This document shows positions 1 through 49,432 of a stretch of 49,432 nucleotides of DNA, piece after piece. Location of the stretch: the NCBI GenBank assembly GCA_022360695.1, contig JAKSCH010000073.1, forward strand, positions 1 to 49,432, read 5' to 3'. A program made the translations under genes and the position numbers. The notes under the pieces are model-generated. The model was not told where the DNA came from and did no database searches. It worked only from the letters and a program-made list of their open reading frames with translations. Position 1 is the stretch's first letter. Each line of letters opens with the position of its first letter. The DNA comes from Gemmatimonadota bacterium (lineage in GTDB: Bacteria > Gemmatimonadota > Gemmatimonadetes > Palauibacterales > Palauibacteraceae).

Positions 1-106
1 CTCGAATGGCAAGGGACTTTTGATGCACCACACTAGCCCTTCTGTCTCTATCAAGGCGTCTTCAAACGCCGGAGGAGTACGTGGACACGCTGCTCGAGGG
101 CGTCCC

Positions 107-739
107 GTGACGGCCCGGGTCTGGTTCGACCACCTGGTCGTCGGCGTACGCGATCTGGCCGACGGGCGGTCGCAGTTCGAGGCGCTCTCCGGTGTCGCGC
201 CGGTCTACGGAGGGGAGCACCCCGAGCTGGGGACCCACAACGCGCTCGTCTCGTTGGGCTCGGTCGCGTACCTGGAGATCCTGGCGCCGCGCGACGAGTC
301 GGCGCTCGATCCGTCGTTCGGCGAGGCGATCGAGCACGAACGTCTCACGCCGATCCTCTGGGCGCTCGCCACGGATGACATCGAGGCCGTGCACCGAGCG
401 GTCGTCGATGAGGGGCTCCCGGCCGCCGCGCCCACGTCGGGCTCACGCGTGACGGCCGAAGGGACGACGCTCGGGTGGACGATGTTCATGCTGCCGCCCG
501 GGGCGCCGGCCGCGGCGCCCTTCTTCATCGAATGGCGTCCGGGTGACGCGCACCCGGCGACGACCTCGCCGGGCGGGTGCTCGCTTCGATCGCTCACGGT
601 GCGCAGCCCGGATCACGCCCCGTTGGGACGCCTCCTCGAGAGGCTGCGGGTCGAGCTCGACGTGACGGCGGGCGATGCCGGCTCGATCGCCGCGTCGCTC
701 GACGGGCCCGAGGGCCGGTTCGAGCTCGCCGGACGGTAG
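107..739 (+). CDS. Glyoxalase-like (VOC superfamily) domain protein
   Basis: The ORF spans 20..739. The recognisable domain starts at FDHLVVGVRDLADG...GGEHPELGTHNALVSLGSVAYLEILAP, a pattern typical of glyoxalase-like VOC proteins. An in-frame GTG at 107 gives the usual short N-terminus. The start is uncertain and could be as far upstream as 20. Confidence 0.7.
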   Translation: MTARVWFDHLVVGVRDLADGRSQFEALSGVAPVYGGEHPELGTHNALVSLGSVAYLEILAPRDESALDPSFGEAIEHERLTPILWALATDDIEAVHRAVVDEGLPAAAPTSGSRVTAEGTTLGWTMFMLPPGAPAAAPFFIEWRPGDAHPATTSPGGCSLRSLTVRSPDHAPLGRLLERLRVELDVTAGDAGSIAASLDGPEGRFELAGR

Positions 740-745
740 CTTGCC

Positions 746-1096
746 CTAGCCGTCCAGACCGGCGTGGAAGTGATAGACGGCCGGCTCCAGATCGGCCGAC
801 GCCTCGAGCAGCTCCACGGAAGGGTCGCCGTAGATCTCGATCGAGATGTCGGACAGCTCGAGCAGCCGGGCGAGCGAGGCCCCGACGTGGTCGATGTGCT
901 CCAGGAGCGCGTCTGAATCGGCATACGTCTCGCGCACGACGCACTCGTCGTGGTTTTCGTTGAAGAACCAGTCGTATTGCTGGGTACCGCCATCCTGCTC
1001 GCGGACGATCTCGATGATCTCGTCCGCGAGCCCGACGAACTCGTCGTACTTGCCGTTGTGGATGGAGAACCGCGCGCTGACTTGAATTTCGGTCAT
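746..1096 (-). CDS. Antibiotic-biosynthesis-monooxygenase (ABM)-like small protein
   Basis: 116-aa ORF with strong G/C at third positions. The size and the pattern (FSIHNGKYDEF...VRETYADSDALLEHIDHV) fit a ferredoxin-like ABM/quinol monooxygenase fold. It converges on the VOC gene. Confidence 0.65.
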   Translation of the reverse strand: MTEIQVSARFSIHNGKYDEFVGLADEIIEIVREQDGGTQQYDWFFNENHDECVVRETYADSDALLEHIDHVGASLARLLELSDISIEIYGDPSVELLEASADLEPAVYHFHAGLDG

Positions 1097-1127
1097 GGGC
1101 TCCTCATGACGTGAGGGTGGCTCGTCG

Positions 1128-2564
1128 CTACCGGATCCCGACCAACCCCCGAATCGAGTCGATGAGCTTCGGGGCGTCCCAACCGATGCCGTGACGAAAC
1201 ACGATCTTGGTGTTCTTGATGTGACCGTCGCGCTCCGGGTCGCCTTCCAAGACCACGAGATCCGCTAGCTTGCCGGCTTCGATGGTTCCGAACTCGTCGA
1301 GGCCGTCGAGGACCTCGGCGCCGTTCGCCGTCATGATCTGGACGACTTCGGGGACGGTGAACCCGGCCTCGAGCAGGAGCTCGAAGTTGCGCTGGTCGCC
1401 GTAGCCGGGCGGTGCCGCACCGTACCCGGTCGGGTCGACGCCGGCGGCCAGCGTGCCTCCCGCCTGCACGAACGCGTACTCGTACTCGAGCGCCTTCTGA
1501 TAGACGGCGGGGCTGATTCCGATCCCCGACTCGAGCGTCGCGTTGCGCACCACATCCGCGATCTCGCGGACCTCGGCGGCGATCTCGGGCGCGAGGATGT
1601 CGTACACGCGCTCGTCGATCGGACCGCGTCCGGGCACCGAGATCTCGTACACCGCGAGGGTGGAGGTCATCGGCACGTCGTTCTCGATCATGTCGCGGAA
1701 GGTGGCCTGAACGGCCTCGCTCTCGATGTCGAGATCGCCGTACTGACCGCGGAACCCGGACGGACACTGGTCGGGCTGTTTACCCGAGTAGTACTCGCTG
1801 TTGGCGAACAAGCCGTGCTCGAGGTTGTCGATCCCGGCGGCCACCGCTTCGCGGTAGCCGACCGAACAGAGGTGCGCCGTGACCTTCACGCCGTGCTTGT
1901 GGGCCTCGTCGATCGCCGCCGCCAGCTCTTCGCGGCTGATCCAGGTGTAGGCCTTGAACCAGCTGGCGCCCTCCTCGGCCCAGTACCGCACGAGCCGGCG
2001 CGCCGTCTCGGGTCCGTCCAGGTGGGCCATCGTGGGCGAGCCCTGCTCACCGGTCAGGTAGGGGCCGGTCGTGTACATGGTCGGCCCGATGGTGCGACCG
2101 GCGTCGATATCGCGCTTGAGGTTGAGCTCCTCGTAGGGCGCCCGCGCCCCGGTCGTCCGGATCGTCGTGACGCCCGACGCGAGATAGAGCCGCGAGCCGG
2201 AGAACGAGAGCTGCGCCGCCCGTCCGTTTCCGCCGGTGTAGTAGCTGTGGTTGTGGAGACCGACGAGCCCCGGGATCACGGTGTGTCCCGGAAGATCGAG
2301 CACTTCGGCGGAGCCGAGTCGACCCGCGAGCTCCTCCATCGCCCCGACCGCCGAGATCCGTCCGTCCTCGATGATGACGGTCTGTCCAACCCTCGCCGGC
2401 GCCCCCGTCCCGTCGATCACCTTGACGTTCGTGAGCGCGACGACGGAAGCGTCGACCGCGATGAACTCGTCGAACTGCTGGGCCTGCAGCCGCGCGGTCG
2501 GTGCGACCACGGCGGCGAGGGTGGCCAGCGCGAGCGACGCGGGTGTACGGAGACTCGACCTCAT
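1128..2564 (-). CDS. Exported amidohydrolase-family metallohydrolase
   Basis: The ORF spans 1128..3008. I trimmed it to the ATG at 2564 (cat at 2562-2564), which is preceded by GAAAGGA. This start gives the signal peptide MRSSLRTPASLALATLAAVVAPTARLQAQQ. The sequence has GLVGLHNHSY and a C-terminal IEAGKLADLVVLEGDP, both typical of amidohydrolases. Confidence 0.85.
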   Translation of the reverse strand: MRSSLRTPASLALATLAAVVAPTARLQAQQFDEFIAVDASVVALTNVKVIDGTGAPARVGQTVIIEDGRISAVGAMEELAGRLGSAEVLDLPGHTVIPGLVGLHNHSYYTGGNGRAAQLSFSGSRLYLASGVTTIRTTGARAPYEELNLKRDIDAGRTIGPTMYTTGPYLTGEQGSPTMAHLDGPETARRLVRYWAEEGASWFKAYTWISREELAAAIDEAHKHGVKVTAHLCSVGYREAVAAGIDNLEHGLFANSEYYSGKQPDQCPSGFRGQYGDLDIESEAVQATFRDMIENDVPMTSTLAVYEISVPGRGPIDERVYDILAPEIAAEVREIADVVRNATLESGIGISPAVYQKALEYEYAFVQAGGTLAAGVDPTGYGAAPPGYGDQRNFELLLEAGFTVPEVVQIMTANGAEVLDGLDEFGTIEAGKLADLVVLEGDPERDGHIKNTKIVFRHGIGWDAPKLIDSIRGLVGIR

Positions 2565-2617
2565 CGGATTGTCCTTTCTCACGTCGACACGATCGCGGGT
2601 CAGACGGCCATGACGGC

Positions 2618-4870
2618 TCAGCCGAACACCTCGATGACGGTCTTCATCCCGGATTCGAGGTGCTCCGCGATATGGCAGTGGATCATCCATCGCCCGGGAT
2701 TGGACAGCTCCAGCAGGATGTCCGTCGTGGATCCGGCCGGCAACAGAACCGTGTCTTTCCAGGCGAGGTTGTCGTTCGGCACTCCGTCCTGCGAAAGGAC
2801 GAGGAAGCGCTGGCCATGGATATGAAGCGGGTGCTGCATGGCGTGGAAGGCGCGCCGGTCGTTGACCAGGCGGATCTTCACGATGTCGCCGACGCGGAAC
2901 TTCCAGTCGATGTCCTCGTTCTCGAAGCCGGTGGCGGCGTCGCGGAGATTCCACCGGACCTCGCGCGCCGTCGTCGCCCAGTTCATCCGTGGCATCGTGC
3001 CCGTCCACTCGACCGGGTTGAAGTATACCCAGTCGTACGCCATGGACCGCTCGATCGGGCGCGGGAGGTCCGTCGTCTCCAAGGTCAGGATCAGCTCGTG
3101 GTCGACCGCGCGGTCGAACTGAGAGCGCACGCGATCGATGTCGGCGATGACGTCGGCGTTCTCCCGCAGCGTATCGAACGCGCGCGACGGGGTGTCGGGC
3201 GCCGCATTTTCCGTCACGTGGATCGTACCGAGCGCGAGCAGCTCGGGTCGAAAGACGCCCTGACGGTGGTTGATGCCCTGGACGTGGTTCACCAGCGCGT
3301 AGGAGCCGGGGCGGTCGAAGCGGACCTCGACCACGTACCGTTCGGCGGGAGCGAGCACGACGCTCCGGATGCGCGTCTCGCGCTCGAACTTGCCGACATC
3401 GGATGCCACGAGCTTGATCGGGAGTCGCCCGTCCACACTCGCCGCGAGCGACGCTACGTCCGAGACCGTGGCACCATCGACCGGCGCGAACGAGACGTTG
3501 AACGTCCGGGTGTTGGCGGCGTTGGTCAGGTGGAAGCGCACCACCTCGCCGCGCCGCACGTCGAGTCGATACCCGAGCCGCCCGTTGACGAGTGGCGTGT
3601 TTCCGAACCGCCCCATGAGCATGTAGTTGCTCGAGCCATCCCCGAACTCGACCAAGTCATCCGCATCGAGCAGCACGTCGTCGAGCATGAGGATCTCTTC
3701 GCGGTGGACGGGTCCGTAGTAGTCGGGATCCCGAGCATCCACGAGGAGATTGCCGTACAGCCCCAGCTCTTGCTGGATGTCCTCGCGGTGGTGCGGGTGG
3801 TACCAGTAGATCCCCGCGTCCTCGAAGTAGATCTGGTAACGAAACGAGCCGCCGGGCTCGACCGGGTCCTGTGTCAGACCGGGTACGCCATCGAACCGAT
3901 TGTCGAGTCGGATGCCGTGCCAGTGGATCGCGGTGGGGAAGGGCGTCTCGTTCGTGAAGTTCACGAAGATCGTGGACTTTTCCCGCACACGTATCAGGGG
4001 ACCGGGGTGTTGGCGGTTGAAGGCGAGCATGGCCACACGCCGGCCCGCGATCTCCCGGCGGACGATCCCGGCCTCGATGTCGAGCGTCCCCCCGTCGGGA
4101 AGCTCGACGAGCTGACGGGGAATCGTCTCGGGCAGCTCCTCCCAGCGCGGGAGATCCGCGGACCGAGACAGCGTGGTCGGGGACTCCCTCGGCTCCACGT
4201 CCATCAGACCCGGCAACATCGGGATGTCGGGGTATCGTGGCGGGGGCGCCCAGCGAAGCTCGCGTGGCGACATCGATCGCTGCGTCGCGGAGGGCGCGAT
4301 GGCGAGCAAGTCGTGCGCTTCCATCAAGCTGGAGGGCGACCTGCCACGCAGCACCAGCGGGCCCTCTCGGCGCTCGACATCGGGAGACGCCTCGGCGCTC
4401 ACCAGCACCAGGAACTTGTTGAGCGCCACGACCCCGAGCCGGTGCTCGCCGTTCGCGACGGGACCGAGCGGCGTGACGGGGTCCATCTCGAGCGGCGTCA
4501 CCCACGCGACGTACGTCGTGTACGGGCCGAGGCTCTCGGGGGGTGGCAGGTCGGAGATCCGTGCGGTCAGACCCCGAACGTGGTGCCCGGCGGGGGTGAC
4601 CGTGACGGTGAACGGCGAACCCACTCGGGTCAGCTCGATCAAGCCGTTGGCATCTCCGCCGGCGGCCGTGGCGAACAAGCTGATGCAATGCAGGTCGTTC
4701 GCGGTGCGGCCCGCGAACGGCCCGGTCGCTGGCTCGATCGTCTCCGACGCCCGGTTTCCCGCACGGGTCTCACACGCGCCGGTCGAACCCGGCAGTTGTC
4801 CCGCGATCGGGCGGGCCAGGGCGACCGTCGAAAGGACGATGAGAAACGTGAGCCACGGGCGGATACGCAC
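2618..4870 (-). CDS. Multicopper oxidase with a roughly 290-aa N-terminal extension
   Basis: All four copper motifs are present: AIHWHG, YWYHPHH, HPLHIHG and HCHIAEHLESGM. I trimmed the ORF to the GTG at 4870 (cac at 4868-4870), which gives the signal peptide VRIRPWLTFLIVLSTVALARPIAGQ. The longer ORF to 5374 would overlap msrB. Confidence 0.85.
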   Translation of the reverse strand: MRIRPWLTFLIVLSTVALARPIAGQLPGSTGACETRAGNRASETIEPATGPFAGRTANDLHCISLFATAAGGDANGLIELTRVGSPFTVTVTPAGHHVRGLTARISDLPPPESLGPYTTYVAWVTPLEMDPVTPLGPVANGEHRLGVVALNKFLVLVSAEASPDVERREGPLVLRGRSPSSLMEAHDLLAIAPSATQRSMSPRELRWAPPPRYPDIPMLPGLMDVEPRESPTTLSRSADLPRWEELPETIPRQLVELPDGGTLDIEAGIVRREIAGRRVAMLAFNRQHPGPLIRVREKSTIFVNFTNETPFPTAIHWHGIRLDNRFDGVPGLTQDPVEPGGSFRYQIYFEDAGIYWYHPHHREDIQQELGLYGNLLVDARDPDYYGPVHREEILMLDDVLLDADDLVEFGDGSSNYMLMGRFGNTPLVNGRLGYRLDVRRGEVVRFHLTNAANTRTFNVSFAPVDGATVSDVASLAASVDGRLPIKLVASDVGKFERETRIRSVVLAPAERYVVEVRFDRPGSYALVNHVQGINHRQGVFRPELLALGTIHVTENAAPDTPSRAFDTLRENADVIADIDRVRSQFDRAVDHELILTLETTDLPRPIERSMAYDWVYFNPVEWTGTMPRMNWATTAREVRWNLRDAATGFENEDIDWKFRVGDIVKIRLVNDRRAFHAMQHPLHIHGQRFLVLSQDGVPNDNLAWKDTVLLPAGSTTDILLELSNPGRWMIHCHIAEHLESGMKTVIEVFG

Positions 4871-4986
4871 GCCCGATGATGCCGGCGCCCGGCGTCGGCG
4901 AGCAAGCGATCCTCGTGGCCGGCGCCACGACCGCTCGTGCACCCGTCCAGCGAGTCGAACCCGGCGGCGCCGAGCGGGACGCGGCC

Positions 4987-5436
4987 CTACTCTCGTAGAT
5001 CCGGCAGCGGGTCTCCATCGGGCACGAACTCGAGCGCGACGCCGTTGTTGCAGAATCGCTGCCCGGTCGGCTCGGGGCCGTCGTTGAACACGTGACCCTG
5101 ATGTCCCCCGCAGCGCGCGCAGTGGTATTCGGTGCGCGGCAAGATCAACTTGAAATCTCTCTTGGTTTCGAGCCGACCGGGGATGCTCTTGAAGAAGCTC
5201 GGCCAACCGGTGCCGCTGTCGAACTTCATCTCGGTCGTGAACAACGGCAGTCCGCACGCGGCGCACACGAACGTGCCCGGACGTTTCTCGTCGTCGAGCG
5301 GACTGGTGCCCGCCCGCTCCGTCGCCTCCTCGAACAGCACCTTGTACGCGGGCTTCGACAGCAGCTCGCGCCATTCCTTCTTGTTCTTCTTCAGGGGCTC
5401 GATCGCCTGATCGAGCCCCTTCTCGTCGTTGCTCAT
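4987..5436 (-). CDS. msrB: Peptide-methionine (R)-S-oxide reductase
   Basis: Shows the SelR/MsrB signature: CAACGLPLF...GWPSF...EYHCARCGGHQGHVFNDGP, including two CxxC pairs and the catalytic-region motif. Its ATG overlaps the stop of the upstream FG-GAP gene (ATGA at 5433-5436). Confidence 0.95.
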   Translation of the reverse strand: MSNDEKGLDQAIEPLKKNKKEWRELLSKPAYKVLFEEATERAGTSPLDDEKRPGTFVCAACGLPLFTTEMKFDSGTGWPSFFKSIPGRLETKRDFKLILPRTEYHCARCGGHQGHVFNDGPEPTGQRFCNNGVALEFVPDGDPLPDLRE

Positions 5437-7004
5437 CCGCCGGGATTCTCCAGGATGAAGATCTTGTCGTCGGTCTCGTCGACGCCGGTCAGATCCAGGT
5501 CGCCGTCCAGGTCGCGGTCGTGGATCACCACACAGGATCCGTTCGTGCTCGCGGCGTAGCTCCGCGGGTTCGTCAACGTCCCATCGCCCGCGTTCTCGTG
5601 CACCGTGAAGCTGTTGCCGTCGAAGTCGCTCGTGACGACGTCCAGATCTCCGTCGCCGTCGATGTCACCCACGTCGACGGCGAGCGGCGAGGCGCCGGTG
5701 TCGTACTCTATGGGGTCCGCGAAGCCTCCCGATCCGTTGCCGATCAGCACGGCCACGTTGTCACCCTCGCGGTTCGCGGACGCCACGTCGACGTGACCAT
5801 CGCCGTTCAGGTCGCCTGCCACGATCATCCACGGCTTGCCGCCCGCGCGAGTTCGCGACTCGAGCGAGAGACCTCCCTCGCCGTCGCCCAGAAACGTGAT
5901 CACCTCATCGGTGAAGTAGGCGCCGACGAGCAGGTCCTGGTGGCCATCGCCGTTCACATCGGCCGTCGCACACGTCTTCTCGCCTTGACCCGGCGACGCG
6001 ATCTCGGCCGTCCGCGTGAGACCTCCGGACCCGTCGGCGTCATTGAGCAGCATCGCCACGTTGCCACGAGACTCTTCGGGTCCGACGGCCATGTTGACGG
6101 CCCCTACGTCCGGCCAACCATCGTGGTTGAAGTCCGCGATGCAAACGCCGCGGACGTTGCGACCCGACTGGATGTTGCTCCCGAGCTCGAACCAGCCGTT
6201 CCCATCGGCGAGAAATACCGACACGAGGTCGTTCCCGGCGTTGCCGACCGCGAAGTCGACGAGACCGTCGCCGTTGAAATCCGCGCCCTCGTTCGGGCTC
6301 GGCCAGTTGCCACCCGGGATGTCGAGGACGCGGAACTCGCTGTAGTCGCCCTTGCCATCGTTGAACATGATCCGGACGTCGGCCGAGACTTCGTTCGGGA
6401 TCGCGAGGTCCGGATAGCCGTCGCCGTTGAAGTCGCTCGCGTACGCACCGTACGGCTGCACGTGCGTCTCACCATCGTCGAGCACGACGCGCTCGCCGCG
6501 ATCGATCATGTCGAGCGAACCGGTCTGGGGTCGGACCCAGAAGTTCCACGCGAAGCCGGTCTCCATCGCCCCACCCGCTGCGAGCGCGGCGCCCGCCCGG
6601 AGCGATGCGGTCACCGACTCCCCGTAATGGAACGGCGTCTCCGGTTCGAAGCGGAGACGCCGACCGTCCTCGGAGAGATGGACCGATCCCTCGATCACGC
6701 CGCTCCAGCGACCGAACACGGACAGGTCACGGGGATCGAAGCGGTCCGGGTCGAGCGCCTCGCTCAACACGAGCTCGACGGGGCTGTCGGGCTCGGCTTC
6801 GATCGAGTTCGGCTTCGGGTACGCTTCCGAGATCGGCGCGACCGCGAGCTTCGCGCTCGATCCGTCGAGCCCCGGTGCGGCAACGTCGACCGCCGCGGCC
6901 GCGGCCGCGACACGATCCGCCCCCCCGGCCGTTACGACCACCGCGACGGCGACCAGGAGTGCGACGAGCAAGCCGGATATGGTCTTCTTCATGTGTCGCT
7001 CCAC
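5433..7004 (-). CDS. Exported FG-GAP/VCBS repeat protein with an N-terminal Ig-like domain
   Basis: Signal peptide MKKTISGLLVALLVAVAVVV. The motifs DFNGDG, DVNGDG, DLNGDG, DIDGDGDLD and DRDLDGDLD recur, which is typical of FG-GAP calcium-binding loops. The start may be the ATG at 6992. Confidence 0.8.
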   Translation of the reverse strand: MERHMKKTISGLLVALLVAVAVVVTAGGADRVAAAAAAVDVAAPGLDGSSAKLAVAPISEAYPKPNSIEAEPDSPVELVLSEALDPDRFDPRDLSVFGRWSGVIEGSVHLSEDGRRLRFEPETPFHYGESVTASLRAGAALAAGGAMETGFAWNFWVRPQTGSLDMIDRGERVVLDDGETHVQPYGAYASDFNGDGYPDLAIPNEVSADVRIMFNDGKGDYSEFRVLDIPGGNWPSPNEGADFNGDGLVDFAVGNAGNDLVSVFLADGNGWFELGSNIQSGRNVRGVCIADFNHDGWPDVGAVNMAVGPEESRGNVAMLLNDADGSGGLTRTAEIASPGQGEKTCATADVNGDGHQDLLVGAYFTDEVITFLGDGEGGLSLESRTRAGGKPWMIVAGDLNGDGHVDVASANREGDNVAVLIGNGSGGFADPIEYDTGASPLAVDVGDIDGDGDLDVVTSDFDGNSFTVHENAGDGTLTNPRSYAASTNGSCVVIHDRDLDGDLDLTGVDETDDKIFILENPGG

Positions 7005-7070
7005 AGCAGAAGGAGAGGGCGCGGCGCGCGGACGTCTCCCGATCGGAAGCGGGCGCAGCGCGCCACGAGC

Positions 7071-7991
7071 TTAGTTTCTCTGCGTACCTTCCACGAGCGG
7101 TAGGTCGTCTCGGGCGCCCCAGTCGTTCCAGGAGGCGTCGTAGAACCTGGCGTCGTAGCCCAGGTGCCTCGAGATCATGTAGGTGTAGCTCGCCCGCATC
7201 CCGATGAGGCAGTAGTTGACGACCACGCCGTCCTTCGACGCGCCGGCCTCGTCGAAACGCCCCTGCACCTCATCGAGGTCGCGGAGCTCGGGGAGATCCT
7301 CGGTTCGAGTGAGGTCGACCCAGTACAGGTTGTACGCGCCCGGGATGTGCCCCCCGCGGAGCCCTTCTCCTCCGGGGCGCTCCCCGGTGTACTCGTTCTC
7401 CGGTCGCGCGTCGATCAGGGTCACGCTCGGGTCGTCCAGCCGCTCGTGGATCCAGTCGGCGGAGACCAGCATGTCGTCCCGGACGTCCGCCTCGAATCGA
7501 CCCGGCGTCGCGTCGGTCATCTCGGCGACGACCGGGCCGCCCGCCGCCTTCCAGGCCGCCAAACCGCCGTCGAGCACCGAGGTCATGTCGCCGTGACCGA
7601 GATAGTCGAGGGTCATGAAGATCCGCGCGGCGATGTGCTGCGACCGCTCGGTGACGATGACGACTCGTGTATCGTTCGAGACCCCGACGCCGCGAAACAG
7701 CTCGACGAGATCGTCGACCGGGGGCAGCTCGATCCGAAGATCCCCGTTCTGGACCGCCACCTCGTGATAGTCCAGAAAGCGCGAGCCGGGGATGACTTCC
7801 TCGGGCATCCCCGCGTGCCCCATCCCCGGGTGCAGGATGACCACGCTCGGATCGTCCTTGTTCGCGGCGAGCCACTCGGCGTCGACCAGGATGCCCGGCT
7901 CCTGGGCCACACCCGATCGAGCGAGGGCGAGAACCGCGAGCCCGGCGAGCAGGCCGGCTCGTGTCGCGAGTGTTGATCGAGAAGGCTTCAT
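7071..7991 (-). CDS. Exported tandem-rhodanese sulfurtransferase
   Basis: The ORF spans 7071..8315. I trimmed it to the ATG at 7991 (cat at 7989-7991), giving the signal peptide MKPSRSTLATRAGLLAGLAVLALARSGVAQ. It has two rhodanese-like halves, and the second carries the active-site loop NYCLIGMRAS. Confidence 0.85.
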   Translation of the reverse strand: MKPSRSTLATRAGLLAGLAVLALARSGVAQEPGILVDAEWLAANKDDPSVVILHPGMGHAGMPEEVIPGSRFLDYHEVAVQNGDLRIELPPVDDLVELFRGVGVSNDTRVVIVTERSQHIAARIFMTLDYLGHGDMTSVLDGGLAAWKAAGGPVVAEMTDATPGRFEADVRDDMLVSADWIHERLDDPSVTLIDARPENEYTGERPGGEGLRGGHIPGAYNLYWVDLTRTEDLPELRDLDEVQGRFDEAGASKDGVVVNYCLIGMRASYTYMISRHLGYDARFYDASWNDWGARDDLPLVEGTQRN

Positions 7992-8186
7992 GCGTCTTCT
8001 CCCTTCGTGGTCAGGAGCCTGTTCGCGATAACGTACGCATCTGCGGGCGTTCCGTTTCCCACCACCGGTCTCGACGTCGTGCCCGTCCGGGGCATGCCCG
8101 TCTCGGTGACCGCGGTCGCCGAGTTTCGAGCCGGCGTGCCTGGCCGAGCATGAGAGACGGACCACCAACTGATTATCTTCTCCCGC

Positions 8187-8714
8187 GTGGAACCAGCCCT
8201 GGAGATGGCCCGCTCGTTTTGGGGTGACGCGCTCGACTTCGGTCCCATCCGATTCGTGGACAGCCGGGCCGCCCGGTTGACCGGGCGCGCCTTCGTCACG
8301 CACAACACGATTCACTGGCCGGGTCCGTCGCCCCGCGATCCGTCACCCCGCACCATGGCGACGGTCGTACACGAGCTCGCGCATTGCTGGCAGTACCAAA
8401 CGGGTCGTTGGCAGCTCACGCGCGGGATCGTGGAGCAGTCGCTGTTTACGCTGCTCGGCTGGTGGCTCCTCGCCCTCGGAGGACGGGCGCTGTACGACCC
8501 GTACGACTACGGCGGCCCGACCGGTCTCGCGGTCACGACGCGCCTCGCGAGCCTACGACTCGAGGCCCAGGCCGCGGTGATCGAGGACTGCTTCAAGCTC
8601 CGCTCGGGACATTTCGCCGGCGCGCGCGGCGCCTCGTTCCGCGACGAAGACGGCGACGTCACGCCGTATGCCGCGGACCTCGAGCGTCTGTGTCGCGACG
8701 CGGGTCTCCCGTGA
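8187..8714 (+). CDS. Small HExxH (putative zinc metallopeptidase-like) protein
   Basis: Contains TMATVVHELAHCWQYQTG, followed by YDPYDYGG and LEAQAAVIEDCF. As I recall, this resembles the small 'vgr-related'/DUF4157-like HExxH proteins. The start is either the GTG at 8187 or the ATG at 8205. Confidence 0.55.
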   Translation: MEPALEMARSFWGDALDFGPIRFVDSRAARLTGRAFVTHNTIHWPGPSPRDPSPRTMATVVHELAHCWQYQTGRWQLTRGIVEQSLFTLLGWWLLALGGRALYDPYDYGGPTGLAVTTRLASLRLEAQAAVIEDCFKLRSGHFAGARGASFRDEDGDVTPYAADLERLCRDAGLP

Positions 8715-8866
8715 ACGCGCCCGCGCGACTCGATCCCCGCGGGTGCGGCACCGACCACCTTCAAAACGGCGATCTCGAGAGGCCCCTCGGGGTACGGAGC
8801 TCAGGCCCGAGGTTGAAATCCGCCATCGTCCTGCGGAGGTTCGGGGGAACTCTTTCAGGAGGCCAC

Positions 8867-10186
8867 ATGAGCGGAGCCCACCACCGTCGCCGACCCGCGC
8901 TCGTTCTTCTCTTCCTCGCGTCGATCGGCGCCTGGGGCTGTCAGGTCCAGCCGACCACCGCATCCGCCACGTTCAGCGCGCCCGCGTTGGGTACCGTGGC
9001 GCCCGAGGTCGTGGGGATGTCGTCGCAGCGGCTCGCCCGGCTCACCGGCGCCATGCAGTCGCTGATCGATGAGGGCCGACTCGCAGGGATGACCACGATG
9101 CTCGCGCGTCACGGTCAGGTGGTCCACTTCGAGACGTACGGCTACCGCGATCTCGAGGCCGGCGATCCGATGTCGGAGGACGCGATCTTCCGCATCTACT
9201 CGATGACCAAGCCGATCACCGGCGTCGCCCTCATGATGCTGTACGAAGAAGGCAAGTTCCGGCTCTCGGATCCCGTAGCCCGGTATATCCCCGAGCTCGC
9301 CGATCTCGAGGTCGCGGCAGGCGAAGGACCGAGCGGTCCGATCGTGGTAGACGCGAGCCACCCGATGACGATCCGCGAGCTCATGACGCACACGGCGGGG
9401 CTCAGCTACGGCATCTTCTCGCAGTCGCAGGTCGACGACATGTACCGCGAGGCCGATGTGCTGAGCTCGGAGCAGACCCTCCGCGACATGATCGAGAAGC
9501 TGGCCGAGATCCCGCTGCGTCAGCAGCCGGGGTCACAGTGGCACTACTCCATCGCGGTCGATGTGCAGGGCTATCTAGTCGAGGTGCTGTCGGGTCAGAC
9601 CTTCGAGGAGTTCCTGCACGAACGGATCTTCGACCCGCTCGGCATGGTCGATACCGGCTTCCACGTGCCACCGGAGAAGGCCGAGCGTTTCGCTCAGGTC
9701 TATACCTACGAGGAAGACCGGTCGCTCGTCCCGCAGGAGGGGCTGACCGAGGAGTACGCGGTCCAGTGGTTCGAGCCCGCGACGTTCTTCTCCGGGGGCG
9801 GCGGGTTGGTGTCGACGACGGCCGACTACATGCGGTTCGCCCAGATGATGTTGAACGGTGGCGAGCTCGACGGCGTACGGATCCTGTCGCCGACGACGGT
9901 CGCGATGATGCGGACGAATCACTTGCCCGAGATGCTCTCCGAGTTCGCGCCGGGCCTCGGGTTCGGGCTCGACTTCGCGGTCATCACGGATCCGGTCGCC
10001 GCGGAAGGGGTCTCGAAGGGCGAGTACTACTGGGGCGGCGCGGCCGGTACCTGGTTCTGGATCGATCCGGTCGAGGACCTGGTCTTCGTCGGGATGATCC
10101 AGCAGTTCGGCGAAGGTCGACCCGACGTTCGCTCGCTCTCGCGGCGGCTCGTCTACCAGGCGATCACCGAAACCGCGGTCCGTTGA
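8867..10186 (+). CDS. Serine hydrolase of the beta-lactamase/transpeptidase-like fold (lipoprotein)
   Basis: I trimmed ORF 8384..10186 to the ATG at 8867, which is preceded by AGGAGG at 8857-8862. The lipobox-like signal is LLFLASIGAWGC. The SxxK nucleophile motif is IYSMTKPITG, and the family also shows WGGAAGT. Confidence 0.85.
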   Translation: MSGAHHRRRPALVLLFLASIGAWGCQVQPTTASATFSAPALGTVAPEVVGMSSQRLARLTGAMQSLIDEGRLAGMTTMLARHGQVVHFETYGYRDLEAGDPMSEDAIFRIYSMTKPITGVALMMLYEEGKFRLSDPVARYIPELADLEVAAGEGPSGPIVVDASHPMTIRELMTHTAGLSYGIFSQSQVDDMYREADVLSSEQTLRDMIEKLAEIPLRQQPGSQWHYSIAVDVQGYLVEVLSGQTFEEFLHERIFDPLGMVDTGFHVPPEKAERFAQVYTYEEDRSLVPQEGLTEEYAVQWFEPATFFSGGGGLVSTTADYMRFAQMMLNGGELDGVRILSPTTVAMMRTNHLPEMLSEFAPGLGFGLDFAVITDPVAAEGVSKGEYYWGGAAGTWFWIDPVEDLVFVGMIQQFGEGRPDVRSLSRRLVYQAITETAVR

Positions 10187-11073
10187 CGGCAGGGACTCGC
10201 CGCCTCGCGCTTCTCGGCGCGGGCGTCGCGGGGTCGCTGACCGTCCTCCCGGTCGCGGGTCAATCCGGAACCGACGCCGAGCTCGTCGTGGATCCACCCA
10301 TCGAGTGCGGCCCGTGTCTGGCCTGGAATGCCCCGCAGGGACCGGTGCAGCTCGCGCCCCGAACCTGGTACGTAGGGCCCGGAGGGCTCTCCGCCGTGCT
10401 GATCGACTCGGGCGAAGGTCTCATCCTCCTCGATGGAGGGCTTCCTCAGAGCGCGCCGATCATCGCCGAGAACATACGGTCGCTCGGATATCGTCTCACC
10501 GACATCGAGATCTTGGGGCTGTCGCACGCGCACTTCGACCATGCCGGCGGTCTGGCGGCGCTCCAGCGCGCGAGCGGCGCTCGTCTCGTCGCGCGCGAGC
10601 CGGCGGCGAAGGTGCTCCTCGCGGGTGAGCTGCAGCCGGACGACCCGCAGTTCGGCATGTCGGGCTCCGGATTCCCGCCCGTAGCCTCGGTCGAAGTGAT
10701 CGATGATGGATGGTCCCCTGGCCTCGGCGAGCTGGGACTGACCGCGATTGCGACGCCGGGACACACCCCGGGCGGGACCTCCTGGACCTGGCGCGTTTGC
10801 GAAGAGGGTCGCTGTCGGACCATCGCCTACATCGACAGCCTGAGCCCCGTCTCGCGCGATGGGTTCCGGTTCAGCGAGGGGACGGGGGACGTGCTGCGAG
10901 AAAGCATAGCTCGCATCGCGGCGCTCGAGTGCGACGTGTTTCTCGCTCCCCACCCGCAATTCTTCGGGTTTCAGCGCGACTCGAGCGATGACGAAGCGTA
11001 TAGCTGCGCCGCGTACGCGGCCTCATCGCTCGAATGGCTCGAGCGCCGACTCGAATCGGAGCGCGCGCCCTAG
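10183..11073 (+). CDS. Subclass B3 metallo-beta-lactamase-fold hydrolase
   Basis: Motifs: WNAPQGPVQLAPRTWYVG, LSHAHFDHAGG (HxHxDH), GHTPGGTSWTW and CDVFLAPHP. All match the L1/GOB-type B3 pattern as I recall it. The signal peptide ends PVAGQ. The best start is the in-frame TTG at 10183, which overlaps the upstream stop (TTGA). The start is uncertain. Confidence 0.8.
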   Translation: MTAGTRRLALLGAGVAGSLTVLPVAGQSGTDAELVVDPPIECGPCLAWNAPQGPVQLAPRTWYVGPGGLSAVLIDSGEGLILLDGGLPQSAPIIAENIRSLGYRLTDIEILGLSHAHFDHAGGLAALQRASGARLVAREPAAKVLLAGELQPDDPQFGMSGSGFPPVASVEVIDDGWSPGLGELGLTAIATPGHTPGGTSWTWRVCEEGRCRTIAYIDSLSPVSRDGFRFSEGTGDVLRESIARIAALECDVFLAPHPQFFGFQRDSSDDEAYSCAAYAASSLEWLERRLESERAP

Positions 11074-11310
11074 CCCCTCGCGAACTCGTCTTTCAGGACC
11101 GTGAACGCCCGACGATACCCGTCGTCGACGGTCTCGCCAGCGATACGAGTTGATCGCGCTGCGCGTGTATACGTCGCTGGCCGAATCCGCCTGCATCTGA
11201 CGCGTTTCGCCGCCGGAGCTCGCTCGGCTGTTGCCGGGGCCGTAGACGTCGATGAGGACGACGCTCGCGCCCCGCCGATTCAGGTGGTATGCAGTCCACA
11301 CGCCGCCGGT
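11074..11310 (-). pseudogene. Remnant of an FAD-dependent oxidoreductase (DAO/sarcosine-oxidase-like N-terminus)
   Basis: The minus-strand frame reads TGGVWTAYHLNRRGASVVLIDVYGPGNSRASSGGETRQM. This resembles the region just after the GxGxxG loop of DAO-type flavoenzymes. An in-frame TGA lies immediately upstream (11311-11313) and no Rossmann beta1 strand is present. The frame runs into the 3' end of the MBL gene. Confidence 0.35.
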
Positions 11311-11379
11311 TCATCGATGTGCCCCCCTGCTCGAGCGCGTCTCTATACCGGTGGAACCACGTACGTAGGCAACGGTGCC

Positions 11380-14232
11380 CTACGGCCTGCGGTCCTCCGC
11401 GTTCGAGAGCGCGATCGCGTTGAACAGGAACTTGAACGTCGCATGCGGCTGCGCGCGCCGCGTGATCAGCGGACCGAAGAGATACAGGGTGCCGTCGCCG
11501 ACCTGCGCCTCGGCCATGGTCACGCCCTCCGCCAGATACTCCTGCCCCCAGGCCCAACCGCTCACGAGCGGCTCGTCCGAGTCGAACCAGGCCAGCGGCC
11601 GAACCGACGACGTCATGTCGCTGTCCTGCGTCTCGAGCGCGGTCGGCCGGAAGACCGGGCTGTTGTTGAACGAGACCATGAGGTCGGAGGGTATCCCGGT
11701 CGCAACCGGCGCGGTGTCGTCGACGCGGACGCGGAGGATCGAGCCCGGGACGTAGTACTTCTCGCGCGTGAGCTCGCCGTCCGCGTCGACCAGGTGGTCC
11801 TCGAGCGGGAGACCGAGCGCCTTGCCGAGATCCGTCGAGCCCCCGATGGTCACGATCGAGCCCCCGTCCTCGAGGAACTCGCGAAGCGGCTCGAGCGTCC
11901 TCTCCGGCGTGACGCGACCGAGCCGATCGTGGTACTCGGTCGGGATCACCTCGGGGTCCGGTCCCCGGAACTGCCGCTCCATCTGGGCGCGCAGCGAATC
12001 GGGCACCCCCGCGAAGAACTCTTCGAACTGCGAGCCGATCGCGCCGTGCGGGAACACGATCACGTCGAAGTCGTCGTGCAGGTCACCCGCGTTTAGCCGT
12101 TGCGGGTAGACGACCTCCATGTCGGCGTACTCGAACTGCTCGAGGATCCAGCGAATCCAACCCGATGGCATCGAGCCACCGTACTGATCCCAAAGCGCAA
12201 TGCGTGGCTCGTTCAGCCGCATGGCATCGACCTCCGGGTCGAGCTCGACGCCGGTGAAGTCGATCCCGAGCTCGACCGCTAGGTCCGCGACCTGATCGAA
12301 CGACGCCCCCTTCGCGAAGAAGGTGCCGGCCGGGTGCGTCGAGCCGTCGTCCACGTCCACGGACTCGGTCAGCCAGTAGACCTCGCGTCCGGCGGCCTGG
12401 AGCCGGTTGATCGCGATGAACGCGTCGTTGGCTTCGTGGCCGAACAGATAACCGTCGGCACCGTTGTGCATCCCGCCGACCGTGCCGGCGAGCGGCTCGG
12501 CGTTCCACGTCTCGATCGGTAGGAAGGGTCCGCTGAACCCGTCGAGAATCCGATCGAACTCCACCCCCATCTGTAGCGCGAGCGTCCACCCCGCGTTGTC
12601 GTATGGCGGGGTCGGTGGGGCCCCGGGGTACTGGAAGTCGTTCGGGTGATCCTGAGGCTCGAACATGTCGAGGACGTGCGGCCGGAACGCCTGTGCCGCT
12701 TGCACGACGAACGAGCCCGTCGGATACGTCCGCCCGTTCACCTCGAAGTTCGCGGTGGCGCGGTGCACGATCGTGCCGGTCTCGAGCAGCGAGTTCACGA
12801 ACTTCGTGGCGGTGCCGAAGTCGGGTTGATCCGCCGGGATGATGTACCCGCGTGGATCGCGGGTCTCCGGGGTGAACATCTTGAGGTAGTCGTCGCGGTC
12901 TCCGGCGGTGAGACTGAACCCTCCGACCGTTTGCGCGAAGTCGACGCCGTCGCGATCGAGGTCGAGCTCGGACGCCAGCGCATCCGCCCGCTTGGGGTGG
13001 ATCGTCCAGTGGTCGCGACTCCCCCGCTCGATCGAGTTCATCCCCATGCGCCAGATGCGGTAGAGGAAGGTCTCGCGGTAGCGCGACGCCAGGTCGAGGA
13101 CCGCCTTGTTGGCCGTCACCGAGTAGTCGACGGACTGTCGGAAGTGCCACGGCTGCGGCTGGATCGGCGCGGGAAGCCCATCGTTGGGCACGATGCGTCC
13201 CATGACGAGGGGGATCTCCATCGGCGTCGGGTGACCGATGGTCTCGGTGAGCAGACCGATCATGTTGTGGAAGTACGGCGTGGTGCGCAGACCCCCGTTC
13301 CACCACGTCGAGTAGTTGGCCCCGCGCCGACGCGTCGCCCCCGGCTTGCCCTCCGCCGTGAATCGCGAGTGCATCGCGGAGCCCACGAGATCGATCCCCG
13401 TGATGACCATCGGATCGATGTTGTAGTTGAACGGATCCCGGAACGGCGGCGCGAACATCACGGTCCCGGTGGGCCCGGTCTGGTGGTGGTTGTAGACGAT
13501 CTGCGGGTACCACTCGCGGTACATCACGCGGTTCATGTTCTCCGACTCTGGCTGCGTCGAAGCGTAGAAATCGCGGTTGTTGTCGTGTCCGACGTACTTC
13601 TGGTACAGGACCGGCACGCCGCGGGTCGAACGGTGGGCCTCCTCCTCGGTGCGCATGTACCAGTTCGACACCAGGTCCATCCCATCGGGATTCGCGTGGA
13701 CGAACAGGATCACGACGTCGTCGAGGATCCGCATCGTCTCGTCATCGGTGCCGCTCACGAACTGCCATAGCGTCTCCATGAGCTGCTGCGCGCCGAGCAC
13801 CTCGGTCGCATGGAGTCCGCCATCGATCCACACCACCGCCTTGCCCTCCCGTGCCAGCGCCCGCGCTTCGTCCTCATCGACGCCTTGCGCGCGCGCGAGA
13901 CGGGCCGAGATCTCGCGATACCGGTCCAGGTCGGCGTGGTTCTCCGGTGACGTGACGATCGCCATCAACTGCTCGCGACCTTCGGCGGTCTGCCCGATCG
14001 ATTGCAGCGTCATGCGAGGCGACTCGGACGCCAGCGTCTCCCAGTAGCCGGTGAGATCCGCGTAGTCCGGCAGCTCGTAGTCGGCGCCGATGTCGTGGCC
14101 GAAGAAATCCTGCGGGCTCGTGAGGCTCTGCGCCGCCATGACGCTCGGGCTCACGAGGCCAGCGGCGACCGTCAAGGCGGCGAGTGAGCGACGAAGCGCA
14201 CGGTCGTGCGCGACGGGGGAGTCCGATCGCAT
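11380..14232 (-). CDS. Large exported M14-family metallocarboxypeptidase-like protein
   Basis: I trimmed ORF 11380..14448 to the ATG at 14232 (cat at 14230-14232), preceded by AGGAG. The signal peptide ends VMAAQS. The HxxE zinc motif is GGLHATEVLG, and FVHANPDGMD is also present. It has a long C-terminal extension. Confidence 0.85.
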   Translation of the reverse strand: MRSDSPVAHDRALRRSLAALTVAAGLVSPSVMAAQSLTSPQDFFGHDIGADYELPDYADLTGYWETLASESPRMTLQSIGQTAEGREQLMAIVTSPENHADLDRYREISARLARAQGVDEDEARALAREGKAVVWIDGGLHATEVLGAQQLMETLWQFVSGTDDETMRILDDVVILFVHANPDGMDLVSNWYMRTEEEAHRSTRGVPVLYQKYVGHDNNRDFYASTQPESENMNRVMYREWYPQIVYNHHQTGPTGTVMFAPPFRDPFNYNIDPMVITGIDLVGSAMHSRFTAEGKPGATRRRGANYSTWWNGGLRTTPYFHNMIGLLTETIGHPTPMEIPLVMGRIVPNDGLPAPIQPQPWHFRQSVDYSVTANKAVLDLASRYRETFLYRIWRMGMNSIERGSRDHWTIHPKRADALASELDLDRDGVDFAQTVGGFSLTAGDRDDYLKMFTPETRDPRGYIIPADQPDFGTATKFVNSLLETGTIVHRATANFEVNGRTYPTGSFVVQAAQAFRPHVLDMFEPQDHPNDFQYPGAPPTPPYDNAGWTLALQMGVEFDRILDGFSGPFLPIETWNAEPLAGTVGGMHNGADGYLFGHEANDAFIAINRLQAAGREVYWLTESVDVDDGSTHPAGTFFAKGASFDQVADLAVELGIDFTGVELDPEVDAMRLNEPRIALWDQYGGSMPSGWIRWILEQFEYADMEVVYPQRLNAGDLHDDFDVIVFPHGAIGSQFEEFFAGVPDSLRAQMERQFRGPDPEVIPTEYHDRLGRVTPERTLEPLREFLEDGGSIVTIGGSTDLGKALGLPLEDHLVDADGELTREKYYVPGSILRVRVDDTAPVATGIPSDLMVSFNNSPVFRPTALETQDSDMTSSVRPLAWFDSDEPLVSGWAWGQEYLAEGVTMAEAQVGDGTLYLFGPLITRRAQPHATFKFLFNAIALSNAEDRRP

Positions 14233-14374
14233 CGTGTTATCTCCTGATTCGAGGCGGACGCGGCGCGCGGCGAAAACGCCCGGGAGCACCGCGACCCTGC
14301 ATGTTAGCACCGCGAGATCGGGGGCGCCCGAGGCGGGATCGAGAATCGACGGCGTCGGGGCGCGCGGGGGAAGC

Positions 14375-14400
14375 GGCCGGGACGCTCGAGCGCCCCGGCC
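14375..14400 (-). terminator. GC-rich hairpin just downstream of the BNR gene stop
   Basis: ggccgggacgc-tcga-gcgccccggcc pairs at 10 of 11 positions around a 4-nt loop. It begins 11 nt past the stop at 14411. No U-tract follows, so terminator function is only inferred. Confidence 0.3.
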
Positions 14401-14410
14401 GTTCAGCGGT

Positions 14411-17400
14411 TCAGCGAAGCGGGGGAACCGGAATCTCGATCGGGTCACCGAGGTCCGTCCCGATACCCGCGGCGCTCATGGCGTCGAACAGCGCGGGCAT
14501 GCGCGTCGTGATGAGCGTGTTTACGCGCTCGACGGCGCCCGGAAGCGCGGCCCAGCCTCGCTCGATGCTCCAGAGCATGTTGGCCGTGGGCGCGGCGTGA
14601 TACGAGCCCAGCGAGCCGGTGACGCCCGCACCCCCCCTCGCCTTGCCGAGCTCGTCGCCGATCTCATCGAGATCCTCCTCGATGGCTTCGATCTCCTCCG
14701 TCAGCGACTCCGGCGCGTCCGCCGTCTTCTCGACCTTACCCTTCGCCTCCGATAGCTGCTCGCGGATCCGACCCACCGCGGCGAGCGCCTCGTTCGTCGG
14801 CGTCGCGAGCTCGTACGCGCTCATGAGCGCGGTCTGTCGCGCCGCGAGATCGTCCATCCCGATCTGAACTCGGGGATCGAGCCGTACCTCGACCGCGGTC
14901 TCCGCTGTCTGACCCGCCGCGTTCAGACGAGCGGTGTACGTGCCGGGCAGCACCATCGGAGCCTGCGACCGTCCACGGAAGAAGTTCCCGCCACCGGGTG
15001 CGGCGGCCGGCGGTTCGTAACGGAGATCCCAGATCACCTCGTGCAGCCCACGCGCCCCACCGCCTTCGAGCTCTCTGACCACACCACCGTCGGCGTCGAG
15101 GATCGTGATGGTCGCCTTCGAGCCATCGGCCTCACGCCCGCCCTCCCTCGAGCCATCGCCGTCGGCCATCGGTCCGGATCCCACGGGGTTCTCTTCCCCG
15201 CCGCCGCCGCCTTGCGCCACGGGTTGATCGGCCGTCAGCTCGGTCCCGAGCCAGTAGCGGATCCGCGCGCCGCGCGGCGGGTTCTCGGCCTCGAACACGC
15301 CCGGCGTCCACCCCTGCGGCGTGTGGATGTTGTACGCGGTAGCCAGTCGTGTATCGAACAGATGGACATCCGAAGCGAGCACGGTCTGGCTCATCTGCTC
15401 GAGCGGCGTGATGTCCTCCATGATCCAGATCCCACGACCGTGGGTGCCGATCACCAAGTCGTTCTCGCGCGCTTGGATCTGGATGTCGTCGACCGGCACG
15501 GTCGGCAGGTTCCGAGCGAGGGGGTGCCACGCGTCGCCCGCGTCGATCGAGAAGTAGACACCGATCTCGTTCCCCGCGAACAGGAGGTTCGCGGCGTGCG
15601 GGTGCTGTTGTAGCGCGTTCATCGACCAACCGTCCGGTAGGCCGTCGGTGATCGCTCGCCAGGACTGGCCGAAGTCGTTCGTCACGTAGACGTACGGCGC
15701 GAAGTCGTCGTTTCGGTGGTTGTCACCGGCGACCCATGCGGTTCCCGCGTCGCCGTGCGAGGCGACGATCCGGGTCATGTACACCTGCTCGGGCAAGCCG
15801 GGCATGTTCGGCGCGACGTTCGTCCATGTCGCGCCACCGTCGCGCGTGACCTGCACGTTCCCGTCGTCGCTTCCCGCCCACAGGACCATGGGATCGATCG
15901 ACGATTCGGCGAGCGAGACCAGGTTGCCGAACGTCGAGGTGCCGTCGTTCGCGGACATCATCGGCTCGTCGCCCATGACGCCCATGATCGACAGCGTCGT
16001 CCGATCGATGTTCTTCGTCAGGTCCGGGCTGATCTCCTCCCACCGCTGACCGAAGTCCGTCGATTTGAAGACGTGGTTGCCGCCGTAGTAGATCGTGCTC
16101 GGATCGTGGCTCGAGAGCACGATCGGCGCGTTCCAGTTCCACCGGTAGTTCAGGTCGTCCGAGTCCATCTCGGCTTCTTCGGCGGCCGACGGCGTACGGA
16201 TCGGACGCATGCGGAGCGCCTCGTTGGTAGCGAGGTTCTTCCGGTAGATGTTGCCGTTCTGCGACTCCCCGAGCATGAGCGGCTCGGTCGGGTGCATGAC
16301 GGTGAAGAACCCATCGCCACCACCCACGTTGTACCAGTCCCTGGGCCGAATCCCCTGGTTCGACCAGGTCTCGGAAGGCGCGCACCACGATCCGTTGTTC
16401 TGGAGCCCTCCACACACATGATAGGGATCTCGGTCGTCGACGCCGATCTCGTAGAACTGCGCGAGCGGAAGATTCGTGAGCTGCCGCCAGTTGTCGGACC
16501 GATCCCAGCTGATCGAGACGCCACCATCACCACCCAGAATCAGGTGGCTCGAGTTTGCGGGGTTGATCCAGAGCGCGTGGTGATCGGAGTGCACTTCGGA
16601 CGCGGCGTCGGGGGTGAAGTTGTTCCCGCCGTCCGACGACCGGTACATGTTCGCGCCGCCCAGATAGATCCGCTCCGGGTCGTTCGGGTCGATCCAGATC
16701 TGGCTGTAGTACATGGGGCGGTTGTTCGTCGTGCTGACCTGCGCCCAGGTCTCGCCGCGGTCGGTCGATTTGTAGACACCCGTCTTTCGATCCGGCGCTC
16801 CCGGCCCGAACCCTCCCTGACCCGGTCGTCGCGCATCCGCCTCGACGATCGCGTACACCAGGTTGCCATCGCCTCGGAAGATCTCGAGACCGATGCGACC
16901 CATATCGCCGTTGGGGAGCCCCTCGGTGAGCTCCGTCCAGTTGTCGCCCCCATCCGTGGTGCGGTAGATCCCGCTGCCGGGCCCGCCCCCGTTGAACCCC
17001 CACAGGGCACGTTGCCGCTGGTACATCGCGGCGAAGAGCGTCTCGGGGTCGTGGTGATCCATGACCAGATCGATCGCCCCGGTGTGGTCGTCGATGTAGA
17101 GGACGTGCTCCCACGACTCTCCGCCGTCCGTGGTGCGGTAGACGCCGCGCTCCGGGTTGGAGCCCCACAGGTGTCCGACCGCGGCGACGTAGGCCACGTC
17201 CGGATCGCGCGGGTGGACCTGTATGCGCGAGATATGGTGTGTGTTCGTGAGGCCGAGGTGTTCCCACGTCAGACCCGCATCCGTGGAACGGAAGACGCCC
17301 ATCCCCCAAGGCGAGCTCTGACGATTCTGCGGCTCGCCCGTCCCGACCCACACGACGTTCGGGTTCGACGGAGCGAGCGTGACGTCGCCGAGCGATGCCG

Positions 17401-17686
17401 TCGGCTGGTCGTCGAACACGGGCTCGAACGTGGTCCCGCCGTTGATCGTCTTCCACAGGCCACCGGTCGCGGTGCCGACGTAGAACGTCGATGGATCGTT
17501 CTCGTCGACCGCAAGATCCGCCACGCGACCGCCCATGATGGTCGGTCCGATCTGGCGCCACTCGAGCGCCGCGGTGGCCGCCTCCAGGTCCGTCGCCTGA
17601 CCGGCGGCCATGGCGGGCCAATGGAGGATCCCGGCGAGCAGCGCCAGGGGGATTCCGCAAGCAAACCGTCGGAGATACGTGCGCAT
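14411..17686 (-). CDS. Exported BNR/sortilin(VPS10)-like repeat protein
   Basis: 1091 aa with a signal peptide ending AMAAGQ. The motifs S.D.G.TW/SxDxGxxW recur (STDAGLTWE, TTDGGESWE, TTDGGDNWT, STDRGETWA, TRDGGATWT, TNDFGQSWR). The C-terminus has a Gly-rich insert and a coiled coil. Confidence 0.85.
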   Translation of the reverse strand: MRTYLRRFACGIPLALLAGILHWPAMAAGQATDLEAATAALEWRQIGPTIMGGRVADLAVDENDPSTFYVGTATGGLWKTINGGTTFEPVFDDQPTASLGDVTLAPSNPNVVWVGTGEPQNRQSSPWGMGVFRSTDAGLTWEHLGLTNTHHISRIQVHPRDPDVAYVAAVGHLWGSNPERGVYRTTDGGESWEHVLYIDDHTGAIDLVMDHHDPETLFAAMYQRQRALWGFNGGGPGSGIYRTTDGGDNWTELTEGLPNGDMGRIGLEIFRGDGNLVYAIVEADARRPGQGGFGPGAPDRKTGVYKSTDRGETWAQVSTTNNRPMYYSQIWIDPNDPERIYLGGANMYRSSDGGNNFTPDAASEVHSDHHALWINPANSSHLILGGDGGVSISWDRSDNWRQLTNLPLAQFYEIGVDDRDPYHVCGGLQNNGSWCAPSETWSNQGIRPRDWYNVGGGDGFFTVMHPTEPLMLGESQNGNIYRKNLATNEALRMRPIRTPSAAEEAEMDSDDLNYRWNWNAPIVLSSHDPSTIYYGGNHVFKSTDFGQRWEEISPDLTKNIDRTTLSIMGVMGDEPMMSANDGTSTFGNLVSLAESSIDPMVLWAGSDDGNVQVTRDGGATWTNVAPNMPGLPEQVYMTRIVASHGDAGTAWVAGDNHRNDDFAPYVYVTNDFGQSWRAITDGLPDGWSMNALQQHPHAANLLFAGNEIGVYFSIDAGDAWHPLARNLPTVPVDDIQIQARENDLVIGTHGRGIWIMEDITPLEQMSQTVLASDVHLFDTRLATAYNIHTPQGWTPGVFEAENPPRGARIRYWLGTELTADQPVAQGGGGGEENPVGSGPMADGDGSREGGREADGSKATITILDADGGVVRELEGGGARGLHEVIWDLRYEPPAAAPGGGNFFRGRSQAPMVLPGTYTARLNAAGQTAETAVEVRLDPRVQIGMDDLAARQTALMSAYELATPTNEALAAVGRIREQLSEAKGKVEKTADAPESLTEEIEAIEEDLDEIGDELGKARGGAGVTGSLGSYHAAPTANMLWSIERGWAALPGAVERVNTLITTRMPALFDAMSAAGIGTDLGDPIEIPVPPLR

Positions 17687-17798
17687 GGGGACACCTCGTG
17701 GGATGGGGTCGAGCCGTACGTTATCCTAACAATTCGGAGACAGAAACCGCTGGAGACACGAAAGGAAGCGCGCTATCGAGTCGCTCGACGAGCTCCGA

Positions 17799-18536
17799 AT
17801 GGAGCGGATGACCTCGCCCGAGATCGCGGAGGCGATCGCGGGGGGCTACACGACCGTCGTCGTGGCCACCGGTGCCGTCGAGCAGCACGGCGCGCACCTC
17901 CCGCTGTTCATGGACGCCGAGCACGGGGATCGGCTGGCGCTCGAAGTGGCGGAGCGGATCGGCGGGGCGTTGGTCGGTCCCACCATCCGGGTCGGGTGCT
18001 CGCAGCACCATATGTCGTTCGCCGGTACCGTGTCGCTCGAGCGTGAAACGTTCCACCGGGTATGCACGGACTATTGCGTGAGCCTGGCCGCACACGGGTT
18101 TCGACGCATCTGCTACATTCCGACTCACGGCGGCAACTTCGATCCGTTACGGGAGGGGTTGGCGGCGCTCAACGAAGCGGCGGGGGCCGAGTGTTCGGTA
18201 GAGGCGTACACGAACCTCATGGAGGTCATCGACGTATGGCGCGACATCGCCCAGCGAGAAGCGGGGCTTGGCGAGCGGGTGGGGGGTCACGCGGACATAG
18301 CAGAGACATCGATCATGATGGCCCTTCACCGCGACCTCGTGCGGACGGAGCTGGCCGAAGCCGGGTTCTCCGCAAAGCCGGAGGAGCGGGCCGAGCTCGT
18401 CGATCGCATGATCCGCGAAGGCTTCGCGGCCGTGACGCCTAATGGGATCCTCGGCGACGCTCGCGGAGCGACCCCGGAGCTCGGTGAGCGGATGATCGAC
18501 GGGCTGGCCGACGCGATGGCCGCGACGTTCCGATGA
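17799..18536 (+). CDS. Creatininase-family amidohydrolase
   Basis: TTVVVATGAVEQHGAHLPLFMDAEHG matches the creatininase-family EQHGPHLPL motif, and the size (245 aa) is typical. Confidence 0.85.
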   Translation: MERMTSPEIAEAIAGGYTTVVVATGAVEQHGAHLPLFMDAEHGDRLALEVAERIGGALVGPTIRVGCSQHHMSFAGTVSLERETFHRVCTDYCVSLAAHGFRRICYIPTHGGNFDPLREGLAALNEAAGAECSVEAYTNLMEVIDVWRDIAQREAGLGERVGGHADIAETSIMMALHRDLVRTELAEAGFSAKPEERAELVDRMIREGFAAVTPNGILGDARGATPELGERMIDGLADAMAATFR

Positions 18537-19735
18537 GATCCGTCGACCGACTCGACCGTCGGATGCGTCCGCTTGGCAGTTTCGGGCATCTCATGCATCG
18601 GCGCGTTCGTGCCCGTGGGATCGCGCTTCCGATCCTGGCCCTCCTGGCGGCCGTTCCGACGCTGGCCGGACAGGTACGCCGCGGACCGCCGCCGGCACGC
18701 CCCGATACGACGCTGCCCATGACGGTCGAGGACTACGACCCACGGTCTACGCTCGTCGTGCCGGGCAGCCCGGTGCCTCGCGCCGCGTTCCCGTTCGTGG
18801 ATGTGCATCTCCACCTGCGCGGCACGATGCCGCGCGAGGAGCTCGACCAGCTCGTGCGGGACATGGACGCGCTGAATCTCGCGGTCGGGGTGAACCTGAG
18901 CGGTGGCAGCGGGGCCTGGCTCCGGGATCAGATCGAAGCGTTCGAGACCGCGTACCCGGGCCGCTTCGTTGTCTTCGCCAACATCGATTTCCAGAACATC
19001 GATGATCCGGAGTTCGGCGCGCTCGCGGCCGCGCAGCTCGAGCGCGATGTCGAGGCCGGTGCCCGGGGTCTCAAGATCTTCAAGAGCCTCGGGATGTGGA
19101 TCCGAGACGGAGCGGGCGAGCGCGTGCCCGTCGACGACCCACGGCTCGACCCGATCTGGGCGAAGGCGGGAGAGCTCGGGATCCCGGTGCTGATCCACTC
19201 GGCGGACCCGGCCGAGTTTTGGCAGCCGATGGACGAGCGCAACGAGCGTTGGCTCGAGCTCCGTTTGCGGCCGCGCCGTGGCCAGCAGCGGAGCGACTTC
19301 ACGTTCGAGCAGGTGCTCGGCGAGCAACTGAACATGTTCCGTCGCCACCCGGGAACCACGTTCATCGCGGCCCACCTGGCGTGGCTGGGGAACGATCTCG
19401 GTCGCCTGGGGCAGACGTTGGACGAGATCCCGAACATGAACGTCGGGCTCGGCGCGGTCATCTACGAGCCGGGCAGACAGCCGCGGTTCGGCCACGAGTT
19501 CTTCGTCGAATACCAGGATCGCATCCTGATGGGGAAGGACTCGTGGCAACCCGAGGAGTACCCGACGTACTTCCGCGTCTTGGAGAGCGCCGACGAGTAC
19601 TTCCCGTATTATCGGCGCTACCACGCGTTCTGGCGGATGTACGGGCTGGATCTTCCCGACGAGGTGCTACGGAAGGTCTACTACGAGAACGCGCTCCGCA
19701 TCATCCCCGGGATCGACCGCTCCCGATTCCCCTAG
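18533..19735 (+). CDS. Exported amidohydrolase_2-type metal-dependent hydrolase
   Basis: The start overlaps the upstream stop (ATGA at 18533-18536). An alternative ATG at 18593 gives the signal peptide MHRRVRARGIALPILALLAAVPTLAGQ. FVDVHLHL is an HxH metal site, and VLIHSADP is also present. Confidence 0.8.
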   Translation: MRSVDRLDRRMRPLGSFGHLMHRRVRARGIALPILALLAAVPTLAGQVRRGPPPARPDTTLPMTVEDYDPRSTLVVPGSPVPRAAFPFVDVHLHLRGTMPREELDQLVRDMDALNLAVGVNLSGGSGAWLRDQIEAFETAYPGRFVVFANIDFQNIDDPEFGALAAAQLERDVEAGARGLKIFKSLGMWIRDGAGERVPVDDPRLDPIWAKAGELGIPVLIHSADPAEFWQPMDERNERWLELRLRPRRGQQRSDFTFEQVLGEQLNMFRRHPGTTFIAAHLAWLGNDLGRLGQTLDEIPNMNVGLGAVIYEPGRQPRFGHEFFVEYQDRILMGKDSWQPEEYPTYFRVLESADEYFPYYRRYHAFWRMYGLDLPDEVLRKVYYENALRIIPGIDRSRFP

Positions 19736-19768
19736 TCGGCGATCGGGCGGACGGGTTCGACACTCATC

Positions 19769-20419
19769 TTACTGGTGTGGTGCAGCAAACGTCCCTCGCC
19801 AGAGGCTGGCACCGAGCTCCGCTCGCTCCGGTTCGTGGTCGGCCGAGGCGGTGAAGCGGATGTAGACGATCACCTCGAGCTCCATGTCCACGGGGCCCTG
19901 GTCGGTGAGACCGATGACCCGCATCGAGATCGGACCCCGGTCCTCGAACAGGACCTCGTTCAGCTCGCGGAGCCGATCGGGGGCCAGATCCACGCGAAAG
20001 TCGTTGTCGACCTCGACGGGAACCCCCTGCCACTCCCCCACCGCCTCGATCCACGGCTCGTTCGGTCCGGGTCGCACGTCGACCTGCCCGTCCAGCTTCT
20101 TCGCACGATTGTCGGGGCCCAGCGACTTCATCTTCACCGCGACGTACTCGCTACGAAACGCCCGGCCCCACCTGCGGAAGGTGTCCTTCTCGTCGGGGGG
20201 TACCGGGGGGAACGTCACCACGTTCTCCGCACCCGTATCCGAGCCTTTCAACGGGAGGTCGAACGCGAACGACTCGCCCGGCTCGTAGACGAAGTCGAAA
20301 CCGAAGTCGCCCTCGAACTCCGGCATGTCGGGCTCGCAGGCCGTGAGGACGGCGATGCAGCAGGCCAGGAGACCGACGTAGCGGCTCCTCGATGAACGAA
20401 CGCTGAACGGCTCCAGCAC
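19769..20419 (-). CDS. Hypothetical lipoprotein
   Basis: The lipobox is VGLLACCIAVLTAC. No family was recognised. The start is either the GTG at 20419, immediately after AAGGAGG with very short spacing, or the ATG at 20464. Confidence 0.55.
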   Translation of the reverse strand: MLEPFSVRSSRSRYVGLLACCIAVLTACEPDMPEFEGDFGFDFVYEPGESFAFDLPLKGSDTGAENVVTFPPVPPDEKDTFRRWGRAFRSEYVAVKMKSLGPDNRAKKLDGQVDVRPGPNEPWIEAVGEWQGVPVEVDNDFRVDLAPDRLRELNEVLFEDRGPISMRVIGLTDQGPVDMELEVIVYIRFTASADHEPERAELGASLWRGTFAAPHQ

Positions 20420-20523
20420 ACGACCTCCTTTTATTTCGCCCGAGAGTCTCGCCTCACGCGTCACCCGACAATACCCGTATCGAGGTATGGCACCATTTCG
20501 GGCGGAGCGCGGCTAGCCCGACA

Positions 20524-22578
20524 TCACTGCTGTTCGCTCGTGGCTTCCGGAAGTGTCAGTCGGTCCACGTCCACGGTGAGCGCGTCGATCTGCGCCTGGA
20601 CCGCCGGGTCGACGTCCGGATCGACGCGGCCGCCCAAGCAGTCGCCGAAGAACACCTCCATCGACCGGTAGAGCGCCATGCGGTTGTCCGCGTTCGCGAA
20701 CCCATGACCCTCGTTCTCGGCCAGCAGGTAGGTCACGGGGATGCCTCGATCCCGAAGCGCGATCGCCATCTGATCGGACTCGCGCTGTGTGACCCGCGGA
20801 TCGTTCGCGCCCTGGACGATCATGATCGGGTCCTCGATCTGACCGACGAAGTTGAGCGGCGAGCGCGCCTGCATGTCCTCGAGATCGTCCACGTCCGCCG
20901 GATCGCCGACGTGCCGATAGAACGTGCCCTCGAGGAACGGCCGCCAGTAGGCCGGGAACGACTCGATCAGCGTGACGAGGGACGACGGTCCCACGTAGTC
21001 GAGACCGCACGCGAACACCTCGGGCGTGAACGTGAGGCCGACCAGCGTCGCGTATCCGCCGTACGAGCCGCCGTAGATCCCGACGCGCTCCGGGTCGGCG
21101 ATCCCTTCGGCAACCGCCCATTCGACGCCGTCGACGAGGTCGTCGTGCATGGCACCGGCCCACTCCCCGACGGCGGCGTTCAGGAAGCTCTTCCCGTATC
21201 CCGTCGAGCCTCGGTAGTTGATCTGGAGCACGGCGTAGCCGCGGTTCGCGAGGAGCTGGACCTCGGGCTGGTAGCCCCAGGTATCGCGCGCCCAAGGGCC
21301 GCCGTGCACGACGAGGATCATCGGCAGGTCCTCGGCCGGCATGCCCCGCGGCGTCGTCAAATATCCGTGGATCGTCAGGCCGTCACGGGCCTGATACGAC
21401 ACGGGCTGCATGTCGGCGAGCCCCTTCCCCTCGAGCCACGGGCGTGGCCGGAACAGGAACTCCGTATCGCCGCTGTCGCGGTCGAACAGATACGTGGCCC
21501 CCGGATCGATCGGATCGTTGAACGACACGACGAACGTGCGCTCGTCGAGCGTGCTGCTGTTCACGTTGGGCGAGCCCGCGTGCACGGCCCGCAGCTTGGC
21601 GAAATCGCTCGCCCAGTCGTCGTCGCGGAAATAGATCCGCGTGGTATCCGCCACGTATGCGGTGCCGATGAGCTCATCGGTCACGTTGCTGAAGATCGCG
21701 GAGCCGAAGTCCACTTCCCCGGATGGATCCCGTTCCACCTCCTCGGTCTCGCCGGTCGCGAGGTCCATCAAGACCAAGCCGCTCAGATCCACGTCCCCGT
21801 GATCGCTCGAGATGTAGAGCCGCCGATTGTCCTTGTGGAACTGGATCGGGTTGACGTTCTCATCGGGTGGGTAGCTCGCGACGAGCCGCCATTCCGACGC
21901 CTCGTCGTCGCGCGCGAAGATGTCCGAGCCGCCCTCCGCGTTCTGCCCGAGCGCCACGCGAACGCGAAGTTCGTGATCGATCAGGTAACCCCCGTGACGA
22001 CCCGGGTTCTCGGCCACCATGGTGAGGTCGCCGCTCTCCAGATCGAGCCAGTAGGCGTCGAACACCTGTGGGTTTCGGCGGTTGAGTCCGACGAGGATCC
22101 GATCCGGGGCGTCGGTCGGCACCGCGAAGATCTGCGCGCGCACCCCGTCGTACGGGGTGAGGTCGCGCGCTTCGGGCGTCGCGGTCCCGTCGACCGGCAC
22201 GGCGTAGATGTGGAAGTTCTCGTTCCCGCCCTTGTCCTGGACATATAGGATCTTCGACGCGTCGATCGCCCAGAAGTACCCGGTCACCGGGCGCTCCGTG
22301 TCGTCGGTCAGCTGGATCTCTTCGTCCGACCCGATCCGTTTCGCGAAGACGTTGAGCTTCCCTTCGTACGCCTTGAGATAGGAGAGCCACTCGCCGTCGG
22401 GCGAGATCTGGGCGCCGGCGATCTCGGGGTTGTCGAAGAAAGAAGAGACCGGGATGATCGCGGGTACCGCCTCGTCCGGACTGCCGTACTCCGCCACCGC
22501 GGACTGATCCGCCGGAGCGCAGGCCCCTGCCAGGAACGTGGCGATCAGCGTCGGCGGGACGGTTCGTCGTGTGTACAT
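20524..22578 (-). CDS. S9-family serine peptidase (prolyl oligopeptidase / dipeptidyl peptidase type)
   Basis: N-terminal beta-propeller region followed by an alpha/beta hydrolase domain. The nucleophile elbow is GIYGGSYGGYAT. The Asp region is VQGANDPRV and the His region is ENEGHGF. Confidence 0.9.
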   Translation of the reverse strand: MYTRRTVPPTLIATFLAGACAPADQSAVAEYGSPDEAVPAIIPVSSFFDNPEIAGAQISPDGEWLSYLKAYEGKLNVFAKRIGSDEEIQLTDDTERPVTGYFWAIDASKILYVQDKGGNENFHIYAVPVDGTATPEARDLTPYDGVRAQIFAVPTDAPDRILVGLNRRNPQVFDAYWLDLESGDLTMVAENPGRHGGYLIDHELRVRVALGQNAEGGSDIFARDDEASEWRLVASYPPDENVNPIQFHKDNRRLYISSDHGDVDLSGLVLMDLATGETEEVERDPSGEVDFGSAIFSNVTDELIGTAYVADTTRIYFRDDDWASDFAKLRAVHAGSPNVNSSTLDERTFVVSFNDPIDPGATYLFDRDSGDTEFLFRPRPWLEGKGLADMQPVSYQARDGLTIHGYLTTPRGMPAEDLPMILVVHGGPWARDTWGYQPEVQLLANRGYAVLQINYRGSTGYGKSFLNAAVGEWAGAMHDDLVDGVEWAVAEGIADPERVGIYGGSYGGYATLVGLTFTPEVFACGLDYVGPSSLVTLIESFPAYWRPFLEGTFYRHVGDPADVDDLEDMQARSPLNFVGQIEDPIMIVQGANDPRVTQRESDQMAIALRDRGIPVTYLLAENEGHGFANADNRMALYRSMEVFFGDCLGGRVDPDVDPAVQAQIDALTVDVDRLTLPEATSEQQ

Positions 22579-22883
22579 CGAAGCACCTCTCGGAAGTGAT
22601 GGGCACGAGTCGCGGACGCGTCGCTACGCGAGGGTCGGACTTCTTCACCCTACGGAGACCCTCGCGGGAAAGTTCGGCGCGAGCTCGGTAGCCGGGGTCT
22701 CGGGCGTCGATCCAGGGCGTCGGGATGCTCTCGACAGAGACCCTCGACGGAATGGATTTTGACGTCGAGGGACAGGGATCGGTCGGATGCGACGACCGCC
22801 AGGCGTTATCTAGGCGCCATTACAACACGTTCCGGGACCGTACACTGCCACACGATAACCACAACTCCGCGGCGTCCGACGTA

Positions 22884-24830
22884 ATGGCGTGGCTCGCGAC
22901 GCCGAGCGCCGTCCCCAGGAAGCACCTATGGCTCGGCGCGATCCTGCTCATCGCGATCAGCCTGCCCCCTCGGGTGGCGCAGCTGTCGAACCTCAGCTTC
23001 CACGGGGATGAGGAGACGACCGCGCTCGCGGCTCGATCACTCGTAGAGACGGGAACGGCGCAGATGCCGAGCGGGATGGAGTATCGTCGTGCGCTCCCGT
23101 ACACCTGGCTCAATGCGGTCATCGCCGGGCGCGTCGGGTTGGAGCGCGAGGCGTCGTATCGCATGGGCCCCGCGTTGATCGGGAGCCTGACGCCGGCTGC
23201 CCTGTTCGTGGTGGGGTCCACGATGGTCGGGGCGGTACCGGCGTTTGCGGCGGGTGCGCTCCTGTCGGTATCGGAATGGCACCTCGTCTTCTCGCGACTC
23301 GCGCGGATGTACTCGCCGTTCATCCTCTTCTACTTCCTGGCGGGGTGTTGGCTATGGAGGTGGGCGACGACGGGTCGGGGTCGTTATCTGGCCCTCGGCT
23401 CGGTCGCGTTCGCGGCGACGATCTCGATGCATGCGCTCGGCATCTTCGTCGTACAGTACGCGGTGCTTCCGATCGCCTTCGCGGGTGCGGCCGCGGTTTC
23501 CGTGGCACGGATGCTGAGCGTCGCGGCGATCGGGGCCGGGTTGGCGGCCGCGTACGATCGGTTCTTCGTCCAGATTCCGTATCGAGCGTGGCCCGGGCTG
23601 GAAGCCGGTCGACAGCTCGCGCGCGACGACTTGCCGCCGGTCATGCCGACGGTCGGTTCGATCTGGATCGTCGCGGCGCTCGTGGGTCTGGGGCTCGGGT
23701 TTGCCGCGTATCTCTTCCTGCGAAGTCGAAGGGACGAGCGACCGCCGGCGGTGCCCATCGTCCTGTGCCTGATCCTCGGGCTGGCGGCGGCGATGGTGTC
23801 GCTGGGTCAGCTGGCCGCAGCGGCGGCTATGGCCCTGGTCGGTCTCATCGTCGATCGGCCCGGGCTGCTGCGAATGGCCTCCCGCGAGCGTCTCGCGGTC
23901 GGTGCGCTGTGCGTGATCGGTCTCGCTTGGACGGCGGCCATGGTCGTCTCGCGTGGACCCGTCGAAGGCATCAAGGCGGTGATCTACTTCCCGTACCCGT
24001 ACGCGATCACGTTGCTACAGCAGCAGCCGGCTACGGTGGGGCTGGCCGGGGTCGCGATCTTGTGGACGGTGTTCACGCGGGCCGACGCGATTCCCGTCCG
24101 GGCCATGGCGCTTTCGGTGATCTTGCCCATCCTCGCGATCGGAGCGGTGCTGAGGTGGGGCGCGCCGCGGTACTTCGCGCATCTCTATCCGTTCGTCGTG
24201 CTGCTCGCCGCTTTGAGTCTCGCGGGTGGGGTCGCCTGGATCCTCACGCGCGCGAAGCTCCCTCGGACGCGGCTGGTCGCCGCTACGCTCGGCGTGTCGA
24301 GCCTCGTGGTCGGCTCGGGGCTCCTGCGCCAGCATGGGGTTCCACAAGCCATCGGAGTGACGACGCTCGAGCACGGCGACCCGACGGACCCGGCGCTCCA
24401 TGCCCGTTCGTTTCGAGCGGACCACGCGCTGCCGGGCGACTACGTGCGAGAGAATGCCGCCGAGGACGACATCGTGATCGCCGTGGACGTCCTCGAGCAG
24501 GCCTGGTACGTGGGTGAGGTGGACTACTGGCTGCGCGGTGAGAACGACGCGTACGCGTATCTGTACTCCGAGTCGGACGAGCCGGGCGTGTTCCGCGAAT
24601 TCTACGCTTCCTCGGAGCTCCTGCGCTCGCGGAGCCAGTTCGATCGTCTGCTGGCGGAGAACCCGGACCGGAGAATCTGGCTCACCACCTCGGGGGAGAT
24701 CGGCCCGGACGATGAAGTCGGGCTACCGCAGGAGCTTCGAGACGTGATCGCGTATGCGGCGGCCACCGGCGTAGAGAAGGCCGTCGGACGCGACGGGGTG
24801 ACGCGGGTCTATTGTCTCCACTGCGAGTAG
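22884..24830 (+). CDS. Polytopic GT-C-fold glycosyltransferase (ArnT/PMT, GT39/83-like) with a C-terminal soluble domain
   Basis: I trimmed ORF 22725..24830 to the ATG at 22884. An acidic first-loop motif, SFHGDEETTALAARSL, follows TM1. By eye there are more than 10 hydrophobic segments, then a roughly 190-aa hydrophilic tail. The family call is inference from topology and motif. Confidence 0.65.
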   Translation: MAWLATPSAVPRKHLWLGAILLIAISLPPRVAQLSNLSFHGDEETTALAARSLVETGTAQMPSGMEYRRALPYTWLNAVIAGRVGLEREASYRMGPALIGSLTPAALFVVGSTMVGAVPAFAAGALLSVSEWHLVFSRLARMYSPFILFYFLAGCWLWRWATTGRGRYLALGSVAFAATISMHALGIFVVQYAVLPIAFAGAAAVSVARMLSVAAIGAGLAAAYDRFFVQIPYRAWPGLEAGRQLARDDLPPVMPTVGSIWIVAALVGLGLGFAAYLFLRSRRDERPPAVPIVLCLILGLAAAMVSLGQLAAAAAMALVGLIVDRPGLLRMASRERLAVGALCVIGLAWTAAMVVSRGPVEGIKAVIYFPYPYAITLLQQQPATVGLAGVAILWTVFTRADAIPVRAMALSVILPILAIGAVLRWGAPRYFAHLYPFVVLLAALSLAGGVAWILTRAKLPRTRLVAATLGVSSLVVGSGLLRQHGVPQAIGVTTLEHGDPTDPALHARSFRADHALPGDYVRENAAEDDIVIAVDVLEQAWYVGEVDYWLRGENDAYAYLYSESDEPGVFREFYASSELLRSRSQFDRLLAENPDRRIWLTTSGEIGPDDEVGLPQELRDVIAYAAATGVEKAVGRDGVTRVYCLHCE

Positions 24831-24848
24831 GCGGGTAAGGGTGGTAGT

Positions 24849-24873
24849 CGGCCCCCTCAAGCCGTCGGGGCCG
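24849..24873. terminator. Hairpin in the convergent gap between the GT-C and GT2 genes
   Basis: cggcccc-(11 nt loop)-ggggccg forms a 7-bp GC stem. It sits in the 26-bp convergent gap and overlaps the 3' end of the GT2 gene. Confidence 0.3.
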
Positions 24874-25975
24874 CGGATCGATCGGTGCCGGGATCCCTCT
24901 CACCGTTCGTCTCGTCTCCGTCGCGTTCTTCCACGGCGCGCTCGGGGGTAGGTCCGCTGGCACGTATCGGCGTCTCCTCCGGTACGACGATCGGTCGCTC
25001 GAGGCGGTAGGTCGCGCGATCGCCCACCGAGAAGTGGACGATGATCTCTCCGATCAACCCGAGCGCGATCGACTGGACGCCGAGCACCACGGCCAGGACC
25101 GCCAGGACGAGCGCGGGGCGGTTCGCGAGCGGCGTGTCGCCGGCGAAACGCTGGAACGCAGTCACCGCGAGCATCACGCCCCCGATCAACGCCAGTATCG
25201 TCCCCACGAGACCGAAGAACCGCAGCGGCTTGTGGGTGAAACGGCTGAGAAACGCCATCCCCAGCAGGTCGATCAGACGTCGAAGGTACGTGCCGGGCGA
25301 GTAGAGCTTGGCGCGCTGATCGCGTCCGTGCTGCGTGACCTCGACCTCTTCGACGACGAAGGCCTCCCGACTCGCGAGCAGCGGCAGGAACCGGAACGCG
25401 TCCCCGTAGAGGGGGACCTCGTCGAGCACCTCCGGCCGCATGACCCGAACGCCGGACGCGAGGTCGCGGAACCTCGTGCCCACGAACCCGTGGAGCAGGA
25501 TGTGGAAGCCCCAGTGCTGGATTCGGTTGAGCAGGTGATCTCTCTTCTGGATCCGCACGGCCGTCGCGAGCGCCGCGCCTCCGCGCACGCTTTCGACCAG
25601 CTTCAGGAGCTCCGAGGGCTCGATCCGGCGGTAGGCCGGCAACGTGACCAGGAGCTCACCGCGAGCGTGCTCTCGCGCCACCAGCAGCAGGTTCGACTCG
25701 CCGGCGCGTTCCCCCGCCTCGAACACCCGGATGGGGTGGCCCCATTCGGCGAGCGCCTGGATCGGCGCGAGCGTATCCGTCCCCCACACCTCCGCGACGA
25801 ACAAGAACTCGGCGGTCTCGCCGTGCTCGTCGAACACGGCGCGGAACTCGTCGTAGAGCTCGTCGAGCGCCTGCGGGTTCTCGGTTACGGGTACGATGAT
25901 GGTGAGATCGGGTCGTGCTCCGTCCCCGTTCGAGCCACCGTCCCGACGTCGCGCCACTTCGTGCTCTCGACCCAT
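24857..25975 (-). CDS. GT2-like membrane protein with degenerate catalytic motifs
   Basis: I trimmed ORF 24857..26980 to the ATG at 25975 (cat at 25973-25975), 5 nt after the stop of the upstream GT2. It has a GT-A-like N-terminus (LTIIVPVTEN) and two C-terminal TM helices. However, FVAEVWGTDT replaces the usual FVDDGS.D.T, and LLVTLPAYRRIEP replaces the DxD motif. Confidence 0.7.
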   Translation of the reverse strand: MGREHEVARRRDGGSNGDGARPDLTIIVPVTENPQALDELYDEFRAVFDEHGETAEFLFVAEVWGTDTLAPIQALAEWGHPIRVFEAGERAGESNLLLVAREHARGELLVTLPAYRRIEPSELLKLVESVRGGAALATAVRIQKRDHLLNRIQHWGFHILLHGFVGTRFRDLASGVRVMRPEVLDEVPLYGDAFRFLPLLASREAFVVEEVEVTQHGRDQRAKLYSPGTYLRRLIDLLGMAFLSRFTHKPLRFFGLVGTILALIGGVMLAVTAFQRFAGDTPLANRPALVLAVLAVVLGVQSIALGLIGEIIVHFSVGDRATYRLERPIVVPEETPIRASGPTPERAVEERDGDETNGERDPGTDRSAAPTA

Positions 25976-25980
25976 CCGCG

Positions 25981-26958
25981 TCACGCGAGCAACTCTCCTC
26001 TCGCCGGCGCGCTCACGGCGCCTTGCCGGCGCTTGGATCGGATGAAGAACTCCGCCAAGAGCCCGAGCATCAGCAGATAGGCCGACAGCGCGATCAGCAG
26101 CAGCACGACGGAGCCGAACGAAAGCCCGATGTCGACCCACCGGTAGGAGTTGAAGAGAAGACTCGCGCTCGCGGCGACCCCCAACAACAGCGCGGCGAGC
26201 AGCGGCGCCATCGCCCAGAGCGAGAACAACCGGAGGGGCCGCAACCGAAACGAGCGGATCATCTTCACGGTGATCAAGTCGGCCAGCACCTTCCCGACGC
26301 GCGACAGACCATAGCTGCTCTCGCCGGCGATCCGCGGGTGGTGGCGAACCTCGAGCTCGGCGATGCGGGCGGCGGCCGTACCGGCGGCCAGAGCGGGGAT
26401 GAACCGGTGCAGATCCGAGTACAGTCGCATTCGCTCGAGCAGCTCGCGCCGATAGGCCTTGAGCGAGCACCCGTTGTCGCGAATCGGCACGTTCGTGATC
26501 CAGCGGATGATCCGGTTGGCGATCTTCGAGGGGATCTTGCGAGTCAGCCACTTGTCCTGCCGGGCCATCCGGTACCCCGCCACGAGATCGTACCCTTCGG
26601 CGAGCTTGTCCAACAACGCGGGGATGTCGGCGGGATCGTTTTGGAGATCGCCGTCCATCGTCACCACGACCTCGCCGCGGCAATGGTCGAACCCCGCCTG
26701 CATCGCCGTCGACTGACCGTAGCGACGCGCGAGCGATACCAGGCGCACGCGAGGATCCGCCTCGCCGAGCCCGGCGACGACCTGTGCGGTCGAGTCGGTG
26801 CTCCCGTCGTTCACGAAGATGAGCTCCCAGTCGTTGTCGCCGAGCGCGGCCCGCACCTTCTCGGCCAGCGGACCGACGTTTTCCTCCTCGTCGAGCACGG
26901 GCACGACGATCGAGAGCTTCGGCTGGTTCGGCATACGGCGGCTCGGGGCAACCTCCAT
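25981..26958 (-). CDS. GT2 polyprenyl-phosphate glycosyltransferase (GtrB/ArnC/DPM1-like)
   Basis: Motifs: LSIVVPVLDEEENV, ELIFVNDGSTDST, ARRYGQSTAMQAGF and VVTMDGDLQNDP (DxD). Two C-terminal TM helices are present. This is the classic architecture of lipid-phosphate sugar transferases. The start is either 26958 or the ATG at 26934. Confidence 0.85.
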   Translation of the reverse strand: MEVAPSRRMPNQPKLSIVVPVLDEEENVGPLAEKVRAALGDNDWELIFVNDGSTDSTAQVVAGLGEADPRVRLVSLARRYGQSTAMQAGFDHCRGEVVVTMDGDLQNDPADIPALLDKLAEGYDLVAGYRMARQDKWLTRKIPSKIANRIIRWITNVPIRDNGCSLKAYRRELLERMRLYSDLHRFIPALAAGTAAARIAELEVRHHPRIAGESSYGLSRVGKVLADLITVKMIRSFRLRPLRLFSLWAMAPLLAALLLGVAASASLLFNSYRWVDIGLSFGSVVLLLIALSAYLLMLGLLAEFFIRSKRRQGAVSAPARGELLA

Positions 26959-27079
26959 GCCTCACGGAGCGCGGTCGCATCGGTCCGGGGTGCGGCCGTC
27001 CCCGAGACGGGACGCCGGACGGGCTGATGCGGTGTTGCGGATGAGCGACAGATCCCGATTCGGCGCTGAACCGCGCGGC

Positions 27080-28159
27080 TCAGCGCCGGCTCGGGGTCGC
27101 TCGAGCCGCGGGTCGGGACTCGTCCGCCACCGGCGCCGCCTCGGCCAGCTCGTCGATCGGCTGCTCCGGATCGGTGACGTGCAGATCGGCGAGATGCACG
27201 GCTCCGCCGATCAATGTCAGCGGTAGGACGAGGACGCGCACGACGACGGCGGCGGCGAGCGCCGAGTCGAACGGCACGCCGAGCTGAGCCGCCACGAAGG
27301 CGAACGAGCCCTCCTGGACCCCCAACCCGTTGAGCGAAATCGGGAGCGCCGCCGCGAGGCCGCTCACCGCGACGACGAGGGCGACGCTCCAGTAGCCGGT
27401 CGTAGCCCCGAGCGCGCCGAGTATGAAATACACGGCCAACACGGCGATGAAGTGGAAGACGAAGGAGTGGACCACGAGCCGCATCATCGGGCCGCGCGCG
27501 GCGCGGACCAACGCGACGTTCCGCGCCAGCGCGGCGAATTTCGGTCGTTCCCGGATCGCGGCGGCGATGCGATCGCGCAGAGCCGAGCGAACCGAGACGA
27601 GGCCCACGGACCCCACGAGCAGGGCAAGCACCGATCCGAGCACGTAGAGCCGAGCCGTGGGCGCGTCCTGACGCACGGCGACCCACACGGCCCCGATCAA
27701 CCCGAGAAACACGAGCGCCCCCAACCCCAGGAGACGCTCCACGACCACGGCGGAGAGCGCTCTCGACTTCGGAGCGCTCTCCGGCCACGTGCGAGCCACC
27801 CGGTATCCGTCGCCCCCGATCGAGCTCGGCAGGAAGTTGTTGAAGAACGCCGCCCCTGCGACGATTCGGCACAGTCGCAGCAGGGGCCATCTCAGACCGT
27901 GAGCCTCGAGCGAAGCCCGCCACTTGATCGCCGTCACCGGGTACTGCAACGCCAGCAGGAAGAAGCCGGCGGCGATCCAGAGCGGTCGCGTCCCGGCGAG
28001 CGAGGCATAGAGCTCGGACCAGTCGACCACGAGGAGCAGCACCGCGCCCAGTGCGAGGCTGATCGCGGTCTGCACCCAGAGGGCCCACGCTCTGCGGTCC
28101 GCCCTCACCGACCCGATCGCGGCGTCGCGGGCGGATGACGCGGTCGAGGGTTCGCTCAC
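27080..28159 (-). CDS. Flippase-like polytopic membrane protein (UPF0104 / lysyl-PG-synthase TM-region family)
   Basis: The C-terminal 359 codons of ORF 27080..29368. The GTG at 28159 overlaps the asnB stop (GTGA at 28156-28159). FFNNFLPSSIGGDGYR is the family motif as I recall it, and there are multiple TM helices. Confidence 0.7.
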   Translation of the reverse strand: MSEPSTASSARDAAIGSVRADRRAWALWVQTAISLALGAVLLLVVDWSELYASLAGTRPLWIAAGFFLLALQYPVTAIKWRASLEAHGLRWPLLRLCRIVAGAAFFNNFLPSSIGGDGYRVARTWPESAPKSRALSAVVVERLLGLGALVFLGLIGAVWVAVRQDAPTARLYVLGSVLALLVGSVGLVSVRSALRDRIAAAIRERPKFAALARNVALVRAARGPMMRLVVHSFVFHFIAVLAVYFILGALGATTGYWSVALVVAVSGLAAALPISLNGLGVQEGSFAFVAAQLGVPFDSALAAAVVVRVLVLPLTLIGGAVHLADLHVTDPEQPIDELAEAAPVADESRPAARATPSRR

Positions 28160-30102
28160 GACACCCGCGCTTCCGCGCTCTGGATCGCGATCTCGGCTTC
28201 GATGTCTCGCTGGGACTCGCCCAGGATCAGCATGCGATACCAGACCTCCGAGTTGAGCAGCAGCCAGAGGCGCTGCCCGTGGTCCGCTCGTCCGCCCATG
28301 TGCGCCCCGACGTGGGCGTCTATGGCGTCCTGTCGAATCAAGTCGTCCCGAGCGAGACGCGACTCCGCCAGAAACAGATGGTACAGAGTGGCGAATTCGT
28401 CCCGCATCATATACGGCAACGCCGAGGAGAACCCCTGCTTCGGACGGGTCACGACCGTTTCGGGCAGATGCCGCAGCGCGAGTCGTCGCTGTAGGTATCG
28501 TAGATCCCGCCCGCGGATCTTGAGATCCACCGGCAGGCGCGCGGCGAACTCCACCAACCGAACGTCCATGTAGGGGCTTCGCGCTTCGAGCCCGTGCGCC
28601 ATGGTCATCCGGTCCGTGATCATCACGGGATGGTCCGGCAGGCGGATCGCCGAGTCTGCGGACAGCATGCGGTCGATCGGGTGGAGGGCGGCGTCCGTCT
28701 CGAAGGGTCCGCGTACCGCTCCCTCGGCCTCGAATCCATCGATCGCGGCCCGCATCGCCTCGCCGTAGAGACCGACGCGAGCCCGTCGATTGAAATGAAA
28801 GTACGACAGCGTGTTCGCGTAGCGGTCGGCTCGGGTGAAGAACGACGCCTCGTGAAGCCACTTGATCTGGTGCGTTTTGCTCTTGTACCACCGTCCGTCG
28901 GGGAGAAGCCGGAGGGCCGGTCCGATCACGACGCGACGCAGCTCGTGAGGGATGCGTGCGTACGCGTCCGCGTACCGGTTCCCGTAGTAGCGGTCGTACC
29001 CCCCGAACAGCTCGTCGCCGCCGTCGCCACCGAGGACGACCTTCACGTGTCGGCTCGCGAGACGAGCGAGCTGGTACGTGGGAGCCGAGAGGGGGTCCGA
29101 CGGCTCGTCGAGCTGCCGAACCAGCGCCGGCAAGGCGAGCGACAGCGTCGGCTCGACCGTTCCCTCGTGGTGGTCGGTTTCGCACGCCTTCGCGACCTGT
29201 TTCGCGAACGGCGCCTCGTCGTACGACGCATGTGGCAACGCGAGGGTGAAGGTCGGTAACCTCCGGTGCCCGAGTCGTCGCGCGACCAGCGCGACGATCA
29301 GGCTCGAGTCGAGACCGCCGCTCAGAAAAGCGCCGACCGGCACGTCGCTGACCATGTGCGCGCCGCAAGCCTCGGTCAGCACCTCTTCGAGCTCATCCAG
29401 CAGGTCCTCCTCGGACCCTCCGTGCTTGGGCTCGTACGTGGGCGTCCAGTACCTGCGAACCTCGACTTCTTCGCCCGGTCGGTACGTCAACGTGTGCCCG
29501 GGGGGAAGCTTGCGGATACGCCGAAACATGCTGAGCGGCGGTGCGATGAATCTCAGCGCCAGGTACTGATCGAGCGCCCGATGGTCGAGCTCGGCCAGAC
29601 TCGGGTCCCAGGCCAGGAGTGCCTTGATCTCCGACGCGAACGCGAGACGACCACGATCGCAGTGGTAATAGAACGGCTTCTGACCCAGATGATCTCGTGC
29701 GGCGAACAGCGCGCGACGTTCGGTATCCCAGATGGCGAACGCGAACATCCCGCGGAGCGCCTCGACGCAACGCTCCCCCTCGAGGCCGTACAGATGCAGG
29801 ATGACTTCCGAGTCGGTGTTCGTCTCGAACCGGCAACCACGATCTTCGAGCCGTTTTCGCAGCTCGACGTAGTTGTAGATCTCCCCGTTGACGACCAAGC
29901 GGAGACGGCCGTCGCGACTCACGATCGGTTGTCGGCCTCGGGGGGAGAGATCGATGACGGAGAGCCGGACGTGCAGCAGCAGGCTGAGGTCGGTCGCGTC
30001 GATTCCGGCGTCGTCGGGCCCGCGGTGACGGAGCGCATCGAGCATGCGGGCGCCCACCGCGCGGTCGATCCCCGTCTCGATGATGCCTGCGATGCCGCAC
30101 AT
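28156..30102 (-). CDS. asnB: Asparagine synthase (glutamine-hydrolysing)-family amidotransferase
   Basis: I trimmed ORF 28156..30294 to the ATG at 30102 (cat at 30100-30102), preceded by GGGAGA. MCGIAGI provides the N-terminal Cys nucleophile, SGGLDSS is the PP-loop, and NGEIYNY is present. Confidence 0.9.
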   Translation of the reverse strand: MCGIAGIIETGIDRAVGARMLDALRHRGPDDAGIDATDLSLLLHVRLSVIDLSPRGRQPIVSRDGRLRLVVNGEIYNYVELRKRLEDRGCRFETNTDSEVILHLYGLEGERCVEALRGMFAFAIWDTERRALFAARDHLGQKPFYYHCDRGRLAFASEIKALLAWDPSLAELDHRALDQYLALRFIAPPLSMFRRIRKLPPGHTLTYRPGEEVEVRRYWTPTYEPKHGGSEEDLLDELEEVLTEACGAHMVSDVPVGAFLSGGLDSSLIVALVARRLGHRRLPTFTLALPHASYDEAPFAKQVAKACETDHHEGTVEPTLSLALPALVRQLDEPSDPLSAPTYQLARLASRHVKVVLGGDGGDELFGGYDRYYGNRYADAYARIPHELRRVVIGPALRLLPDGRWYKSKTHQIKWLHEASFFTRADRYANTLSYFHFNRRARVGLYGEAMRAAIDGFEAEGAVRGPFETDAALHPIDRMLSADSAIRLPDHPVMITDRMTMAHGLEARSPYMDVRLVEFAARLPVDLKIRGRDLRYLQRRLALRHLPETVVTRPKQGFSSALPYMMRDEFATLYHLFLAESRLARDDLIRQDAIDAHVGAHMGGRADHGQRLWLLLNSEVWYRMLILGESQRDIEAEIAIQSAEARVS

Positions 30103-30365
30103 GGTCTCCCGCCGACCCCCCTCCGGAACCCCCTCGAGAGGGGGGTGTTGCTGCGTCGCAAATAGCCCGCTCTCTTGCGCGGGGAGTGCAAACGGCGCGC
30201 CAGCCGCGGCCTGACGCACGCCCGAGATGTCGAGCGTTCCGCCGTTGACGAACCGCCCTCCGCTAAGCCGTTGAGCGGCACAGCCCTTGCCCAATCCCTC
30301 GGTTCTGTTCCGCCCCGACAGGGGTCGGCCACGCCCTCGGGCCGAAGAGAGACCTACGTCCGACG
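30103..30365. promoter_or_regulatory. Divergent intergenic region between the asnB operon and the LbH-ACP/FkbH operon
   Basis: 263 bp of non-coding sequence separate two divergently oriented start codons, so it should contain both promoters. I could not identify convincing -35/-10 elements. Confidence 0.3.
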
Positions 30366-31511
30366 ATGAGCCAGTCTAGACTGAAACGCCTCGATTCGTC
30401 CAACCTGGTGCGCGACAGGCTGTTCGCGGGCGACAGGGGCGCGTTCGGCCGTTATCGCGACCTCGTGGTGGGCGATGGCTCGCTCTGGAGCCTGGTGCGT
30501 TTCGAGCTCATCACCACGTTCGTCGTGCCGCTCCCGGGTGCCCTCGGCATCGCTCTCCGTCGAATCTTCTGCCCGGCGCTCTTCGGCAGCGTGGGGCGCA
30601 AGCCGATCTTCGGGCGCAACATCGTGATCCGGAACGGCGCCGGCATACGGCTCGGGGACAACGTCGTGATCGACGACGGGTGTCTCGTCGACGCTCGGGG
30701 GGCCGGACCCGAGGGGGTCGCGATCGGCGACGGCGTGATCCTCAACCGGGACGCCATCGTGATCGCGAAGAGCGGTTCGATACGGATCGGCTCCGGCACG
30801 GACATCGGTGCCCGAGCCCAGGTCACGTCACAGGGCGGCGTCGAGATCGGCGAGTCGGTCTCGGTGGCCGGAGGGTCGAAGATCGGCGGCGGCCTCCTCG
30901 AGCCGCGAGCCGACGGACCGTCGGACGACGGTGGGCAGCCGGCCGCGACGAACGGGAGCCGCGGGCCGAGCCTCTCCTCCGCGAAGGGGTACGATCGGTT
31001 CACGCGTGGACCGATCCGGATCGGCGACCGAACCACCCTGTTCCCCAACGTGCTGGTGCTCGATGGGGTCGAGATCGGCGAGCAGGCGTTGATCGGCGCC
31101 GGGTCGGTGGTCACGAACGACGTGCCGGCCGCCAGCACCTATGCTCCGAGGCAGCGGGGTATCGTTCTCTCGCACGGACAGACCGCCGCCGCTGCCGAAG
31201 AAGCCGCGCCGATCTCGGCCCGCCCCCCCGAGCGGCAGACCGACGGAGGCGCACTCGACATCGTGTACGACGCCGTCGCGGAGCTCAACGAAACGCTGTC
31301 GGCGGATCATCGGTTGGCCTTGTCGCCCGACACGCGGCTCGTCGGCGGTGATCTGGCGTCCATCGACCTCGTGAACTTCGTGGTCGCGGCGGAGGACCGG
31401 CTCGAGAAGCTCGGCGTGCGCGTGGATCTGGCGGCCGCGTCGACGCTCGACCCATCGCCGCTCCAGACCCTCGGCACCCTCGCCGCCTACGTGGACGAAC
31501 TGACCCCGTGA
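30366..31511 (+). CDS. Hexapeptide-repeat (left-handed beta-helix) acyltransferase fused to a C-terminal acyl-carrier-protein-like domain
   Basis: The N-terminal roughly 265 aa carry hexapeptide repeats (IGDNVVIDDGCLVDARG, IGDGVILNRDAIV, IGSGTDIGARAQV, IGEQALIGAGSVV). An Ala/Pro linker follows. The last roughly 85 aa (VGGDLASIDLVNFVVAAEDRLEKLG) have a carrier-protein-like pattern with the candidate Ser at 31359-31361. Confidence 0.75.
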   Translation: MSQSRLKRLDSSNLVRDRLFAGDRGAFGRYRDLVVGDGSLWSLVRFELITTFVVPLPGALGIALRRIFCPALFGSVGRKPIFGRNIVIRNGAGIRLGDNVVIDDGCLVDARGAGPEGVAIGDGVILNRDAIVIAKSGSIRIGSGTDIGARAQVTSQGGVEIGESVSVAGGSKIGGGLLEPRADGPSDDGGQPAATNGSRGPSLSSAKGYDRFTRGPIRIGDRTTLFPNVLVLDGVEIGEQALIGAGSVVTNDVPAASTYAPRQRGIVLSHGQTAAAAEEAAPISARPPERQTDGGALDIVYDAVAELNETLSADHRLALSPDTRLVGGDLASIDLVNFVVAAEDRLEKLGVRVDLAAASTLDPSPLQTLGTLAAYVDELTP

Positions 31512-33229
31512 TCATGACGTCCGCGCAGGTCGCTTCGGGAGTCCTCGTTTCGGACTTCAATACGCAGAATCTCGCGAGTTTTCTCACCAACTCGGACGAC
31601 GTTCCCGACATCGAGGTTCGCGAGGCGCCGTACGGCCAGGTGGAGCAGGTCCTCTACGATCCCGGCCACTCGATCTGGACGCCCCGACCCGACTTCACGG
31701 TCGTGTGGACGCAACCGGCCGCAGCCCTGCCGACGTTCCGCTCCGCCCTCGCCTTCGAGGCTTCCGGGCACGTCGATATCCGCGAGGACGTCGAGCGATT
31801 CGCGGCGGCGGTCGGCTCGATCCGGGATCGGGTCGACACCGTGATCGTCCCGACCTGGACCCTGCCGCCAAGTACCCGAGGGCTCGGACCGATCGACTAC
31901 ACGCACCCGATGGGTCTTCGGAGACTCCTGCTCGAAGCCAACCTCGCCCTCGTCGAGGCGCTGGCGGACAGGCCCGGCGTCATCCTGCTCGATGGTGACG
32001 GTTGGATCCGCGCGGGCGCGGAGGAAGCGATCAACGAGCGCCTCTGGTATCTGGCGAAAGTCCCGTTCGGCAACGCGGTGTTCCGTGAGGCGGCGCGTGA
32101 GATCCGGTCGACGTTGCGGGCGGCCGAGGGGGATGCCCGCAAGCTGTTGGTCCTGGATCTCGACAACACGTTGTGGGGGGGCGTCGTCGGGGACGATGGG
32201 TGGGAGTCGATCGTCCTCGGCGGTCACGATGCCGACGGCGAGGCATTCCAGGACTTTCAACGTGCCTTGAAGGGCCTCGCGAATCGCGGAATCGTCCTGG
32301 GGATCGCGAGCAAGAACCAGGAGCGCACCGCGCTCGAGGCGATCGAGCGCCACCCGGAGATGGTGCTGTCGCACGAGGATTTCGCGGCGTGGCGGATCAA
32401 CTGGGACGACAAGGCTCGAAATATCGCGGAGCTGACCGAAGAGCTGAACCTCGGCTTGGGGTCGGTCGTCTTCATCGACGACTCGCCCGCGGAGCGCGCC
32501 CGCGTACGCGAAGCGCTCCCGGAGGTGCTCGTTCCGGAGTGGCCGAGCTCGCCGGCGAAGTACGCGACCGCGCTGGCCGAGCTCACCTGCTTCGACTCGC
32601 TCGCGCTCACGGAGGAAGACCGGGCGCGTGGAGGGATGTATCGGGCGGAACGCGATCGGCGGGTCGCTCGCACGGAGGTCGATTCGATCGAGGAATGGCT
32701 CGCGACGCTCGAGACCGAGCTCACGATAGAGCGGCTGACGCCGACGGATCTCGCGCGCGCTGCGCAGCTGCTCAACAAGACGAACCAGATGAACATGGCC
32801 ACGCGCCGGATGGGTGAAACCGAGCTGGCCAGGTGGGCGGATGCCGACGAGAACGAATTCTGGACCGTTCGCGTGTCGGATCGGTTCGGCGCGCACGGGC
32901 TGACCGGTCTGATCGGACTGACGAGACACGAGTCCGAGCTGCACGTGGTCGATTTCGTCCTGAGCTGCCGTGTAATGGGTCGGAACGTCGAACGGTCGAT
33001 GTGGGCCTGGATCGTGGCGCGGGCGAAGGAAGCGGGACTGGAGCGCGTCTACGCCATCTATCGACGGACCGAGCGAAACCAGCCGTGCCTGGAGTTCCTG
33101 GAAGGTGCCGGACTGGTCAGGGGTGAGGATGAAGGGTCGTTCGGTTGGGACAGTGCGAACGAGTACGCGATCCCGACCGGGGTCTCGCTGGTCGAGACCG
33201 ACGCTACGGTCGCTGTACTTCCCCGATGA
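31508..33229 (+). CDS. FkbH-like HAD-superfamily IIIC protein with a C-terminal GNAT-like domain
   Basis: HAD motifs: LLVLDLDNTLWGG (DxDxT), GIASKNQ and VVFIDDSP. The C-terminus has VDFVLSCRVMGRNVE. The start is the GTG at 31508, overlapping the upstream stop, or the ATG at 31514. Confidence 0.8.
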   Translation: MIMTSAQVASGVLVSDFNTQNLASFLTNSDDVPDIEVREAPYGQVEQVLYDPGHSIWTPRPDFTVVWTQPAAALPTFRSALAFEASGHVDIREDVERFAAAVGSIRDRVDTVIVPTWTLPPSTRGLGPIDYTHPMGLRRLLLEANLALVEALADRPGVILLDGDGWIRAGAEEAINERLWYLAKVPFGNAVFREAAREIRSTLRAAEGDARKLLVLDLDNTLWGGVVGDDGWESIVLGGHDADGEAFQDFQRALKGLANRGIVLGIASKNQERTALEAIERHPEMVLSHEDFAAWRINWDDKARNIAELTEELNLGLGSVVFIDDSPAERARVREALPEVLVPEWPSSPAKYATALAELTCFDSLALTEEDRARGGMYRAERDRRVARTEVDSIEEWLATLETELTIERLTPTDLARAAQLLNKTNQMNMATRRMGETELARWADADENEFWTVRVSDRFGAHGLTGLIGLTRHESELHVVDFVLSCRVMGRNVERSMWAWIVARAKEAGLERVYAIYRRTERNQPCLEFLEGAGLVRGEDEGSFGWDSANEYAIPTGVSLVETDATVAVLPR

Positions 33230-33232
33230 CGC

Positions 33233-34222
33233 ATGCACGTAACGATCACGGGTGGCACGGGGTTCATCGGTACGCGACTCGCGGAGCGCTGCGTCGAACG
33301 TGGCGACACCGTGATCGCCCTGGGTCAGAAGAACACGTCGGCCGAGTCGGCCAACCTCGCGCGTCTCGAGGACGCCGGCGTCGATGTCCGCATGGGGTCG
33401 GTAACGGACTCCGCCGCGGTGGAGCGCGCGGTCGCCGGGAGCGACGTCGTTTTCCACCTCGCCGCCGCGATGCACGAGATGAACGTTCCCGACGGCCACT
33501 ACCACGAAGTCAACATCGAGGGGACGCGCAACGTGCTCGCGGTGAGCGCGCGGGCGGGCATACGCCGCGTGGTGCACGGTAGCACGATCGGTGTGTACGG
33601 CATCACGCACGGGCGGGTCGATGAGACGACCCCTTGCGTCCCCACGAACATCTACGGCCGAACCAAGCTGGAAGCCGAGCGGGTCGTGCTCGAAGCGGCG
33701 GAACGGGTGCCGCTCGTCGTCGTCCGCATCCCCGAGATCTATGGCCCCGGGGACCGGCGGCTGTTGAAGATGTTCCGCGGCCTCCGACGCGGTCGTTTTC
33801 CGATGGTCGGGAGGGGGCGCAACCTGCACCCGTTGTTGTTCGTGGACGACCTGATCGACGGGCTGTGGCAAGCCGCCGAATCGGACGCGGTGGTAGGCGA
33901 GGTGGTGCTGTTCGCCGGGCCGACCGCGATCACCACGACGGAGATGGTCCGCACGGTAGCGGAGTCGGTCGGCGTGAAGGGGCCGCGGTTTCGGCTGCCC
34001 ATGTGGCCCTTCCTGCTCGTCGGGACCGTGCTCGAGAAGACGCTGCGGCCGATGGGGATTCAACCACCGCTCCACACGCGGCGGCTCGACTTCTTCCGCA
34101 AAGGGTTCGAAGTTTCGGCGGACAAAGCGCGACGTCTGTTGGGGTTCGAGCCCCACGTATCGTTTCGGGATGGTGCGAAGGCCACGGCGGATTGGTACCG
34201 GAGTCAGGGCCTGCTCACGTGA
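33233..34222 (+). CDS. Extended SDR, NAD-dependent epimerase/dehydratase family
   Basis: VTITGGTGFIGTRL is the glycine-rich NAD site, and NIYGRTKLEAE is the YxxxK motif. The gene starts 3 nt after the FkbH-like stop. Confidence 0.85.
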   Translation: MHVTITGGTGFIGTRLAERCVERGDTVIALGQKNTSAESANLARLEDAGVDVRMGSVTDSAAVERAVAGSDVVFHLAAAMHEMNVPDGHYHEVNIEGTRNVLAVSARAGIRRVVHGSTIGVYGITHGRVDETTPCVPTNIYGRTKLEAERVVLEAAERVPLVVVRIPEIYGPGDRRLLKMFRGLRRGRFPMVGRGRNLHPLLFVDDLIDGLWQAAESDAVVGEVVLFAGPTAITTTEMVRTVAESVGVKGPRFRLPMWPFLLVGTVLEKTLRPMGIQPPLHTRRLDFFRKGFEVSADKARRLLGFEPHVSFRDGAKATADWYRSQGLLT

Positions 34223-34986
34223 TGAAAGACCAGAGTCGCAGCTCGCGGCTCTCGGGGGAGGTGGAGGTGGCGCTTACGGCTCGCATGGAGCCCTTCGACT
34301 CGTTCTGGGAGGCTCCCGAGGACATCGAAGCGGGGTACGATCGTTTCGCGCGTTTCTATACGCACAACTATCTGCCTCACGTTCCAGACCGCCGAGATGC
34401 ACGGATTCTGGTCATCTCCTGCGGTCCGGGGTATTTCGTGAAACTGCTCATCGACCGCGGGTACACCGCGGTCTCCGGGATCGATTCGTTCCCGGAGAAG
34501 ATCGAGCACGCCGTCCGGAAGGGTCTGCCGTGCGAGACCGCCGAGGCGTTTCCGTTCCTCGAGACTTCGGCGGAGCGGTTCGATCTCATCATCTGCGAGC
34601 AAGAGCTCAACCATCTGACGAAGCAGGAGATCCTCGACTTCTTCGCGCTCTGTCGGAAGCGACTCGCACCCGGCGGGAGGATCATCCTCCACGCGATCAA
34701 CGGCGCCACGCCGCTGACCGGCTCGGAGTCGCGGCACGGCAACTTCGATCACTACTGCAGCTTCACCGAGTACAGTCTCGCGCAGGTGCTCGAGTACGGC
34801 GGGTTCGAGAACGTCGAGATCTACGGGCTCAACCTCTATGTCTTCTGGACGAACCCGCTCAACTACGTCGCGCTGGCGATCGATCGGCTGTGGACGTGGT
34901 TCTTTCGGCTCAACTTCCGACTCGTAGGCAAGGACGCCCGGATCTTTTCGAAGAAGATCGGAGCCGTCGGGACGAAACCGGCCTGA
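34222..34986 (+). CDS. Class I SAM-dependent methyltransferase
   Basis: The ATG at 34222 overlaps the SDR stop (TGATG). Motif I is ILVISCGPGYFVKLLIDRG, followed by SGIDSF and LAPGGRIILH. Confidence 0.8.
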   Translation: MKDQSRSSRLSGEVEVALTARMEPFDSFWEAPEDIEAGYDRFARFYTHNYLPHVPDRRDARILVISCGPGYFVKLLIDRGYTAVSGIDSFPEKIEHAVRKGLPCETAEAFPFLETSAERFDLIICEQELNHLTKQEILDFFALCRKRLAPGGRIILHAINGATPLTGSESRHGNFDHYCSFTEYSLAQVLEYGGFENVEIYGLNLYVFWTNPLNYVALAIDRLWTWFFRLNFRLVGKDARIFSKKIGAVGTKPA

Positions 34987-34999
34987 GCGAGCGGAAGCG

Positions 35000-36721
35000 A
35001 TGAAGCGGGACTTGTCGGCGCTCGCGAACGAGCGCGTCCAGATCCTCGTGGTCGGCGGCGGCGTGTACGGCGCCGCGTTCGCCCGAGACGCCGCGGCGCG
35101 CGGTTTGTCGGTCGCGCTGGTCGAGAAGGATGACTTTCTCGGCGCCGCCTCGGGGAATTCGTTCCGAATGGTGCACGGCGGGATCCGCTACGTGCAGCAC
35201 GGCGACGTCGCGCGCGTTCGGGCGTCTTCTCGCGAGCGAACGGTCCTCCTGGGCACCGCCCCGCACCTCGTCCGCCCGCTCCCGATCGCCATCCCCACGT
35301 ACGGCCGCGGGATGCAGGGGCGCGCGGTGCTTCGGACGGGCATCGCGATCTACGATCTCCTCACGGCGGACAAGAACCGTCGGGTTCGCGATCCCGACCG
35401 CCGTACGCCCTGGGGACGCTCGATGGGTCGCGACGAGCTCCTGGGGCTCTTCCCGGGGATCGAGCGCCGGGGGCTGACGGGCGCGGGCCTCTTCTCCGAC
35501 GCCCAGATGCTCCACCCGCAGCGGCTCGGGCTCGCGATGCTCCGGTCCGCGGTCGACGACGGCGCGCGCGTGGCGAATCACGTCGAGGTCACTCGGCTCG
35601 TCCAACGCGGCGAACGCGTCGAGGGGGTCGAGGTCCGGGACGCGCTCACGGGTGAGGGGTTTCGAGTCGAGGCGGACGTCGTCGTGCTGGCGGCCGGTGC
35701 GTGGTCCGAGCGGTTGGTGGCCGCGCACACCGGCGACGACCGGGCCCGTCGATCGACGTTCTCGCGCGACCTGTGTCTGGTCATCGACCGACCCGCGGAC
35801 CCCGACATCGGCGTCGCCGTGCTCGGTCGGACATCCGACCCCGACGCGATCCTCAGCCGTTCGAAGCGTCACCTGTTCGTCGTGCCGTGGCGTGACAAGA
35901 CGATCGTCGGGGTGTGGCACATCCCGTACGAACGCTCGCCCGACGACATCCGGGTCGGCGAAGAGGAGCTGCGGTCCTTCGTGGACGAGCTGAACGCCGG
36001 CTACCCCGGCTTCGGGCTGACGCGGGATGAGCTGACGCACTACAACACCGGTCTCGTGCTGTTCGGCGAGAACCGGGTGGGCGCGGAGGATCTACGCTAC
36101 GGTCATCGCTCGCTGCTGATCGACCACGCGACCGAACATGGGATCGAAGACCTGTACAGCTTGATCGGGGTTCGGTACACGACCGCCAGGGTGGACTCGC
36201 AACGGCTGCTCGACCGGATCATCGCGAAGCGCGGTTGGACGGCGGACTCGGGGCGGACCGCGCACACCCCCGTCCGCGGAGGCGACTTCGAGACGTTCGC
36301 GGGTCTGGTCGCCGACACGCGACGCGAGTGGCCGGGACGATCGGGCGCGGACATCGAGCGGGTCTGCCGACTCTACGGGACGGACGCGAGCGACGTGCTC
36401 GGAACCGACGCCGAGGTCGGAGTCCCGGCGTCGGATGACGCGAACGCCGACCTGCTCGCGAAACAGGTTCGGTACTCGATTCGCGAAGAGATGGCGGTGC
36501 GTCTCCAGGATATCGTGGTCGGGCGGACGGATCTCGGGCTGTTCGGCGCTCCCCCGAGACGGGAGCTCGAGCGATGCGTTACGATCATGGCGCGAGAGCT
36601 GGGGTGGGATCCGGCCCGCTGCGCCGCCGAGCTCCGACGCGTCGAGGAGATGTATCCGCTTTCGGAGCCCGTGAGCGCGAGCTCCCGAACCGACTCGTTA
36701 CGAGAGGGTGCCCTTCGTTGA
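35000..36721 (+). CDS. FAD-dependent oxidoreductase, glycerol-3-phosphate dehydrogenase (GlpD)-like
   Basis: VQILVVGGGVYGAAFARDAAARGLSVALVEKDDFLGAASGNSFRMVHGGIRY matches the GlpD-type N-terminus. The length (573 aa) is consistent with a DAO domain plus the GlpD C-terminal domain. Confidence 0.8.
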   Translation: MKRDLSALANERVQILVVGGGVYGAAFARDAAARGLSVALVEKDDFLGAASGNSFRMVHGGIRYVQHGDVARVRASSRERTVLLGTAPHLVRPLPIAIPTYGRGMQGRAVLRTGIAIYDLLTADKNRRVRDPDRRTPWGRSMGRDELLGLFPGIERRGLTGAGLFSDAQMLHPQRLGLAMLRSAVDDGARVANHVEVTRLVQRGERVEGVEVRDALTGEGFRVEADVVVLAAGAWSERLVAAHTGDDRARRSTFSRDLCLVIDRPADPDIGVAVLGRTSDPDAILSRSKRHLFVVPWRDKTIVGVWHIPYERSPDDIRVGEEELRSFVDELNAGYPGFGLTRDELTHYNTGLVLFGENRVGAEDLRYGHRSLLIDHATEHGIEDLYSLIGVRYTTARVDSQRLLDRIIAKRGWTADSGRTAHTPVRGGDFETFAGLVADTRREWPGRSGADIERVCRLYGTDASDVLGTDAEVGVPASDDANADLLAKQVRYSIREEMAVRLQDIVVGRTDLGLFGAPPRRELERCVTIMARELGWDPARCAAELRRVEEMYPLSEPVSASSRTDSLREGALR

Positions 36722-37866
36722 ACATCCTGATGTTCAACTACGAATACCCGCCGTTGGGGGGAGGAGGCGGGGTCGCGCACGAGCTGATCGCCGAGGCGCT
36801 GGCGAGGCGGCACCGCGTCGTGGTGGTGACCTCGGGGTATCGCGATCTACCCGACCGGGAGACGCGTGGAGACGTGGAGATTCTCCGCGTCCCGGTGTGG
36901 GGACGGAAGGAGCTCGCCGTCGCCTCGATCCCTTCGATGCTCACCTTCCCTGCGGCGACCCGGCGTATCTACGACGCGCTCGACTCGGAGTCGTTCGACC
37001 TCGTCACGGGGTTTTTCGCGGTGCCCACCGGCCCCGCGTCGGTGGCCTACGCGAAGCGCAAACGGTTGCCCCACGTGGTCTCGACCCTGGGCGGGGACAT
37101 CTACGATCCCTCGAAGACGATGTCTCCGCACCGAATCCCGCCGCTCAAGTGGGCCGTGCGCAACGTGCTCCGGGACTCGGCACGCATCATCGCGGACTCC
37201 GACGACACGCGCGAGAATATCGCGCGCTACTACGGCCGGGTCGGCGACGTGGACGTGATCCGGCTCGGGATCCGTCGCGTCTCGCCGCCGCCCGCCACGC
37301 GAAGCGAGCTGGGGCTCCCGGAGGACGTCTTCCTGACGACGACGGTAGGCCGACTGGTACCTCGCAAGGGGCTCGACCGCTTGATCCGCGTCCTGGCGGC
37401 GCCCGAGCTCGGCCAGGTGCATCTCGCCATCATGGGATCCGGTCCGGAGCGCGCGGCGCTCGAACGATTGGCGCAGAGCGAAGGCGTAGCCGACCGGGTT
37501 CGATTCATGGGCTGGGTGGACGAGGAGACCAAATGGCAGGTGATGCGCGTTGCGGATGCGTTCGTCACCGCGACGCTGCACGAGGGCTACGGTCTGATGT
37601 TCCTCGAGGCGATGGCCGAAGGGCTCCCGATCGTGGCACCCGATCATGGCGGACACACGGACTTCCTCACGGATGGCGTGACGGGGTTCCTGACGCCGGC
37701 GGGGGATGAGGAAGCCCTGCGGGCAGCCATCGCGCGCGTATCGACGGATGAAGAGCTGCGGCAGCGCGTCGGGGACACGAACCGCCGGCTCTTCGATGAG
37801 GAGCACGATATCGAGCCGTGCGCGGCCGCCTACGAGGCGGTGTTCGAGGAGGTGCTCGGCAGGTAG
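36718..37866 (+). CDS. GT4 (GT-B fold) glycosyltransferase
   Basis: The TTG at 36718 overlaps the upstream stop (TTGA). This start gives (M)NILMFNYEYPPLGGGGG. The EX7E region is HEGYGLMFLEAMAEGLPIVAPDHGG. An alternative ATG lies at 36730. Confidence 0.85.
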   Translation: MNILMFNYEYPPLGGGGGVAHELIAEALARRHRVVVVTSGYRDLPDRETRGDVEILRVPVWGRKELAVASIPSMLTFPAATRRIYDALDSESFDLVTGFFAVPTGPASVAYAKRKRLPHVVSTLGGDIYDPSKTMSPHRIPPLKWAVRNVLRDSARIIADSDDTRENIARYYGRVGDVDVIRLGIRRVSPPPATRSELGLPEDVFLTTTVGRLVPRKGLDRLIRVLAAPELGQVHLAIMGSGPERAALERLAQSEGVADRVRFMGWVDEETKWQVMRVADAFVTATLHEGYGLMFLEAMAEGLPIVAPDHGGHTDFLTDGVTGFLTPAGDEEALRAAIARVSTDEELRQRVGDTNRRLFDEEHDIEPCAAAYEAVFEEVLGR

Positions 37867-37878
37867 AAGAGCGCTGCC

Positions 37879-37927
37879 GAGCCGTCCGCTCGAGAGACGG
37901 CTCTGTCGGGCCCGAGACGCGCCCGAC
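37879..37927. terminator. Two tandem GC hairpins in the convergent gap after the GT4 gene
   Basis: gagccgtc-(9)-gacggctc at 37879-37903 and gtcgggc-(9)-gcccgac at 37905-37927. They lie between the converging GT4 and DinB genes. No U-tract is present. Confidence 0.35.
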
Positions 37928-37959
37928 GCCTTTCGTCGATGCCGACGGCCGGCGGCCGG

Positions 37960-38532
37960 CTAGCGCGACCAGGGCGGGGCGACATCGTTCATCCGCGCGT
38001 ACGCGACGGATTGCCCGACGTGCTCGTTCATGTGCGACAGAAGCTGGAACAGGACGGCCCAGCCCGGGACCTCCCGACCGTAGAGGCGGGTCTCGGCGTC
38101 GAGCGCCGCCTCCGTCATCGCCGCGGCGCTCGCGTTCACGTGGTCCACGGACCGTGCGAAGATCTCTCGAACTCGCTCTTTGTCCCGGATCGACTCGAGG
38201 TCGGCGTACGGGATCGGCGACGCGATCCCGAGATTCTCGTCCAGATACATGAAGTTGTACCGGGCGAGGTGCATGTAGACCTCGGCAACCTCCATGAGCC
38301 CTTCGCCGGGCGCCCAGGTGTACAGGTCCTCGGGCATCACCCGCGCGAGCTCCGAGATCTTGTAGCTCGAGCGCTCGAAGTGCCCCAGAAACTCATCGCG
38401 AAGCTCGGTCCCGAACGAAGCGGCCCCGTTGGAAGGTGCGAGCGGCGCCTCGGGCGGGGCCTGTGCGCTCGCGGCGGTGGCGAGCATCAGACACAGGGAC
38501 AGGGGGATCGTGGCTACGGCCGACCGCTTCAT
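37960..38532 (-). CDS. Exported DinB-superfamily protein
   Basis: The signal peptide ends ATAASAQA. The four-helix DinB-like pattern includes His residues at YMHLARYN and LSHMNEHVGQ. Confidence 0.75.
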   Translation of the reverse strand: MKRSAVATIPLSLCLMLATAASAQAPPEAPLAPSNGAASFGTELRDEFLGHFERSSYKISELARVMPEDLYTWAPGEGLMEVAEVYMHLARYNFMYLDENLGIASPIPYADLESIRDKERVREIFARSVDHVNASAAAMTEAALDAETRLYGREVPGWAVLFQLLSHMNEHVGQSVAYARMNDVAPPWSR

Positions 38533-38602
38533 CTCGAGATCTCCGTGGTACGCGGGTGTGTGACGTCTTCGAGCCGATCAAGATAGCGCGGCGGCCGCTG
38601 CC

Positions 38603-39928
38603 CTACAGACCGTGCGCGATCCGCCCCGAGGCGACGACCCACTTCGGTCGGGCCAGCGATTCGATCTCGACGCGTGGATCCGCGCGCAAGATCACGAGAT
38701 CGGCCCGCTTGCCCTCCTCGACCGTCCCGCCGCTCGCCGGATCTCCGTAGTACCGCTCGGGCGTCGTCGTCAGCGCCCGCAGGATCTCGTCGAAGCCGAT
38801 CCCCGCCTCGCGGAGAAGGGCGTATTCATCGATGGGGTCGTAATCGGTCATGTAACCGACATCGGTACCGAAGATGAGCGCGCCCCCCGCCGCGACGAAC
38901 GCGCCCACCTGCTGACGCGCCGCGGCTTGGACGTTCTCGATCACGTCCTCCGGCACGCCGAACCGTCCCAGCTCGTATCGCCACAGCTTGAGCGTCGGCG
39001 ACAGCCCGATCTCGGCGGCCACGAGCTCGGAGACGAGCGCGCCCGACCACGGGCCGCCGTTCGGTGCGGTATGCGCGAGCACATCGACCCCGGCCTCGAG
39101 CGCCGTGCGAACGCCCCGCTCCGATTGCGGGTGCGCCACCACCCGAGCGCCGCGTCTCTTCGCGGTCGCCACCGCCGCGGACGCGACCTCGACGGTCATC
39201 TCGGCCGTTCGTCCCGGACCGACGAACGACCCGGTGAACAGCTTCACGGCGTCGCCTCCGGCGTCCAGCACGCGTTCGACCGCATCCTCCGCCGCCTCCG
39301 GCGTATCCAGCTCGGGCAACGAGACCTCGAGATAGGCGGGGGAGCCTCCGGGCGGCACCAGACCGCCCCCGGCGGTGCGGATCCGAGGGCCCGCCAGCTC
39401 GCCCGCGTCGATGCGATCGCGGAGCGCGAGGGTGTTCTCGATATCCGAGCCGGTATCGAGCGCCGAGGTGAACCCGTACCGGTTGAGCATCGCATCGAGC
39501 GCGTCGCGCAGGTCGTCCGGGTCGGCCGACGCGGCGTCGCCCCAGACGGGCTCGGTGAAGTGGACGTGTCCGTTCCAAAACCCCGCCGTCGCGAAGCTTC
39601 CCTCGGCGTCGAGCGTGAGCGCCGCGGGTGGCGATGGGTCCGCCGCGTCGAGAAGACGCGAGAAGCGACCGCCGTCGATGACCAGCGTCGTCCCGGCGTG
39701 GGGCTCCGCGCCCGGCGAGCCGATCAGCGTGACGTTCTCGATCACGAGGTCGACGATCTCTGGCGAGGCCGAGCACGAAACGAGCGCCGCGCCCGCGAGT
39801 ACCAGAGCTGACGAGCGGACGGCGCGCCGGCGATGACGGCGGGCGCCAAAACGCTCCGTACGTTCTATCGGGCGACGCATGGCGGTATCATACGGCCCGC
39901 GACGACCGGGCTCGGTCCGGTTCATCAT
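38603..39928 (-). CDS. Amidohydrolase-family metallohydrolase (exported/lipoprotein)
   Basis: GFWNGHVHF is the HxH motif, and the C-terminus VEEGKRADLVILRADP is typical. LVLAGAALVSC is lipobox-like. An alternative start is the ATG at 39880. Confidence 0.8.
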   Translation of the reverse strand: MMNRTEPGRRGPYDTAMRRPIERTERFGARRHRRRAVRSSALVLAGAALVSCSASPEIVDLVIENVTLIGSPGAEPHAGTTLVIDGGRFSRLLDAADPSPPAALTLDAEGSFATAGFWNGHVHFTEPVWGDAASADPDDLRDALDAMLNRYGFTSALDTGSDIENTLALRDRIDAGELAGPRIRTAGGGLVPPGGSPAYLEVSLPELDTPEAAEDAVERVLDAGGDAVKLFTGSFVGPGRTAEMTVEVASAAVATAKRRGARVVAHPQSERGVRTALEAGVDVLAHTAPNGGPWSGALVSELVAAEIGLSPTLKLWRYELGRFGVPEDVIENVQAAARQQVGAFVAAGGALIFGTDVGYMTDYDPIDEYALLREAGIGFDEILRALTTTPERYYGDPASGGTVEEGKRADLVILRADPRVEIESLARPKWVVASGRIAHGL

Positions 39929-39973
39929 CCGTCCCTTTTCCTCGACTTTCGATCCCTGGAGCGGCTACGGCAC

Positions 39974-42900
39974 ATGCGGAAGCGACCCGCGAAGCGCTGG
40001 CGGCGGCCGCACCTCCTGGTCGGATACGCCTTCCTCCTGGTTGGTTGTGATGCGGGCGCGCTCGAATGGCGCGAGGCCGACGGGTATCGGTGGGCCGAGC
40101 TGTCGCCGAAGGGGGGCGACGGCGACGGCTTCACGCGTCTCGATGGCTCGGAAACCGGGATCACGTTCGAGAACGTGGTCACGGAGGAACAGTACGTCGA
40201 GAACAGTCACTACCTGAACGGATCGGGCGTCGCGCTCGGTGACGTAGATGGCGATGGGCGGATCGACGTCTACTTCGCGAGCATGGACGGCCCGAACGCC
40301 CTCTACCGCAATCTCGGAGGCTGGCGGTTCGAGGAGATCGCCGCGGTCGCGGGCGTGGACGCGCCCGGCCGGTTCTCGACCGGTGCGACCTTCGCCGATG
40401 TGGACGGCGATGGCGATCTCGATCTGCTGGTCACCGCGCTCGGTGGGCCCAACGCGCTCTATCGGAACGACGGTAGCGGCTCGTTCACCGATGTCACCGC
40501 GGAGTCCGGTCTCGAGTCCCGGCTCGGGAGCATGTCCATGGCGCTCGCCGATGTCGATGGCGACGGCGATCTCGACTTGTACGTGGGCAACAACAAGGTC
40601 GCGACGGTACAGGATCTGTTCCCGCCGGATGTGTTGCAGCCGAGCAATCTGTATCGATGGGTGGACGGCGAGCCGGAGGTCGTCCCCGAGTTTCGAGAGC
40701 ACTACTCCGTCACGGCGGTCGGCGATGGGCGGGTCGCGCGTGCGGAGTTGGCGGAGCCTGATCGATTCTACCTGAACGACGGGACGGGACGGTTCACGCC
40801 CGTCTCGTTCACGGATGGCGCCTTCCTCGATGCGGACGGCGCCCCGCTGGTCGAGGCCCCGCGAGATTGGGCGCTCTCGGTGCGCTTCCACGACATGGAT
40901 CGAGACGGCGACCCGGATCTCTACGTCTGCAACGACTTCCATAGCCCGGATCACATCTGGATCAACGACGGCACAGGTCGGTTCCGCGCGCTCGACGACG
41001 TAGCGATGCGGAGCACCAGCTTCGCATCGATGGCGATCGACTTCTCCGACATCGACCGCGATGGAGATTGGGACTTCTTCCTGGCCGAGATGCTGAGCCG
41101 CCGGCACCAACGTCGTATGAAGCAGATGAGCGGCGGGCTCCCCGACCCGGCCTTCGCCGGGCGGATCGCCACGCGACCGCAGAAGCCGAGGAACACCCTG
41201 TACGTGAGCCGCGGTGACGGGACGTACGCGGAAGCGGCGTTGTACGCCGGGGTCGCGGCGTCGGAATGGTCGTGGGGAACCGCGTACGTCGACGTGGACC
41301 TCGACGGGTACGAGGACCTCCTGATCGGGACCGGTCATTTCTACGACGCGATCGACAAGGATGCCGCCCGGCGAACCGAGTCGGTCGACTGGCGTCGCCG
41401 GCTCACCGTGTTCCCTTCGCTCCGCCTCCCCAACGTCGCCTTCCGGAACCGCGGCGATCTGACCTTCGAGGACGCGAGCCGGGAGTGGAGGCTCGAGGGG
41501 GAAGAGGACATCTCGCACGGACTGGCCACCGGCGACCTCGACGGAGATGGCGACCTGGACGTCGTCATGAACCGGCTGCTCGCGCCGGCGGCCGTGCTCC
41601 GAAACGACGCCACGGCGCCGCGCGTGGCGGTGCGGCTCCGTGGCGAGGGGCCCAACACGACGGGCGTCGGGGCCCTGGTCCGGCTGCTCGGCGGAGCGGT
41701 CCCGGAGCAGTCGAAGGAGATCGCGGCGGGCGGTGGATATCTGTCGGGCTCCGATTCCCAGGCCGCGTTCGCCGCCGGCGATGGACCGATGACGCTCGTG
41801 GTCGCGTGGCGGAGCGGACGCGTGAGCCGGATCGAGGGGGTCGAGGCGAACCGGGCCTACGAGATCCACGAGAGCGCTGCGACCGCTGCGAGCGACGCGC
41901 CGCCCGAGCGGGTCACGCCGATGTTCGAAGACGTGAGCGCGCGGCTCGGTCACGCGCACCAGGAGGACGCGTTCGACGACTTCGACCGGCAGCCACTCGT
42001 GCCCGTCCGGTTCAGCCAATCGGGACCCGGGCTCGCATGGTTCGATTCCGATCGCGATGGCGACGAGGACCTCTTCATAGGAGCCGCGCGGGGCGGGGTC
42101 GCCGCGCGCTTCGAGAACGACGGCGCGGGCGGCTTTCTAGCCGCGAGCGGTCCGGCCGCGGCCGGTCGGGATCAGACCGGTCTGCTGGGCTCGTTCGACG
42201 CGGGCGGGCGGTCGATCCTCGCGGTGGGCGCGTCTTCGCTCGAGGTGACGACGCGCGATCCGTCGATGGGGACCGTGTATGCTGTCGGGCGCGGGTCGCC
42301 GCGCGCCATCCAGGGCCTCCCCCCCGGGGACGCGAGCGCCGGACCGCTGGCGTCCGCGGATACGGACGGGGACGGCGACCTCGATCTGTTCGTCGGGGGC
42401 CGACTCGTGCCGGGTCGCTATCCGGCGGCCGCGACGTCCCGTCTGCTCCTCAACGACGCGGGGACGTTCTCATCCGACGCCCGGAACGAGGGCCTGCTCG
42501 AAGAGATCGGGCTCGTGTCGGGAGCGGTCTTCAGCGACACCGACTCGGACGGGGATCCCGACCTCGTGCTGGCGATGGATTGGGGCCCCATCCGGGTGCT
42601 GCTCAACCAAGACGGGGTGTTCCGCGACGCGACCGCGGAGCTCGGGCTCGAACCGTACACCGGCTGGTGGAACGGCGTCGCGACCGGCGACTTCGACGCG
42701 GATGGCCGTCCCGACATCGTCGCGACCAACCGCGGGCTCAATACGCGGTTCGAGGCCTCGCCCGAGTACCCGGCGACGATTCGACACGCCGATTTCGACA
42801 ACAACGGGACCTGGGACGCGATCGAGACGCGGTACGACCCGGACGCGCGCTTCGATGTCCCGATCCGCGGCTTGCTCACGATCGGGGGCGCGCTCCCGGC

Positions 42901-43666
42901 CCTCCAGCGACGCATCCGCGGGTTCGAGCATTACGGCGGGCTCAGCGCCGGCGAGGTCATCGGAGAGCCCCTGCGCGGCGCCGCGGTCGCCCGCGCGACC
43001 ACCCTGTCGCACGCACTCTTTCTCAATCGCGGCGACTCGTTCGAGGCCGCCCCTCTCCCGGCTGAAGCGCAGCTCGCGGCCGCGTTCGCGGTCGTCGTCG
43101 CCGACTTCGATGCGGATGGCGCGGAGGATGTGTTCCTGGGCCAGAACCTGTTCGCGCTGCGGAGCGAGGTCGATCGCGACGACGCGGGTCGCGGGCTCCT
43201 CCTCCGCGGCGATGGCCGGGGAAGCCTGTTCCCGGTCTCGGGCTCGGAATCCGGGATCGCGATCTACGGCGAGACGAGGAGCGCGGCCGCATCCGACTTC
43301 GACTCGGACGGTCGCGTCGATCTCGTCGCGAGCCAGAACGGCGCCGCCACGAAGCTCTATCGGAACACGAGCTCTCGGCCCGGGCTTCGGGTTCGACTCG
43401 TCGGTCCGCGCGCCAACCCGGACGCGATCGGGAGCGCCATCCGTCTACGCGGGGCCGGTGGCCTGGGGCCGCTCCGAGAGATACAGGCCGGATCCGGGTA
43501 CTGGTCGCAAAACGGCGCGGTGTCCGTGCTGGGGTCACCGAACGGCGGGGCGACCGCCGTCTGGATCCGCTGGCCCGATGGCTCGGAGACCGAGACCGAG
43601 GTGCCGGGCGGATCGCTGGAAGTCACGATCGACGCGGCGGGCGGGCTGCTCGCGGCGCGCCCCTGA
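39974..43666 (+). CDS. CRTAC1-like protein: two tandem modules of FG-GAP/VCBS repeats plus an ASPIC/UnbV-like domain
   Basis: I trimmed ORF 39833..43666 to the ATG at 39974, giving the lipobox LLVGC. There are many D.DGDGD.D loops. UnbV-like segments occur twice: RVAVRLRGEGPNTTGVGALVRLL...AAGGGYLSGSD, and near the C-terminus RVRLVGPRANPDAIGSAIRL...QAGSGYWSQNG. Confidence 0.85.
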   Translation: MRKRPAKRWRRPHLLVGYAFLLVGCDAGALEWREADGYRWAELSPKGGDGDGFTRLDGSETGITFENVVTEEQYVENSHYLNGSGVALGDVDGDGRIDVYFASMDGPNALYRNLGGWRFEEIAAVAGVDAPGRFSTGATFADVDGDGDLDLLVTALGGPNALYRNDGSGSFTDVTAESGLESRLGSMSMALADVDGDGDLDLYVGNNKVATVQDLFPPDVLQPSNLYRWVDGEPEVVPEFREHYSVTAVGDGRVARAELAEPDRFYLNDGTGRFTPVSFTDGAFLDADGAPLVEAPRDWALSVRFHDMDRDGDPDLYVCNDFHSPDHIWINDGTGRFRALDDVAMRSTSFASMAIDFSDIDRDGDWDFFLAEMLSRRHQRRMKQMSGGLPDPAFAGRIATRPQKPRNTLYVSRGDGTYAEAALYAGVAASEWSWGTAYVDVDLDGYEDLLIGTGHFYDAIDKDAARRTESVDWRRRLTVFPSLRLPNVAFRNRGDLTFEDASREWRLEGEEDISHGLATGDLDGDGDLDVVMNRLLAPAAVLRNDATAPRVAVRLRGEGPNTTGVGALVRLLGGAVPEQSKEIAAGGGYLSGSDSQAAFAAGDGPMTLVVAWRSGRVSRIEGVEANRAYEIHESAATAASDAPPERVTPMFEDVSARLGHAHQEDAFDDFDRQPLVPVRFSQSGPGLAWFDSDRDGDEDLFIGAARGGVAARFENDGAGGFLAASGPAAAGRDQTGLLGSFDAGGRSILAVGASSLEVTTRDPSMGTVYAVGRGSPRAIQGLPPGDASAGPLASADTDGDGDLDLFVGGRLVPGRYPAAATSRLLLNDAGTFSSDARNEGLLEEIGLVSGAVFSDTDSDGDPDLVLAMDWGPIRVLLNQDGVFRDATAELGLEPYTGWWNGVATGDFDADGRPDIVATNRGLNTRFEASPEYPATIRHADFDNNGTWDAIETRYDPDARFDVPIRGLLTIGGALPALQRRIRGFEHYGGLSAGEVIGEPLRGAAVARATTLSHALFLNRGDSFEAAPLPAEAQLAAAFAVVVADFDADGAEDVFLGQNLFALRSEVDRDDAGRGLLLRGDGRGSLFPVSGSESGIAIYGETRSAAASDFDSDGRVDLVASQNGAATKLYRNTSSRPGLRVRLVGPRANPDAIGSAIRLRGAGGLGPLREIQAGSGYWSQNGAVSVLGSPNGGATAVWIRWPDGSETETEVPGGSLEVTIDAAGGLLAARP

Positions 43667-43686
43667 ACGAAGCGACGCGGCGGGCG

Positions 43687-43725
43687 GCGCCTCGGCACGG
43701 CGGGCCCACCGCCGCGCCGAGGCGC
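43687..43725. terminator. Strong GC hairpin between convergent genes
   Basis: gcgcctcggc-a-cggcgg-gccca-ccgccg-c-gccgaggcgc gives 16 paired positions with one bulge on each side. It lies between the stop at 43666 and the stop at 43725. Confidence 0.5.
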
Positions 43726-44225
43726 TACGGTCCGCCGGTGGCCGCTCGGATCTGGCGAACGACGTCGCGCGCGAGATCGTTCGGGATCGGGATCGTCAAG
43801 TTGTACTGAGCGATCCTCCACGCCTCCCCTTCCCGGACGAGGACGCCGCTCCCACGGGTCTCGCCGAGCCCGTCGTTGTGCAGCCGTTCGTCGAACCAGG
43901 CCGTCTGCCCGTCGGGCGCGACCGAGACGTGCCGCTCGACCATGTGGTACGTCCACCCGGTCCCGGTATCGAACCGCGCCTTCGTATAGGTCATGAACTC
44001 CTCGCGCGTCCACCGCTCGGTCGCATCGGTACCGAGAAAGACGGCCTCGTCGGCGTACAGCGCGAAATAACCCTCGAAGTCCGCCTCGGAGGCCTTGGCG
44101 TGGAGCGCGTCGAGCACGGCAGAGACCGCGTCGCGATCCGACGCTCCCTGCGCGGCCAGGGGTGAACCGGCGAACGCGAGCAGGGAGCACACGAGAAGCA
44201 GGCGGGAAGGACGGGCGGGCATCAC
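43725..44225 (-). CDS. Exported NTF2-like (SnoaL/DUF4440-type) protein
   Basis: The signal peptide ends SPLAAQG. The size and the pattern DAVSAVLDALHAKASEADFEGYFALYADEAVFLGTD are typical of NTF2-like cone-fold proteins. Confidence 0.7.
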   Translation of the reverse strand: MMPARPSRLLLVCSLLAFAGSPLAAQGASDRDAVSAVLDALHAKASEADFEGYFALYADEAVFLGTDATERWTREEFMTYTKARFDTGTGWTYHMVERHVSVAPDGQTAWFDERLHNDGLGETRGSGVLVREGEAWRIAQYNLTIPIPNDLARDVVRQIRAATGGP

Positions 44226-44263
44226 ATGAGTCTCCTTTGAGTCGAGAACGGATTGAATCGTGA

Positions 44264-44596
44264 GCTTACGACGGTCGTGCGGACTTCACGAACCCCTTCC
44301 GGCCCGGAGCCGGGCATCTACCCCCGTTTCTCGCCGGGCGCCGGGACGAACGAGACGAGTTCCGTCGGCTGCTGCGTCAGGAAACGATCCTCGAGAACTT
44401 GCTGCTCACCGGACGGCGCGGCGTGGGCAAAACGGTGCTGCTCGAGAACCTCAAGCCAATGGCGATCGAGCCCGGGATGCGGGCGGACCTGATGGCGGTC
44501 GCGGGCGATCCGTCGCTCGAGATCGGCGCGTTGGGCCGGGTCGTCTCCGTGATGAAGGATGGCCGGGTCTATCGCCACATCCCGCTCGAGCGCTGA
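44264..44596 (+). pseudogene. Chimeric gene remnant: P-loop ATPase N-terminal piece fused in frame to an amidohydrolase C-terminal piece
   Basis: My translation of the open frame reads ...PPFLAGRRDERDEFRRLLRQETILENLLLTGRRGVGKTVLLENLKP, which carries a Walker A motif. It runs directly into MAIEPGMRADLMAVAGDPSLEIGALGRVVSVMKDGRVY. That second part parallels the C-termini of the amidohydrolases at 1128 and 38603. No plausible start or RBS exists other than a TTG inside the P-loop region. Confidence 0.4.
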
Positions 44597-44758
44597 GGAT
44601 CGGCGTCCATGGACACCCGACGGCGGCCCCGAACGCCGACACTTCCGGTCCCTCGTAGCCGTAGGGTGGGATTGCAGGCGGGAACGACCGCCGCCCGGCG
44701 GGCATACGCCTCGTAGGGCTGGACGGACCGGGTACGAGACCTCGAGACGAGGGACGAG

Positions 44759-44989
44759 ATGAAGCAGTCGATCGAGAACGCGCAGAAACGCCTCGCGGAC
44801 GAGCTCATGCGCCGCGACGGGATCTCCGGCGTGGGCATCGGGGCCCACCGCGGCGAACCGTGTCTCAAGGTCTACGTCTCCGGCGGTCGCGGCGGGAAGA
44901 TCCCGAGCCGGTTTGACGGCCACCCGGTGATCGTCGAGGGCGGCGGCCCCTTCCGCGCCCAGACTCCGAAGCGGAGACGCGGTCGATGA
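44759..44989 (+). CDS. Small protein homologous to the N-terminal domain of the downstream S1 protease
   Basis: 76 aa with strong G/C at third positions. GAGGGA lies upstream of the ATG. GISGVGIGAHRGEPCLKVYVSGG...GHPVIVEGGGPF aligns with GVVGAGIGFLDAGSPVIKVFVEPG...GLPVEIEPAGPF in the next gene. Its stop overlaps the next start (ATGA at 44986-44989). Confidence 0.6.
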   Translation: MKQSIENAQKRLADELMRRDGISGVGIGAHRGEPCLKVYVSGGRGGKIPSRFDGHPVIVEGGGPFRAQTPKRRRGR

Positions 44990-46113
44990 CACCTCGCAAG
45001 AACCTGATCCTCGCGCTGGTCATCGCGGGGATGGCCTACCTGTCGTTCCACTTGATGCCCCGCATCGCGCTCGACTGGCACGGGAACCACGCCGACCGCC
45101 CGGCGCAGGGGCGTGAGCTCGCTCGCGAGCTTCAGGATCCGATCGCTGCGCTCGCGAGCGCGATGGAGGTCCAGTCGGCGCTCGAGACCGACCTGTTCGC
45201 GATCGCCGGCGTAGTCGGGGCGGGCATCGGGTTCTTGGACGCGGGGTCGCCGGTGATCAAGGTCTTCGTAGAGCCGGGGGTCGACTTGATCCTCCCGCAG
45301 GGTCTCGACTTCGGTGGACTCCCGGTCGAGATCGAGCCCGCCGGGCCGTTCACGATCCTCCCGCCGACCGCCGGAGCGGAGGCGGGGGACGGACTGTCGC
45401 CCAACTCCCGGTTCGAGCGACCCGTCCCGATGGGTGTCTCCACGGGGCACACGAAGTCCACCGCGGGCACGATCGGCGCGGTCGTCACCGATGGCTCGGA
45501 CACCTACGCGCTCAGCAACTGGCACGTATTCGTCCCGGGCGGTCAGGGGCGGTTGGGCGACGAGCTGCTCCAGCCCGGTCCGATCGACGGCGGCGTTCAG
45601 CCGGCGGATGTGATCGGCACGCTCGCGGCGTTCGAGCCCGTCCTGCTCTCGCCGTTCGCCGACAACCGGATCGACGCGGCGATCGCGCGTACGGACCAGG
45701 TGATGCCTCGTACGCCGGCAAACGGATATGGCGCGCCGCGAAGCGAGACGATCGCCGCCAAGCCCGGCCTCGCCGTGAAGAAGTACGGTCGGACGACCGG
45801 GTTGACGTTCGGAGAGGTCGATGCGGTCAACGCCTCGATCAACGTCAACTACGGGTCGGCGGGGTCACAGCTCGGACGCTTCACCGGTCAGGTCGTGTTG
45901 TGCTGCGACATGAGCCAGGGCGGCGACTCCGGGTCGCTCATCGTGGCGCACGACATCGATCGCGACGGGGACTCGGGACCCGACGATCGCAAGCCCGTCG
46001 CGCTGCTGTTCGCGGGCGACCGACGGTTGACGATCGCGAACCCGATCGATCTGGTGCTCGATCGCTTCGGGGTGACGATCGTGGGCGAGGAGAATCAGGC
46101 CCGGTCCCGCTAG
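44986..46113 (+). CDS. Membrane-anchored chymotrypsin-fold (S1) serine protease
   Basis: The N-terminal TM helix is NLILALVIAGMAYLSF. Triad candidates are LSNWHV (His), NRIDAAIA (Asp) and SQGGDSGS (Ser). Confidence 0.8.
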   Translation: MTPRKNLILALVIAGMAYLSFHLMPRIALDWHGNHADRPAQGRELARELQDPIAALASAMEVQSALETDLFAIAGVVGAGIGFLDAGSPVIKVFVEPGVDLILPQGLDFGGLPVEIEPAGPFTILPPTAGAEAGDGLSPNSRFERPVPMGVSTGHTKSTAGTIGAVVTDGSDTYALSNWHVFVPGGQGRLGDELLQPGPIDGGVQPADVIGTLAAFEPVLLSPFADNRIDAAIARTDQVMPRTPANGYGAPRSETIAAKPGLAVKKYGRTTGLTFGEVDAVNASINVNYGSAGSQLGRFTGQVVLCCDMSQGGDSGSLIVAHDIDRDGDSGPDDRKPVALLFAGDRRLTIANPIDLVLDRFGVTIVGEENQARSR

Positions 46114-46188
46114 AAACTCTTCAAGAGCCGGGGGTACGCCGGGCGACCCCTGGTTGCGAGCGAGGATCGAACCGTAGCTTGGCCGGCC

Positions 46189-46413
46189 ATGGCTCGATTC
46201 CCGTCGCATTATCGTCCCCGCACGACCGCGGGTCGGATCGCCGTCCTCGCCTTTCTCGGTCTCTTCGCGTTTACCCAGCCGCCGCTCGTGTTCTGGCTCG
46301 GCGATCGCGTCGAGCCCTGGATCGCAGGCGTGCCGTTCCTCTACGCCTATCTGGGCGTCCTCTACGCGCTGTTGATCGGCGTGCTCCTGTGGACCAAGCG
46401 ACGCGAGCTGTGA
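46189..46413 (+). CDS. DUF3311-like small two-TM membrane protein
   Basis: 74 aa with two hydrophobic helices, located immediately upstream of a sodium:solute symporter. This is the characteristic context of DUF3311. Confidence 0.65.
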   Translation: MARFPSHYRPRTTAGRIAVLAFLGLFAFTQPPLVFWLGDRVEPWIAGVPFLYAYLGVLYALLIGVLLWTKRREL

Positions 46414-46423
46414 ACGGCTGACC

Positions 46424-47917
46424 GTGGAGCCCTGGGTCGTCGCCACCGGTCTGATCTTCCTCTATCTCGTGGCCACCGTCGTGCTCGGTGGCGTCGCGAA
46501 CCGCCGGATGGCGGTCGACCTCGAGGACTTCCTCCTTTACGGGCGGAAGGCCGGGTTCGTGGTCCTCTACCTCACCGTCGTCGCGACGTACCACTCCGCG
46601 TTCGCGTTCCTCGGCTCCGGCGGGTTCTTCTACACGCACGGGATCGGGTTCTGGGTCGCCGGCGCGTGGACCGTGCTCGTGGGGGGGATCACCTACGTCC
46701 TCGGCAGCCGGATCTGGGCGCTCGGGAAGAACTTCGGCTACATCACGCCGGCCGACTTGCTCGCCGACTTCTACGAGTCCGACGCGGTACGGATCCTCAC
46801 CGCCATCGTGTCGGTGTTGTTCACGATCCTCTACATCCAGGTCCAAGCCCAGGGGCTCGGATACATCCTCTCCGTCGCGTCGGGCGATCGGATCTCGTTC
46901 GAGCTCGGTACCCTGATCCTCCTGGTGGTCGCGGCGGGCTACCTGATCGCGGGCGGTCTACGGGCCGTCTACTGGACCGATGTGATCCAGGGCGCCTGGA
47001 TGTACGTGGCAGTGTGGGTCGGCGCGCTCGTCCTCGCGTACGAGCTGTTCGGCGGACCGCTCGAGTTGTGGCAACGAGTCGCCACCGAACGACCGGACCT
47101 GCTCACGCTCCCCGGCCCCGAGGGGTTCTTCACTCCGGGGATGTGGTTCGGGATGGTGATCGTCCTGTCGTTCGGGATCGTCTTCCAACCGCATCTGATG
47201 ATCCGGTATTACACGGCCGTCTCGGGACGGACCATCAAGTGGCTGGGCGCGACGACGCCCATCTACCTGATGACGCTGTACGTACCGGCGGCGTTGGTGG
47301 GCTTGGGCGGAGCGATCGTCATGCCCGACATCGCGGTACCGGACCGCATCTTCCCGGAGATGCTGTTCAACTACGCGCCCGCGTGGCTGACCGGCGTGAT
47401 CCTGGCGGGCGCCACGGCCGCCGCCATGTCGACCCTGGACTCGATCCTCCACTCGAACATGACGGTCCTCACGCGCGACGTGTACCAGCGCTACCTCAAG
47501 ACGGATGGCAGCCCGGCGCACTACATCCTGATCGGCCGGATCCTCGTCGTGGTGCCCCTCGGCATCGGGTACATCCTGTCCGTCAACACGTTCGAGTTCC
47601 TCGTCGTCCTGGTGACGCTCTCGGGCGCCGGGGCGCTCCAGCTCATGCCGGCCATCCTCGGCGTGTGCTTCCCGAGCGCTCGCCTCACGACGGCCCCGGG
47701 GGTCTTGGCCGGCATCGGGACCGGTCTCGGCGCCCTGTACGCCACGCTCGTCGTATGGCCCCACCCGCTGGGCCTCCACGGCGGGGTGTGGGCGCTGCTC
47801 GCGAACTTCGTCGTGACCTGGATCGTCAGTCGGTTCTCATCGCCTCCGTCCGAGGAGACGGTGGAGCGGATCCACGGCGCCGTGGAGCGGTTCGTGTACG
47901 AGGGAGACCCTGCGTAG
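46424..47917 (+). CDS. Sodium:solute symporter (SSS) family transporter
   Basis: 497 aa with about 12-13 TM segments. The SSS-like N-terminus is DFLLYGRKAGFVVLYLTVVATYHSAFAFLGSGGFFY, and AGATAAAMSTLDS is also present. The start is a GTG. Confidence 0.9.
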   Translation: MEPWVVATGLIFLYLVATVVLGGVANRRMAVDLEDFLLYGRKAGFVVLYLTVVATYHSAFAFLGSGGFFYTHGIGFWVAGAWTVLVGGITYVLGSRIWALGKNFGYITPADLLADFYESDAVRILTAIVSVLFTILYIQVQAQGLGYILSVASGDRISFELGTLILLVVAAGYLIAGGLRAVYWTDVIQGAWMYVAVWVGALVLAYELFGGPLELWQRVATERPDLLTLPGPEGFFTPGMWFGMVIVLSFGIVFQPHLMIRYYTAVSGRTIKWLGATTPIYLMTLYVPAALVGLGGAIVMPDIAVPDRIFPEMLFNYAPAWLTGVILAGATAAAMSTLDSILHSNMTVLTRDVYQRYLKTDGSPAHYILIGRILVVVPLGIGYILSVNTFEFLVVLVTLSGAGALQLMPAILGVCFPSARLTTAPGVLAGIGTGLGALYATLVVWPHPLGLHGGVWALLANFVVTWIVSRFSSPPSEETVERIHGAVERFVYEGDPA

Positions 47918-47921
47918 CCGG

Positions 47922-48314
47922 ATGATCGTCGGCGTCGACACCGGGGGGACCTTCACCGACCTCATCGCGATCGACGGTTCCGAGGTCCGGATCCACAAGC
48001 TGCCGTCCACACCGAACGATCCATCCGCGGCCGTCCTCCGCGGGCTCGATGAGCTCCTGGGCGAGACGGGGGCCCGGGCGGCGAGGATCATCCACGGTTC
48101 GACCGTCGCGACGAATGCCCCGCTCGAGCGCAAAGGGGCGCGCCGAGCACCTTCCTTCGGGCAGGTTCCGCCTCAGAACCTGGGACCGGCCGCGATCGTA
48201 GATGTAGCGGGAGCCTCGAGCGCGGCGGATCATCAGACGCGTGTGTGGGCGCGGACGGCGTGGGAAGACCGCCATGTCACGATCCACGACTGGGGCGACC
48301 GCTTGTCGGGCTGA
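47922..48314 (+). pseudogene. Truncated hydantoinase/oxoprolinase A-subunit gene (N-terminal about 73 codons recognisable)
   Basis: MIVGVDTGGTFTDLIAIDGSEVRIHKLPSTPNDPSAAVLRGL...IIHGSTVATNAPLERKGAR matches the Hydantoinase_A N-terminal pattern. After ERKGAR the sequence loses all resemblance and stops at 130 aa, whereas full-length enzymes are several hundred aa. Confidence 0.55.
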
Positions 48315-48324
48315 CGGAGGCTGA

Positions 48325-48777
48325 ATGGGAAAACTCTGGGGCGGGAGCGCCCTGTTGGCCGTCGCGATGTTCATGGTGATCGGGTTTCTGGGAGCGAGCG
48401 TCGACCCGTCGGCGCCGGCCACGATCGTCGCGCTCCTCATCTCGGCCGGTCTGCCCGCGGTGGGTGGGTCGTACCTCCTGGCCAAGCACTTCGGCGTCGG
48501 CAAGCAGATCGAGGGGCGCCGGCAGGCGCTCATCCAGGACACGCTCGAGGCGGAGGTCCTCAAGATGGCCGGCCGTCACGACGGGAAGCTGACCGCGGTC
48601 GAGGTAGCCGGTGAGCTGGCGGTGCCGACGACGCAGGCCGAGGAGCTGCTCCAGGAGCTGATGGCAAAAGAGCTCGCGGACGTCGAGATCACCGAATCCG
48701 GTCTCTTGGTGTACGACTTCCACGATGTGCGGCACCTGGCGGAGAAACCCGAGGCGAGGGGGATCCTCGAGCCTTAG
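48325..48777 (+). CDS. Hypothetical membrane protein (two TM helices plus a possible winged-helix-like C-terminal domain)
   Basis: 150 aa with strong G/C at third positions and two hydrophobic helices. It ends in a soluble tail (KLTAVEVAGELAVPTTQAEELLQELMAKELADVEITESGLLVYDF). No family was recognised. Confidence 0.5.
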   Translation: MGKLWGGSALLAVAMFMVIGFLGASVDPSAPATIVALLISAGLPAVGGSYLLAKHFGVGKQIEGRRQALIQDTLEAEVLKMAGRHDGKLTAVEVAGELAVPTTQAEELLQELMAKELADVEITESGLLVYDFHDVRHLAEKPEARGILEP

Positions 48778-48792
48778 CTCGAGACGCGAAGG

Positions 48793-49432
48793 ATGAACCG
48801 AAGACTCGAAGCGCGTTGGCCGTGTCCCGTGTGTCTCGGCGTGAAGATGGAGAAGACCGCCATCGACAACGGGTCGTCGGAGGACGGTCCGCTGTTGCTC
48901 GACCACTGCCCGCGCTGCGGCGGCATGTGGTTCGAGCTCGGCGAGATCCAGCGGCTACGGAGCGAAAAGCCCGAAGCGCTCTGGGCCCAGATCCCGACGC
49001 GCGACGAGCCGCACCGAGCGCAGTGCCACTCCTGCCGAGCCGTCATCGACCGCGACGCGCACGAATGCGCGACGTGCGGAGCCAAGACCCACCTCGATTG
49101 CCCCGAGTGCGACGAACGGATGGAGCAGGTTCGACACGGAGCGCTCACGCTGGACGTTTGCAAACGCTGTAAGGGCGTTTGGTTCGACCACCACGAGCTC
49201 GAGCAGATCTGGTCGATCGAGCGGGACAAGCTTCTCGCGCGTCGGAAGAGGGGCGGGCTTCGGCGAGCCGGCGACGAAGGATCGGACATCCTACTCGAGA
49301 CGCTGGTGTGGGCTCCCGATCTCGTCTTCGTCGGGGCTCACGCGGCGGGCCACGCGGTGGCGGCGGCGGTGGAAGCCGCCCCGGGCGCCATCGAGGTCGT
49401 CGGCGAAGCTGCCGCGAGCGTGTTCGAGGTCA
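48793..49432 (+). CDS. Double zinc-ribbon (zf-TFIIB-like, PF13453-type) protein, 3'-partial at the window end
   Basis: This gene is not in the ORF track because it has no stop inside the window. My translation from the ATG at 48793 is MNRRLEARWPCPVCLGVKME...LDHCPRCGGMWFELGEIQRL...LDCPECDERMEQV...LDVCKRCKGVWFDHHELEQI. That is two CPxC...CxxCxGxWF units followed by a hydrophobic tail. Confidence 0.65.
   Translation, partial: MNRRLEARWPCPVCLGVKMEKTAIDNGSSEDGPLLLDHCPRCGGMWFELGEIQRLRSEKPEALWAQIPTRDEPHRAQCHSCRAVIDRDAHECATCGAKTHLDCPECDERMEQVRHGALTLDVCKRCKGVWFDHHELEQIWSIERDKLLARRKRGGLRRAGDEGSDILLETLVWAPDLVFVGAHAAGHAVAAAVEAAPGAIEVVGEAAASVFEV

What the first reader, a model, noticed from the sequence alone, without database searches (positions are those of the whole stretch)
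30366..37866. PKS-free FkbH / carrier-protein / redox / O-methyltransferase operon inside a glycan locus
Six co-oriented genes are packed with overlaps or gaps of 13 nt or less: GTGA at 31508-31511, a 3-nt gap at 33229/33233, TGATG at 34220-34224, a 13-nt gap at 34986/35000, and TTGA at 36718-36721. They encode (1) a hexapeptide acyltransferase with a fused carrier-protein domain, (2) an FkbH-like HAD-IIIC loader, (3) an NAD-binding extended SDR, (4) a class I SAM methyltransferase, (5) a GlpD-like flavoenzyme and (6) a GT4. Functionally this is the same toolkit as the FkbG/H/I/J/K methoxymalonyl-ACP route: an FkbH loader of a glycolytic C3 unit, an ACP, an NAD dehydrogenase, a flavin dehydrogenase and an O-methyltransferase. 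Here, however, the dehydrogenases and the methyltransferase come from different families. No ketosynthase, acyltransferase-PKS or NRPS module lies anywhere in the window. The only plausible acceptors for the tethered unit are the LbH acyltransferase and the surrounding glycosyltransferases. My hypothesis is that a glycerate-derived C3 acyl group, possibly oxidised and O-methylated, is built on the carrier domain and transferred to a sugar or glycolipid. Alternative readings: the SDR may act on a nucleotide sugar, and the GlpD-like enzyme may act on free glycerol-3-phosphate.
Basis: partly seen in the sequence, partly recalled or inferred. Interest (0 to 1): 0.78.

Follow-up and report, generated by a model that had tools for sequence, protein, structure and literature searches.

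The report
FkbH-loaded carrier-fused glycan acyltransferase cassette
A Gemmatimonadetes cell-envelope sugar locus contains an acyltransferase with its own built-in carrier domain and a dedicated FkbH loader, which most likely puts a three-carbon glyceroyl group on a sugar; this offers a testable genetic basis for glycan glyceroylation, whose genes have not been identified.

Summary
All six genes, their junctions and their domain families are as described, and the window contains no PKS or NRPS.

Strongly supported: FkbH, the carrier domain fused to the hexapeptide (LbH) acyltransferase, and the LbH domain act as one unit.
- The FkbH catalytic motifs are intact.
- The C-terminal domain models as a four-helix carrier with Ser332 at the start of helix II. 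It belongs to a family of standalone carriers found next to FkbH genes (E=2.6e-21).
- In related loci the fusion tracks a loader. Carrier-fused LbH genes sit beside FkbH (7 independent loci) or beside an AMP-ligase (2). Nine loci with unfused LbH showed no FkbH or carrier.
- LbH::FkbH and WecG-GT::LbH::FkbH fusion proteins also exist.

Not supported: the reading of the SDR, flavoenzyme and methyltransferase as a methoxymalonyl-like toolkit. These genes, with the GT4, flippase-like and AsnB-like genes, form a cassette that also occurs without FkbH or a carrier. The GlpD-like enzyme lacks the Arg and His found in all solved glycerol-3-phosphate enzymes.

The real locus spans 22725-37866. It also holds an ArnC-like GT2, a degenerate GT2 and a GT39-like GT-C.

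PKS-free FkbH-carrier pairs in glycan loci are widespread and uncharacterised.

The parts
22725..24830 (+). GT39/PMT-like GT-C membrane glycosyltransferase (701 aa). It is predicted to use a polyprenyl-phosphate sugar donor.
   Evidence: The window protein itself has no Pfam hit. Its homologues at 34-65% identity carry PF02366/PF13231, and one is named GT39. There is a weak Agl23 hit. A homologue lies next to LbH, SDR, GT4 and GT2 in L093.
24857..25975 (-). Degenerate GT2 paralogue (372 aa), probably non-catalytic
   Evidence: It is 26% identical (E=9e-21) to the neighbouring GT2. The DxD motif is replaced ('VTMDGDLQ' becomes 'VTLPAYRR'), and there is no Pfam hit.
25981..26958 (-). ArnC/GtrB-like GT2, a candidate polyprenyl-phosphate sugar synthase
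   Evidence: PF00535 E=1e-31. The best NCBIfam hit is ArnC at 181 bits, below its 529-bit cut-off. Orthologues at 41-45% identity occur in L089 and L091-L093.
27080..28159 (-). Flippase-like membrane protein (LPG_synthase_TM / TIGR00374)
   Evidence: PF03706 E=1.6e-39. TIGR00374 scores 67 bits against a 43.2-bit cut-off. The GTG start at 28159 overlaps the AsnB stop. The gene is conserved in the cassette loci.
28156..30102 (-). AsnB-like glutamine amidotransferase (start at MCGIAG). It probably amidates a carboxylate.
   Evidence: Asn_synthase E=4e-84 plus GATase_7. TIGR03108, the XrtA-type amidotransferase, scores 485 bits, below its 817-bit cut-off. Orthologues at 50-67% identity occur in the cassette loci.
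30366..31250 (+). Helical N-terminal region plus LbH (hexapeptide) acyltransferase domain of the fusion protein
   Evidence: Hexapep E=1.4e-10. AlphaFold2 (AF2) models a beta-helix, and Foldseek hits are LbH acyl/acetyltransferases such as DapH-type, NeuO, WlbB and QdtC. Most family members are 250-270 aa and unfused.
31251..31511 (+). Fused carrier-protein domain (residues ~296-381). The predicted phosphopantetheine site is Ser332 (codon 31359-31361).
   Evidence: The model has four helices at pLDDT ~90, with Ser332 at the N-terminus of helix II. A PDB profile search found carrier proteins for 14 of 17 hits, with the DSL Ser aligned. Foldseek hits 3lmo and 4h2s have TM 0.61-0.64. An HMM of standalone FkbH-adjacent carriers hits the domain at E=2.6e-21.
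31508..33229 (+). Long-form FkbH: FkbH_N domain, HAD-IIIC phosphatase domain and Cys-containing transfer domain. It is the predicted loader of a glyceryl unit.
   Evidence: TIGR01686 scores 316 bits against a 146.65-bit cut-off. D217/D219/T221, S268, K302, D324 and the Ser486-Cys487-Arg488 (SCR) motif are invariant against ZmaN-like, Streptomyces and PKS-fused FkbH. The PDB hit 3slr covers the N-terminal and HAD domains.
33233..34222 (+). Extended SDR (HpnA/OleD-like). Its substrate is unknown, and it is always adjacent to this LbH family.
   Evidence: PF01370 E=4e-40, with HpnA at 147 bits below its cut-off. It is paired with the LbH gene in every related locus with enough flanking sequence, with or without FkbH. 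A natural FkbH::SDR fusion has an SDR part 40% identical to it.
34222..34986 (+). Class I SAM methyltransferase
   Evidence: PF13489, PF13649 and PF08241. Orthologues at 50-72% identity occur in cassette loci, including FkbH-less ones.
35000..36721 (+). GlpD/GlpO-like FAD oxidoreductase with a DAO_C domain and a divergent active site
   Evidence: PF01266 and PF16901. The glpD models score 193 bits, below the 360-bit cut-off. The 'GLVLFG' and 'SRDLCLV' segments replace the G-x-R-P-L Arg and the K-G-x-H His of 2qcu, 2rgh, 2rgo and 3da1.
36718..37866 (+). GT4 retaining glycosyltransferase
   Evidence: PF00534 E=1.6e-37 and PF13439. The best NCBIfam hits, BshA and stp2 at 106 bits, are below their cut-offs. 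The gene is conserved in all cassette loci.

Best explanation
The six genes are the plus-strand half of a ~15-kb envelope glycoconjugate locus (22725-37866). The other half encodes an ArnC-like GT2, a flippase-like protein and a GT39-like GT-C. That trio is typical of glycosylation on the outer face of the membrane through a polyprenyl-phosphate sugar. An AsnB-like amidotransferase is also present.

Within this locus FkbH, the carrier domain and the LbH domain form one acyl-transfer unit.
- FkbH takes a glycolytic C3 unit. By family precedent this is 1,3-bisphosphoglycerate, which is dephosphorylated and held on Cys487.
- FkbH then loads the unit as glyceryl thioester on the phosphopantetheine of Ser332, in the carrier domain fused to the LbH acyltransferase.
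- The LbH domain transfers the glyceroyl group to a hydroxyl or amino group of a sugar intermediate (nucleotide-linked or polyprenyl-linked).

The SDR, methyltransferase, GlpD-like flavoenzyme and GT4 belong to an older conserved cassette. That cassette builds or tailors the sugar acceptor and does not need FkbH.

Shown: gene content, domains, conserved catalytic motifs, carrier fold, and fusion/loader co-variation.
Inferred: the identity of the C3 unit, the acceptor, and the order of steps.
For: FkbH
- It is well above the family cut-off.
- It keeps the HAD DxDxT, Ser, Lys and Asp motifs and the SCR cysteine shared with NRPS/PKS-associated homologues.

Carrier domain
- AF2 models four helices at pLDDT ~90, with Ser332 at the start of helix II.
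- Carrier-protein hits come from a PDB sequence profile and from fold search.
- It is homologous (E=2.6e-21) to the 110-aa standalone proteins that sit next to FkbH in 18 other genomes.

Co-variation of fusion and loader
- Carrier-fused LbH of this type has FkbH nearby in the window, L001/L002, L131, L005, L022, L130 and L136.
- Two fused LbH proteins with a PF00550-like carrier have an AMP-ligase directly downstream instead.
- Nine loci with unfused LbH showed no FkbH and no carrier in the sequence recovered.

Natural fusions
- LbH::FkbH, WecG-GT::LbH::FkbH and an LbH::PP-binding protein occur next to GT4 and PMT_2 in an unrelated LbH lineage.

Context
- ArnC-like GT2, flippase-like protein and AsnB-like protein.
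- GT39-like GT-C.
- Carriers lie next to FkbH in 52 of 80 genomes, among PseB-like, DegT, deacetylase, MBOAT and GT4 genes, with no PKS-like family among the recurrent neighbour clusters.
Against: - No long-form (573-aa) FkbH has been characterised as far as I know, so the unit loaded could differ from glycerate.
- PF00550 itself does not score the window's carrier domain, and the residue before Ser332 is Ala, not Asp.
- The LbH family has no invariant His, so its chemistry may be unusual.
- The acceptor is unknown, and no aminotransferase is present that would make an amino sugar.
- An FkbH::SDR fusion exists, and genes 1-6 are tightly translationally coupled. Both leave room for on-carrier processing.
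- FkbH-less loci were only searched within about 10 kb or to the contig end. A loader encoded elsewhere cannot be excluded.
Confidence: 0.62

Rival explanations
1. Glyceryl-S-carrier is processed on the carrier by the SDR (as an FkbK analogue), the GlpD-like flavoenzyme (as an FkbI analogue) and the methyltransferase (as an FkbG analogue). The result would be an oxidised and/or O-methylated C3 acyl group, such as a methoxymalonyl-like or O-methylglyceroyl group, which the LbH domain then transfers to a sugar.
For: - All six genes overlap or are separated by 13 nt or less.
- A natural FkbH::SDR fusion has an SDR part 40% identical to the window SDR.
- The SDR shows partial thioester-reductase and NAD_binding_4 similarity.
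- O-methylated glyceroyl groups exist on glycans. Campylobacter jejuni carries 2,3-di-O-methylglyceroyl-Pse (PMC3068675), and its locus holds an FkbH-domain gene, cj1302 (PMC7099621).
Against: - SDR, MT and DAO orthologues (37-57% identity) are kept with the LbH, GT4, flippase-like and AsnB-like genes in loci that have no FkbH and no carrier (L004, L087-L089).
- They are also kept where an AMP-ligase replaces FkbH (L129).
- The SDR is paired with unfused LbH in minimal loci too (L003, L091-L093).
- None of the three belongs to the FkbK, FkbI or FkbG families.
- Most FkbH-carrier pairs elsewhere lack these three genes.
Confidence: 0.2
2. The FkbH-like protein acts only as a HAD phosphatase on a sugar-phosphate or polyprenyl-phosphate intermediate. 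The carrier domain carries some other acyl group, such as a fatty acyl or acetyl group, supplied by general metabolism.
For: - NCBI names the protein only 'HAD-IIIC family phosphatase'.
- The extra N-terminal domain (FkbH_N, PDB 3slr) has no known function.
- Another cassette locus (L004) carries an unrelated HAD hydrolase.
Against: - The C-terminal transfer domain and its SCR cysteine are conserved with NRPS/PKS-associated homologues.
- FkbH presence matches carrier presence exactly in the loci examined.
- A carrier lies next to FkbH in 52 of 80 genomes, and a phosphopantetheinyl transferase in 7.
Confidence: 0.08
3. The glyceroyl group is not a decoration but a primer or aglycone. Glyceryl-carrier, or a glyceroyl amide or ester made by the LbH domain, would be glycosylated by the BshA/MshA-like GT4. 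The product would be a glycosyl-glycerate headgroup or small molecule, comparable to glucosylglycerate-primed methylglucose lipopolysaccharide or to the N-glyceroyl-alkylamine glycolipids of Thermus and Deinococcus.
For: - The best GT4 hits include BshA and MshA, which glycosylate small hydroxy-acid or polyol acceptors.
- Methylglucose lipopolysaccharide clusters combine GT4, MT and LbH acyltransferase genes (my own knowledge, not tested).
- N-glyceroyl alkylamine lipids are reported for Meiothermus (PMC3035268 was returned by the search but was not read).
Against: - The GT4 and the rest of the cassette occur without FkbH or a carrier, so glycerate cannot be the universal core.
- The GT4 scores are far below the BshA and MshA cut-offs.
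- The GT2, flippase-like and GT-C trio points to polymer or protein glycosylation.
Confidence: 0.1

Closest known systems
The FkbH/FkbJ step of the methoxymalonyl- and hydroxymalonyl-ACP and tetronate glyceryl-ACP pathways (FK520 FkbH, zwittermicin ZmaN/ZmaD, OzmB, bafilomycin BafAIV)
   Same: The catalytic core is the same: a HAD-IIIC domain plus a Cys-containing transfer domain. The DxDxT, Ser, Lys and Asp motifs and the SCR Cys are invariant in alignment with a ZmaN-like protein and with Streptomyces and Rhodococcus homologues. A dedicated carrier protein lies next to it.
   Different: - No PKS or NRPS acceptor is present.
- The protein has an extra ~200-aa FkbH_N domain. PKS-type proteins are ~360 aa (e.g. 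BafAIV at 367 aa, PMC3679948).
- The carrier is fused to an LbH transferase.
- FkbK-, FkbI- and FkbG-family enzymes are absent.
Campylobacter jejuni NCTC 11168 flagellin glycosylation locus (FkbH-domain gene cj1302; 2,3-di-O-methylglyceroyl-pseudaminic acid), and the Tannerella forsythia Pse5Am7Gra glycan
   Same: An FkbH-domain gene sits in a glycan locus with no PKS, in an organism whose glycan carries a (methylated) glyceroyl group (PMC7099621, PMC3068675). An N-glyceroyl group on Pse is also known in T. forsythia (PMC5378307).
   Different: - No enzymology links cj1302 to the glyceroyl group in the papers I could read. Cj1295 was the gene implicated (PMC3068675).
- For T. forsythia the genetic basis is stated to be unknown (PMC5378307).
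- The window has no nonulosonic-acid genes, and I could not compare gene content with C. jejuni directly.
LpxA/LpxD, the acyl-ACP-dependent LbH acyltransferases of lipid A synthesis
   Same: A left-handed beta-helix acyltransferase takes its acyl group from a carrier-protein thioester and puts it on a sugar (established knowledge). LpxA and LpxD models give weak hits to the window's LbH domain.
   Different: Here the carrier is covalently fused to the transferase and is loaded by a dedicated FkbH, not by fatty-acid synthesis. The scores are far below the LpxA and LpxD cut-offs, and there is no invariant catalytic His.
Dlt system (DltA loader, DltC carrier, DltB MBOAT) for D-alanylation of teichoic acids
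   Same: The logic is the same: a dedicated loader, a small dedicated carrier and a transferase that decorates an envelope polymer. FkbH-carrier pairs also occur next to MBOAT genes in 11 of 80 loci. D-alanyl carrier proteins are among the PDB profile hits of the fused domain.
   Different: The loader is a HAD/FkbH enzyme rather than an adenylating enzyme, except in L129 and L137, where an AMP-ligase takes that place. The transferase is a soluble or monotopic LbH rather than an MBOAT, and the group is C3 hydroxyacyl rather than aminoacyl.
Arn (L-Ara4N) and Gtr-type pathways: polyprenyl-phosphate sugar synthase, flippase and GT-C transferase
   Same: The locus has an ArnC-like GT2 (181 bits), a flippase-like membrane protein and a GT39/ArnT-like GT-C next to sugar-tailoring enzymes that include an SDR and an acyltransferase.
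   Different: Scores are below all equivalog cut-offs. There is no aminotransferase, formyltransferase or deformylase. A GT4, an AsnB-like enzyme, an MT and a GlpD-like flavoenzyme are additional.

Membership tests
FkbH family (TIGR01686 / HAD-IIIC) | Profile score above the curated cut-off across the HAD and transfer domains | tested here: met
   TIGR01686 scores 316.3 bits (cut-off 146.65) over residues 210-535 and model positions 2-318 of 323. TIGR01681 scores 67.9 bits (cut-off 35.75).
FkbH family (TIGR01686 / HAD-IIIC) | HAD catalytic motifs (DxDxT nucleophile, Ser/Thr, Lys, acidic pair) and the conserved cysteine of the C-terminal transfer domain | tested here: met
   D217-x-D219-x-T221, S268, K302, D324 and S486-C487-R488 are invariant. 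The alignment includes a ZmaN-like protein from a zwittermicin-type cluster, a Streptomyces NRPS-cluster homologue and a Rhodococcus PKS-fused domain. They are also invariant across 20 long-form homologues. That this Cys carries the glyceryl intermediate is from my recollection of the OzmB work.
FkbH family (TIGR01686 / HAD-IIIC) | Loads a glyceryl unit from 1,3-bisphosphoglycerate onto a carrier protein | not testable with these tools
   This needs in vitro loading with intact-protein mass spectrometry.
Methoxymalonyl-ACP pathway (FkbG/H/I/J/K) | FkbK-type 3-hydroxyacyl-CoA dehydrogenase, FkbI-type acyl-CoA dehydrogenase and FkbG-type O-methyltransferase | tested here: not met
The three enzymes here are an extended SDR (PF01370), a DAO/GlpD-type flavoenzyme (PF01266 plus PF16901) and a Methyltransf_23/25/11-type MT.
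Methoxymalonyl-ACP pathway (FkbG/H/I/J/K) | The redox and methyl enzymes are functionally tied to FkbH and the carrier (they co-occur with them), and the product feeds a PKS or NRPS | tested here: not met
   SDR, MT and DAO orthologues occur without FkbH or a carrier in L004 and L087-L089, and with an AMP-ligase in L129. There is no PKS or NRPS in the window.
Carrier protein (PP-binding, PF00550) | Match to the Pfam profile | tested here: not met
   The window's domain gives no PF00550 hit at E<=1. Three of 10 homologous domains hit weakly, with a best E of 0.077. Distant fused relatives do carry it: P0181 and L139/L140.
Carrier protein (PP-binding, PF00550) | Four-helix bundle with a conserved Ser at the N-terminus of helix II | tested here: met
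   AF2 models helices 296-310, 332-348, 355-361 and 369-379 at pLDDT ~90, and Ser332 begins helix II. The Ser is invariant in 10 homologues and aligns with the DSL Ser of solved ACPs. Foldseek hits 3lmo and 4h2s_D have TM 0.61-0.64. An HMM of standalone FkbH-adjacent carriers hits the domain at E=2.6e-21.
Carrier protein (PP-binding, PF00550) | Phosphopantetheinylation of the Ser | not testable with these tools
   No PPTase gene was found in the window. PPTase genes lie next to FkbH in 7 of 80 other loci.
LbH (hexapeptide) acyltransferases | Hexapeptide repeats folding as a left-handed beta-helix | tested here: met
   PF00132 E=1.4e-10. The AF2 model shows short beta-strand rungs, and the Foldseek top hits are LbH transferases.
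LbH (hexapeptide) acyltransferases | Catalytic His base, as in LpxA, LpxD, PglD and GAT | tested here: inconclusive
   There is no invariant His in the 20-sequence family alignment. The invariant polar residues are D103, D109, K135 and D233, and R111 is nearly invariant (>=90%). Some LbH N-acetyltransferases also lack a base (my own knowledge).
GlpD/GlpO glycerol-3-phosphate dehydrogenase/oxidase | Score above the equivalog cut-off | tested here: not met
   The best models score 193 bits (cut-off 360) and 188 bits (cut-off 352). The fold and the DAO_C domain are shared.
GlpD/GlpO glycerol-3-phosphate dehydrogenase/oxidase | Substrate-site Arg of G-(L/V)-R-P-L and His of K-G-x-H-(I/L)-V-V, present in all four solved enzymes | tested here: not met
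   The cassette consensus is 't-G-L-v-l-f-G' and 's-r-d-l-c-l-v', so Arg becomes Val and His becomes Cys. Invariance across the six cassette enzymes was shown only for the flanking N349, G351, L352, F355 and G356. The H-G-G-I-R-Y motif is kept and the Lys becomes Arg392. The roles of these residues are from my recollection of the GlpD and GlpO structure papers, which I could not read.
Arn-type polyprenyl-phosphate sugar pathway | ArnC-type GT2, a flippase and a GT-C transferase encoded together | tested here: inconclusive
   All three types are present: the GT2 has ArnC as its best hit at 181 of 529 bits, the flippase-like protein matches TIGR00374, and the GT39-like protein is identified through its homologues. 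None reaches an equivalog cut-off, and no other Arn enzymes are present.

The most novel reading that the evidence does not exclude
FkbH-carrier pairs are the unrecognised general route by which bacteria and archaea put C3 hydroxyacyl groups on envelope glycans: glyceroyl, and lactyl where a MaoC-SDR fusion is present. The window would show one modular solution. A glycan acyltransferase carries its own carrier domain, and its acyl group is chosen by a swappable loader: FkbH for glyceroyl, an AMP-ligase for another acid, or no loader and no fusion for an acyl-CoA. If this is right, it would supply the missing genetic basis for N- and O-glyceroyl substituents such as those on pseudaminic acid.
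Probability: 0.4. Interest if true: 0.75.

Novelty: new variant of a known kind. Interest (0 to 1): 0.62.

Why it matters
Glyceroyl and O-methylglyceroyl groups are known on bacterial surface sugars. Examples are the flagellin glycan of C. jejuni and the S-layer glycan of T. forsythia. The 2017 T. forsythia paper (PMC5378307) calls the genetic basis of the N-glyceroyl group 'a major challenge'.

This locus and its relatives give a concrete, testable three-part machine for that chemistry: FkbH, carrier and LbH transferase.

The FkbH family is very large. It has 13,797 clusters at 50% identity. In the 80 best-matching genome loci examined, its neighbours were glycan genes and carriers rather than PKS genes. 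The loci come from many phyla, including Thaumarchaeota and Asgard archaea.

So the PKS-centred view of FkbH may describe a minority use. Genome-mining tools that treat FkbH as a polyketide marker may then mis-assign many loci.

A cultured carrier of the full cassette, Arhodomonas sp. AD133 (L022), makes experiments feasible.

Tried and rejected
1. Literature. Searches for FkbH together with polysaccharide, O-antigen or capsule terms found nothing. A broad multi-term search returned only irrelevant reviews. The only glycan paper that mentions FkbH is the C. jejuni FlaGrab study. Searches for cj1298-cj1304 functions gave nothing useful.

2. Carrier domain. Pfam did not detect it. I relied instead on a PDB profile, AF2, Foldseek and an HMM of neighbouring standalone carriers.

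3. Metagenome scan. The second gave only 9 true family loci among 44.

4. DprE1/DprE2-like epimerase idea. I considered that the flavoenzyme and the SDR act as an epimerase pair on a polyprenyl-phosphate sugar. The prompts were UbiA, HAD and PMT_2 genes in L004 and DUF4185 genes in L022 and L130. These extra genes are not conserved across cassette loci and the flavoenzyme belongs to a different family, so this stays speculation.

5. Hopanoid link. I considered one because of the HpnA- and HpnL-like hits. The scores are far below the cut-offs and no other hpn genes are present, so I rejected it.

6. The 683-aa HAD protein in L004. I checked whether it is a hidden FkbH. It is not.

7. GlpD residue roles. 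I could not confirm them from the literature.

8. Promoter and terminator scan. It was uninformative in this high-GC DNA.

9. NJ tree of FkbH proteins. Cassette-linked copies fall in one loose sub-clade together with non-cassette copies. The tree is too weak to build on.

Full report
**Source and observation**

The window is a 49,432-bp contig of a Gemmatimonadetes metagenome-assembled genome. The FkbH-like, LbH and 701-aa proteins have 100% matches named as such, all on a contig of that length.

The six plus-strand ORFs at 30366-37866 exist. They have the high third-position GC expected of real genes in this 67% GC DNA. I read each junction from the sequence: GTGA at 31508-31511, a 3-nt gap at 33229/33233, TGATG at 34220-34224, a 13-nt gap at 34986/35000, and TTGA at 36718-36721.

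Profile searches confirm the families:
- hexapeptide (LbH) acyltransferase;
- FkbH (TIGR01686, 316 bits against a cut-off of 146.65, plus HAD-IIIC);
- extended SDR (PF01370);
- class I SAM methyltransferase;
- DAO plus DAO_C flavoenzyme;
- GT4.

No large ORF in the window has PKS or NRPS domains. The one caveat is that Pfam's PP-binding model does not detect the proposed carrier domain.

**Is the C-terminal segment a carrier?**

Most homologues of the LbH protein are 250-270 aa. About a dozen are 350-397 aa and have the extra C-terminal ~90 residues. In these the segment has an invariant Ser in an L-(D/E/A)-S-(L/I/M)-x-L-V motif.

- A profile of the segment searched against all PDB sequences returned 17 weak hits, of which 14 are carrier proteins. 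The best has E=0.005, with the Ser aligned to the DSL serine.
- An AlphaFold2 (AF2) model built on the family alignment gives four helices (296-310, 332-348, 355-361, 369-379) at pLDDT ~90. A disordered linker joins them to the beta-helix.
- Ser332 is the first residue of helix II.
- Foldseek finds LbH transferases for the body. For the tail it finds a 'specialized acyl carrier protein' (3lmo) and an aminoacyl carrier protein (4h2s_D), with TM 0.61-0.64.
- The strongest evidence is an HMM built from 110-aa standalone proteins that lie next to FkbH homologues in 18 other genomes and have no Pfam hit. It matches the window's tail at E=2.6e-21.

So the tail is a carrier of an FkbH-associated type.

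**Is FkbH competent?**

I aligned the protein with three homologues:
- a ZmaN-like protein from a Bacillus thuringiensis zwittermicin-type NRPS/PKS cluster;
- a Streptomyces homologue flanked by ACP, acyl-CoA dehydrogenase and NRPS genes;
- an FkbH domain inside a Rhodococcus type I PKS.

The window protein keeps the DxDxT motif (D217, D219, T221), S268, K302, D324 and the S-C-R motif (C487). It differs from the ~360-aa PKS-type proteins by an N-terminal ~200-aa FkbH_N domain. The only solved relative, B. fragilis BF1531 (3slr), shares that domain.

**What travels with what?**

I fetched 80 genome loci around FkbH homologues and clustered their neighbours.
- A carrier gene lies beside FkbH in 52 of 80 loci. 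Of these, 34 are PF00550-type and 18 are the 110-aa type.
- The other recurrent neighbours are PseB-like dehydratases (17), DegT aminotransferases (10), polysaccharide deacetylases (13), MBOATs (11), AsnB-like enzymes (18), GT4s (11), UDP-glucose-dehydrogenase-like proteins (10), MaoC-SDR fusions (23) and phosphopantetheinyl transferases (7).
- These are glycan genes, not PKS genes.
- The loci span many bacterial phyla and several archaeal lineages.
- The family has 13,797 representatives at 50% identity.

The specific six-gene set is rarer. It recurs, with rearrangements, in other Gemmatimonadota (L001/L002, L131 and, partly, L005) and in the cultured gammaproteobacterium Arhodomonas sp. AD133 (L022).

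**The key comparison**

Anchoring on the LbH family instead of FkbH shows three states.

(a) Carrier-fused LbH of the window's type. FkbH is adjacent or within ~5 kb in the window, L001/L002, L131, L005, L022, L130 and L136.

(b) LbH fused to a PF00550-like carrier (L129, L137). An AMP-binding ligase is immediately downstream and there is no FkbH.

(c) Unfused LbH (L003, L004, L087-L093). There is no FkbH, and my carrier HMMs find no carrier.

States (b) and (c) still contain orthologues of the SDR (always next to the LbH gene). In L004, L087-L089 and L129 they also contain the methyltransferase, the GlpD-like flavoenzyme, the GT4, the flippase-like protein and the AsnB-like enzyme, at 37-57% identity.

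The minimal loci L091-L093 have LbH, SDR, GT4 and an orthologue of the window's GT2. L093 also has a homologue of the window's 701-aa membrane protein.

Two conclusions follow.
- The carrier fusion and its loader form a module that was added to a pre-existing cassette.
- The SDR, methyltransferase and flavoenzyme do not depend on FkbH.

**Independent support from fusions**

Among FkbH representatives are LbH::FkbH proteins (P0261, P0262, P0280, P0284) and a WecG-glycosyltransferase::LbH::FkbH protein (P0269).

P0262 sits between a PMT_2 GT-C and a second LbH::PP-binding fusion followed by a GT4. Its LbH domain is only 28% identical to the window's. The same logic has therefore arisen in another LbH lineage.

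There is also an FkbH::SDR fusion whose SDR part is 40% identical to the window's SDR. It follows two small upstream ORFs (77 and 102 aa) that have no Pfam hit and were not tested with the carrier HMMs, and it precedes a GT4. It could equally reflect loss of the stop codon in the 3-nt gap between FkbH and the SDR gene.

**The wider locus**

Divergently transcribed from gene 1 are four genes.
- An AsnB-like amidotransferase (28156-30102). Its best hit is the XrtA-type amidotransferase, below cut-off.
- A flippase-like LPG_synthase_TM protein (27080-28159). Its GTG start overlaps the AsnB stop.
- An ArnC-like GT2 (25981-26958).
- A degenerate GT2 paralogue that has lost the DxD motif (24857-25975).

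Convergent with them is a 701-aa membrane protein. Its homologues carry PMT/PMT_2 domains and one is named GT39.

This trio (a candidate polyprenyl-phosphate sugar synthase, a flippase-like protein and a GT-C) is typical of glycosylation on the outer face of the membrane. The 'glycan locus' context is therefore real.

**The GlpD-like enzyme**

It aligns end to end with GlpO and GlpD structures but scores below the curated cut-offs.

A profile of six cassette enzymes aligned to 2qcu, 2rgh, 2rgo and 3da1 shows two changes. The Arg of the G-(L/V)-R-P-L motif is replaced by Val, and the His of K-G-x-H by Cys in the profile consensus. The H-G-G-I-R-Y motif is kept.

I recall these as substrate-site residues but could not check the papers. 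Free glycerol-3-phosphate is therefore an unlikely substrate. The true one is unknown.

**Mechanism proposed**

FkbH converts 1,3-bisphosphoglycerate to a glyceryl thioester on Ser332-phosphopantetheine of the fused carrier. The LbH domain then transfers the glyceroyl group to a sugar intermediate made and tailored by the rest of the cassette.

The product is then either exported through the GT2, flippase-like and GT-C route or incorporated by the GT4.

The loading chemistry is inferred from family precedent. The acceptor and the order of steps are inferred only from context. I put 0.62 on this model, 0.2 on on-carrier oxidation or methylation, and smaller weights on a phosphatase-only FkbH or a glycerate-primed product.

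**Comparison with what is known, and novelty**

- FkbH-to-ACP loading is established in polyketide pathways.
- Acyl-ACP-dependent LbH transferases are established (LpxA, LpxD).
- Loader-carrier-transferase decoration of envelope polymers is established (Dlt).
- Glyceroyl groups on glycans are known chemically, and C. jejuni has an FkbH-domain gene (cj1302) in its flagellin glycosylation locus (PMC7099621, PMC3068675).
- I found no report linking FkbH to glycan acylation enzymatically. The T. forsythia literature states that the genetic basis of N-glyceroylation is open (PMC5378307).

I therefore rate this a new variant of a known kind. Its interest is moderate to high because it makes that open question testable, and because FkbH-carrier pairs in glycan loci appear to be far more common than their use in polyketide pathways.

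Noticed in passing
window 24857-25975 (-): A second GT2-like gene lies directly downstream of the ArnC-like GT2. It is 26% identical to that gene, has lost the DxD motif and has no Pfam hit, so it may be a pseudo-enzyme partner. L093 also carries two GT2 copies.
   Followed up: partly
window 35000-36721; L001, L004, L022, L129, L131 orthologues: The cassette's GlpD-like flavoenzymes lack the Arg (GxRPL) and His (KGxH) present in all four solved glycerol-3-phosphate dehydrogenases and oxidases. They keep the HGGIRY motif and the DAO_C domain. The substrate is unknown.
   Followed up: partly
L007, L008, L012, L014, L025, L027, L029, L030, L032, L038, L041, L042, L049, L059, L061, L063, L068, L073, L077, L079, L080, L084 (also L022): A MaoC-dehydratase::SDR fusion protein lies next to FkbH in 23 of 80 loci, and a natural FkbH::MaoC fusion exists (P0090). 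By analogy with the bryostatin loading module (my own knowledge), this could convert glyceryl-carrier to lactyl-carrier, giving lactyl groups on glycans.
   Followed up: no
L038, L041 (Nitrososphaerales), L040, L046 (Promethearchaeota), L052 (Thorarchaeota), L075 (Micrarchaeota), L060 (Staskawiczbacteria): Long-form FkbH homologues occur in archaea and candidate-phyla-radiation bacteria. Most have a PF00550 carrier nearby, and several have a phosphopantetheinyl transferase gene nearby. FkbH-carrier pairs in archaea are unexpected.
   Followed up: no
L139 3329-6516 and L140 1735-4922: Soil-metagenome loci encode a PMT_2 GT-C, an LbH::FkbH fusion (795 aa), an LbH::PP-binding fusion (267 aa) and a GT4. 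This is an independent LbH lineage with the same loader, carrier and transferase logic.
   Followed up: partly
L129 9273-11890 and L137 1244-2907: In two cassette loci the carrier-fused LbH is followed by an AMP-binding ligase instead of FkbH. The ligase's NCBIfam hits include the exosortase-A-associated acyl-CoA ligase model TIGR03098 (235 bits, below cut-off). The acid it activates is unknown.
   Followed up: partly
window 30366-31250 and alignment A2: This LbH family has no invariant histidine. The invariant polar residues are D103, D109, K135 and D233, within a 'D-A-R-G-A-G' motif in which R111 is nearly invariant. It also has a ~75-residue helical, partly hydrophobic N-terminal region ('LPGALGLxLR') that may anchor it to the membrane.
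   Followed up: no
plasmid hits (e.g. L133, Sinorhizobium meliloti Rm41 pSymB 1034272-1035327): FkbH-core homologues at 38-40% identity are present on 40 Sinorhizobium pSymB-type plasmids and 15 Ralstonia megaplasmids. The PLSDB gene tables do not annotate them. These are genetically tractable hosts in which a non-PKS FkbH could be studied.
   Followed up: no
L022 12742-13836 and 4912-6048; L130 1980-3203: DUF4185 proteins sit inside or beside the cassette in Arhodomonas and in one metagenome locus. From my own knowledge, DUF4185 was recently linked to endo-D-arabinanase activity, which could hint at the kind of polymer made.
   Followed up: no
window 2618-5374 (-), 5433-7004 (-), 14411-17686 (-), 39833-43666 (+): The flanks hold large secreted or surface-type proteins: a multicopper oxidase, FG-GAP/ASPIC-UnbV repeat proteins and a sortilin/BNR protein. 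They are unrelated to the cassette, and L001 and L131 do not share them.
   Followed up: no
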